DNA of 64,000 nucleotides from Styela clava (taxonomy: Eukaryota): the NCBI RefSeq assembly GCF_964204865.1, contig NC_135258.1, forward strand, positions 7,936,001 through 8,000,000. Direction: 5' to 3'. This document shows positions 1-64,000 of the stretch, one piece after another. The notes below the pieces were generated by a model. The model was not told the origin of the DNA and did no database searches. It saw nothing but the letters and a program-made list of their open reading frames with translations. Within the stretch, counting starts at the first letter, position 1, and each line of letters starts with the position of its first letter. Position numbers and translations under genes: made by a program.

Positions 1-9
1 TGAGGCCCT

Positions 10-767
10 GAGTTTATTTTGTTTGTCGAACCATAAACATACAATATATGCACACATATAGAAATAATAATAATAAAAAACAGATGCTTAGGTGAATGAC
101 TGGGAGACAACGATACGACCTTTTGGGTTTCATCAGAATCTGTTGCCCCCCATACAATTATAACAACTAATAATAAAATGATTTAACAGGTTTTGTGTTA
201 ATTTTTCAATGCCTCTCATTTATTCACTATAAACACTATTTGCGAGAATTTTTAAATTTGATTCCAACTTAGTGATTTGAACCTGCAATCGCTAAACAGT
301 CGAATAAAAATACGATGCTCAATAGGATAGGATTTACATATTTATCGTGGGAGAGAGGGAATCCGATAGGACGGCTTAACCATGTGATATGGCTAACCAC
401 GCCTCTCGCCAAGTTACCATTCCATGTCGGGTATGGGATTTGTTAGTTATTTGTTTTCGGTAGCATGGACTTGATTGATGAAGCCGTAACCGACCAGTAG
501 TTACGTGAACCACCCTACGGACCCATAATTTGGACCAAACTTCCGCAGCGCCACAAGGAATGAAAATTTCTCTGAAAAAATAATTTTTCAAAGATGTTTC
601 TCAGATAACTCGGCTCGGCGATATTCTCAGCATATATGAAGTTAAGGTTAAAGTCATCCAACTTCACTCGATATATCAACACCCAATAAGACCAAAAATA
701 AGAGATATACATTTTATTGTAAAAATGGTGTCTTATTTCAATTTTCTTTCGAAAAATAACACTAGGG

Positions 768-798
<31 letters not shown>

Positions 799-3308
799 CG
801 TTTATTTTCATTTAGAGAATTACGAGATTTCGAATATATATACAGAATATCAAAAACGATATCCATTTACTTACAAATAACAAATTTTTCTTTAAAATAA
901 CAGCTAAACATAGAATATTAATCTTTTAAAACGATTAGGAAAGATTGTTTGCTATAGACCAAGGCAAAAAAAAAATTGCGCTATCGACTAGGTGTTATTT
1001 TAAGGGAAGGGCTTATATTAAAATCCTTTTTAAAATTCATGCCAAGTCTTATTTTTGGGTAAACACGGTATATAGTACGTGTCATGATATTAAAATATGC
1101 GTATCACAAATTTTCAACAAGGATTACATTGCCAAAATATATTAAAAAAAATATACTACATGCATGGAACGAAGGATAATGGCATATATAAAGGTTATAA
1201 GAACATCTAATATTCTGGAGTGTATAAAATAATACATTATCTATTTGACTTGAGCTCTTGCTAAAGAATTACTAGCATACTGTTTGTTAATAATCTTATG
1301 TCTCCTCTTTTGCGTGAATATTTAACCTTATATCGAGAAAAACGTTTTAAAATTTTTAAAGCGACATTGTTGTATGAAATTATATTTCAAGCAGTCAACT
1401 TTATCTGTCAGAAGAGTAACTGGCGAACATATAATAGGAAAGGCATTAATATTGGCGCGAAATATAGTTTCTACGTCGCGCAAAAATACGGTTGCATTTT
1501 TGAATGGGTGGCATACATATTGTGTAAAACTATCAACTTTCAAATTTTTATCATGTGTGTAAGACCGAAAAAGAGTTAGTAACGATTGTGGGCATCCATC
1601 GGGATTGACACTTTCCATAGAAACAAACAAACAATTTGAACCCTGCGGGCCCGCTGGAAACATCGAGGCTAATTTTTCACTGTTGGACATCATTAAAATT
1701 ACAATTAAGTTGTATCAACGAGGACGTGGAAAACCTAATGGCCTCGCTAGATCACCTATAGTAAATATTTTACGTTTTTCGACGCAAAAGAATCGAAATA
1801 TCTTACCAATAAGTTGATAAGAGCTGTAACACCAGTCGCGCAACGGGTCTTTTAAATTTTGTACGTTATAATGTACAACTTGTATGCTTCAATGAAATTT
1901 GTAAGGCCGCACAATGTGCTATGAATGAGTTCGTTTACATTTATAATTTTTGGAGCAACTGTTGCAACAGCTCATTAAATCAAGAAAACTTTTCCCGAAA
2001 AAATTCATTTTATCTGATTCTGAAATGATTAATATAAACGCAGGCTTCAAACGTTCGGCATGGCGCGACTGTGAACAGGTATCACAATACCAGTTCAAAT
2101 AATACCTGCTTTAAACGTATGCTTTAGGTGAATGACGTTTCATACTTGCGCGGGAAAGCGATATGTGTTTTCATAAGGAACGCAGAGCTGCTACGTTGCA
2201 ACGTAATTGCAAAACGAAGTAATTAGGGAACGTCGTTGTTCAACTCAAGTTGGCGCAGCGGACATGTGAAGAATTGGAGAACATTGAATGAAATAGCTTA
2301 TACAACTTTACTGGTTCATGATGAATTCAATTTAACGGTACTATTCAAAAGCTATCTTTAACCTCTATGTGTCGATATCATATTAGATTAACACAACAAC
2401 AAATTTAAGTTTTTGTTATTTAATTCAAAAACTTTCAAACAAATTTCACGCTTTTCAATATTGTCGATTTTTGTACGATAATCGCGACATTTTATCACCA
2501 TCTCATAATTATCGTTAGTCTCCTAGATTTTCTCTCAAACAATATAAAACTTGTCTGAATATGTTATAAGGTTCGTGAGATATGAGGTTTCGAAGTTGCA
2601 TACTTCAAGATAACGGATCTAAAACAAACCAGGGCTACCGCGTTACCACGATTCTTCGGACACAAAATGGCATCCTTTATGCACCATTGCACTCGTTGTC
2701 TCCACTTGGTTTCTAATCACTTTTGTCAAAGTATACTGACTGCCGTCTAAAACAGGGATTTCCAATCCGGGGGCCGCATGCGGCCCACAGGAAGAATTCG
2801 TGCGGCCCACTTGAAGTTTTTATATAAATACGGACATATAAACATATCTTACATAACAATTTTCTGGTATGATGTCAAATCATACTAGAATTTAGGCTTT
2901 AATTTCACGCGACTCCGCCCTAAGAAAAGCGTTGTTAAACGCCACAGAACATGATTTTATAGAAGGCCACTCAAGCGTGCTACATCTTTGGCGATACAAT
3001 GAGTTTTCTACCCATTGTGAAGTCATCAAGGTTGAAGTCACATACCGGTACTGTGTTTTATCGATGGTTGTTGAACCACAAAAACAAATCCACCGGTATG
3101 TCTGGAACAAAATAGATGAAGCTTGAGGATAAAAAATCGGAAATATCAAAAGGATTGGGAAGAGTTGTAAGGTAACGATGTATGCGTAATATGCCTGTTT
3201 CGATCTTTAAGTATTATATTTGAAAAGCATAGGTGTATGCTGACGAACGAAAATTTGACAAACCAGTTAGTTACATTGTGCGGTATCAAAACTACCCGTT
3301 GATATTAA
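10..3308 (+). repeat. Segmental duplicate of ~40369-43930 (far-upstream block shared by copies 1 and 4)
   Basis: Colinear high similarity with indels; ORF pairs 1605/42067 and 2932/43556. Confidence 0.9.
322..520 (-). mobile_element. 3' part of a tRNA-derived SINE with a (CCTAT)n-like tail
   Basis: The minus strand ends ...GTAAATCCTATCCTATT. The body aligns with the intron-2 SINE of copy 5 (52553-52745). Paralog at ~40680-40878. Confidence 0.6.
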
Positions 3309-3629
3309 ACAGTTGGGCAATGACATTCAAAGGCAAGTTTCGCACTAGTTGAAGAGAAAAATTGCTGACTTTATTTTTGTTTCTTCTGATTTTTTACGCC
3401 AATGTATGTGCATTTTGCCTAAAAATTGAGTCCATGGTCTTTGCGTGCATCTTGTGTTCAGAAATCCACAAAATTGTTGTGCAATCCAGGCGTTTGATTT
3501 AGCGACGCTCAAATTCTAACGTAAATCGGAATTGGGTTGGTATTTAAGTTTGGTAAAAACGTTTGCGGCCAGCAATGAATTTCCCCATGTGAAAGTGGCT
3601 GGCGACACTTAAAATGTTGGACATGCCTG
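2753..3629. mobile_element. hAT (Charlie-type) non-autonomous element
   Basis: TIRs CAGGGATTTCCAA / TTGGACATGCCTG with a perfect 8-bp TSD GTCTAAAA (2745-2752, 3630-3637). Empty site at ~60418; right-truncated copy at ~43377-43930. Confidence 0.85.
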
Positions 3630-4860
3630 GTCTAAAACGCGCAGACGATCACCTGGAATCAAACGAGCTATCTCTCTCGTTTCTTGTCGTAACGATCCCG
3701 ATATGAGAGAGATCGCCGGCGTCGGATATGCCATATCGGGCGATCGTAGCTTTACTTTGGCAAGCTCTCTTGCGTGATTGTGATGTCGTAGTGTGGTAAC
3801 TTTTGGATGGCGTAGTCAGGTGTGGGCTAGGAATAACATATGCAAAAATGTTTGTTCCACTTCAACTAGAAGTACTTACGACGTTTAGTGAACATGAGCC
3901 AAGTAAGCTAATATGACTTTAATTAATGAGGTTAATTGACAAGTTCCGTAAAACTTTTTGCCTCAATATCAAATATAGCAAGTAGAAAATCGTGCTATAA
4001 CGTCTGAATATTTTGACGAACTCATGTTATTTTCAAGTTGATGTCGTTGAAACTTTTAGTTGGCAACGATTTTCGTTCTCATAATTATTAGATATATATT
4101 TTCCTCGCAATATTTAAAACTTCAAACCTTCACAAACTTATCGCTCCATTATAATGAGGCACCTACAATAATGTGTACGGCACATAACAATATTCGTTGT
4201 GCTGTGTTACATATCATCTTATACTATTAAAAATGAATACTGTGAACACCCATTAAACCAGCCTCTGATAATAATAATATTCATTGAATAAAGAAGCACG
4301 GTTACCGTGGTGGGATTTTGTACACGAAATATAATCCTGTAGACGGAGAGTGTAAACTATATGATAATGCTTACGCAAAAATATCTATCTTTACCTGATA
4401 TACTGGGAACTCATTTCAACTGTTTTTTAATGTAAATAAATCATTATCTCTTGCGTCCGCTTTAGCGTGACATCATAATGTACAGATTATATCGGCATCT
4501 GACGGTAGTTGAAATTTATATTAAATATATAAAGATATAGAAATTGAACACAATTAGTTCAACGGAAAAGATGACTTTAACGGATTAGTTTACCGGAAGC
4601 GAATCGTACATTGCTATATATCGGAACAATGTCAGGGGAGAGGAAATATGGCTTTCAAACTCTTTCATATTTCACCACATTCTAGGTAAAAGCAAAACTA
4701 TACGAGCAAAGATGCTCAAACAAAGGCAGTTGTCGTAATAAATGCTTTTGCCCCTGCACTCCATAGATCATAACATTATTAAAACATTGTACAAGATTGT
4801 CTTACAATATATAGATCGTAAATCAGTATTGAGATGGTCTACTTGAGAGTCTAGACTCTG

Positions 4861-5174
4861 CAGTGGTTCTCAACCTTTTTTCCTTCGTGACCCACTTTCG
4901 TTTTATAAAAATTCTGTGGCCCACTTAATTTTTCATGCAAGGAAAAAACAACAAGAAAAACAAGACTCTTTTGGCAAAAAATAAATACTTCCATTTTAGT
5001 AACTAGATAGAAAAGCAGCAGCATCATTTATTGCTACTGCAATAAAAATTTGACTATAATGACGCAAATTGAACTTTTCAATAACTATAGTAATTTTTAA
5101 TAGACTTGTTGCCCACTTGAAAATGTCTCTTATGTCCCAGCAGTGGGCGATGGCCCACTGGTTGAGAACCAGTG
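4861..5174. mobile_element. hAT MITE
   Basis: CAGTGGTTCTCAACC ... GGTTGAGAACCAGTG with internal (G/T)GGCCCAC-type motifs; the TSD is degenerate. Confidence 0.75.
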
Positions 5175-5193
5175 CTCTAGTGTCTAGATAGAT

Positions 5194-6634
5194 CATAGGT
5201 TCTCAAAGTGCCCCGTACGGCTCCGTACGGAGCCCCAGGGCTCCGCGAGAGAAACCCGGGGGCTCCGCGAGCTATTCGATTACTTTTCAAAATACTGAAT
5301 AATTTTGTATCTGTTCAAAGAAGCAATAACAGCTTTGATAAAATCTGACTACAATATAGCCTCGAAATATGGTAAAGAGGCGGAATTAAAAATGACATTA
5401 TCTATAAGCTGGAGAGCAGCCAGGATTTTTAAGAGGGGAGGGGGGATCGGAAATTTCCGCGCAACATTCTTCGCAATTAAAAAAAAAACGGATAACGAGA
5501 TTTCTGTTGCGTTAAACATTCAATCCATGAACGATGCAAGCATTTAAAGTGTCTTGTCGTAATAATTATGTAATTGTGCTCATCGTTACTCACGTTTGAT
5601 TTGAGATTACTATTAGGATTACTAAAATGAAAGAATACTATTCTAAAATAACATAAAATCCGTGATAAACTGCCAACTATAAATAAGGTCGTATTTTTGC
5701 GATCTTTTATTTATGAAACTTAATTTTATTTCGCACTCGAGAATATTCTTAGGCAAGATATCGCCTTTTAAAAATCATAGGGTCTGGGCGAAATACGATT
5801 GATTGAAATTTATTTTATTGCATGCGGCTCCGCCAGTAGTTTCAGAATGAAAAAAGGCACATCGCGCGCACAATTGACTGTGTTTCGATTTCGCAGTTAC
5901 CGGTACTACGATGAATAACCAAGGAAAACCTAACATAACACCAAATTTTGTGATTACAATGCCTATAAAAGCGTTTTTAATCTGACACGAGTCTAGTAAA
6001 TTATAGTGTGATCTTCAATTTTAAGTTTTGATATTTTAGAATGCCGTTTTTCAATCAGGAAATTTGAGCTGTGGATTTACCTCTTATTAATTATTATTTT
6101 TAGCATTTCATCGCCGATGACTATAATTTGGTAACATGTTTTTGACATTGAACTCATAATTCCCCAATCCCCACGAGAACAAAAAAGCAATTATCGTCGT
6201 CATTGTGGAACATGTATATGCCGAAGGAAATTTTTGATTTAGGGAGAATAAACACAGGCGTAAAGTTAAAAAACATGCCATGCTGACGAAAGCAATTGGC
6301 AATTGTAACAAAATGCAATCGCGCCCGTTATTAGCGGCTTTTAAGTCTTCCGAAAATGTCAAAATGGAAAAGATTCGACCCCTAATTTATTAATATATTT
6401 GTCAAGTGTCAAATTTACAGCTTCAGTATATATAATTTATCTTTGAAATTTAGGTTTATTTATTACTTGTATCGACCCTATTAAAAAGGTTTAGCATTTA
6501 AATTATGTAAAGTACTTTTAACCTACTCTGGAATATTAATCGGAAAGTAACAGTTTTAACATTTCTTTTGGGGCTCCGTGAATAATAGCCAATCTTTTCA
6601 AGGGCTCGCAACACCAAAAGTTTGAGAACCCCTG
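5194..6634. mobile_element. hAT non-autonomous element, about 1.4 kb
   Basis: CATAGGTTCTCAAA ... TTTGAGAACCCCTG with repeated subterminal GGGCTCCG motifs. It is absent at the paralogous GTCTAGAG site 14198-14205. Confidence 0.7.
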
Positions 6635-6673
6635 GCCTAGAGCAGTTCTTCTCAAACGGGTGTTTATACAACC

Positions 6674-7016
6674 GGCTCGGGTTCCAAATAGCGACTGTCA
6701 GAACAGCGACAGTCATAATGGCGACTTCATAATAGCGACGTAATCGAGTGAGCGACTGTCATAATGGCGACCGCATTAAAACAGCGACTGTTATGATAGC
6801 GTTAGGGTTGGGGTTAGTCCAAATGAAATGTTGTTTTAAAGTCCCTTTTGGTTTCAATCTTTCACTACGCAGTGTTTGCCTGTTTGTGCGTGCATACGTG
6901 TGTAGAGAGTTCCCTAACCCTAACACGAGTTAAGTCGCTATCATACCAGTCGCTGTTTAATGCGGTTGCCATTATGACAGTCGCAGTTTTGACAGGCGCT
7001 ATCAGGCCTGGATACC
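6674..7016. mobile_element. Foldback MITE with GG..CC ends and 8-bp TSD (possibly Mutator-like)
   Basis: TSD ATACAACC (6666-6673, 7017-7024). Arms are built of AGCGAC/GTCGCT repeats and GTTAGGGTT/CTAACCCTAAC. Paralogous copies at 14237-14532, 24646-24939 and 44445-44767; empty site at ~61700. Confidence 0.78.
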
Positions 7017-7946
7017 ATACAACCAGGGGTACCAAAGATTTAAAGGTTATATCACATCGATAGAGTGTCCAATGGTGTACCACATAAAAAATGATTTGGT
7101 ACACTAACTTAATTTATTGCATTGTGTCACAAATAAAGCATAACGTGTATGTGCATTTAGTTAAGCACCTTGCTACATTTATATTGCGTCGCCCCACCGT
7201 TACCCAAAATGTGGTTGTATGATTGGCATAATAGAACTACCGTAGGTTATTTTAAACCCATCTCACGCTAAAAAAGAAGTGTCATAAGCAAACATTTTAC
7301 GCAAAATGTGATCACGGGGGATTGTACGTAGCTATCGAGATCACACAATCGATCGATGAGGAAAAAACTTGCTTTAACATCATTGGCAATGATCGTTGTA
7401 CTGGTGTTCTTAACAGGTTAGTAATTCTCAGATGCGTACTATCTGAAAGTTACTACATAAAAATTACTTCCATAGTAACCCAAGTAGATACAACAACAAA
7501 CGCAACAATAAACAACAATTTCATGAGATCAATAAGTATTGCCACTTATGACCTGATGCCTGAAGCTATTGATAAAGCTGAAATAGAATCATAAATATCC
7601 TGTTCCATATTCGAAAAAAAACGAGATACAAAGGCTACGCATAACTCCAGAGGCTATAAGATTTGAATAAATATAATCGATTCTAAATCGATATCAATTC
7701 TGAAACAGAAAAGGGTTATGCACAGGGGCGTGTCAAACTGTTTTGCTGCATGGGGTTTGATTCTGATATCGATGCTCCTTAAACCTAACTTCTAAAATAA
7801 TTTGGCTTATAAACATATTATAAATGTTGTTATGCATGATAAATAATAAATTAAAGGCACATAACAATGAAATGTTTGTATTGTTTAAATTTTAATCGCC
7901 AAACTAAGCAAAAAAAATCACTCCTATAACCTGCTGCCCTGGTTAT

Positions 7947-7956
7947 GGGATATTCC
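7947..7956 (+). promoter_or_regulatory. Candidate NF-kB/Rel site
   Basis: GGGATATTCC fits GGGRNWYYCC and lies ~330 bp upstream of the TATA box. It is identical at 45682-45691, with variants GGGATTTTTC and GGGATATTTC in copies 2 and 3. Confidence 0.35.
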
Positions 7957-8277
7957 ATATTTATATCAAAACTGAAACATCAGCACCAGCAAGTATTATT
8001 TAAATCAGGCGATAAATAGGTCTTAATGAGATTGCAAGAATAACCGCAATACTGCACACTTTGAAGACCTAATTTGATTAAATATCACAATGCTGCAGTT
8101 TTCAACGCGGAACAATACACGTGATGAATAAAGTAAATAGCCTGCTGACCTAGAGGTAAGTTTTCGCGTGTTTGTGTTTATTAGCGACATACTAATTCCA
8201 TTCTGCTGCCGTTGTAGCCGTGACATAACTGCCTACTGAAACTCATTTAACCGCAGAGTCAACAACGCAATGCGTTG

Positions 8278-8287
8278 TATATAAAAG
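8278..8287 (+). promoter_or_regulatory. TATA box of copy 1 (paralogs at 16226, 33640, 46013, 50615)
   Basis: TATATAAAAG lies 63 bp upstream of the ATG. It is conserved in all intact copies (TATAAAAG in copy 5) and mutated to TATGTAAAAG in the 62.9-kb relic. Confidence 0.75.
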
Positions 8288-8340
8288 CAATTATTCTGGG
8301 CCGTTTGGTATTTTATTCCTGTGAATTTCATCAGACGGAC

Positions 8341-11300
8341 ATGATGTGGACGGGCAATACTAAGTCATTTTTCTTGGTGACTTCAATCATTCTCCAATAC
8401 TTCGCTTGTGAGTCTCAAGCAAGTATTAGTCTCGGAACTTGTCATCTTTTGTGTAATGAGGAAGAAGCTTGTAAGAAAGGGCCTCCTGGACCACCTGGCG
8501 AGCGCGGCCCAGAAGGACCTCGCGGAATGATGGGACCAGCAGGGCCACCTAGTACTTGCTGCGAAGATCTAGTTGAACGATACGAACAGCTTGAACATCA
8601 AGTTCAAGAGTTGGATGGTATGTTATCAAATGTTGCGATGCATTGGGAAACTTTACTTTTTCTGTTATAGTCTCTCGTTTAATATTAGTTTGGTATAGTT
8701 TATTATTTTGACGAAAGATTGCAAGTTACTAACTTGCATTACATTTGTACTTGTTGCTTGTACATTCGGGCAATTGTTATTTGCGTAGGAAAAAATGAAA
8801 TAGATATAATTTTTTGGGCAATTCGATACGATACAAAGAACAATACTTTGACTTGGAAGTTTATTTATACTCGTAACATAGCTCGAAAACAGGTAAAAAT
8901 AATTTTCCAAACAATTCTTAGTTTTTTAAATTATTAAAACAGACATGGAACATAATATAAGTGACATCACTTTCTCTAGAATGGATGTTTGCACGGGACT
9001 GTGCAGCGGTAAAAAGTCACGTGATATCAAGTGGAACTTACGTGATTCATCCTTTCAATGAAAGTAAACGAGGAGTCCAAGTGTATTGTGATCAAGAAAC
9101 CGATGGTGGTGGATGGATTGTGAGTAGAGTTTTGAAAACCCTCATGTACCCTTGTATCACCATACGACGTTGAGGAGTTGGGCAATCCTTATGCCTATAA
9201 TCATCCACAGGATTCAAACCTGCGAACCCACGCAGTGTAATCAGAGGTGTTATGGAAAGCGTCGTCCTACCACGTCGCCTTAGATTTTAGACCAATGCGT
9301 CGCGCAAAAATTATAACCATATAATATTGCATATGTTCGTTTTATGACACAAAAGGAAAGAATACCAACATCTGAGTAGAATAGTTGTCCCTAAAATTTG
9401 ACGATCGCAACTCATTTTAATTAACCTGTCACATTCTTTTTTAGGTAATACAAAGAAGACTTGACGGATCGGAAGATTTTTATCGTGACTGGAATGACTA
9501 TGTCACCGGTTTCGGGTACATAGAACGAGAATTCTGGCTAGGTATACTTTAAATCATGAACATAATTTTGCGTTGGTTATTTAAAATATGATAAAATTTA
9601 TATAATTTCATACTGATGATGGCGTAGATGATGACAAGGCAATGTTTTTTTCTCGTTTTGTCTCAAATTTTCTATCAATAAGGATTCGGTATTCCGACTA
9701 TCATATATATACTGGATGGATCTGAAGAAGATTAAGATTAATGTTAAATTAATTTCACAAAACTGTCACTCTACTTCTGGTCCACCAAATATACCATCAA
9801 AATATACCAGATTCTAAACAATTTTATTTCTCAAATTATGACCTTGGCTTGTGACACGGGAATGCAGTGACTTGATTCGATACCATTCTCGAGTGTTAAA
9901 AACTTCCGTGGTTCAAGGTTTGAGTTCAGAAACGTTGGCCTAACACTAACAATCGATATCTTCATAATTCACAGGACTGGAAACGATGCATAGAATATCT
10001 ACCAATGGTCCTCATGAGATTCGATTCGATTTTATCACAAAAGACAACCAAAAAATATTTGCAAAATACGGGTAATGGAAGTTTTTTTACGCACTGCGAA
10101 GTATTTTGTATACCTCATTTAATTTTTGGTAAACTGAAAGAGCGTAAAAAGACTTAAAAAACGGTCGATTATTCAGTGAACTACCATTTTTGAGTTTGCT
10201 TTTAGTATTGCATGTGAATATACAGAGTGTATTTAAAGTCCCTTCACAGTATAAATTTTATGAAGTTAGTTCTCAATATATTTACACCAGGTTTGTTGTA
10301 ATTTAATCAGTAATTGTTTGAGAATATTTACTTCATTTAACACATCTGTGAGGACCAGAACAATATATCGATAAATTCCATTTGCAATTATGGAAAATTC
10401 CAAGACTTCATGGTCGCCCCGTATATTTCGATTCTAGGCGGCTACATAAAAGTAACAAAGTAATTGGTTGTAGCATTTGATTTTTTAAAGATTTCTCCAC
10501 ATTTTCGTTTGTTGATCGTCATTGTTCCTTGCAAATTTGTTTCAAGTAGACTCATCCTAAAATAACCTAAAATATCATATATATATATATATAAATTATA
10601 AATATACAAAAATACTTTAATTTTTAGACAATTTCAAATTGCTGGAGCAGAGGACAATTATCGAATAACGATTACCGGATATTCAGGAAATGCAGGTATG
10701 CTCAAAATAATTTTTATAATCTACAATTGACAATAACGCTGTTTTTCGGTTTATATAGCAGTGGTTACGAACCGGAGGTCCCAATGGGGCATAGCAATTA
10801 GAGGGCGCCACAGTGCTAGACGCGAAACTGATCTTACTTATGCCTTGGCAAGTAAGCTTCCCGTTCTACCTAGTTTCGTTTCTTGATAACGTTGTTTTTG
10901 AGGGTGTTTTCACTTTGTTGAGCGTGTATTGTTTAACATAATTGGATTGATTGTGATAAACAGAGGGGTCATGGGAGCTAAAAGTCTCCGGAAGGAAAAA
11001 CGACTCACGATCCATAAAAGGTTTGCAAACCACTGGTATATAGTATGTGTGAGGGCAACAACATGATTTTAATTGCCTAATCTTCATATCTCATAAAGAT
11101 AGGATTTGATCGAGTACCATGTATTGCACTACACTTATTCTAGAGTCATTAAATTCATCATGTTGTTTCAATTAACAGGCGATTCGATGGCGCATCATAA
11201 CAATAACCAATTTTCGACGAAGGATCAAGAAAACGACCAGGACCCAGGAAAAAATTGCGCTGAATCGTACATAGGGGGTTGGTGGTACAACTATTGTCAC

Positions 11301-11435
11301 CACGCTAACTTGAATGGTTTATACACAGGCACATCGACCGAGGGTTTATCCTGGTTTAAGTGGAAAAATACATACACTCCATTTGCCAAATTTGTGGAAA
11401 TTAAGATCAGGAAATCAGCCGTGCCAGATCTTTAA
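8341..11435 (+). CDS. Ficolin-like protein, copy 1 (signal peptide, short collagen, neck, fibrinogen C-terminal domain), 311 aa, 6 exons
   Basis: Exons 8341-8617, 8980-9119, 9445-9541, 9975-10071, 10628-10695 and 11179-11435 are all GT-AG bounded and join into a 936-nt open frame. Collagen: [24 protein letters not shown]. FReD motifs: [83 protein letters not shown]. Confidence 0.93.
9147..9305 (-). mobile_element. 5' head of a tRNA-derived SINE in intron 2
   Basis: The minus strand carries an A-box-like GCATTGGTCTAA and a B-box-like GGTTCGCAGGTTTGAATCC. Homologues occur in intron 2 of all copies (~17120, ~34502, ~46880, ~52553-52745, ~63061). Confidence 0.6.
10223..10421. mobile_element. Degenerate Tc1/mariner-type MITE in intron 4
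   Basis: TA|CAGAGTGTATTTAAAGTC ... GACTTCATGGTCGCCCCG|TA. Present, variably degraded, in copies 1-4 and absent in copy 5 (~53470). Confidence 0.55.
10759..11035. mobile_element. hAT MITE in intron 5
   Basis: CAGTGGTTACGAACC ... GGTTTGCAAACCACTG with TSD TTATATAG/GTATATAG. Paralogous copies at 18717-18992 and 36083-36358, truncated at ~48565, and an empty site in copy 5 (~53810). Confidence 0.78.
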
Positions 11436-11471
11436 TAGTATAGAAGTGAAATAGTTTATAACATCTACGTA

Positions 11472-11674
11472 CAGGGTGATCATAAAGTCGCACATCGAGG
11501 TAAATCTCAAAGATACAAAAACCTTGAAAAATTATTCGATCCCGAGACGCAGTCTTCTCTGATTCATCATAATAACAATATAAAATTAGAATGAGTCGCC
11601 TATTGACGTACACGTACACGGTTTGACGTAGATTGCGAGTTTTACTCTGGTGCGCGACTTTATAGCCACCCCTG
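11472..11674. mobile_element. Tc1/mariner-type MITE in the 3'UTR
   Basis: TA|CAGGGTGATCATAAAGTCGCAC ... GCGCGACTTTATAGCCACCCCTG|TA. Homologues follow every exon 6 (e.g. 19432-19626, ~36807, ~49098, ~54269, ~22687). Confidence 0.68.
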
Positions 11675-11692
11675 TATTATAGCTTACAGTCA

Positions 11693-11698
11693 AATAAA
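11693..11698 (+). terminator. Candidate polyadenylation signal of copy 1
   Basis: AATAAA ~260 bp after the stop codon, conserved in copies 2-4 (cagtcaaataaata). Confidence 0.45.
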
Positions 11699-14627
11699 TA
11701 TTTTCTCATTAGTCCATTGAAATTACAAGTTTTGCCTGATACATGTTTTTATGTGTGTCAAGATTATCATGTTTGCCTATCGTGAAATATCAGACTAATA
11801 GTACTAGCCGCAATAATCTGCATGTATTTTTATTGTCATTATATTAAAATTGCATTGTGTCGTGTCTTCTCACCTAAAATATATATCAACCTTCATCACA
11901 AAATTCGTCTTCAGGTGGTGGGGTGCTGGGGGTTATGCTCCAAGATTTTCAGTATATTTAGTGGGATTTTGGGCATTTGCATTGGGATATAATCCTAATG
12001 ACATCCTAATGCACCAACCCTGATAAATCAAGATACTGTTGGATATCAGTGGCTGTTTTTATCGGGCCTTGTTCAGAGCAAAATACACGAGTAAGCGTCG
12101 TATACGTTATTATACAAAAAAAAAATTGACCCATCCTCCTCCCGAATTTTGGGCCGGCTACGGTCTTGAATGTGCCACGTCTGTTCTGTTAACTAAAACT
12201 GAAGCTTTCTCGCTGATTGTAACCAACCGAGTGAATGAAAGAAAAGAGTTTTCATTTAACGTTGAATGGCAAATATTTTCTTATTAAAAGATTTCAATGA
12301 AAATGTTAGAATTCGGTTGTTCACAAATTTAACTTACGTATATAAGGTGTTACTTTGATATGCCATCTCTGCCGCTGTGTGATCTCAGTGATTTTAGTTC
12401 GGGTTAGAAATTTTATTCCAAAAGATAGTCTTTATGAGATTAAATGCACACCAAAGTCGCGCCACAATTGTTGCCACATTGTTTAAGCATGTGAGATCGG
12501 TTGCAAAAATAGCTTCCTCAACAGTATATTTATCGCTACCATTAAGTCAAAGTGAATCATTTTTTGGCGAAGACAGTCATATGTTATTTTTAGCTTGCAT
12601 ACAGTTGGGTTAATAGTTTCGAGGTAATTATAAAAAACTTCGGCATTTAAATGTACGCAGCTACGAAAAGGTAAACAAAATTATTGGAATATTTTAGATT
12701 AGTTAACTGCTGTATTACTCTGAATATGTTGTAGTCTACATACCGAGGTAATTTCTAAATATGGTTGATTGAGATACCATGTGCCTGACTTTTGCCCTTT
12801 TCCCATTGCCTCTGTGTTGTTACTGTTAATGCATCCTTGTTCACTGAGTGCAAGATTACTAAAGCAAAAATCAAAACGGCCACATTGGGCGGTTTAATGT
12901 TCTTGCCTCACATTCAAGCAAATTTTATTGTACATGCTTTAACCTTTTTTATTACATTTTTTGTATGACCAAATTGAGACATTATCATGCCCTCGGTTTT
13001 TTTAAGTATACTCGTAGAGAAAACCCACTCTCTTGGATTTCTTTGGAAAAATGTCGCTAATCGTGTTGAGACTACAGTTGGAGGATGGGTTGGAGATTTC
13101 CTGTCAAACCGCTCTCAAGGATTTGATTTTAACGTCATAGTTCCAAACACGGTCCATAGACATTGACCTTAGATAATTATTTTGGTCAAGTAAGCGGGGC
13201 TAACTCACTGAACACCGTCAAGTACTTCTTGATGGCGTGGCATTACTGCTTTAGCATATGTCATTTCTGACCCCAACGTCATCCCAAAATGATGTCACTA
13301 CAAGTTCCCTAAGACTTTTTGCCTCAATATCAAATATCGCAAGTAGAAAATCGTGCTATAACGTCTGAATATTTTGACGAACTTATGTTATTTTCAAGTT
13401 GATGTCGTTGAAAATTTAGTTGGCAACGATTCTCGTTCTCATAATTATTAAATTTATATTTTTTTCGCAATATTTAAAACTTCACAAACCTTCACTAATC
13501 TAATCGCTTCATTATAATGAGGCACCTACAATAATGTGTACGGCACATAACAATATTCGTTGTGCTGTATTACATATCATCTTATACTATAAAAAATGAA
13601 TACTGTGAACACCCATTAAAAACCAGCCTCTGATAATGATAATATTCATTGAATAAAGCAGCACGGTTACCGTGGTGGGATTTTGTACGCGAAATATAAT
13701 CCTGACCTGTAGACGTAAAGTATATGATAATACTTCCGCAAAGATATCTATATCTGATATACTGGGAATTCATTTCAACTGTTTTTTAATGTAAATAAAT
13801 TATTATCTCTTGCGTCCGCTTTAGCGTGACATCATAATGTACAGATTATTTCGGCATCTGACGGTAGTTGAAATTTATATTAAATATATATAGATATAGT
13901 AATTGAACACAATAAGCTCAACGGAAAAGATGACTTTAACGGATTAGTTTACCGGAAGCGAATCGTACATTGCTATATATCGGAAAAATGTCAGGGGAGA
14001 GGAAATATGGATTTCAAACTGTTTCATATTTCACCATATGCTAGGTAAAAAGCAAAATTATTCGAGCAAAGATGCTCAAACAATGGTTGGTCGTATCAAA
14101 TGCTTTTGCCCCATGCACTCCATAGATCATAACATTATTAAAACATTGTACAAGATTGTCTTTACAATAACTAGATTGTATAATCAGTATTGAGAAGGTC
14201 TAGAGCAGTTCTCCTCAAACGGATGTATATACAACCGGCTCGGGTTCCAAATAGCGACTGTCAGAACAGCGACAGTCCTAATGGCGACTTCATAACAGCG
14301 ACGTAATCAAGTGACCGCAATAAAACAGCGACTGTTATGATAGTGTTAGGGTTAGAGTTAGTCCAAAAAAAAAGTTGTTTCAAAGTCCCTTTCGGTTTCA
14401 ATCTTTCACTACGCAGTATTTGCCTGTTTGTGTGTGCATACGTGTGTAGAGAAGGCCCCTAACCCTAACACGAGTTAAGTCGCTATAATACCAGTCGCTG
14501 CAATATGACAGTCGCTATCCGGCCTCGATACCATACAACCACGGGTACCAAAGGTTTAAAGGGTATATCACATCGATAGAGTGTCCAAGGGTGTACCACA
14601 TAAAAAAGATTTGGTACACTAACTTAT

Positions 14628-15109
14628 GGACCTTTCCCCGAGCATCGACTTCCTTGTTTACCCCGAGCAAGATGCAAAAAGTGACGTAACAAGGCTCCTT
14701 GTTCGCAACCGCCCAGACACTTTTCTCACTCGAACAGATTTTCAAGCGTGGTCGTAAACATTATACCTCGTTTTCGCGTTTTTGAACTCTATTCGTTAGT
14801 TTTCTGTTGTGTTCCGGAAACCTTAATATAAATCAGATAATTCAATGATCACTCTGTCTTCCTAGGAGTTTTAATTCAATTACAGTAATAAATAATTAGT
14901 GTAGAAATAGCTGTGATGGACTAGGCTAAAAAAATTTACCTGTACTTTTAAAAAACAGATGGTTGTATGCGATTAATCATAATGATGATTTGAAACACGC
15001 CATTTTACAAGCGCCAACTCGCAAAAGCAATTTTAAAATAGTTCCGAAAGTTTTGCAATGGTAAAGTATAGGAGGAATTTTTCGGGGGTCAAAGGTCGGA
15101 GAAAAGTCC
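14628..15109. mobile_element. Non-autonomous TIR element with 2-bp AT TSD (ISL2EU/Harbinger-like MITE)
   Basis: GGACCTTTCCCCGA ... TCGGAGAAAAGTCC, flanked by AT. The empty site aacttATtttattg is seen at ~44850 and ~61775. Confidence 0.7.
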
Positions 15110-16288
15110 ATTTTATTGCGATGTGTCACAAATCTTCGTCGCCCCAGCGTTACCCAAGATGGGGTTGTATGATTGTCATAATAGAACTAGGTTATTTTGA
15201 ACCCATCTCACACTAAAAAAGTGCAAACATTTTTACGCAAAATGTTATCACGGGTGATTGTACGTAGCTATTGAGATCACGCAATCGATCGATGAGGAAA
15301 AAACTTGCTTTAACAGCATTGGCAATGATCGCTGTACTGGTGTTCTTAATAGGTTAGTAATTCTCAGATGCGTACTATCTGAAAGTTACTACATGAAAAT
15401 TAATTCCACGGTAAGACAAGTAAATACAACAACAAACGCAACAATAAACAACAAATGCATGAGATTTTTTCAAAGATCAATAAGTATTGCCACTTATGAC
15501 CTGATGCCTGAAGCTATTGACAAGGCTGAAATAGAATCATAAATATCCTGTTCCATATTCGAAAAAACGAGATGCAAAGGCTACGCATAACTCCAGAGGC
15601 TAAAAGATTTGATTGAATATATATTCGATTCTAAATCGATATCAATTCTGAAACAGAAAAGGGTTATGCACAGGGGCGTGTCAAACTGTTCTGCTGCATG
15701 GGGCGAGTTTCTGATATCGATGCTTCTAAAACCTAACTTCTAAAATAATTTGGCTTATAAACATATTATAGATGTTTTTATGCATGAGAATTAATAAATT
15801 AAAGGTCACATGACAATGAAATGTTTGTATTGTTTAAATTTAAATCACCAAACTAAGCAAAAAAATCACTCCTATAACCTGCTGCCCTGGTTATGGGATT
15901 TTTCATATTAAGATCAAAACAGAAACATCAGCACCAGGAAATAGTAATTAAATCGAGCGATATATAGGTCTTAATGAGATTGCAAGAATAACCGCAATAC
16001 TGCACACTTTGAAGACCTAATTTGAATAAATATTACAATGCTGCAGTTTTCAACTCGAAATAATGCACGTGGTGCATAAAGTAAATAGCCTGCTGACCTA
16101 GAGGTAAGTTTTCGCGTGTTTGTGTTTATTAGTGACATATTAATTTCATTCTGCTGCCATTACAGCCGTGACATAACTGCCTACTAAAACTCATTTAACC
16201 GGAGAGTCAACAACGCAATGCGTTGTATATAAAAGCAATTATTCTGGGCCGTTTGGTATTTTATTCCTGTAAATTTTATCAGACGGAC

Positions 16289-19200
16289 ATGATGTGGACG
16301 CTTAATACTAAGTCATTTTTCTTGATGACTTTAATCATTCTCCAATACTTCGCTTGTGAGTCTCAAGCAAGTATTAGTCTCGGAACTTGTCATCTTTCAT
16401 GTAATGAGGAAGAAGCTTGTATGGAAGGGCCTCCTGGACCACCTGGCGAGCGCGGCCCAGAAGGACCTCGCGGAATGATGGGACCAGCAGGGCCACCTAG
16501 TACTTGCTGCGAAGATCTAGTTGAACGATACGAACAGCTTGAACACCAAGTTCAAGAGTTAGATGGTAAGTTATCAAATGTTGCGATGCATTGGGAAACT
16601 TCACTTTTTCTGTTTTAGTCTTTCTATATTATATTATTATACTATTCTTTAGTCTAATATTAGTTTGGCAAGTTCATTATTTCAACGAAAAATTACAAGT
16701 TGCTAACTTGCATTACATTTGTACTTGTTGCTTGTACATTCGGGCAATTGTTATTTGGGTTGGAAAAAGCGAAATAGTTATAATTTTTTGGGCAATTCGA
16801 TACGATACAAAGAACAATACTTTGACTTGGGAAATTTATCTATACTCGTAACATGGCTCGATACCATGTAAAATTAATTTTCCAAACAATCCTTAGCTTT
16901 TAAATTATCTAAACAGGCATGGAGCATAATAAAAGTGAAATTACTTTTTCTAGAATGGACGTTTCCACGGGACTGTGCAGCGGTAAAAAGTCACGTGATA
17001 TCAAGTGGAACTTACGTGATTCATCCGTTCAAGAAAAGGAAACAAGGAGTCCAAGTGTATTGTGATCAAGTAACCGATGGTGGTGGATGGATTGTGAGTA
17101 GAGTTTTGAAAACCCTCATGTACCCTTGTATCACCATACGGCGATGAGGAGTTGGGCAATCCTTATGCATATAATCATCCACAGGATTTAAACCTGCGAA
17201 CCCACGGGGTGTAATCAGAGGTGCCATGGAAAGCGTCGTTCTAACACTAAGCCTTAGATTTTAGACCAACCGATCGAAAATAATATCCATATAATATTAT
17301 ATTATTGCATATTCTCGTTTAAGACACAGAGGAAGATTACAAACTTCTGAGTAGAATAGTTGTCCCAAAAATATGACGATCGGAACTCATTTTGAATTTA
17401 CCTGTTACATTCATTTTTAGGTATTACAAAGAAGATTTGACGGATCGGAAAATTTTTACCGTGACTGGAATGACTATGTCACCGGTTTTGGTTACATAGA
17501 ACGAGAATTCTGGCTAGGTATACTTAATATTATGAACATAATTTGCGTTGGTTATTAAAAATATAATAAAATTTACATAATGTCATATTGATGATGGCGT
17601 ACAGAGTGAAGTAGATTCCCTTAATGTTCAATTAATTTAATATTATCAGTTACAAAACTGTCACTCTACTTCTGGTCCACCCAAAATACCATCAAAATAT
17701 ACCAGATTCTAAACAATTTTATTTCTCAAATTATGACCTCGGCTTATGACTCGGGAATGCAGCGACTTGATTCGATACCGTTCTCGAGCGTTGAAAACTC
17801 CCGTTGTTCAAGGTTTGACTTCGGAACGTGGGTTAACTAATAGCTAACTGGCTCGTCTAACTTTAACTTTGACGTAAAATATTGACTAGAATTGACTCTA
17901 AAAGTTGGAAAAACATGATTCAAGGATTCAGAAACGTTGGCTATTGTTATCTTTATAATTTACAGGACTCGAGACGATGCATAAAATATCCACCAATGGT
18001 CTTCATGAGATTCGATTCGACTTTATCACAAGAGACAACGAAAAATTATTCGCAAAATATGGGTAATGGAAGTTTTTTTACGCACTGTTAAATATTTTGT
18101 AAACTTTTTTCAGTGTTTGATAAAATGAAAGAGCGTAAAAAGGCTTACAAAACGGCCGATTATTCGGGGAACTACCATTTCAAGTTTGCTAATAGTATTA
18201 CGTGTGAATATACATACTTCAATTGCCTTTAAAATTCTCAATATTTTCAAACCAGGTTTGTTGTATTCTAATCAGTACTTGTTTGAGTATTTCAACTTTA
18301 TTTAATACATCTGTGAGGCCAAAAACAATATATGGTATCGATAAATTTTCTTTGCAATTTTGAAGAATGGTATTCATGGTAAACCTGTATATTTAGATTC
18401 TAGAATGCTACATAAAAGTAACAAAAGTAATTTGTTGAAGCATTTGATGTTTCAAAGTTGCTCCGCATTTTTGTTTGTTGATCGTCATCGTTCCGTGCAA
18501 ATTTGTTCCAAGTAGACTCATTCTAAAATAACCTGAAATATCATATAAATATAAGTAGATATACCAAAAATATTCTGATTTTCAGACATTTTCAAATTGC
18601 TGGAGCAGAAGACAATTATCGAATAACTATTACTGGATATTCGGGAAATGCTGGTATGCTCAAAATAAATTGTAATTTTAACAATAAACAATACTGCTGT
18701 TTTTCGATTTATATAGCAGCGGTTACCAACCGGAGATACCCAATGGGGTTAGCAGTTCGAGTGCGCCAGAGTGATAGACGCTAAGCTGATACTACTTTGG
18801 CCTCGACACGAAAGCTTCCCATTCTCCCTAGTTTCATTGTTTGATAAGGTTATTTCTGAGGGTGTTTTTACTTTGTTGAGCATGAATTGTTTAACATAAT
18901 TGGATTTGAAATAATAAACAGAATGGTCATGAGAGCTGAAAGCCTCCGGAAGGAGGAACGACTCACGAGCCATAAATGGTTGAAAACCTCTGTCATATAG
19001 TATGTGTATGTGCAGCAACATGATCTCAATTGCCTAATCTTCATCTCTCATAAAGATAGGATTTTATCGAGCAACATGTATCGCCCTGCACTTATACCTG
19101 AGTCATTGAATTTATCGTGTTGTTTTTATTAACAGGCGATTCGATGGAGTACCATAACAATAACCAATTTTCGACGATGGATCAGGAAAACGACCTCGAC

Positions 19201-19395
19201 CCAGGAAAAAATTGCGCTGAAGAGTACAAAGGGGGTTGGTGGTACAACTGGTGTCACCACGCTAACTTGAATGGTTTATACGCAGACATAACATCGACCA
19301 AGGGTTTATCCTGGTATAAGTGGAAAAACACATACACTCCATTTGCCAAATTTGTGGAGATTAAGATCAGGAAATCAGCTGTGCCAAATCTTTAA
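16289..19395 (+). CDS. Ficolin-like protein, copy 2, 312 aa, 6 exons
   Basis: Exons 16289-16565, 16954-17093, 17421-17517, 17966-18062, 18586-18653, 19136-19395. Sizes and phases match copy 1, with exon 6 one codon longer, and the frame is open. Confidence 0.93.
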
Positions 19396-21695
19396 TAGTA
19401 TATAAGTAAAATAGTTTATAACATCTACGTACAGAGTGGTCATAAAGTCGCACATCAAGGTAAATCTCAAAGATACAAAAACCTTGAAATTATTCGATCC
19501 TGAGACACAGTCTTCTCTGATTCATCATGATAATAATCCAAAATTAGAATGAGTCGCCTATTGACGTACACGTTATGACGTAGATTGTGAGTTTAACTCT
19601 GGTGTGCGACATTATAGCTATCCCTGTATTGTAGCCTACAGTCAAATAAATACTTTCTCATTAGTCCATTGAAATTTCAAGTTTTGCCTGATACATGTTT
19701 TTATGTGTGTCAAGATTATCATGTTTGCATTTTCATTGTCATCTTATGAAAGTTGCATTGTTTTGTGTCTTCTCACCTAAAATATATCACATTCCATCAT
19801 ACAATTCTTTTTTTGTCATAATGGAGGACGAATAGATGAGATTCACATTAATGTTGATCATATAGGCGTTGTCAGGTGGTGGGGGTGAAAAGAGGGGTAT
19901 TTGCAGTGCGACATAAATTCTTACGCCTCCTCCAACACCATTTTGCTCTAGTTTTGAACGGTTTATTGAAAACCGGAGGATTCCTGACTTGCTGTCAATT
20001 ATCTTTTCTCCAAATGTACCAACCGATATGGAAGAAAATGCACGCTTATATAATTTGGATAACTCCGTCAGCAAAGTAAGGCTGTTGAAAGATTCTTCAA
20101 GATATTGCTAGATATCAGTGGCTGCCTTTACCTAGGCGTTTTCGAAGCAAAACGCACGAGTAAGCGTCGTATTACCTCATTGTACAAAAAATGCCCACCT
20201 CACCAATTTTGGGTTGGCTATGGTCTTGAATGCGCCATGTCTATTCTGTAACATAGTACTGTCTCTCTGATTGCGACCAACCAAGTGAATAAAAGTAAAA
20301 AGTTTTCATTTACCGCTGAATAGCAATATTTTTTTGACTAAAAGAATCCTACTAAGGTATGCAATCTTGGTTGTGGGATTTCAGTGATTTTAGTATTAAC
20401 CTAGTTCAGCGATGACGGAGGTTTAAGAACTGCATTCTATGAGAATGTTTTTATGGGGCTAAACGCATACCGAAGTGGCACTGATTAAGATCCCCTTAGG
20501 CAGATGCGACGGTACTGCCGTAGTGTGTGTACCCCTGCCTACAGGCTTCCGTCCCTTCACACAAGTTGATGTAAAGTAGGCGAACAAAATTAGCTACCTC
20601 CGTATTGATACACATTTTTCTTGTGCGCCGGTGCAATCGCATACCAAAGTGGCACTCTCAACAGTATATTTACGGCTTTCATAGACTGAATCGTTTTTCG
20701 TACATGTGCCTAAATTTATATATTCAAGTAAATGATTATTGTCAGTTATAATAAATACATAATTAAATAAATGTTGCTTTATACAATAAATTGTTGTAAA
20801 CAGATAAATCATAACCCTGTAAAATATACAACATTTTTTGTTTTGTTTATCTTTCACGTCATTCTAAATTGAACGGATTTGTACTATCGTTATTGTAATG
20901 AAAAACGTAAATTATGTGTATATCATCATCAACATTGTATTGAATGAACTGGAACATGACTGAAATTAAAGCTATAAGCACCAGTTCTCCTGCTGCAATT
21001 TTATTGTTGTTTTAGACTTTTTTTTTGTTTGATTTCAGTGGACCCAATATTATTGTTACTATTACGTATGGAGCTTGCTATCAATTTTTGAACAAAATCT
21101 AGGAATCAAAAACATGCCTCTAGGAGAAAAAATAAAACTTTATGAATCATTAAAAACGCTCCCAGAATCTAATGATAAACTTAGGACGTCCTTAAAAGAA
21201 GAAAACATTCGAACTCCGCAAAGGGAAGTCGAAGAAAAGCAAAGCTGAACCATCATAGCCCACGGTATACAGACCAATACCACCATCGGAGCAATACCAC
21301 CGGAGATTCCCAAATTGACATCAAGATGCGTTTGATACATTGTGATCCCCAAGGACCAATAGACATTTACCGGTATTTAGAATTTACTCTTGAAACTATA
21401 GGCAAGAAAATACCACGTCAGTAATATGTATATGAGGACAAATGTTTCGTATCCAGCTTGTAATCCCAACGTAGTTAAATTGACGTGCGAAATGTAATTT
21501 GAAAATAAATTAAAGTTTTAATTAAATCGTGCGGTATACAAGTCTTAATAAGATTGCAAGAATAATCGAAAGGCTGCACCGGTCAAAGGCCTCATTTGAT
21601 TATTTATATTTATGCTGTACTTCAACAAGTAATAAAATCCTATGTTAGATACATACGAGACATGGTGTGCTGATTTATTATTCCCCAGAGATAGA

Positions 21696-22265
21696 CATAT
21701 CTTGGTGGTCTTGAAATCCTGAATTTCTCAATAATAAAATTTTTAGCTGGACTTAGGACTGTAGAAGTTAAGAACAGAATGGGCCTAAGTCCAGCTAAAA
21801 TTTTTAATATTATGAAATTCAGAATTTCACGACCACCACCTTGTAGAGCATGGCTCAAAACCCCTAAATACTGAAAAAACGATAGTCCCAAGTTCCAATA
21901 TGATGGGCGTGAACATCAGAAATGAAATGTCCGAAACTTACATCCCTAAAAATTTCTTCAGTGCAACTTAGGCCTAAGTCACCTTGTTTTACCTTGCATC
22001 CAATACAAAAAAAAAATCAGAAGTTGTTGAGAACAGAATGGGCCAAAGTCCATTTTGGGTTAAAAAAGCAGGAAGGAATTGAAGCTGAAGTGCCAAAAAA
22101 TATTGATTACAAAGATATTCACATCCACATTAAAATAACCAGAGCTCAGGTTTCACTAAGTGTGAATATCTAGAAATTCAAAAATAAAAAGATTCCAAAT
22201 TGTTTTTTGCGTTTTTCTCAAAACTCAAAATTGTGACATAGGCCTGTTCTGTTCTCATCCGGCGA
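21696..22265. mobile_element. Unclassified transposon-like insert replacing the core promoter and exons 1-5 of a copy-5-type gene
   Basis: Homology to copy-5 upstream DNA stops at ~21695 and resumes in intron 5 at ~22266. The insert contains repeats of AGAACAGAA(T/C)(G/A)GGCC in both orientations and a 54-bp-arm hairpin. Confidence 0.55.
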
Positions 22266-22374
22266 TATACTTGCTTCATCGATCTCTTATAATGATATAA
22301 TTCAATAAAGCAACATGTATCGCACTGCACTTATTCTTGGGTGATTGTATTTATCATGTTGTTTCTATTAACAG

Positions 22375-22625
22375 GCGATTCAATGGCGTTCCATAACAAT
22401 AACCAATTTTCAATGATGGATCAGGAAAATGACATCGACCAAAGAAAAAATTGGGCTGAAGCTTACAAAGAGGGGTGGTGGTACAACAGGTGTCATCACG
22501 CTAACTTGAATGGTTTATAGGCAGATACGACATCGACCAAGGGTTTATCCTGGTTGAAGTGGAAAGATACATACACTCCATTTGCCAAATTTGTAGAAAT
22601 GAATATCAGGAAACGCAGAGACTAA
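22375..22625 (+). pseudogene. Orphan exon 6 of a copy-5-type ficolin-like gene
   Basis: An acceptor (ttaacag) is followed by [49 protein letters not shown] conserved Cys is Trp at 22452-22454 and there is a TAG at 22518-22520. The 3' end encodes IRKRRD like copy 5. Confidence 0.88.
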
Positions 22626-25442
22626 GCAGCGTGGCAAATTTGGAATAGTATAGATTACTATAGTTCATACCATCAATTGACACCAACAGGGTGTCAATAA
22701 AGTTGCGCACCAAGGAAAGATCAAAATTCTAAATCTACAAAAAGCCTGGAACTTGGTAAACAGTCTTCTCCGATTCATCATGATAACATAATAAAATTCG
22801 GCATACATCAACGTCATTATGAATTATGAGTTTTACCTTGATTCGCGACTTCATAGCCGCCCTGTACTGTACAATCAAAGAATTTCTTGCTTTATTCAGT
22901 TGTCAATTTGTGCTTAGACGTTTTTATGGGTGTCAAGAGTATTATGTTCGCAGACTAATAGTACTAACGAAAGAAATTTGTATACATTTTCATTGTCAAT
23001 ATATTATGATTGCTTTGTTTTGAGTTTTTTCACCTAAAATATATTAACTTTCATCACATAATTCGACTTTTTATTATGGACCAATAGATGAGATTCATCA
23101 AAGTTCCACGCCTGTTCTGTTGATTAAGACTGAAGCATATTCTCTCATGGTAACGAACGAAGTAAATGAAAGTAAACCGTTTTCATTTGCCGTTGAATGG
23201 AGCGCAATCTTTTTATGACTGAAGATATCAATGGAAAGGGTTGGAACTCGGGCATTCCCAAATTTAAGTTACGTATATAGGGTGCTACTTTATTATGCGA
23301 TCTCTGTTGTTGTGTGATCTCAGTGAATTTAGTTATGGTTAGGAATCCCTGTTCGAGAATGTCTTTATGAGATTAATTGCACACCAAAGTCGCGCCACAA
23401 TTGTTGACACTTTGTTTAAGCATTAAGATCTGATGCCAAAATAGCTCCCTCAACAGTATATTTATTGCTAACATTAAGTCAAAGTGAATCGCTTTTTGGT
23501 GAAGACAGTCATATGTTGATTTTAGCTTGCTTACAGTTGGGTTTATAGTCTGGAGGTTATTATAAAAAAACTTGGGGCATTTAAATGAACGCAGCTACGA
23601 AAAGGTACACAAAACTAATGAAATATTTTAGATTAGTTAACTGCTGTATTACTCTGAATAGGTTGTAGTCTACATACCGAGGAAATTTCTAAATATGGTT
23701 GATTGAGATAGCATGTGCCTGACTACTGCCCTTTTCTCGTTGCCTTTGTGTTGCTAGTGCATCCTTGTTCACGGAGTGCAAGAATACCAGAGCAAGAATC
23801 AAAACGGCCACATTGGGCGGTTTAATGTTCTTGCCTCACATTCAAGCAAATTTTATTGTACACCTGACATAGTCTAGGAATAACATATGCAAAAATGTTT
23901 GTTCCACGCAAACTAGAAGTACTTGCGACGTTTAGTGAACATGAGCCAAGTAAGCTAATATGACTTTAATGAGGTTAATTGACAAGTTCCGTAAGACTTT
24001 TTGCCTCAATATCAAATATCGCAAGTAGAAAATCGTGCTATAACGTCTGAATATTTTGAGGAACTTATTTTATTTTCAAGTTGATGTCGTTGAAACCTTT
24101 AGTTGGCAACGATTTTTGTTCTCATAATTATTAAATATATATTTTTCTCGCAATATTTAAAACTTCACAAACCTCCACTAATCTAATCGCTTCATTATAA
24201 TGAGGCACCTACAATAATGTGTATGGCACATAACAATATTCGTTGTGCTGTGTTACATATCAGCTTATACTATTAAAAATGAATACTGTGAACACCCATT
24301 AAACCAGCCTCTGATAATAATAATATATTTAACGGAAAAGATGACTTTAACAGATTAGTTTACCGGAAGCGAATCGTACATTGCTATATATCGGAACAAT
24401 GTCAGGGGAGAGGAAATATGGCTTTCAAACTCTTTCATATTTCGCCATATGCTAGGTGAAAGCCAAACTATTCGAGCAAAGATGCTCAAACAATGGCTGG
24501 TCGTATCAAATGCTTTTGCCCCATGCACTCCATAGATCATAACATTATTAAAACATTGTTCAAGATTGTCTTACAATAACTAGATCGTATAATCAGTATT
24601 GAGAAGGTCTAGAGCAGTTCTCCTCAAACGGATGTATATACAACCGGGTCGGGTTCCAAATAGCGACTGTTAGAACAGCGACAGTCATAATGGCGACTCC
24701 ATAACAGCGACGTAATCAAGTGAACGCATTAAAACAGCGACTGTTATGATAGCGTTATGGTTAGAGTTAGTCCAAAAAAGGTTGTTTTAAAGTCCCCTTT
24801 GGTTTCAATCTTTCACTACGCAGTATTTGCCTGTTTGTGCGTGCATACGTGTGTAGAGAAAGCCCCTAACCCTAACACGAGTTAAGTCGCTATAATACCA
24901 GTCGCTGCAATATGACAGTCGCTATCCGGCCTGGATACCATACAACCATGGGTACCAACGATTTAAAGGGTATATCACATCGATAGAGTGTCCAAGGGTG
25001 TACCACATAAAAAAAGATTTGGTACACTAACTTATGGACCTTTCCCCGAGCATCGACTTCCTTGTTTACTCCGTGACATTGGCCAATCAGCAAAATGCAA
25101 AAAGTGACGAAAAAGTCCTTTTTCGCATCCGATCAGACATAGGCCGCGAGCCGAGGCCATTTATCTTTCAGTTTCGTAGCGCACATCAGGTAACTACCTG
25201 AAAATGATTTTAAAATGTTCCTTAGAAATTTAGTAACAAATATTGCCTTGTTCCCACTTCCAAAAGTTGCACGTTTTACAGAAAAGACGCTTTTACTACA
25301 ATAAATATGTGTTACCATCTGTCCTATTTTCTCTGCTTTTCCGGTATCATGGGCCAATGAACGCAGACTTCTGCAAGACGTAACAGTCAAGTTAGTCAGC
25401 TGTAGGTGGATCCCCAGTGGTCGGATGAATATCAGATGTACT

Positions 25443-28400
25443 ACAAGTAGTAGTAGTAGTATTTTATTTCGTCAACAATGTCAAAATCAAAATACAACAT
25501 ACAACATTTCAAAATTAATTTCCAAGGCATTGTGACGAGGCTGTGACGAAGCGACCGTTAGGTCATCGAGTCAGTCACAGCCTTCAAAAAAATATAAAAT
25601 TACCATTTTTTAAACGAAATTGAGCTGAAGTAGCATACACCGAAAATAAATTAACAAAACTAACAGAGAGGAAAACAAAAACAAAAGAAAAAACAAAACT
25701 CAATTGAATATGTTTAAACCATACTATGGGGGATGGCATGTACACAGTATAATTCAAGCCTAACCAACTGGAATAATGGTCTTTTACAGTTAATGTTCTA
25801 TAGTAGAGTCGTATGTTTCACGAAAAAGGGACTCTAGCTTCGCTTTAAATACTAGTTCGATACATTGAGTGGCATGTAAAATCGTTAGAGTGACTCAGAC
25901 AGGAAATAAATTACAATAAACTGTGCAGTAATAATTAGAGGTATGACATCATCAAAATTGTCAATTGAAGCCTTGAATTTGAAAATTCTGTAAATACAAT
26001 CGTGAATTTTAGAGTATCCATTCTTGCTATAATAGTGGTTTTGGTGTTGTTCTGTTGGAAAATAACACAAGAAAACGTTGAAATAAAAATTAATTAACCT
26101 CTACTAGACACAAAATCTCGCAAGTTCAAGGTTGTTCAATAGAAATTTTGTCGCATAAAAAAATATTATTTTAGGAGTGTGTTTTAAACATACCGGTATA
26201 TAACTGAATAGAACTCTATTAAAAACACGCTATGAAAAAGTCATTTAGGGCTTAATGGTTGACAATTAAAATAACCCATGTAAAATGGCCACAGAGCGAC
26301 TGGCGGAGTAGGGTTAAAACACAGTAATTTCTTGTCCTCCTACCAACAGCGACCGATGGTGTGAGTATGTCACTTGTAGCTATCGATATATTTTTTAAAA
26401 AGTTTGCGGGCGAAACATGCATAGCTGCAGTCTTTTATTTCCTGACTAATTTCATTCCAAATAACCGGACCTTGGAACAATATGGATTTTTGCAAAATCG
26501 ATGAGTCTGACCTTGGAACAAATAGGTTGTGCTGTGAGTATCTTGTGCCATGATTGTGGATTAAACCTATGTTTTGAAAATAATTCATAAAAGTATTTGG
26601 AGAACAGTTTTGTTTCGTACGGTACATAAATTTTGCAACTTCATAACGATATAAGTCATTAAGTTTAAGAAGTTTATGTTTATAATAGTACGGTGTTGTA
26701 TTTTCTTTGTAACTGCTATTGGAAATTATGCGAATTGCTCTGTTTTGCAGTACACTGAGCTTTTTCAGATGCTGTTTTGCCGAACAACCCCATATTATTA
26801 TACCATAAGACATATGTGAATAAAAGAGACTGTAATAAATTTGTAAAAGAGTTTTTTGTGAGACCAATCCACGTAGCTTACTCAGCGTTCCAACGGCTCG
26901 TGCTAACTTTTTTGATAGCAGTTCAATGTGACTACTCCAGTTCAAGCAACAATCAATTTCAAGTCCCAAGTAAGAAGCTTTTTTTACCTTTTCCAGCTTA
27001 AAACCATCAAGATATAGATTTACGCTTGCACGATCATTCTTAGAAATTACAATGTATTTAGTCTTCTGGGGATTCACAGTTAGCTTGTTGGAGTGCATCC
27101 ATTTGCCAATCTTTGAGAGCTCAGAATTGCAATCGGTTTCTAATTGATGAATGGAACATCTCGAAAGTTTGAAAGAAGTGTCATCAGCAAAAAGATGTGT
27201 CGAAAATTTACTGGAATTATGGATATCATTCACATAGATTATGAACAATAGAGGCCCCAAAACAGAACCTTGTGGTACGCCCATACTAACATTTTGTGAA
27301 GTAGATCTAACATTACCAAAACTGACATATTGCATACGTTCACTTATGTAACTTTTTATCAACGCCAGTGCATTACCTCTTATACCATAATGATGAAGTT
27401 TGTGCAGTAATATTGAGTGATCAATTGTATCAAAAGCTTTTTTTAAGTCCACGTAAATGTTAACCGAATGTTGTTTTTCAGCAATATTCATATATAGATG
27501 AGTAACACTGTCTAAAACCGCGTGAATTGTTGAGTGTTCAAGTCTAAAACCGAATTGTTTATCTGACAAAATGTCAAATTTGTCCAGATATTCTGCCAAT
27601 CTGATGTGTAATAGTTTTTCGAACAGTTTGGCTACAGCTGGAAGAACTGAAATTGGTCGATAATTGCTTACTATGCTTGGATCTCCTGATTTAAACACAG
27701 GCGTCACTTTTGCCACTTTCAGGCATTGCGGAAAGACTCCATGCTGCATGCATGTATTAAAGATATCTGTAAGATTCTTGCTAATGATATGAATCATCAT
27801 TTTTAGAAAACGAATAGACAGGCCGTCCGGACCAGAAGCTTTTCTTGAATCCATTTTGTTTACAAGTGAAATAATTTCATATTCTAGTATAGGCTCCAGA
27901 TAAATTGAATTTTTCTGGGGTTCGCCTAAATATTTCATAAAATTTATAGAATTATTTGTCAGATTTGATGCAAGATTAGGACCAACGTTTACAAAGTAAG
28001 TGTTAAATTCTTCGCATATGGACTGGTAGTTGCATATAATGCCATAATTTGTCTCAATTTCGTGTGGAAATTTTTGTTTATGCTTCTTATTAGTGATTGT
28101 GTTAATGAGATTCCATGTCTTTTTTGTGTCACCCTCTAGTTCTTTGAATTTTTCTTGATAAAATTTTATTTTAGCCTTTTTCTTGATATGTGTAAGAATG
28201 TTAGAGTATCTTTTGTAATATCTTATTTTTGTTTTGTCCATGGATAAAAAATGACTTTTATATAAACGTTTACGAGTCGCGATTGATTTTTTGATACCTA
28301 TCGTAAACCACGGTTTCGAGTCGAATCTCAGTTCTCTACGCGTTTTTTTTCTCAGCGGAGCATGTTTGTCAACAGCTGATTTCAGAATTTCCAAAAGCGT

Positions 28401-29497
28401 ATGAAATGTTTTTTCGATATCAGGATTGTGTGTATTGGAAATGTCTAATTCAGCTGCTGAGTTTTCAATATCTTCTAAAAAAGAGTCAAGTTGGAAATAC
28501 TTCAATGATCGCACAAATTTAGTCTCAGAGTTCTTTCTTAAGGTCGTATTGCGAATTATACACACTATAGGTAGATGGTCAGAAATATCATACCACAAGG
28601 CATAACCTAGCAACTGTAATTCATTTTCGTTGCTGTATATGTGATCAATTAATGTACAAGAATTATTAGTGATTCTGGTGGGCGCAGATATTAACACTTG
28701 TATTGAATTTGACAGTAACATGTTTGAGTATTCCAAAACGAAAGAATCAGAAGTTTTGCACAAATTTATGTTAAAGTCACCAAGAAAAAAAACTATTTTC
28801 TTGTTTGCCATAATTTTGTGCATCGACTCATTTAACAATGTGTAAAAAATTTTGCGATCTTGTTTGGGGTGTCTATATATAACTGCAATAATCGCTTGTT
28901 TGCCATTGTTTAGTTTGACACTTATCCACAGATCCTCACAGCCAACAAGATTAAGCTTAAATTTATCAGTTTTGAAATATTCTACACAATTTTTTATGTA
29001 AAAACACACACCCCCGGCCGCTGTTGGAGAATCCTCGTGTATGAAAGAGTAATTTGGCAAGGTAATATTTACCACAATAGACTTGTGTATTCGTGTTTCT
29101 GATACAGCTATGATATCAGGAAAAAAATTTAAATCGTCCAAAAGATTACCAAGTTTTTCTAAATTTTTACCAATCGATCTGATGTTCACATGGATCATAG
29201 ATATATCACTTGGTAATTTTGTTTTGTTAAGATTGTGAACATCAATATACCCAGGTGAAGATTTCCAGGCTGGGTCTATTTTATCAAAATCTGTACCAGC
29301 GAAGGTACTGAAAAACTCTTGATCATTTTCTGACATACCCGGAAAAATATCAATTAAACAGTGATTACAGTAATATGGATCATCTGATTGGCCAAGTTTG
29401 ATAAATTGATCAATTTTAAGGCCAGAGCATTTCAGATGCAACCATGAGTTACATAAGTCACAGTAAATTACATTGGAAAGGCATCTTTTTTTACATA
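25443..29497 (-). mobile_element. Non-LTR retrotransposon (CR1/L2 group, possibly Crack/Daphne-like), 5'-truncated, about 4.05 kb
   Basis: Carries ORF2, a ~0.9-kb 3'UTR with a stem-loop (25538-25583), AATAAA (minus strand 25463-25468) and a (TAC)n tail at ~25447-25461. Both ends are defined by interruption of the Academ left TIR. Confidence 0.88.
26370..29497 (-). CDS. LINE ORF2: partial PHD finger + apurinic-like endonuclease + reverse transcriptase (no ATG because of 5' truncation)
   Basis: Endonuclease motifs HVNIRS, VSET, GGV, YRHP, GDFN, TLIDHIY, SDH. RT motifs NYRPIS, QFGFR, DLKKAFDT, GVPQGSVLGPLLF, FADD, YLG. The frame extends upstream of the ORF-track start as CKKRCLSNVIYCDLCNSWLHLKC...YYCNHC. 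Confidence 0.93.
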
Positions 29498-30610
29498 ACT
29501 GCTCGCTTTTGCGTTGAGTAGCCTTTCCATAGTTTTTTTCAGTTACCGGTAATATTAGTTCAGTTATTCTAAGGAGGTGTTGAAAAGTATAGGTAAGATA
29601 TCAAACACTTGCATATCCTTACCATAAATAGCAATTTTAGTTGAGCACTAGCTCATAAGACGTTGTTAAATAGGTGCGGTGCGGTAACTCCAAGGAAGGC
29701 TAGACCTAGAATAATATGTCTCAAACAACGATATTTTCTGGCTTGCATGAAATGTTTATGATTAATTTAATGACTCTTCTTGACTATTCAGCAGACTTAT
29801 ACTACTATATACAGGCCACAGCATATTTGGAAATAGAAATGAATGGCTATTTCTGTAATGCACGGTTGTGTGAAAGAGAAGAAAATCAATTTTACTAATG
29901 TCGGTTGGTCTAAATCTAAATTCATAGAGTCGACAAGAACCTGGGAAGCAATGATAAGTTATGCCGGAGTGGAAAGAAAGGTAGCATTGGAAACGATTGA
30001 GAGGTGAGAAATCAAGTTGTAGACAAACAGTTGATGTTTTAAAATATAGTCTATAGTTCATACTCATGCTGTCATAGGACATTTCAGACTGTGATATATC
30101 AAAATTTAGTGTAGATATAGTCTAGTACGGTACCGGTAATGGTATGCAAACACTGCTGGACTGTAGTACATGCAATGAGCATATATACGCTCATTTAGTA
30201 CATCAGATAAAATGCATTATGATTATGTATTCAAGGTATTAGTTAGTATTTAGTGGTATTTTTAAACTCATGCTGCTCCAAATATTATTTTCTTCCTCAT
30301 TTTAGATACTGTACTACAAAAGAAAACGGCAATGTTCCACCAATCCGACCTAACGCAGGCTCTGATCCCTGCTGCTATCAGTGCTATAAAATGGATTAAA
30401 CAAGAAGTCTTGAAGCTTAAAGGTATATGGGAATCATAATAGTTGCAAACAGCTTAGATGGGCTATTCATATTGAAATACTTTAGCACTTTTCTGCAATT
30501 GGAACTGCCCATCAAATTCATGTTGGAGACTTCATTGAGATTTTCAATTCATTTTTTTCCCTCGACTATGAAGATCTTTTGAAGTTAACGAGGCATTAAT
30601 AAATAAAGCT

Positions 30611-30950
30611 GAGGAATTTAAAGAGGATATGAAGAATGTAAATGATACCAGGGCACGTCTATTTAACACTGTCAAACATAAGGATTATACTCTCCACCCA
30701 ACAATGATTCACTGAAGAAGCATGTGGCCCTCAAATCAGTTCTTGAGTTGGCAAACTGCAAGTGTAAGAAAAATAGTCAAAATAATTTATGAAAGTGTGC
30801 CAAAATCAACTTAAATTGCACAGATTTTTGTTTTTGTATCGACTGCAAAAATCACAGTACACTTATAGAGGAAAAGTCGATTTTTGAGATAGTGGATTTC
30901 GAAAACAATTCAGAAGAAAGTGAATTAGATATTACTGTTGATTTAATAAG
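30611..30950 (+). pseudogene. Decayed C-terminal region of the Academ protein (XPG-like segment and Cys8/CXC zinc finger)
   Basis: Translates as EEFKEDMKNVNDTRARLFNTVKHKDYTL, then after a frameshift NDSLKKHVALKSVLELANCKCKKNSQNNL*KCAKINLNCTDFCFCIDCKN and an acidic tail. This resembles, from memory, the Academ C-terminal 'vlelisCxCkkxC...CxC..glxCTdxCxC..C.N' pattern. Confidence 0.7.
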
Positions 30951-33702
30951 TATCATTTATTTGTTTTGTTTTTCGGACATTTGTTAGTGTCGTAGTCCTG
31001 TTTCTAGAAGTATTATTGCCTTTGTTCAAATACATAACCACATAAACTAAAAAAAGATTAATTGTAAATTGTAATATTTCTGTTCACTATGTTATGTACA
31101 TTATGTTAATTTTCTTGACTTTTGCGGTGAATTTCTAAGTGAGAAATAACTGATTTATTTGTGTTTTCGTGCTCACGATGTTAATTTGTGACTTCATTGC
31201 TTAAAAATAAATACGTTTGATAGCTTCTATAAAATGGATGTAGCTTTTTATGCTGTTCTTGTTGTAAACTGCTTGTGGTTATTACATAAAATTTATTTAT
31301 GTGAATCAGCGTTGTTGGTGTCGCTGCTTTCGAGGTCACTCCCGATTCCTGTCACACAATTAAAGTATTTTTTGTTGTTGGTTACATGTATGCCATATTT
31401 TTCGTAATCTACCTAATAAATTATGATTGACTGAGGAAGTCCGATTTTGGTCAGGCAAAACATCACAGGAATACATTTGTGTTAGTGTGCTGTAGGGCTC
31501 TCGAATTGCATAGTTCTTATGTATGTGTTGTAAACTTATGGTTATTGAATTTCCGGGAACCTCTTATATTCAGCACTAGGATTGTGGAACAAGCTGTAAT
31601 GCGTTCATTATGTTCGTTTTCACACAAAACTGAAGAATTTATTTAGTTACCAGATGTGCGCTACGAAACTCATTTTCTGGGCGTTTTCATGGCTTCGTCT
31701 CACGGCCCATATCCGTGGTAAGGATCTACATGTGTTTAATAACTTACTTATACATTTTTCAACAACGTCTTAGCATAACTTAACTAATAATAACTAAACA
31801 GGGCTATGGAAAGCCTGCCCGACTCAGCGCAAGGTCAAGCAGTAATAACTAATATTCATCCGCTCGCTAACAGCTGGTTTAATTCAATTGTTACGTCATG
31901 CTGAAGTCATTGTTCCTTGCCGAAAATGTAGAGAATATAGGACAGATCGTAGCACATATTTCTTGTAGTAAAAGCGTCTTTTCCGTAAAACGTGCAACTT
32001 TTGGAAGTGGGAACAAGGCAATATTTGTTACTAAATTTTTAAGAAACATTTTAAAATCATTTTCAGGTAGTTACCTGATGTGCGCTACGAAACTCACTTT
32101 CTAGGCGTTTTTCAGGGCCTCGGCTCGCGGCCTAACACTTTTCTCATTCGAACAGATTTTCAAGCGTGGTCGTAAACATTAACTCGTTTTCGCTTTTTTG
32201 AACTCTATTCGTTAGTTTTCTGTTGTGTTTCGGAAACCCTACTATAAATCAGATAATTCAATGATCACTCTGTCTTCCTAGGAGTTTTAATTCAATTACA
32301 GTAATAAATAATTTGTGTAGAAATAGCGGTGATGTACTAGGCTAAAAAAATTTACCTGTACTTTTAACAAACAGATGGTTGTATGCGATTAATCATAATG
32401 ATGATTTGAAACACATACGCCATTTTACAGGCGCCACTCGCAAAAGCAATCTTAAAATAGTTCCGAAAATTATGCAATGGTAAAGTATGGGAGGGATTTT
32501 TCGGGGGTCAAAGGTCGGAGAAAAGTCCATTTTATTGCAATGTGTCACAAATCTTCGTCGCCCCAGCGTTACCCAAGATGTGGTTGTATGATTGTCATAA
32601 TAGAACTAGGTTATTTTGAACCCATATCACACTAAAAAAGAAGTGCAAACATTTTTACGCAAAATGTTATCACGGGTGATTGTACGTAGCTATTGATATC
32701 ACACAATCGATCGATGATGAAAAAACTTGCTTTAACATCATTGGCAATGATCGTTGTACTGGTGTTCTTAATAGGTTAGTAATTCTCAGATGCGTACTAT
32801 CTGAAAGTTACTACATAAAAATTACTTCCATAGTAAGACAAGTAGATACAACAACAAACACAACAATTGCAAGAGATTTTTTCAAAGATCAATAAGTATT
32901 GCCACTTATGACCTGATGCATGAAGCCATTGACAAGGCTGAAATAGAATCATAAATATCCTGTTCCATATTCCAAAAAACGAAATGCAAAGGCTACGCAT
33001 AACTCCAGAGGCTACAAGATTTGATTGAATATATATTCGATTCTAAATCCATATCAATTCTGAAACAGAAAAGGGTTATGCACAGGGGCGTGTCAAACTG
33101 TTCTGCTGTATGGGGCGAGTTTCTGATATCGATGCTTCTTAAACCTAACTTCTAAAATAATTTGCCGTATAAACATATTAAAGATGTTTTTATGCATGAG
33201 AATTAATAAATTAAAGGTCACATAACAATGAAATGTTTGTATTGTTTAAATTTAAATCACCAAACTAAGCAAAAAAAAATCACTCCTATAACCTGCTGCC
33301 CTGGTTATGGGATATTTCATATTAAGATCAAAACAGAAACATCAGCACCAGGAAATAGTAATTAAATCGAGCGATATATAGTTCTTAATGAGATTGCAAG
33401 AATAACCGCAATACTGCACAATTTGAAGACCTAATTTGAATAAATATCACAATGCTGCAGTTTTCAACTCGAAATAATACACGTGATGCATAAAGTAAAT
33501 AGCCTGCTGACCTAGAGGTAAGTTTTCGCGTGTTTGTGTTTATTAGCGACATACTAATTCTATTCTGCTGCCATCACAGCCGTGACATAACTGCCTACTA
33601 AAACTCATTTAACGGCAGAGTCAACAATGCAATGCGTTGTATATAAAAGCAATTATTCTGGGCCGTTTGGTATTTTATTCCTGTGAATTTTATCAGACGG
33701 AC

Positions 33703-36700
33703 ATGATGTGGACGCTTAATACTAAGTCATTTTTCTTGATGACTCTAATCATTCTCCAATACTTCGCTTGTGAGTCTCAAGCAAGTATTAGTTTCGGAAC
33801 TTGTCATCTTTTGTGTAATGAGGAAGAAGCTTGTATGGAAGGGCCTCCTGGACCACCTGGAGAGCGCGGCCCAGAAGGACCTCGCGGAATGATGGGACCA
33901 GCAGGGCCACCTAGTACTTGCTGCGAAGATCTAGTTGAACAATACGAACAGCTTGAACATCAAGTTCAAGAGTTGAATGGTAAGTTATCAAATGTTGCGA
34001 TGCATTGGGAAACTTTACTTTTTCTGTGTTAGTCTTTCGTTTAATATTAGTTTGGCAAGTTCATTATTTCAACGAAAAATTACAAGTTGCTAACTTGCAT
34101 TTGTACTTGTTGCTTGTACATTCGGGCAATTGTTATTTGGGTTGGAAAAAGTGAATTAGTTATAATTTTTTGGGCAATTCGATACGATACAAAGAGCAAT
34201 ACTTTGACTTGGGAAATTTATCTATACTCGTAACATGGCTCGATACCATGTAAAAATAATTTTCCAAACAATTCTTAGTTTTTTACATTATTAAAACAGG
34301 CATGGAACATAATATAAGTGACATTACTTTCTCTAGAATGGATGTTTGCACGGGACTGTGCAGCGGTAAAAAGTCACGTGATATCAAGTGGAACTTACGT
34401 GATTCATCCGTTCAAGGAAATGAAACAAGGAGTCCAAGTGTATTGTGATCAAGTAACCGATGGTGGTGGATGGATTGTGAGTAGAGTTTTGAAAACTCTC
34501 ATGTACCCTTGTATCACCATACGGCGGTGAGGAGTTGGGCAATCCTTATGCCTATAATCATCCGCAAGATTCAAACCTGCGAACCCACGGGGTGTAATCA
34601 GAGGTGTCATGGAAAGCGTCGTTCTAACACTAAGCCTTAGATTTTAGACCAACCGCGCGAAAATAATACCCATATAATATTATATTATTGCATATTCTCG
34701 TTTTATGACACAGAGGAAGATTACAAACTTCTGAGTAGAATAGTTGTCCCAAAAATATGACGATCGCAACTAATTTTTAATTAACCTGTCACTTTCATTT
34801 TTAGGTAATACAAAGAAGACTTGACGGATCTGAAAATTTTTACCGTGACTGGAATGACTATGTCACCGGTTTTGGTTACATAGAACGAGAATTCTGGCTA
34901 GGTATACTTAATATTATGAACATAATTTGCGTTGGTTATTAAAAATATGATAAAATTTACATAATGTCATATTGATGATGGCGTACAGAGTGAAGTAGAT
35001 TCCCTTAATGTTCAATTAATTCAATATTATCAGTTACAAAACTGGCACTCTACTTCTGGTCCACCCAAAATACCATCAAAATATACCAGATTCTAAACAA
35101 TTTTATTTCTCAAATTATGACCTCGGCTTATGACTCGGGAATGCAGCGACTTGATTCGACACCGTTCTCGATCGTTAAAAACTTCCGTTGTTCAAGGTTG
35201 GACTTCGGAAACGTGGGCTAACCAATAGCTAACTGGCTAGTCTAACTCTATCTTTGACGTAAAATATTGACTAGAATTGACTCATAGTTGGAAAAAACAT
35301 GATTCAAGGTTTCAGAAACGTTTGCTATTGATATCTTTATAATTCACAGGACTAGAGACGATGCATAAAATATCTACCAATGGTCTTCATGAGATTCGAT
35401 TCGACTTTATCACAAGAGACAACGAAAAATTATTCGCAAAATATGGGTAATGCAAGTTTTTTTTACGCACTGTTAAATATTTTGTAAACTCTTTTTAGTG
35501 TTTGATAAAATGAAAGAGCGTAAAAAAGCTTACAAAACGGTCGATTATTCAGTGAACTACCATTTCAAGTTTGCTAATATTATTACGTGTGAATATACAG
35601 GGGGTACTTCAATTCCCTTTAAAATTCTCAATATTTTCAAATCAGGTTTGTTGTATTCTAATCAGTAATTGTTTGAGAATTTTAACGTTAAAAAATACAT
35701 CTGCGAGGCCCAAAACAATATATGGTATCGATAAATTACCTTTGCAATTTTGAAGAATGGTATTCATGGTAAACCTGTATATTTAGATTCTAGAATGCTA
35801 CATAAATCTAACACAAGTAATTTGTTGAAGCATTTTCGTTTGTTGATCGTCATCGTTCCGTGCAAATTTGTTTCAAGTAGACTCATTCTAAAATAACCTG
35901 ATTTATCATATATATATAAGTAAATATACAAAAAAATACTCTAATTTTCAGACAATTTCAAATTGCTGGAGCAGAAGACAATTATCGAATAACTATTACT
36001 GGATATTCGGGAAATGCAGGTATGCTCAAAATAAATTTTAAATTTAACAATAAACAATAACGCTGTTTTTCGATTTATACAGCAGCGGTTACCAACCGAA
36101 AAAAACCCAATGGGGTTAGCAGTTAGAGTGCGCCAGAGTGCTAGACGCTAAGCTGATACTACTTTTGTCTCGACACGAAAGCTCCCCATTCTACTTAGTT
36201 TCATTGTTTGATAAGGTTATTTCTGAGGGTGTTTTCACTTTGTTGAGCATGAATTGTTTAACATAATTGGATTTGAAATCATAAACAGAATGGTCATGAG
36301 AGCTGAAAGCCTCCGAAGGAGGAACGACTCACGAGCCATAAATGGTTGAAAACCTCTGTCATATAGTATGTGTATGTGCAGCAACATGATCTCAATTGCC
36401 TAATCTTCATCTCTCATAAAGATAGGATTTTATCGAGCAACATGTATCGCCCTGCACTTATACCTTGGTCATTGAATTTATCGTGTTGTTTTTATTAACA
36501 GGCGATTCGATGGAGTACCATAACAATAACCAATTTTCGACGATGGATCAGGAAAACGACCTCGACCCAGGAAAAAAATTGTGCCGAAGAGTACAAAGGG
36601 GGTTGGTGGTACAACTGGTGTCACCACGCTAACTTGAATGGTTTATACGCAGACATAACATCGACCAAGGGTTTATCCTGGTATAAGTGGAAAAACACAT

Positions 36701-36762
36701 ACACTCCATTTGCCAAATTTGTGGAGATTAAGATCAGGAAATCATCCGTGCCAAATCTTTAA
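33703..36762 (+). pseudogene. Ficolin-like copy 3 with +1 frameshift in exon 6 (pseudogene, or intact gene with a homopolymer sequencing error)
   Basis: Exons 33703-33979, 34337-34476, 34805-34901, 35350-35446, 35952-36019, 36502-36762. The A-run at 36572-36578 has 7 A versus 6 in copy 2, giving a premature TAA at 36630-36632. Exons 1-5 are intact. Confidence 0.8.
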
Positions 36763-39677
36763 TAGTATAGATTTATAGAAGTTAAATAGTTAATAACATT
36801 TACGTACAGAGTGGTCATAAAGTCGCACATCAAGGTAAATCTCAAAGATACAAAAACCTTGAAATTATTCGATCCTGAGACACAGTCTTCTCTGATTCAT
36901 CGTGATAACAATCCAAAATTAGAATGAGTCGCCCATTGACGTACACGTTATGACGTAGATTGTGAGTTTAACTCTGGTGTGCGACTTTATAGCTATCCCT
37001 GTATTGTAGCCTACAGTCAAATAAATACTTTCTCATTAGTCCATTGAAATTTCAAGTTTTGCCTGATACATGTTTTTATGTGTGTCAAGATTATCATGTT
37101 TGCATTTTCATTGTCATCTTATGAAAGTTGCATTGTTTTGTGTCTTCTCACCTAAAATATATCACATTCCATCATACAATTCTTTTTTTGTCATAATGGA
37201 GGACGAATAGATGAGATTCACATTAATGTTGATCATATAGGCGTTGTCAGGTGGTGGGGGTGATAAGAGGGGTATTTGCAGTGCGACATAAATTCTTACG
37301 CCTCCGCCAACACCATTTTGCTCTAGTTTTGAACGGTTTATTGAAAACCGGAGGATTCCTGACTTGCTGTCAATTATCTTTTCTCCAAATGTACCAACCG
37401 ATATGGAAGAAAATGCACACTTATATAATTTGGATAACTCCGTCAGCAAAGTAAGGCTGTTGAAAGATTCTTCAAGATATTGCTAGATATCAGTGGCTGC
37501 CTTTACCTAGGCTTTTTCGAAGCAAAACGCACGAGTAAGCGTCGTATTTCCTCATTGTACAAAAAATGCCCCCCTCACCAATTTTGGGTTGGCTATGGTC
37601 TTGAATGCGCCATGTCTATTCTGTAACATAGTACTGTCTCTCTGATTGCAACCAACCAAGTAAATAAAAGTGAAAAGTTTTCATTTACCGCTGAATAGCA
37701 ATATTTTTCTGACTAAAAGAATCCTACTAAGGTATGCAATCTCGGTTGTGGGATTTCAGTGATTTCAGTATTAACCTAGTTCAGCGATGACAGAGGGTTA
37801 AGAACTGCATTCTATGAGAATGTCTTTATTAGGCTAAACGCATACTGAAGTGGCACCGATAGAGATCCCTTCAAGCAGATGCGACAGTACTCCCGTAGTG
37901 TGTGAACCCTTACCTACAGGCTTCCGTCCATTTACACAACTTGGTGTAAAGTAGGCGAACAAAATTAGCTACCTCCGTATTGATACATATATTTTTTGTG
38001 CGCCGGTGCGATCGCATACCAAAGTGGCACTCTCAACAGTATGTTTATGGCTATCATAGACTGAATCGTTTTTTGTACATGTGCCTAATTTATATATTCA
38101 AGTAAATGATTATTGTCAGTTATATTAAATACATAATTAAATAAATGTTGCTTTATACAATAAATTGTTGTACACAGATAAATCATGACCCTGTAAAATA
38201 TACAAAATTGTTTTTTTTTTGTTTAGCTTTCGCGTCATTATAAATTAAACGGATTTGTACTATCGTTATTGTAATGAAAAACGTAAATTATGTGTATATC
38301 ATCATCAACATTGTATTATATAAAGTGGAACATGACTGAAATTAAAGCCATAAGCACCAGTTAAATTTCCCCCTTTTTATGAAATAGGCAAATATTTATT
38401 GCTCGCTAAATGTAATGAATCAATTTTATTTGTTGCTCGCTATTGTTCTCCTGCTGCACTTTTATTATTGTTTTAGACTTTTTTGTTTGATTTCAGCGGA
38501 CCCAATATTATTGCAATATTATTGAAAATCTAGGAATAAAAAAAACATGTCTCTAGGAAAAAAAAATAAAACTTTATGAATCATTAAAAACGCTCCCAGC
38601 ATCTAATGATAAACTTTGGACGTCTTTAAGAAGAAAACATTCGAACTCCGCAAAGGGAAGTCGAAGAAAAGCAAAGCTGAACCATCATAGCCCACGGTAT
38701 ACAGACCACGGACGTTTTACCCTATGAATTTTTCTCACCAAAAGACAATTTTAATTGATATTTTATTTTGCTTTCACCTTCGGAGTTGTTTAAAAAAAAA
38801 AAATTACCCATGGGGATTTATAGGATATTTGCTCAAACTAAGGGCTCGGGGTTTACATGGTTAGAGTTTTACCGATGCCACAGGGTACCCAGATATGTCG
38901 CTACTGTGAAGAACAAATATGAGCAAATAAATCTATAAATATTTGTGTATTATATATTAATATTTCTAAACAACTACCAAGGCAACAGAAAGTCGAAGTC
39001 ATAACGCCATACGCCACCTAGAGATAAGAAAAGTCTGTGGAGCGAAACGTCGGCGATGCGAAAAGTTTTAAACCATGGCTCATCACCAAACTCAGTGCGG
39101 TGAATCCCAAAACTTCATAGTCTGCTATAGGCCAACGCATTCGGTACATACAGGCTGGGTAGTGTTTCCCTCGGCAATGTAACTTCTGCCAGAATACGTC
39201 TTAGCCATTACAATTAGGCACAGGTAATCACACTATAATGAATAGTTGGTAGAGAGTTCGCTCTCGCCCATGGCTAGATTATTATTGAAAATATTTGCTC
39301 AAAGCAAGGTCATGAAAACTCACTCAGAAATTAAATTTTATCACAAGAGGCAATCAAAAAATATTCGCAAAATACGTGTAATTGTAGTTTTTCATTTCCG
39401 CACTTCCAATTATTTTTATTTCTCCATTTATTGTTGGATGAAATAAACTTTACTCTTTGTTACAAAATCTACTTCTGATCCGGCTCGACTGCGGACGAAG
39501 AAAGTGGCGCGAAGAAGAAGCGACTCAACTTGACTTGTGGGCTGTGGCTCGACTCGGCTCCGTTCTCGAGCGTTACTTACAAACTTGGCAGGCCCGAAGC
39601 AAAATAATCCCTGATTCAAGGCTCAAGTTCAAAAACGTTGGCCAAACACTAACTATCGATGTCTTTATAATTCACAG

Positions 39678-39763
39678 GACTGGAGACGATGCATAGAATA
39701 TCCACCAATGGTCCTCATGAGATTCGACACAAGAGACAACGAAAAATTATTTGCAAAATATGG
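39678..39763 (+). pseudogene. Orphan exon 4 of a ficolin-like gene with an 11-bp deletion
   Basis: ttcacag|GACTGGAGACGATGCATAGAATATCCACCAATGGTCCTCATGAG... is 86 bp versus 97 bp in intact copies, and is flanked by intron-3-like and intron-4-like sequence. Confidence 0.82.
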
Positions 39764-41173
39764 GTGATTGGAATTTTTTATTACGCACCGCCAAATATTT
39801 TGTGTACTTCATTCGGTGTTTGATAAAATGAGAGAGCGTATAAAGGCTTTCAAAACGGCCAATTATTCAGTAAACGAACCATTTCAAGCGGGCCATTAGT
39901 TTTACATATACTGCAAACTGGTCATTGCATTTACGTATATATATATATTTTATTATATTTTTTTATGACTAATTCGAGACATTATCATGCCCTCGGTTTT
40001 CTGAAGTATACCCGTAGAGAAAACCCACTCTCTTAGATTTCTTTGGAAAAATCTCGCTGTTCGTGTTGAGACTACAGTTGGAGGATTGTTTGAAGATTTC
40101 CCGTCAAACCTTTCATAAGGCTCACTGAACGCCGTCAAGTACTTCTTGGGTGGGCGTGGCATAACTGCTTTAGCATATTTCATTTCTAACCCCAACGTCA
40201 TCCCAATTTGACGTCACTACAAAGTCACAGTGACCAAATAAGGCCCTTCAAAGTCAAAGTGATTACAAACCAAGTGAGGACATGCATTAGTAATGTTATA
40301 AGCACTGGTGTGACGTCACACCCGCTATTTTGTGTCCAGGGTTGTATAGCTGTAGAGAGAGAAAGAGAGAGTTTATTTCGTTTGTCGAACCATAAACATA
40401 CAATGTATGCACACATATATAAATAATAATAATAAAAAACAGATGCTTAGGTGAATGACTGGGAGACAACGATACGACCTTTTGGGGTCATCAGAATCTG
40501 TTGCCCCCCATACAATTATAACACCTAATAATAAAATGATTCAACAGGTTTTTTGTTAATTTTTCAATGCCTCTCATTTATTCACTATATACACTATTTA
40601 CGAGAATTTTTAAATTTGATCCCAACTTAGTGATTTAAACCCGCGATCGCTAAACAGTTGAATAAAAATACGATGCTCAATAGGATAGGATTTACATATT
40701 TATCGTGGGAGAGAGGAAAGCCGATAGGACGGTTTAACCATGTGATATGGCGAACCACGCCTCTCGTCAAGTTACCATTCCATGTCGGGTATGGGATTTG
40801 GTAGTTGTTTGTTTTCGGTAGCATGGACTTGATTGATGAAGCCGTAACCGACCAGCGGTTACGTGAACCACCCTACGGACCCATAATTCGGACCAAACTT
40901 CCGCAGTGCCAAAACGAATGAAAATTTCCCTGAAAAAATAATTTTCCACAGATGTTTCTCAGATAACTCGGCTCGGCGATATGGTCAGCATACACGAAGT
41001 TAAGGTTAAAGTCATCCAACTTCACTCGATATATCAACACCCAATAAGGCCAAAAATATTAAACAATGAGATATACATTTTATTGTAAAAATTCCTGATG
41101 TAAGTATCGCTACTTGCACTTGAGCTATTTTAACAAACTGGCAGGACTACAATACAGAAATTTGCAACTATTA

Positions 41174-41534
41174 CGGCGTTTCCCCCAAAATAAGAGAGTG
41201 TCATATTTCAATTTTTTTTCGAAAAATAACACTAGGGCTTATTTTTTGGGGATGTCGTTTATTTTCATTTAGAGAAATACGAGATTTCAAATATATATAC
41301 AAAATATCAAAAACGATATCCATTTACTTAAAAATAACAAATTTTTATTCAAAATAACAGCTAAACATAGAATATTAATCCTTTAAAACGAGTAGGAAAG
41401 ATTGTTTGCTGTAGAACGAGGCAAAAAAATGTGCTATCGACTAGGTCTTATTTTAAGGGAAGGGCTTATATTAAAATCATTTTTAAAATTCATGTCTCAT
41501 TTTCAGGGTAGGTCTTATTTTCGTGTAAACACGG
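41174..41534. mobile_element. pogo/Tigger-type MITE
   Basis: TA|CGGCGTTTCCCCCAAAATAAGA ... TCTTATTTTCGTGTAAACACGG|TA with internal GGGCTTAT/GGTCTTAT repeats. A left-deleted paralog lies at ~727-1068. Confidence 0.68.
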
Positions 41535-44500
41535 TAGTACGTATCATGATATTAAAATATGCGTATCGTAAATTTTCAACAAGGATTACATTGCCAAAAT
41601 ATATTAAAAAAGTATACTACATGCATGGAACGAAGGATAATGGCATATATAAAGGTTATAAGAACATCTAATATTCTGGAGTGTATAAAATAATATATTA
41701 TCTATTTGACTTGAGCTCTTGCTAAAGAATTACTAGCATACTGTTTGTCAATAATTTTATTTGTCTCCTCTTTTGCGTGAATATTTAACCTTATATCGAA
41801 AAAGCGTTTTACAATTTTAAAAGCGACATTGTTGTATGAAATTATATTTCAAGCAGTGAACTTCATCTGTCAGAAAAATAACTGGCGAACATATAATATG
41901 AAAGGCATTAATGTCGGCGCGAAATATAGTTTCTACGTCGCGCAAAAATACGATTGCATTTTTGAATGGATGGCATACATATTGTGTAAAACTATCAACT
42001 TTCTAATTTTTATCATGTGTGTAAGACCGAAAAAGAGTTAGTAACGATTGTGGGCATTCATCGGGATTGACAGATTCCATAGAAACAAACAAACAATTTG
42101 AACCCTGCGGGCCCGCTGGAAACATCGAGGCTAATTTTTCACTGTTGGACATCATTAAAATTACAATTAAGTTTTATCAACGAGAACGTGGAAAACCTAA
42201 TGGCCTCGCTAGATCACCTATAGTAAATATTTTACGTTTTTCGACGCAAAAGAATCGAAATATCCTACCAATAAGTTGATAGGAGCTGTAACACCAGTCG
42301 CGGCAACGGGTCTTTAAATTTTGTACGTTTTAATGTACAACTTGTATGCTTCAATGAAATTTGTAAGGCCGCACAATGTGCTATGAATGAGTTCGTTTAC
42401 ATCTTATAATTTTTGGAGCAACTGTTGTAACAGCTCATTAAATCAAGAAAACTTTTCCCGAAAAAGTTCATTTTGTCAGCTTCTGAAATGATTAATATAA
42501 ACGCAGGCTTCAAACGTTCGGCATGGTGTGACTGTGAACAGGTATCACAATATCAGTTCAAATAATACCTGTTTTAAACCTATGCTTTAGGTGAATGACG
42601 TTTCATACTTGCGCGGGAAAGCGATATGTGTTTTCATAAGGAACGCAGAGCTACTACGTTGCAACGTAATTGCGTAACGAAGTAATTAGGGAACGTCGTT
42701 GTTCAACTCAAGTTGGCGCAGCGGACATGTGAAGAATTGGAGAACATTGAATGAAATAGCTTATACAACTTCACTGGTTCATGATAAATTCAATTTAACG
42801 GTACTATTCAAAAGCTATCTTTAACCTCTATGTGTCGATATCATATTAGATTAACACAACAACAAATCTAAGTTTTTGTTATTTAATTCAAAAACATTTA
42901 AACAAATTTCACGCTTTTCAATATTGTCGATTTTTGTACGATAATCGCGACATTTTATCACCATCTCATAATTATCGTTAGTCTCCTAGATTTTCTCTCA
43001 AACAATATAAAACTTGTCCGTATATGTTATAAGGTTCGTGAGATATGAGGTTTCGAAGTTGCATATTTCACACGGGATGATAAGATAACTATCGCAACTT
43101 TCAAGAAGCCGCGCAATACCAGTATTATTCTTTTAGGCAAATAGCAAAAGAAAAATACTGAACTTACCCGAATAAAATGCAAAAAAGTAACAAATCTTCA
43201 AACAAATTGACGAACTAAACCTGAACAGCATACTGACGGAGCTAAAACAAACCGGGGCTACCGCGTTACCACGATTCTTCGGACACAAAATGGCGTCCTT
43301 TATGCACCATTGCACTCGATGTCTACACTTGGTTTCTAATTACTTTTGTCAAAGTATACTGACTGCCGTCTGAAAACAGGGATGTCCTATCCGGGGGCCG
43401 CATGCGGCCCACAGGAAGAATTCGTGCGGCCCACTTGAAGTTTTTATATAAATATGGACATATAAACATATTTTACATAACAATTTTCTGGTATGATGTC
43501 AAATCATACTAGAATTTAGGCTTTAATTTCACTCGACTCCGCCCTAAGAAAAGCGTTGTTAAACGTCACAGAACATGATTTTATAGAGGGCCACTCAAGC
43601 GTGCAACATCTTTGGCGAGACAATGAGTTTTCTACCCATTGTGAAGTCATCAAGGTTGAAGTCACATACCGGTACTGTGTTTTATCGATGGTTGTTGAAC
43701 CACAAAAACAAATCCACCGGTATGTCTGGAACAAAATAGATGAAGCTTGAGGATGAAAATCGAAAATATCAAAAGGATTGGGAAGAGTTGTAAGGCAACG
43801 ATGTATGCGTAATATGCCTGTTTGTAGCTTTAAGAATTATATTTGAAAAGCATAGGTGTACGCTGACGAACGAAAATTTGACAAACCAGTTAGTTACATT
43901 GTGCGGTATCAAAACTACCCGTTGATATTTAACTATATGGTAATGCTTCCGCAAAGATATCTATACCTGATATACTGGGAATTCATTTTAACTGTTTTTT
44001 AATGTAAATAAATGATTATCTCTTGCGTCCGGTTTAGCGTGACATCATAATGTACAGATTATTTCGGCATCTGACGGTAGTTGAAATTTATATTAAATAT
44101 ATATAGTAACTGAACACAATTAGTTCAACGGAAAAGATGACTTTAACGGATTAGTTTAATTAACGGAAGCGGATCGTACATTGCTATATATCGGCACAAT
44201 CTCAGGGGAGAGGTAAAATGGATTTCAAACGGTTTCATATTTCACCATATGCTCGGTAAAAGCAAAACTATTCGAGCAAAGATGCTCAAACAATGGCTGG
44301 TCGTATCAAATGCTTTTGCCCATGCACTCCATAGATCATAACATTATTAAAACATTGTACAAGATTGTCTTACAATAACTAGATCGTATAATCAGTATTG
44401 AGAAGGTCTAGAGCAGTTCTCCTCAAACGGATGTATATATAACCGGCTCGGGTTCCAAATAGCGACTGTCAGAACAGCGACAGTCATAATGGAGACTTCA

Positions 44501-46075
44501 TAAAAGTGACGTAATCAAGTGAGCGACTGTCAAAATGGCGACCGCATTAAAACAGCGACTGTTATGATAGCGTTAGAGTTAGTCCAAATAAAATGTTGTT
44601 CTAAAGTCCCTTTTGGTTTCAATCTTTCACTACGCAGTATTTGCCTGTTTGTGCGTGCATACGTGTGTAGAGAGGTCCCTAACCCTAACACGAGTTAAGT
44701 CGCTATCATACCAGTCGCTGCATTATGGCAGTCGCTGTTTTGACAGTCGCTATCCGGCCTGGATACCATACCACCAGGGGTACCGAAGATTTAAAGGGTA
44801 TATCACATAAATAGAGTGTTTCAACATAAAAAGAGATTTGGTACACTAACTTATTTTATTGCATTGTGTCACAAATAAAGCATAACGTGTATGTGCATTT
44901 AGTTAAGCACTTTGCTACATTCATATTGCGTCGCCCCACCGTTACCCAAGATGTGGTTGTATGATTGTAATGAAAGAGCTAGGTTATTTTAAACCCATCT
45001 CACGCTAAAAAAGAAGTGTCATAGGCAAACATTTTTACGCAAAATGTGATCACGGGAGATATTACGTAACTATTGAGATCACACAATCGATCATGGTGAA
45101 AAAGCCTGCTTTAACATCATTCGCAATGATCGTTGTACTGGTGTTCCTAATAGGTTAGTAATTATCAGATGCGTACTATCTGAAAGTTACTACATAAAAA
45201 TTAATTCCATAGTAAGACAAGTAGATACAACAACAAACGCGACAATAAACAACAATTGCATGAAATCAGAAGTATTGCCACTTATGACCTGATGCCTGAA
45301 GCTATTGACAAGGCTGAAATATAATCATAAATACCCTGCTCCATATTCGAAAAAACGAGATGCAAAGGCTACGCATAACTCCAGAGGCTACAAGATTTGA
45401 TTAAATATATTCGATTCTAAATCGATATCAATTCTGAAACAGAAAAGGGTTATGCACAGGGGCGTGTCAAACTGTTCTGCTGCATGGGGCGAGTTTCTGA
45501 TATCGATGCTCCTTAAACCTAACTTCTAAAATAATTTGGCTTATAAACATATTATAGATGTTTTTATGCAAGAGAATTAATAAATTAAAGATCACATAAC
45601 AATGAAATGTTTGTATTGTTTAAATTTAAATCACCAAACTAAGCAAAAAAAATCACTCCTATAACGTGCTGCCCTAGTTATGGGATATTCCATATTAGGA
45701 TCAAAACAGAAACATCAGCACCAGTAAATAGTAATTAAATCGAGCGATATATAGGTTTTAGTGAGATTGCAAGAATAACCGCAATACTGCACACTTTGAA
45801 GACCTAATTTGAATAAATATCACAATGCTGCAGTTTTCAACTCGAAATAATACACGTGATGCATAAAGTAAATAGCCTGCTGACCTAGAGGTAAGTTTTC
45901 GCGTGTTTGTGTTTATTAGCGACATATTAATTTCATTCTGCTGCTATTACAGCCGTGACATAACTGCCTACTAAAACTCATTTAACCGCAGAGTCAACAA
46001 CGCAATGCGTTGTATATAAAAGCAATTATTCTGGGCCGTTTGGTATTTTATTCCTGTAAATTTTATCAGACGGAC

Positions 46076-49055
46076 ATGATGTGGACGCTTAATACTATGT
46101 CATTTTTCTTGGTGACTTTAATCATTCTCCAATACTTCGCTAGTGAGTCTCAAGCAAGTATTAGTCTCGGAACCTGTCATCTTTTGTGTAATGAGGAAGA
46201 AGCTTGTATGGAAGGGCCTCCTGGACCACCTGGAGAGCGCGGCCCAGAAGGACCTCGCGGAATGATGGGACCAGCAGGGCCACCCAGTACTTGCTGCGAA
46301 GATCTAGTTGAACGATACGAACAGCTTGATCATCATGTTCAAGAGTTGGATGGTAAGTTATCAAATGTTGCGATGCATTGGGAAACTGTACTTTTTCTGT
46401 TTTAGTCTCCCGTTTAATATTAGTTTGGCAAGTTCATTATTTCAACGAAAAATTGCAAGTTGCTAACTTGCATTATATTTGTACTTGTTGCTTGTACATT
46501 CGGGCAATTGTTATTTGGGTTGGAAAAAGCGAAATAGTTATAATTTTTTGGGCAATTCGATACGATACAAAGAACAATACTTTGACTTGGGAAATTTATC
46601 TATATTCGTAACATGGCTCGATACCATGTAAAAATAATTTTCCAAACAATTCTTAGTTTTTTAAATTATTAAAACAGGCATGGAACACATTATAAGTGAC
46701 ATTACTTTCTCTAGAATGGATGTTTGCACGGGACTGTGCAGCGGTAAAAACTCACGTGATATCAAGTGGAACTTACGTGATTCATCCGTTCAATGAAAGT
46801 AAACAAGGAGTCCAAGTGTATTGTGATCAAGAAACCGATGGTGGTGGATGGATTGTGAGTAGAGTTTTGATATCCCTCGTGTACCCTTGTAACACCATAC
46901 GGCGGTAAGGAGTTGGGCAATCCTTATGCCTATAATCACCCACAGGATTCAAACCTGCGAACCCACGCAGTGTAATCAGAGGTGCGATGGAAAGCGTTGT
47001 CCTAACACGTCGCCTCAGATTTTAGACCAATGCGTCGCGCAAAAATATTAACCATAATATATCATTGCATATGCTCGTTTTATGACACAAAAAGAAAGAA
47101 TACAGACATCTGAGTCGAACAATTGTCCCTAAAATTTGACGATCCCAACTCATTTTGAATTTACCTGTCACATTCATTTTTAGGTAATACAAAGAAGACT
47201 TGACGGAACTGAAGATTTTTATCGTGACTGGAATGACTATGTCACCGGTTTCGGGTACATAGGACGAGAATTCTGGCTAGGTATACTTTAAATTATAAAC
47301 ATAATTTTGCGTTGGTTATTTGAAATATAATACAATTTATATAATTTCATACTGATGATGGCGTCGATGATGACAAGGCAATGTGTTTTGTCTCAAATTT
47401 TCTATTTATAAGGATTCGGTATTCCGACTATCATATATATACAGGGTGGATCTGAAGTATATTAAAATTAATGTTAGATTATTTTCACAAAACTGTCACT
47501 CTACACCTGGTCCACCCAAAATACCATCAAAATATACCAGATTCTAAACAATTTTATTCCTTCAAATTATGACCTCGGCTTGTGACTCGGGTATGCAGTA
47601 ACTTGATTCGATACCGTTCTCGATCGTTAAAAACGTTCGTTGTTCAAGGTTTAAGTTCAGAAACGCGGGCTAACCATTAGCTAACTGGCTCGTTTAACTG
47701 TGTCTATGACGTAAAATATTGACTAGAATTGACTCAATGTTGGAAAACACATGATTCAAGGTTTTAGAAACGTTGGCCTAACACTATTGATATCTTCATA
47801 ATTCACAGGATTGGAAACGATGCATAGAATATCTACCAATGGTCCTCATGAGATTCGATTCGATTTTATCACAAGAGACAACGAAAAATTATTTGCAAAA
47901 TACGGGTAATGGAAGTTGTTTTTACGCACTGCCAAGTATTTTGTATACCTTATTTAGTTTTTGGTAAACTGAAAGAGCGTAAAAAGACTTACAAAACGGT
48001 CAAACAAAAATTCAGTGAACTAACATTTTAAGTTTGCTTATAGTATTGCGTGTGAATATACAGAGTGTATTTAAAGTCCCTTCACAGTATAAATTTTATG
48101 AAGTCAGTTTCCAATATATTTACACCAGGTTTGTTGTAATTTAATCAGTAATTGTTTGAGTATATTTACTTCATTTAATACATCTGTGAGGGCCAGAACA
48201 ATATATCAATAAATTCCCTTTGCAATTTTGGAAAAATTCCAAGACTTCATGATCGCCCCGTATATTTAGATTCTAGGCGGCTACATAAAAGTAACAAAAG
48301 TAATTGTTTGTTTGAAGCATTTGATTTTTTAAAGATTTCTCCACATTTTCGTTTGATGATCGTCATCGTTTCTGGCAAATTTGTTTCAAGTAGACTCATC
48401 CTAAAATAACCTAAAATATCATATAATTTTTAGACAATTTCAAATTGCTGGAGCAGAGGACAATTATCGAATAACGATTACCGGATATTCAGGAAATGCA
48501 GGTATACTCAAAATAATTTTTATAATCTACAATTGACAATAACGCTGTTTTTCGATTTATATAGCAATGGTTACCAACCGGAGGTCCCAATGGGGCATAG
48601 CAGTAAGAGGGCGCCACAGTGCTAGGCGTGAAACTGATCTTACTTATGCCTTGGCAAGTAAGCTTCCATCAAGCTAAGCATGATTTTAATTGCCTAATCT
48701 TCATCTCTCATCATAAATATAGGATTTGATCAAGTAACATGTATCGCACTACACTTATTCTTGAGTCATTTAATTTATCACGTTGTTTCTATTAACAGGC
48801 GATTCAATGGCGCACCATAACAATAACCAATTTACGACGAAGGATCAAGAAAACGACCAGGACCCAGGAAAAAATTGCGCTGAATCGTACATAGGGGGTT
48901 GGTGGTACAACTATTGTCACCACGCTAACTTGAATGGTTTATACACAGGTACATCGACCGAGGGTTTATCGTGGTTTAAGTGGAAAAATACGTACACTCC
49001 ATTTGCAAAATTTGTGGAAATTAAGATCAGGAAATCAGCCGTGCCAGATCTTTAA
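46076..49055 (+). CDS. Ficolin-like protein, copy 4, 311 aa, 6 exons
   Basis: Exons 46076-46352, 46715-46854, 47184-47280, 47809-47905, 48434-48501, 48799-49055. The frame is open, and the exon-6 protein equals copy 1 except FST->FTT. Confidence 0.93.
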
Positions 49056-50678
49056 TAGTATAGAAGTGAAATAGTTTATAACATCTACGTACAATACAAG
49101 GGTGGCATAAAGACGCACATCAAGGTAAATCTCAAAGATACAAAACCCCTGAAATTATTCAATCCTGAGACACAGTCTTCTCTGATTCATCATGATAACA
49201 ATCTAAAATTAGAATGAGTCGCCCATTGACGTACACGTTTTGACGTAGATTGCGAGTTTAACTCTGATGCGCGACTTTATGGCCACCTCTGTATTGTAAC
49301 GTACAGTCAAATAAATACTTTCTCATTAGTCCATTGAAATTTCAAGTTTTGCCTGATACATGTGTTTATGTGTGTCAAGATTATCATGTTTGCCTATCGT
49401 GAAATATCAGACTAATAGTACTTGCCATAATAATCTATCTTGCCGTAATAATATTCTTTAAAATTGCATTGTGTCGTGTCTTTTCACCTAAAATATATAT
49501 CACCTTTCATCACATTATTTTTTTTTCAATAATGGAGGACGAATAGATGAGATTCCCACCAATGTTGCTCTCAAGCGTAGCCAGGTGGTGGGGTGCTGGG
49601 GTTATGCTCACGGATTTTCAGTATTTTTAGTGGGATTTTGGGCATTTGCCAATGGGACATAATCATAATGACATCCTAATGAACAAACCTAGGAAAATTT
49701 TCAAGATATTGTTGGATATCATTGGCTGTTTTTATCTGGCCTTGTTCAGAGTAAAAAACACGAGTAAGCGTCGTATTACGTCATTATACAATCAAGCCTA
49801 AATACTTAGAAGATATTCAAGCTTATTGGGGGGGTTTTGTATAGAGTGGCTTTTTATTGTGGGTTTCTCCAAACACACAAATTATCGAAAACAAAGAATT
49901 CATCACTCAGTCAGTTCGCTGAGTTGCCACACACAATAAAAAATAACTTACTAGGAAAGAAGAAGTCGCATATCATAATTGCATCTTAAAGAAAAGCAGG
50001 ATTTCACAAAGAAATTGAGGAATTCACTTCGAAACAAGATGGCTGATAATCAATGACGAATAAATAAAATCGGAGCAATACCACCGGAGATTCACAAATT
50101 GACATCAAAATATGCGTTCGATACATAGTAATCCCCAAGGACCGCTAGACATTTACCGGTATTTAGAATTTACCCTCGAAACTATAGGCAAGAAAATACC
50201 ACGTCAGTAATATGTATATGAGGGCAAATGTTTCGTATCCAGCTTGTAATCCCAACGTAGTTAAATTGACGTGCGAAATGTAATTTGAAAATAAATTTTA
50301 AAGTTTTAATTAAGTCGTGCGGTATACAAGGCTTAATAAGATTGCAAGAATAATCGAAAGGCTGCACCGGTCAAAAGCCTCATTTGATTATTTATATTTA
50401 TGATGTACTTTAACAAGTAATAAAATCCTATATTAGATACATACGAGACATGGTGTGCTGATTTAATATTCCCCAGAGATAGATTGCGCATGTATTCGAA
50501 AATTAGCGGCATATCAATGTTATTCTGGAATCATAACAGCCGTGGCAACGACTTTGTCTAAACATAACAACAGCTGCCTACTAAAATTCACATGTCCCAC
50601 CACAGCGCGTAGTGTATAAAAGCAATTATTTTGGGCCGATCGACATTTTATTGCTCATAATTGAGCCAGACGAAGATA

Positions 50679-53600
50679 ATGAGGACGGGCAAAACTAATT
50701 CATTTTTCTTGGTGGCATTAATTTTTCTCCAATACTTTGCTTGTGAGTCTCAAGCAAGTATTAGTCTCGGAACCTGTCAGCTTTCATGTGATGAGAACGA
50801 AAACCATCTCCCTTCTCGCGTAAGAGGTTCACCTGGACCACCGGGAAAGCGCGGTCCAGTAGGAAATCGCGGATTAGTTGGACCGAAAGGGTCACCAAGT
50901 AGTTGCTGTGAAGATCTAGTTGAACGAAACGAACAGCTTGAACGTCAAGTTCAGGAGTTAAATGGTAAGTAAACAAAATGTTACAATGCAAGCATTGGAA
51001 AGCCTCGTGTCTGCATTTACTTGATATGGTTTCTTACTGACTATTAGAGTTTGGTATAGCGCATTGGTATTTGGTATAGCGCTTCTACGGTGACTGTACT
51101 CAGTCTGCGGTGTGCTGCTATGCTGTTGCCCATGGTTACCTCACTGGTACTTGCCGGTGAATCTTTTTAATCACATATATTTGTTCGACTTCTTTCTATT
51201 TCAACCTTTATCAGAGTTAGACTTTTATCGTGTGTGTGGCTGCTTGATAATCAACGTTTTTTTTCGAGTCACCTCCCACAGTGAAATATATTTTTTATGT
51301 TTTTCTCTTTTTGTTTGCATCAAGTGTATTGTCATTTTGGTGAAAAATAAACTACTGACTGATTACCTATGTCGTGAATATCACGTGAAGATAATTTTCC
51401 GACCCTCCTTAGTTTTTTAAATTATTGAAACAGGAATGGAACTATATTGACATTACTTTTTCCAGAACGGACGTTTTCACGGGACTGTGCAGTCGTAAAA
51501 AGTCACGTGATATCAAGTGGAACTTACGTGATTCATCCGTTCAATGAGAGTAAACAAGGAGTCCAAGTGTATTGTGATCAAGAAACCGATGGAGGCGGTT
51601 GGATTGTGAGTGGTATCTTCGGAAACCTTTTTGTCTATGTTTTACAATTTGTAGATCAGCAGCATGAGGCCCAAACAGAATTAATCATCAGAAACAATTC
51701 TCATCTATATTAAATATCTCAATTTCATGTAACTTGGTTTAGAAAATAAAACTATAGAATATCAGAGGCAATTGTGGCATTTATTCTATATGTAATTTTA
51801 TTTACTTTGTATCTCAATACACTTATTTAATATGATTGCGTGCAGAGGAGTTACAAACATTTTAAGTCATTATCTCATTGCACGTAATAGAATTCATCTC
51901 TTTTTAATGAGAAAGGCAGAACAACAATACATGGGCCTTTAGTCTACAACAGTGTGGTCCAAACTCAGGCCCGCGGACCACATGTGACCCGCCACTTCAT
52001 TATCTCGGGCTCGCGTCACATTCGGAGAGTAATCAAATCGCATTTCGTGTTGTTTCGTAATAAAATTAATCAGAAAAATCTTTTGACATATTGTCATCAC
52101 TAATGTTACTGAATTAAATAGTGTTATGGCTAGCTGAGGCAACTAGCGAAGCTGAATGATGTGCTTGGCAGTCTAAATTGTTATCTGGCTTTCTAAATTT
52201 TTGGTCGAGAATATATGCTAACAATATAGGCATCATCGAAAACTAGGAATCGAATGTGCATTCTATTAGCCCATAGAATTGCCATGCCTGATAACTATGT
52301 GTTTGCACAATAAAACTGTTTGTTCTGTATTGCACTGTTCATCTATTTTTGGCACTATCGTGGCCCGCGAACAATGCAAAAATAATGTTGTGGCCCGCGG
52401 AGCTGACAACTTTGGACCACCCTGGTCTAGAACAAAACTGAACCTGCCGTTCATGATGTTAAATTGCCGTTGTTCATGAACAGATCCAGAATTCTGAAGA
52501 TTTTGAAACATAATTCGTCTGCGATCATTTTAAAACTATAGTCATAAAGCGTACCATGGCCTCTCGTCCCGTTACCAGTTATTTTGTTTCAAGTGCATTA
52601 ACTTTAGGTAGGCAGAACCGACCAGCCATTACGTGTACCACTCTACGGCGATAAGGAGTTCAGTAATTCTCTGGCACATAATTATCCGCCGCGGAATTCC
52701 AACCTGCGAACCCATGAAGGGTAATGAGAGGAGCGATGGAAAACGTCGACGATTGCAAATCAACGATCATTTTTTTTTGTCCCGTTCATTTTTAGGTAAT
52801 ACAAAGAAGACTTGACGGAACTGAAGATTTTTATCGTGACTGGAATGACTATGTCACAGGTTTCGGTTACAAAGAACGAGAATTCTGGCTAGGTATACAA
52901 ACAATATACGAAAAATTTGAATTTATAGATATAAGACGTAATTAGTGATTTGTTCAAAACATAAGGGCATTTTCAACTTTTTTCTGCGCATGGTAGCGTC
53001 CATGATAACATAATCTTTTTTGTGTTGTCTCGAAGGTTATGGTGATAAGGATTAGATAATCCTACCAGCATATTATGTAATAGGTTAGCATTAACATATA
53101 CCAGATGCTAAACAATTTCCGTTCTCTAAATATCCGCACGTCACAGCGACCGAATTTTTAAATTCAAAATTAGATTGACTTGAAAAAGAATGGTATTTAC
53201 TACACACTTGTTACAAATTGATATCTTTATTATTCACAGGACTGGAGACGATGCATAGCATATCCACCAATGGTGCTCATGAGATTCGATTCGATTTCAC
53301 CACAATGGACAACGAAAAATTATTCGCAAAATACCGGTAATGGAAGTTTTTTTTTTAACGCGCAGTCAATTATTTTTAATGCTCCATTTATTATTGGATG
53401 GAATATAAAAAGTATAAAAAGGCTCGATTATTTAGTAAACCATATTTTAAATTTGCTAATAACATTGCATATAAATATATATTTCAATTTCAGGCTGCAA
53501 TGTAAATGTCACAGAATGTCACAAAAGGAATTCGTTGTAGCATTTGATATTTTAGTGATTTCTTCACAGTTTAGTTCATTGATCGTCATCGTTTTTTGCT

Positions 53601-54207
53601 TTAAGTAAACTCATCTTGAGCAATATTGAGGAAATAAAAATACTCTTTATATATTAAATTAACAAAAATGTTTTAATTTTCAGACAATTTCAAATTGCTG
53701 GAGCGGAAGACAGTTATCGAATAACTATTACCGGATATTCAGGAAATGCTGGTATGCATAAAATATTGATTATAATGAACAATAGACAATAAGACTGTTT
53801 TTCAATTTATATAGTATGTGTATGTTTAGAAACTTGAATTTGAATGTATATATACTTGCTTCTTCGATCTCTTATGATGATACAATTCAATAAAGCAACA
53901 TGTATCGCACTGCACTTATTCTTGGGTGACTGAATTTATCATGCTGTTTTCATTAACAGGCGATTCAATGGCGTTCCATAACAATAACCAATTTTCAACG
54001 ATGGATCAGAAAAACGACCTCGACCAAGGAAAAAATTGCGCTGAAGCTTACAAAGGGGGGTGGTGGTACAACAGGTGTCATCACGCTAACTTGAATGGTT
54101 TATACGCAGACACATCGACCAAGGGTTTATCCTGGTTGAAGTGGAAAGATTCATACACTCCATTTGCCAAATTTGTAGAAATGAAGATCAGGAAACGCAG
54201 AGACTAA
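50679..54207 (+). CDS. Ficolin-like protein, copy 5 (divergent subtype with PGKRGP collagen motif), 311 aa, 6 exons
   Basis: Exons 50679-50964, 51466-51605, 52796-52892, 53240-53336, 53684-53751, 53960-54207 (936 nt). Collagen: GSPGPPGKRGPVGNRGLVGPKGSP. C-terminus: KIRKRRD. Confidence 0.93.
51950..52424. mobile_element. hAT MITE in intron 2 of copy 5
   Basis: CAGTGTGGTCCAAA ... TTTGGACCACCCTG with TSD GTCTACAA/GTCTAGAA and GGCCCGCG subterminal motifs. Duplicate at 56369-56843. Confidence 0.8.
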
Positions 54208-54562
54208 GCAGCGTGGCAAATTTGGAATAGTATAGATTACTATAGTTCATACCATCAATTGACACCAACAGGGTGTCAATAAAGTTGCGCACCAAGGAAA
54301 GATCAAAATTCTAAATCTACAAAAAGCCTGGAACTTGGTAAACAGTCTTCTCCGATTCATCATGATACCATATTAAAATTCGGCATACATCAACGTCATT
54401 ATGAATTATGAGTTTTACCTTGATTCGCGACTTTATAGCCGCCCTGTGCTGTACAATCATATAATTTCTTGCTTTATTCAGTTGTCAATTTGTGCTTAGA
54501 CGTTTTTATGGGTGTCAAGAGTATTATGTTCGCAGACTAATAGTACTAACGAAAGAAATTTG

Positions 54563-54672
54563 GGACCTCCCGAAGTATGCGCACCAAGATGGCGCACAAC
54601 CTGAACTCAGGTTGTGTACCAGGTTAGGATTCAGGTTATGCGACATCTTGGTGGACATACTTCAGGAGTACC
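54563..54672. mobile_element. 110-bp foldback MITE with 8-bp TSD
   Basis: TSD GAAATTTG (54555-54562, 54673-54680) and ~43-bp imperfect inverted arms. Empty site aagaaatttgtatac at ~22971; duplicate at 58982-59091. Confidence 0.82.
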
Positions 54673-55884
54673 GAAATTTGTATACATTTTCATTGTCAAT
54701 ATATTATGATTGCTTTGTTTTGAGTTTTTTCACCTAAAATATATTAACTTTCATCACATCACATCACATCGACTTTTTAATATGGACCAATAGATGAGAT
54801 TCATCAAAGTTCCACGCCTGTTCTGTTGATTAAGACTGAAGCATACTCTCTCATGGTAACGAACGAAGTAAATGAAAGTAAACCGTTTTCATTTGCCGTT
54901 GAATGGAGCGCAATCTTTTTATGACTGAAGATATCAATGGAAAGGGTTGGAACTCGGGTATTCCCAAATTTAAATTACGTATATATATATATATATATAT
55001 ATAGGGTGCTACTTCAATATGCGATCTCTGTTGTTGTGTGACCTCAGTGAATTTAGTTAGGGTTAGGAATCCCTGTTCGAGAATGTCCTCATGAGATTAA
55101 TTGCACACCAAAGTCGCGCCACAACTGTTGGCACTTTGTTTAAGCATGTGAGATCGGATGCAAAAATAGCATCCTCAATAGTATATTTATCGCTACCATT
55201 AAGTCAAAGTGAATCGCTTTTTGGTGAAGACAGTCATATGTTATTTTTAGCTTGCATACAGTTGGGTTAATAGTTTGGAGGTTAAAAACTTGGGGAATTT
55301 AAATGAACGCAGCTACGAAAAGGTAAACAAAATTATTGGAATATTTTAGATTAGTTAACTGCTGTATTAATCTGAATAGGTTGTAGTCTACATACCGAAG
55401 TAATTTCTAAATATGGTTGATTGAGAAACCATGTGCCTGACTTTTGCCCTTTTCTCATTGCCTCTGTGTTGTTACTGTTAGTGCATGCTTGTTCACTGAG
55501 TGCAAGAATACTAAGGCAAGAATCAAAACGGCCACATTGGGCGGTTTAATGTTCTTGCCTCACATTCAAGCAAATTTTATTGTATATACCATAACCTTAT
55601 TTATTACATTTTTTCATGACCAAATTGAGACATTATCATGCCCTCGGTTTTTTTAAGTATACTAGATAATCAACGTTTTTTTTCGAGTCACCTCCCACAG
55701 TGAAATATATTTTTTATGTTTTTCTCTTTTTGTTTGCATCAAGTGTATTGTCATTTTGGTGAAAAATAAACTACTGACTGATTACCTATGTCGTGAATAT
55801 CACGTGAAGATAATTTTCCGACCCTCCTTAGTTTTTTAAATTATTGAAACAGGAATGGAACTATATTGACATTACTTTTTCCAG

Positions 55885-58626
55885 AACGGACGTTTTCACG
55901 GGACTGTGCAGTCGTAAAAAGTCACGTGATATCAAGTGGAACTTACGTGATTCATCCGTTCAATGAGAGTAAACAAGGAGTCCAAGTGTATTGTGATCAA
56001 GAAACCGATGGAGGCGGTTGGATTGTGAGTGGTATCTTCGGAAACCTTTTTGTCTATGTTTTACAATTTGTAGATCAGCAGCATGAGGCCCAAACAGAAT
56101 TAATCATCAGAAACAATTCTCATCTATATTAAATATCTCAATTTCATGTAACTTGGTTTAGAAAATAAAACTATAGAATATCAGAGGCAATTGTGGCATT
56201 TATTCTATATGTAATTTTATTTACTTTGTATCTCAATACACTTATTTAATATGATTGCGTGCAGATGAGTTACAAACATTTTAAGTCATTATCTCATTGC
56301 ACGTAATAGAATTCATCTCTTTTTAATGAGAAAGGCAGAACAACAATACATGGGCCTTTAGTCTACAACAGTGTGGTCCAAACTCAGGCCCGCGGACCAC
56401 ATGTGACCCGCCACTTCATTATCTCGGGCTCGCGTCACATTCGGAGAGTAATCAAATCGCATTTCGTGTTGTTTCGTAATAAAATTAATCAGAAAAATCT
56501 TTTGACATATTGTCATCACTAATGTTACTGAATTAAATAGTGTTATGGCTAGCTGAGGCAACTAGCGAAGCTGAATGATGTGCTTGGCAGTCTAAATTGT
56601 TATCTGGCTTTCTAAATTTTTGGTCGAGAATATATGCTAACAATATAGGCATCATCGAAAACTAGGAATCGAATGTGCATTCTATTAGCCCATAGAATTG
56701 CCATGCCTGATAACTATGTGTTTGCACAATAAAACTGTTTGTTCTGTATTGCACTGTTCATCTATTTTTGGCACTATCGTGGCCCGCGAACAATGCAAAA
56801 ATAATGTTGTGGCCCGCGGAGCTGACAACTTTGGACCACCCTGGTCTAGAACAAAACTGAACCTGCCGTTCATGATGTTAAATTGCCGTTGTTCATGAAC
56901 AGATCCAGAATTCTGAAGATTTTGAAACATAATTCGTCTGCGATCATTTTAAAACTATAGTCATAAAGCGTACCATGGCCTCTCGTCCCGTTACCAGTTA
57001 TTTTGTTTCAAGTGCATTAACTTTAGGTAGGCAGAACCGACCAGCCATTACGTGTACCACTCTACGGCGATAAGGAGTTCAGTAATTCTCTGGCACATAA
57101 TTATCCGCCGCGGAATTCCAACCTGCGAACCCATGAAGGGTAATGAGAGGAGCGATGGAAAACGTCGACGATTGCAAATCAACGATCATTTTTTTTTGTC
57201 CCGTTCATTTTTAGGTAATACAAAGAAGACTTGACGGAACTGAAGATTTTTATCGTGACTGGAATGACTATGTCACAGGTTTCGGTTACAAAGAACGAGA
57301 ATTCTGGCTAGGTATACAAACAATATACGAAAAATTTGAATTTATAGATATAAGACGTAATTAGTGATTTGTTCAAAACATAAGGGCATTTTCAACTTTT
57401 TTCTGCGCATGGTAGCGTCCATGATAACATAATCTTTTTTGTGTTGTCTCGAAGGTTATGGTGATAAGGATTAGATAATCCTACCAGCATATTATGTAAT
57501 AGGTTAGCATTAACATATACCAGATGCTAAACAATTTCCGTTCTCTAAATATCCGCACGTCACAGCGACCGAATTTTTAAATTCAAAATTAGATTGACTT
57601 GAAAAAGAATGGTATTTACTACACACTTGTTACAAATTGATATCTTTATTATTCACAGGACTGGAGACGATGCATAGCATATCCACCAATGGTGCTCATG
57701 AGATTCGATTCGATTTCACCACAATGGACAACGAAAAATTATTCGCAAAATACCGGTAATGGAAGTTTTTTTTTTAACGCGCAGTCAATTATTTTTAATG
57801 CTCCATTTATTATTGGATGGAATATAAAAAGTATAAAAAGGCTCGATTATTTAGTAAACCATATTTTAAATTTGCTAATAACATTGCATATAAATATATA
57901 TTTCAATTTCAGGCTGCAATGTAAATGTCACAGAATGTCACAAAAGGAATTCGTTGTAGCATTTGATATTTTAGTGATTTCTTCACAGTTTAGTTCATTG
58001 ATCGTCATCGTTTTTTGCTTTAAGTAAACTCATCTTGAGCAATATTGAGGAAATAAAAATACTCTTTATATATTAAATTAACAAAAATGTTTTAATTTTC
58101 AGACAATTTCAAATTGCTGGAGCGGAAGACAGTTATCGAATAACTATTACCGGATATTCAGGAAATGCTGGTATGCATAAAATATTGATTATAATGAACA
58201 ATAGACAATAAGACTGTTTTTCAATTTATATAGTATGTGTATGTTTAGAAACTTGAATTTGAATGTATATATACTTGCTTCTTCGATCTCTTATGATGAT
58301 ACAATTCAATAAAGCAACATGTATCGCACTGCACTTATTCTTGGGTGACTGAATTTATCATGCTGTTTTCATTAACAGGCGATTCAATGGCGTTCCATAA
58401 CAATAACCAATTTTCAACGATGGATCAGAAAAACGACCTCGACCAAGGAAAAAATTGCGCTGAAGCTTACAAAGGGGGGTGGTGGTACAACAGGTGTCAT
58501 CACGCTAACTTGAATGGTTTATACGCAGACACATCGACCAAGGGTTTATCCTGGTTGAAGTGGAAAGATTCATACACTCCATTTGCCAAATTTGTAGAAA
58601 TGAAGATCAGGAAACGCAGAGACTAA
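55885..58626 (+). pseudogene. Headless duplicate of copy 5 (exons 2-6 only; no promoter or exon 1)
   Basis: Exons 55885-56024, 57215-57311, 57659-57755, 58103-58170 and 58379-58626 are copy-5 exons shifted by +4419. The duplication starts inside intron 1. Confidence 0.85.
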
Positions 58627-61600
58627 GCAGCGTGGCAAATTTGGAATAGTATAGATTACTATAGTTCATACCATCAATTGACACCAACAGGGTGTCAATA
58701 AAGTTGCGCACCAAGGAAAGATCAAAATTCTAAATCTACAAAAAGCCTGGAACTTGGTAAACAGTCTTCTCCGATTCATCATGATACCATATTAAAATTC
58801 GGCATACATCAACGTCATTATGAATTATGAGTTTTACCTTGATTCGCGACTTTATAGCCGCCCTGTGCTGTACAATCATATAATTTCTTGCTTTATTCAG
58901 TTGTCAATTTGTGCTTAGACGTTTTTATGGGTGTCAAGAGTATTATGTTCGCAGACTAATAGTACTAACGAAAGAAATTTGGGACCTCCCGAAGTATGCG
59001 CACCAAGATGGCGCACAACCTGAACTCAGGTTGTGTACCAGGTTAGGATTCAGGTTATGCGACATCTTGGTGGACATACTTCAGGAGTACCGAAATTTGT
59101 ATACATTTTCATTGTCAATATATTATGATTGCTTTGTTTTGAGTTTTTTCACCTAAAATATATTAACTTTCATCACATCACATCACATCGACTTTTTAAT
59201 ATGGACCAATAGATGAGATTCATCAAAGTTCCACGCCTGTTCTGTTGATTAAGACTGAAGCATACTCTCTCATGGTAACGAACGAAGTAAATGAAAGTAA
59301 ACCGTTTTCATTTGCCGTTGAATGGAGCGCAATCTTTTTATGACTGAAGATATCAATGGAAAGGGTTGGAACTCGGGTATTCCCAAATTTAAATTACGTA
59401 TATATATATATATATATATATAGGGTGCTACTTCAATATGCGATCTCTGTTGTTGTGTGACCTCAGTGAATTTAGTTAGGGTTAGGAATCCCTGTTCGAG
59501 AATGTCCTCATGAGATTAATTGCACACCAAAGTCGCGCCACAACTGTTGGCACTTTGTTTAAGCATGTGAGATCGGATGCAAAAATAGCATCCTCAATAG
59601 TATATTTATCGCTACCATTAAGTCAAAGTGAATCGCTTTTTGGTGAAGACAGTCATATGTTATTTTTAGCTTGCATACAGTTGGGTTAATAGTTTGGAGG
59701 TTAAAAACTTGGGGAATTTAAATGAACGCAGCTACGAAAAGGTAAACAAAATTATTGGAATATTTTAGATTAGTTAACTGCTGTATTAATCTGAATAGGT
59801 TGTAGTCTACATACCGAAGTAATTTCTAAATATGGTTGATTGAGAAACCATGTGCCTGACTTTTGCCCTTTTCTCATTGCCTCTGTGTTGTTACTGTTAG
59901 TGCATGCTTGTTCACTGAGTGCAAGAATACTAAGGCAAGAATCAAAACGGCCACATTGGGCGGTTTAATGTTCTTGCCTCACATTCAAGCAAATTTTATT
60001 GTATATACCATAACCTTATTTATTACATTTTTTCATGACCAAATTGAGACATTATCATGCCCTCGGTTTTTTTAAGTATACTCGTAGAGAAAACCCACTC
60101 TCTTGGATTTATTTGGAAAAATGACGCTAATCGTGTTGAGACTACAGTTGGAGGATGGTTCGGAGATACCCCGTCAAACCGCTCTCAAGGATTTGATTTT
60201 AACGTCATAGTTCCAAACACGGTCCATAGACATTAACCTTAGATAATTATTTTGGTCAAGTAAGCAGGGCTAGCTCCCTGAAAACCGTCAAGTACTTCTT
60301 GTTGGCGTGGCAGTACTGCTTTAGCATATGTTATTTCTAACCCCAACGTCATCCTAAAATGATGTCACTACAAAGTCAAAGTGACGAAATAAGGTCCGTC
60401 AAAGTATACTGACTGTCGTCTAAAACGCACAGACAATCACCCGGAATCAAGCAAGCTATTTCCCTCGTTTCTTGTCGTAATGATCCCGATATGAGAGAGA
60501 TCGCTGTCGTTAGCGAGTTCGCTATCGGCGGCGGAGATGCCATATTGGGCGATCATAGCTTTTCTTTGGAAAGCTCTCTTGCGTGATTGTGACGTCCTAG
60601 TGACTTAATTTTTGTTAGATGATGTAGTCAGGTGTGGGCTAGGAATAACATATGCAAAAATATTTGTGCCACGCCAACTAGAAGTACTTACGGCGTTTAG
60701 TGAACATGAGCCAAGTACGCTAATATGACTTTAATGAGGTTAATTGACAAGTTCCGTAAGACTTTTTGCCTCAATATCAAATATCGCAGGTAGAAAATCG
60801 TGCTATAACGTCTGAATATTTTATATTTTATGAACTTATGTTATTTTCAACTTTCCAGTTTTTAAGTTGATGTTGTTGAAAATAATAGTTGGCAAAGATT
60901 TTCGTTCTCATAATTATTAAATCTTTATTTTTCTCGCGATATTTTAAACCTCACAAACCTCCACTAATCTAATCGCTGCATAATAATGAGGCACCTACAA
61001 TAATGTGTACGGCACATAACAATTTTCGTTGTGCTATATTACATATCATCTTATACTATTAAAAATGAATACTGTGAACACCCATTAAACCAGCCTCTGA
61101 TAATAATAATATTCATAGAATAAAGCAGCACGGTTACCGTGGTGAGATTTTGTAGACGAAATATAATCCTGTAGAGTGTAAACTATATGACAACGCTTCC
61201 GCAAAAATATCTATACCTGATATCTGATATACTGAGAATTCATTTATTCTTTTGAACTGTATTTTAATGTAAATAAATCATTATCTCTTGCGTCCGCTTT
61301 AGCGTGACATCATAATGTACAGATTATTTCTGCATCTGACGGTAGTTAAAATATATATAAAATATATATATAGTAACTGAACACAATTAGTTCAACGAAA
61401 GAGATGCCTTAACGGATTAGTTTAACGGAAGCGAATCGTATATTGCTATATACTTCACAATGTCAGGTAAAAGGAAATATGACTTCAAACTCTTTCATAT
61501 TTCACCATATTCTAGGTAAAAGCAAAACTATTCGAGCGAAGATGCTCAAACAAAGGCTGGTTGTATTGAATGCCATTGCGCCTGCATTCCATAGATAATG

Positions 61601-62959
61601 ACATTATTAAAATCTTGTACAAGATTCTCTTACAACAACTAGATCGTATATAACCAGCATTAAGATGATCTAGAGCAGTTCTTCCCAAACGAGTGTATAT
61701 ACAACCCAGGAAAGGTTATATCACATCGATAGAATGCACGGGGGTGTAACACATAAAATAGATTCGGTACACTAACTTATTTTATTGCAATGTGTCACAA
61801 ATAAAGCATAACGTGTATGAGCATTAAAATTCGCACCTTGCTACATTTATATTGCTTCGTCCCAGCGTTATACAGATGTGGGTTGTATGATTGTCATAAT
61901 AGAACTTGGTTAGTTAAACCCATCTTACGCTAAAAATGAACTGTCATAAGCAAACATTTTCACACAAAATGTGATCACGGCAGATTGTACGTCGCTATTG
62001 AGTTCACAACATCGATCATGATGAAAAACTTTAAATTAGCATCATTGGCAATGGACGTTGTACTGGTATTTTTAATAAATTTGTACTTCCCAGATGCGTA
62101 TTATAGCTAAAAGTTACTTCATATAAATTACTTCCATAGTAGATACAGTGAATACAACAATACTCAACATGCATGAGATTTCTTCGATTGGCAGTACGAT
62201 CAAATAGAGATCAATAAGTATTGTCACACATGACCTGATGCTTGAAGCTATTGACAAGGCTGAAATAGGAGCATAAATACCCTGTTCCATATTTGGAAAA
62301 ATGGGAGATGCAAATGCTACGCATACCTGCAGCGGCAACACGATTTGATTTAATATACTCGATTCTAAATCAATTCTAAAATCGGTCTGTAGAAAAGGGT
62401 TATAGACAGGGGGTTGTCAAATTGTTCTGCTGCCCAGGTCGAATTTCTGATATTGATTCCCTTAAATCTAACTTTTATTTGTACAGGATAAACATATAAT
62501 AGATGTTGTTATGCATGAGAATGAATAAATTAAACGTCAATTAAGAATGAAATGTTTGTATTATTCAAAACAGAAACATCAGCACCAGCAAGTTTTAAAT
62601 AAATCGGGCAATATATAGGTCTTAATGAGATTGCAAGTATAACCGCAATACTGTATACCTTAAAAAGACCATATTTGATATATATCGCTATGCTGCACTT
62701 TTTAACACGGTACAAGATCATATGCTGAATACATGTGATGCATACGGTGAATAGCCTGCTTACTTTATATGACCTAAAGATAGGTTTTCGCGTGTATGTG
62801 TATATTTGCGACCTATCAATTTCCTTCTTCTACCATTACAGCCGTGACATAACTGCCTACTAAAACTCATTTAACCGCAGAGGCATCAACAGAGGGCGTT
62901 GTATGTAAAAGCAATTATTCTGGGCCGTTCGGTATTTTATTCCAGTGAATTTCATCAGA

Positions 62960-63378
62960 ATGAAATCCGTTCAAGAAAACAAACAAGGGGTTGAAGTGTA
63001 TTGTGATCAAAAAAACGATGGTGGTGGATGGATTGTGGGTAGAGTTTTGATAACCCTCATGTACCCTTGTATCACCATACGACGGTGAGGAGTTGAGCAA
63101 TTCTTATACATATAATCATCCTTCTACGGGATTCAAACATGCGAACCTACGCAGCGTAATCAGAGATGCAATGGAAAGCGTCGTTCTAACACTAAGCCTT
63201 AGACCAATGCGCCCCCAACCGCGCAAAAATAATGTTCATATAATATATATTGCATATGCTCGTTTTATGACATAGTAGGAAAGAATACATACATCTGAGT
63301 AGTATAGTTGTCCCTGAAATTTGACGATCGCAACTCATTTTTAATTTACCTGTCACATTCATTTTTAGGTAATACAAA
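62960..63378 (+). pseudogene. Deleted ficolin-like relic: 5'UTR fused to the 3' half of exon 2, plus the first codons of exon 3
   Basis: The promoter/5'UTR homologue runs straight into ATG 62960, encoding MKSVQENKQGVEVYCDQKNDGGGWI, with a donor at 63035. An intron-2 homologue follows, then ttttag|GTAATACAAA (63369-63378), after which homology stops. Confidence 0.82.
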
Positions 63379-64000
63379 TGGCTTCCGTAGACTGAATCAA
63401 ATAGAATATATTCATATGTTTCTTTCAGTTTGTTAATGGTAGTGGTTTGTAGATCATTATGAAAACTTTGGGCATTTGAATGAAGGTAGCTACAGGCGGA
63501 CAGAATAAACAAAATCTAGATTAGTTAACTTTATTTATTGCTTTAACTTTGTTATTGCTCTGCATAAGTTGTAGCCTACAAACTAACGTAATTTCAACAT
63601 ATGGTTGATTTAGGAGATAGCATGTGGCTGGCTACAGCTCTTTGCTCGGTGTCTGATAGTGCGTATATGTGCACTTGGTGCAAGAACATCAGAGCAAGAA
63701 TAAAAACGGCTACATCAGGCGGTTCAACGTTCTCGCATCATACTCAAGCCAATTTCATTGTGTAACTCTTTGTACGACCGAATCGAAACATTATCAAGCC
63801 CTCAGTTTTCTCACGGGAACCCGTCCGGACACCTATCGATCCTGGGATATTTCGTGCAAGCCCCCGTCCCTAATGCAAAATTGTGACCGCCGCGTTTTAA
63901 AATAACAAATTATTAATTACCAAGTTGGGGTTCGCGTTTGGGTTAGAAATGATTTGAAAATTTGGACTCCCAGCGCAATCGGCATTACCAAACCCTAACT

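Follow-up and report, generated by a model that had tools for sequence, protein, structure and literature searches.

Two multi-copy ficolin subfamilies of Styela clava differ at a candidate MASP-docking lysine in the collagen stalk

The Styela clava window analysed here, a stretch of 64 kb, belongs to a tandem array of ficolin genes whose products fall into two types, about 80% identical to each other and carrying either Lys or Glu at one position of a short collagen stalk. Our preferred reading, to which we give a probability of about one half, is that the Lys subfamily docks the complement protease MASP through this residue while the Glu subfamily, derived yet intact, does not, both subfamilies being multi-copy. 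As Glu replaces a collagen Lys that is kept in nearly all ascidian ficolins examined, the Glu type would likely recognise microbes without recruiting the protease that starts complement.

Ascidian ficolins as such are already known (excerpt of PMC5465252). In the titles and abstract openings of the open literature we found neither a Lys motif in ascidian ficolins nor a Styela K/E split; older Halocynthia ficolin papers may mention the motif. Non-activating relatives of activating lectins are a familiar concept (SP-A, mouse ficolin-B), which makes the finding only moderately surprising, and the known invertebrate partners of MASP lack collagen. What the Styela pair offers is a natural control, two closely similar secreted proteins that differ at the key residue, so that the question can be put to the test by a single swap.

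Gene models and domain organization

Every copy has six exons joined by GT-AG introns and encodes, in order, a signal peptide, a Cys-containing N-terminus, eight collagen triplets, a CC pair, a helical neck, and a fibrinogen domain. Copy 5, an intact Lys-type gene (50679..54207, plus strand; 311 aa; RefSeq XP_077972616.1, P0278), has exons at 50679-50964, 51466-51605, 52796-52892, 53240-53336, 53684-53751, and 53960-54207. Its collagen stalk spans 50826..50897, and the CC pair and heptad-like helical neck that follow span 50904..50964, with a predicted helix at residues 76-98. The other four copies, likewise on the plus strand, are of the Glu type: copy 1 (8344..11435; XP_039262855.2, P0013, a model that begins one Met upstream of ours), copy 2 (16292..19395; XP_077972085.1, P0014), copy 3 (33706..36632; XP_077972087.1, P0015), and copy 4 (46079..49055; XP_077972086.1, P0016), the last lying directly upstream of copy 5. 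All four are identical to these RefSeq models over the aligned columns, and copies 1, 2, and 4 are intact. In copy 3, an A-run of exon 6 (36570-36600) holds a frameshift, present in RefSeq as in our model, that truncates the fibrinogen domain and leaves 268 aa; the copy is either a genuine pseudogene or the product of an assembly error.

With copy 5 exon 1 as the query, four matches were obtained among 86 candidates, all of them from Styela clava. The GT..AG joints of copy 5 introns 1-3 were seen in contigs of two sequencing runs presumed to be RNA, X6 and X7 (intron 1 in one run, introns 2 and 3 in both), contigs that may stem from paralogs or alleles, and Lys-type exon 1 was covered by one presumed-RNA contig, again possibly of a paralog or allele. 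Coverage of exon 1 was absent from one presumed-RNA run (X7), and depths cannot rank expression. At position 50847, no alternative letter occurred among the contig rows listed.

The identification of these proteins as ficolins draws on domain and structure checks. A hydrophobic N-terminal helix (7-24) is present in the structure model. The stalk, with eight uninterrupted triplets, matches the Pfam Collagen profile with E-values of 1.5e-4 and 3.2e-5, under the curated cut-off because it is so short, and the fibrinogen-like domain covers the whole of PF00147 (E = 9e-64). Matches in the PDB were tenascin, FIBCD1, and ficolin-2. An AlphaFold2 single-chain model was confident about the neck helix and the fold of the fibrinogen domain, while the stalk, at a pLDDT of about 50 or below, was uninformative. 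A Cys-His pair and the Asp residues of the Ca loop, candidate parts of an acetylated-sugar binding site in the P domain, are present in the alignment. In that loop, copy 5 and a headless duplicate downstream of it have Lys at 54010-54012 (DQKND), a position held by Glu or Asp in all other stalk-bearing paralogs having the loop; the variant A54010G is present in other contigs. Judging from the loop sequence, this Lys may weaken Ca2+ binding, and because it is private to copy 5 and its duplicate, other genes may typify the Lys type better than copy 5 does.

A Lys/Glu difference within a linked set of changes

The initial annotation had reported PGKRGP at 50841-50858 of copy 5, with codon AAG at 50847-50849, and GAG at the equivalent collagen position of copies 1-4, and the sequence confirms both observations. 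The residue occupies the X position of triplet 3 of eight Gly-X-Y triplets, which reads GKR in copy 5 and GER in copies 1-4 (GAG at 8500-8502 in copy 1 and at 33862-33864 in copy 3). A six-frame scan of the window for PG[KE]xGP recovered exactly five sites, one with K and four with E, and just five Gly-X-Y runs reach a length of at least five triplets, all being eight triplets long. The description of the copy 5 stalk as basic and of the others as more acidic or neutral was likewise borne out, with charges of +4/-0 (net +4) versus +2/-2 in copies 1-4.

That only copy 5 has the Lys, as had also been proposed, is true of the intact genes of the window; it does not extend to the locus or the species, for which there are four other Lys-type RefSeq models, placed on the same contig by inference, nor to the window as a whole, which contains one decayed and one headless Lys-type copy in addition. 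Copy 5 and these four models, but not copies 1-4, have the Lys with Pro before it and Gly-Pro after it. The residue that follows the Lys (Xaa) is Arg in copy 5, outside the aliphatic, Met, and small polar classes. One Lys-type model (XP_039264199.2, P0004) has an intermediate stalk, in which a Lys site whose Xaa is Ser (PGKSGP) precedes the Glu-type sequence GPE-GPR.

Across all 24 stalk-bearing records, the K/E state co-varies with a third N-terminal Cys (two Cys precede the stalk in the Lys type, three in the Glu type) and, in records with an intact tail, with a tail of the KSAVPD/NL type. It also co-varies with about ten other stalk changes, and on account of this linkage a separate role of K/E cannot be isolated. 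Between the types, the stalk shows 11 non-synonymous differences; among copies 1, 2, and 4, it shows none, with 0-2 synonymous differences, although the numbers of sites are small. Over their whole length these three copies have dN/dS values of 0.29-0.37, which indicates that Glu-type genes are maintained by purifying selection.

These values weigh on a neutral account of the two types, in which birth-and-death drift fixed one G-to-A type transition in a redundant duplicate and tandem duplication spread it, with no adaptive meaning. A single base change would suffice for this, and the array is turbulent, with one copy frameshifted, others deleted, and one duplicate headless, in a species with 54 reported ficolin genes (excerpt of PMC7540406). 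However, the Glu genes are under purifying selection, carry a fixed and linked set of changes, and recur in the older annotation (7 of 12 records, the remaining 5 being Lys-type, with some records being isoforms), and we regard drift as distinctly unlikely.

Ancestry and conservation of the lysine

Conservation was assessed in the best 120 of 1491 matches, a set with 23 named tunicate proteins besides four representatives of the cluster; 15 of the 23 possess a stalk at least four triplets long. Within these best 120 matches, G-K-x-G was found in 15/15 named tunicate stalks and G-K-x-G-P in 14/15, figures to be read in the light of a possible bias, the matches having been picked for their resemblance to a Lys-type query, and of the non-independence of homologous sites. 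Elsewhere in the same 15 stalks, Lys stands at the X position in just 1 of 142 other triplets. Once Halocynthia ficolin 2, with GKAGP, and one Clavelina protein, with GRRGP, are included, the counts outside the cluster become 16/17 for G-K-x-G and 15/17 for G-K-x-G-P, and Arg is the commonest residue at Xaa (8/17, including seven of the eight Ciona proteins). Vertebrate ficolin stalks have G-K-x-G in 15/18 and G-K-x-G-P in 11/18, and a small control set of other or unnamed proteins with collagen and fibrinogen domains has them in 2/7 and 1/7, respectively; these controls do not include seven proteins from squamates or five unnamed ones that carry GKA/GKS-GP. We rejected a chance origin of the motif, G-K-x-G-P occurring in 8 of 9 hand-picked clade representatives where 0.6-2.0 would be expected, a rough guide that assumes an independence broken by shared ancestry.

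In a careful 48-row tree, the Glu-type proteins group as a single clade (support 95/94). Quick trees recover the same clade, both for the fibrinogen domain (SH-aLRT 99), an alignment that excludes the K/E site, and for the exon-1 part (94), with the Lys-bearing P0279 falling outside. On these sequence grounds, the Lys is ancestral, and a single K-to-E change most likely gave rise to the Glu type. The trees and the 16/17 tunicate stalks support the earlier interpretation to this extent: the Lys is the conserved, ancestral residue of a motif resembling the MASP site, and Glu is one derived change. The presence of a lone X-position Lys across Ciona, Clavelina, Halocynthia, and Styela further suggests that the mammalian docking site is ancient. 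In the Clavelina ficolin XP_076809607.1 (P0224), G-R-R-G-P replaces G-K-x-G-P, with Arg for Lys, possibly an independent loss of the Lys.

Comparison with other ascidian and vertebrate ficolins delimits how far the likeness goes. The ficolins of Halocynthia roretzi (AsFCN; ficolin 2 is BAB60705.1, P0197), likewise a stolidobranch, share the short collagen stalk, the helical segment, and the C-terminal fibrinogen domain, and ficolin 2 has G-K-A-G-P near the start of its stalk. It is about 40% identical to the Styela proteins, has five rather than eight triplets and Ala at Xaa, and lacks the CC pair after the collagen; in the one Halocynthia sequence examined, no Glu-type paralog was seen. The ficolin-like proteins of Ciona and Clavelina have Cys after the collagen and then a neck, as in Styela, whereas their stalks range from 7 to 19 triplets and the proteins form separate clades; the Ciona stalks read PGKRGP in 7/8 and PGKKGP in the other. 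Vertebrate stalks likewise combine a Cys-bearing N-terminus, collagen, and a recognition domain with a lone X-position Lys followed by Gly-Pro. From the Lys to the C-terminal end of the stalk there are five triplets in copy 5 and 3-5 in most vertebrate stalks. Unlike the vertebrate type, copy 5 has a stalk of 8 instead of 14-20 triplets, Arg at Xaa, only two triplets before the site, and an added helical neck.

A proposed division of labour in MASP recruitment

In mammals, the chains of defence collagens trimerise through their collagen regions, and an unmodified X-position Lys inserts into a Ca2+-binding acidic site of the CUB domain; with Glu in its place there is no binding. By analogy, Lys-type oligomers of Styela would use the fibrinogen domain to recognise the surfaces of microbes and would deliver MASP there to cleave C3; Glu-type oligomers would attach to similar surfaces and cause agglutination or marking but leave complement untriggered. 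Such an arrangement would amount to a division of labour between two multi-copy subfamilies, as opposed to a single activator tuned by decoys.

Binding of MASP through the collagen Lys has been demonstrated in mammals only, with the Lys contacting the acidic Ca2+ site of CUB (excerpt of PMC4222235). SP-A, a non-activating relative that resembles the Styela Glu type in having Glu at the Lys position, does not bind MASP, and Glu63Lys together with Cys64Leu creates binding; in the same work the Lys alone was essential, Ser being tolerated at Xaa and Glu not, and an MBL site moved two triplets N-terminally was still tolerated (PMC2856262). In this respect, too, the earlier interpretation stands, Glu versus Lys being what separates non-binding SP-A from MASP-binding variants (PMC2856262), but its single-activator component does not. 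Mouse ficolin-B is a second non-activating relative, with Lys-Glu, and the same change abolished binding in rat ficolin-B. Compared with SP-A and ficolin-B, the Styela switch is recent, lies between tandem neighbours that are 80% identical, and is multi-copy on both sides. An expanded set of complement genes that includes C3 has been described in S. clava (excerpt of PMC7540406).

Several features speak against docking. The mammalian consensus has an aliphatic residue or Met at Xaa, and Arg is found there in 0/18 vertebrate stalks. The site lies in triplets 1-4 in tunicates, mostly in triplets 8-12 in vertebrates, and the tunicate site is near the N-terminal hub. Ascidian MASP might instead dock on the helical neck or the fibrinogen domain, so that both types would activate complement alike and the Lys would have another role, perhaps structural. 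Halocynthia GBL has a coiled coil in place of collagen and still associates with MASP (excerpt of PMC8605247), amphioxus FCN1 binds MASP1/3 without collagen, in a source that describes as unclear what urochordate ficolins do in complement (excerpt of PMC11312191), and the helical neck is common to all Styela copies with few differences between the types (dN 0.09-0.13). Docking elsewhere would leave without explanation an X-position Lys followed by Gly-Pro in 15/17 tunicate stalks of very different lengths and sequences, and we hold it to be rather unlikely.

The Lys could also engage another acidic partner, such as a CR1-like molecule, calreticulin, or an LRP1/CD91-like receptor, that links ficolin to phagocytes; the Glu type would then have lost this link and not MASP. 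MASP-3 competes with CR1 for MBL, ficolin-2, and C1q, which suggests a shared lysine, and a title cited in the same source names the same Lys for calreticulin (excerpt of PMC5845983); S. clava, moreover, has 16 CR1-like genes (excerpt of PMC7540406). Yet little changed when acidic residues proposed as candidates in CR1 were mutated, and a C1q Lys mutant kept partial binding (excerpt of PMC5845983), and this alternative seems to us improbable. The same competition makes an opsonin role of the Glu type by the usual route doubtful, MASP-3 and CR1 being suggested to share the lysine (excerpt of PMC5845983). We also considered GER as a gained integrin site and rejected it: the Ciona alpha1 I domain shows no metal-dependent recognition of GFOGER, and the alphaC helix is missing from tunicate I domains (PMC4237329).

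A further and speculative alternative would have Glu chains act as decoys or co-assemble with Lys chains and thereby tune complement activation. The similarity of the two types, their joint duplication as head-to-tail doublets, and a Glu stalk invariant in amino acids among copies 1, 2, and 4 suit this scheme, whereas the existence of at least five Lys-type genes and the N-terminal Cys counts of three versus two, which may favour separate assembly, argue against it, and little likelihood is left to it. A bolder synthesis, which we rate as a long shot, would combine several of these elements. Docking between collagen Lys and CUB would predate the tunicate-vertebrate split and tolerate Arg in ascidians; one K-to-E change in a tandem doublet would independently have given S. 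clava a complement-silent subfamily that assembles together with its activating twins or outcompetes them; and the ratio of Lys to Glu copies on a haplotype would set complement tone.

Gene numbers and history of the array

The 14 RefSeq records that we infer to lie on the contig of 23,510,596 bases comprise five Lys-type (four PGKRGP, one PGKSGP), seven Glu-type, and two stalkless proteins, counts that are a lower bound from five protein clusters, with placement not by coordinates. The proposal of one activator and several non-activating paralogs is contradicted by these at least five Lys-type genes. Nor is the 4:1 ratio of Glu to Lys copies in the window a sign of a single activator, as it reflects local deletion of Lys partners. 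Units of the array are head-to-tail doublets of a Glu-type and a Lys-type gene, and the Lys partner has been deleted in two of them. After copy 1, a junction (11912..13009, plus strand) joins sequence that lies upstream of copy 5 (to 49791) to sequence that lies downstream of it (from 54806), the entire Lys-type gene of the doublet being missing. After copy 2, a decayed Lys-type remnant (21285..23860, plus strand) retains 95% identity to copy 5 in the upstream region and 96% in the exon 6 region, with exons 1-5 absent and a stop codon in exon 6.

Downstream of copy 5, a tandem duplication of 4419 bp (51243-60080; 2 mismatches in 4421 aligned bases) has its second copy at 55662..60080 (plus strand), with copy 5 exons 2-6 and without exon 1. 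The headless protein encoded there matches a headless RefSeq model (XP_077972279.1, P0025). Contig depth in run X1, which is not equivalent to copy number, changes from about 6.7 just upstream of the duplication to about 14 within it, in line with a real duplication. Beyond it lies a Glu-type remnant (61711..63378, plus strand), in which the upstream region is fused to the middle of exon 2 and exon 1 is deleted.

Other elements are interspersed in the array. Two scattered fragments of ficolin exon 4, one internally deleted, follow copy 3 at 39335-39888. Between copies 2 and 3, an ORF of 1076 codons on the minus strand (26373-29600) with PHD finger, endonuclease, and reverse transcriptase domains is apparently an intact non-LTR retrotransposon. 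Intron 2 of copy 5 contains a high-copy element with inverted ends (51950-52450), very deep in four sequencing runs and likely a MITE.
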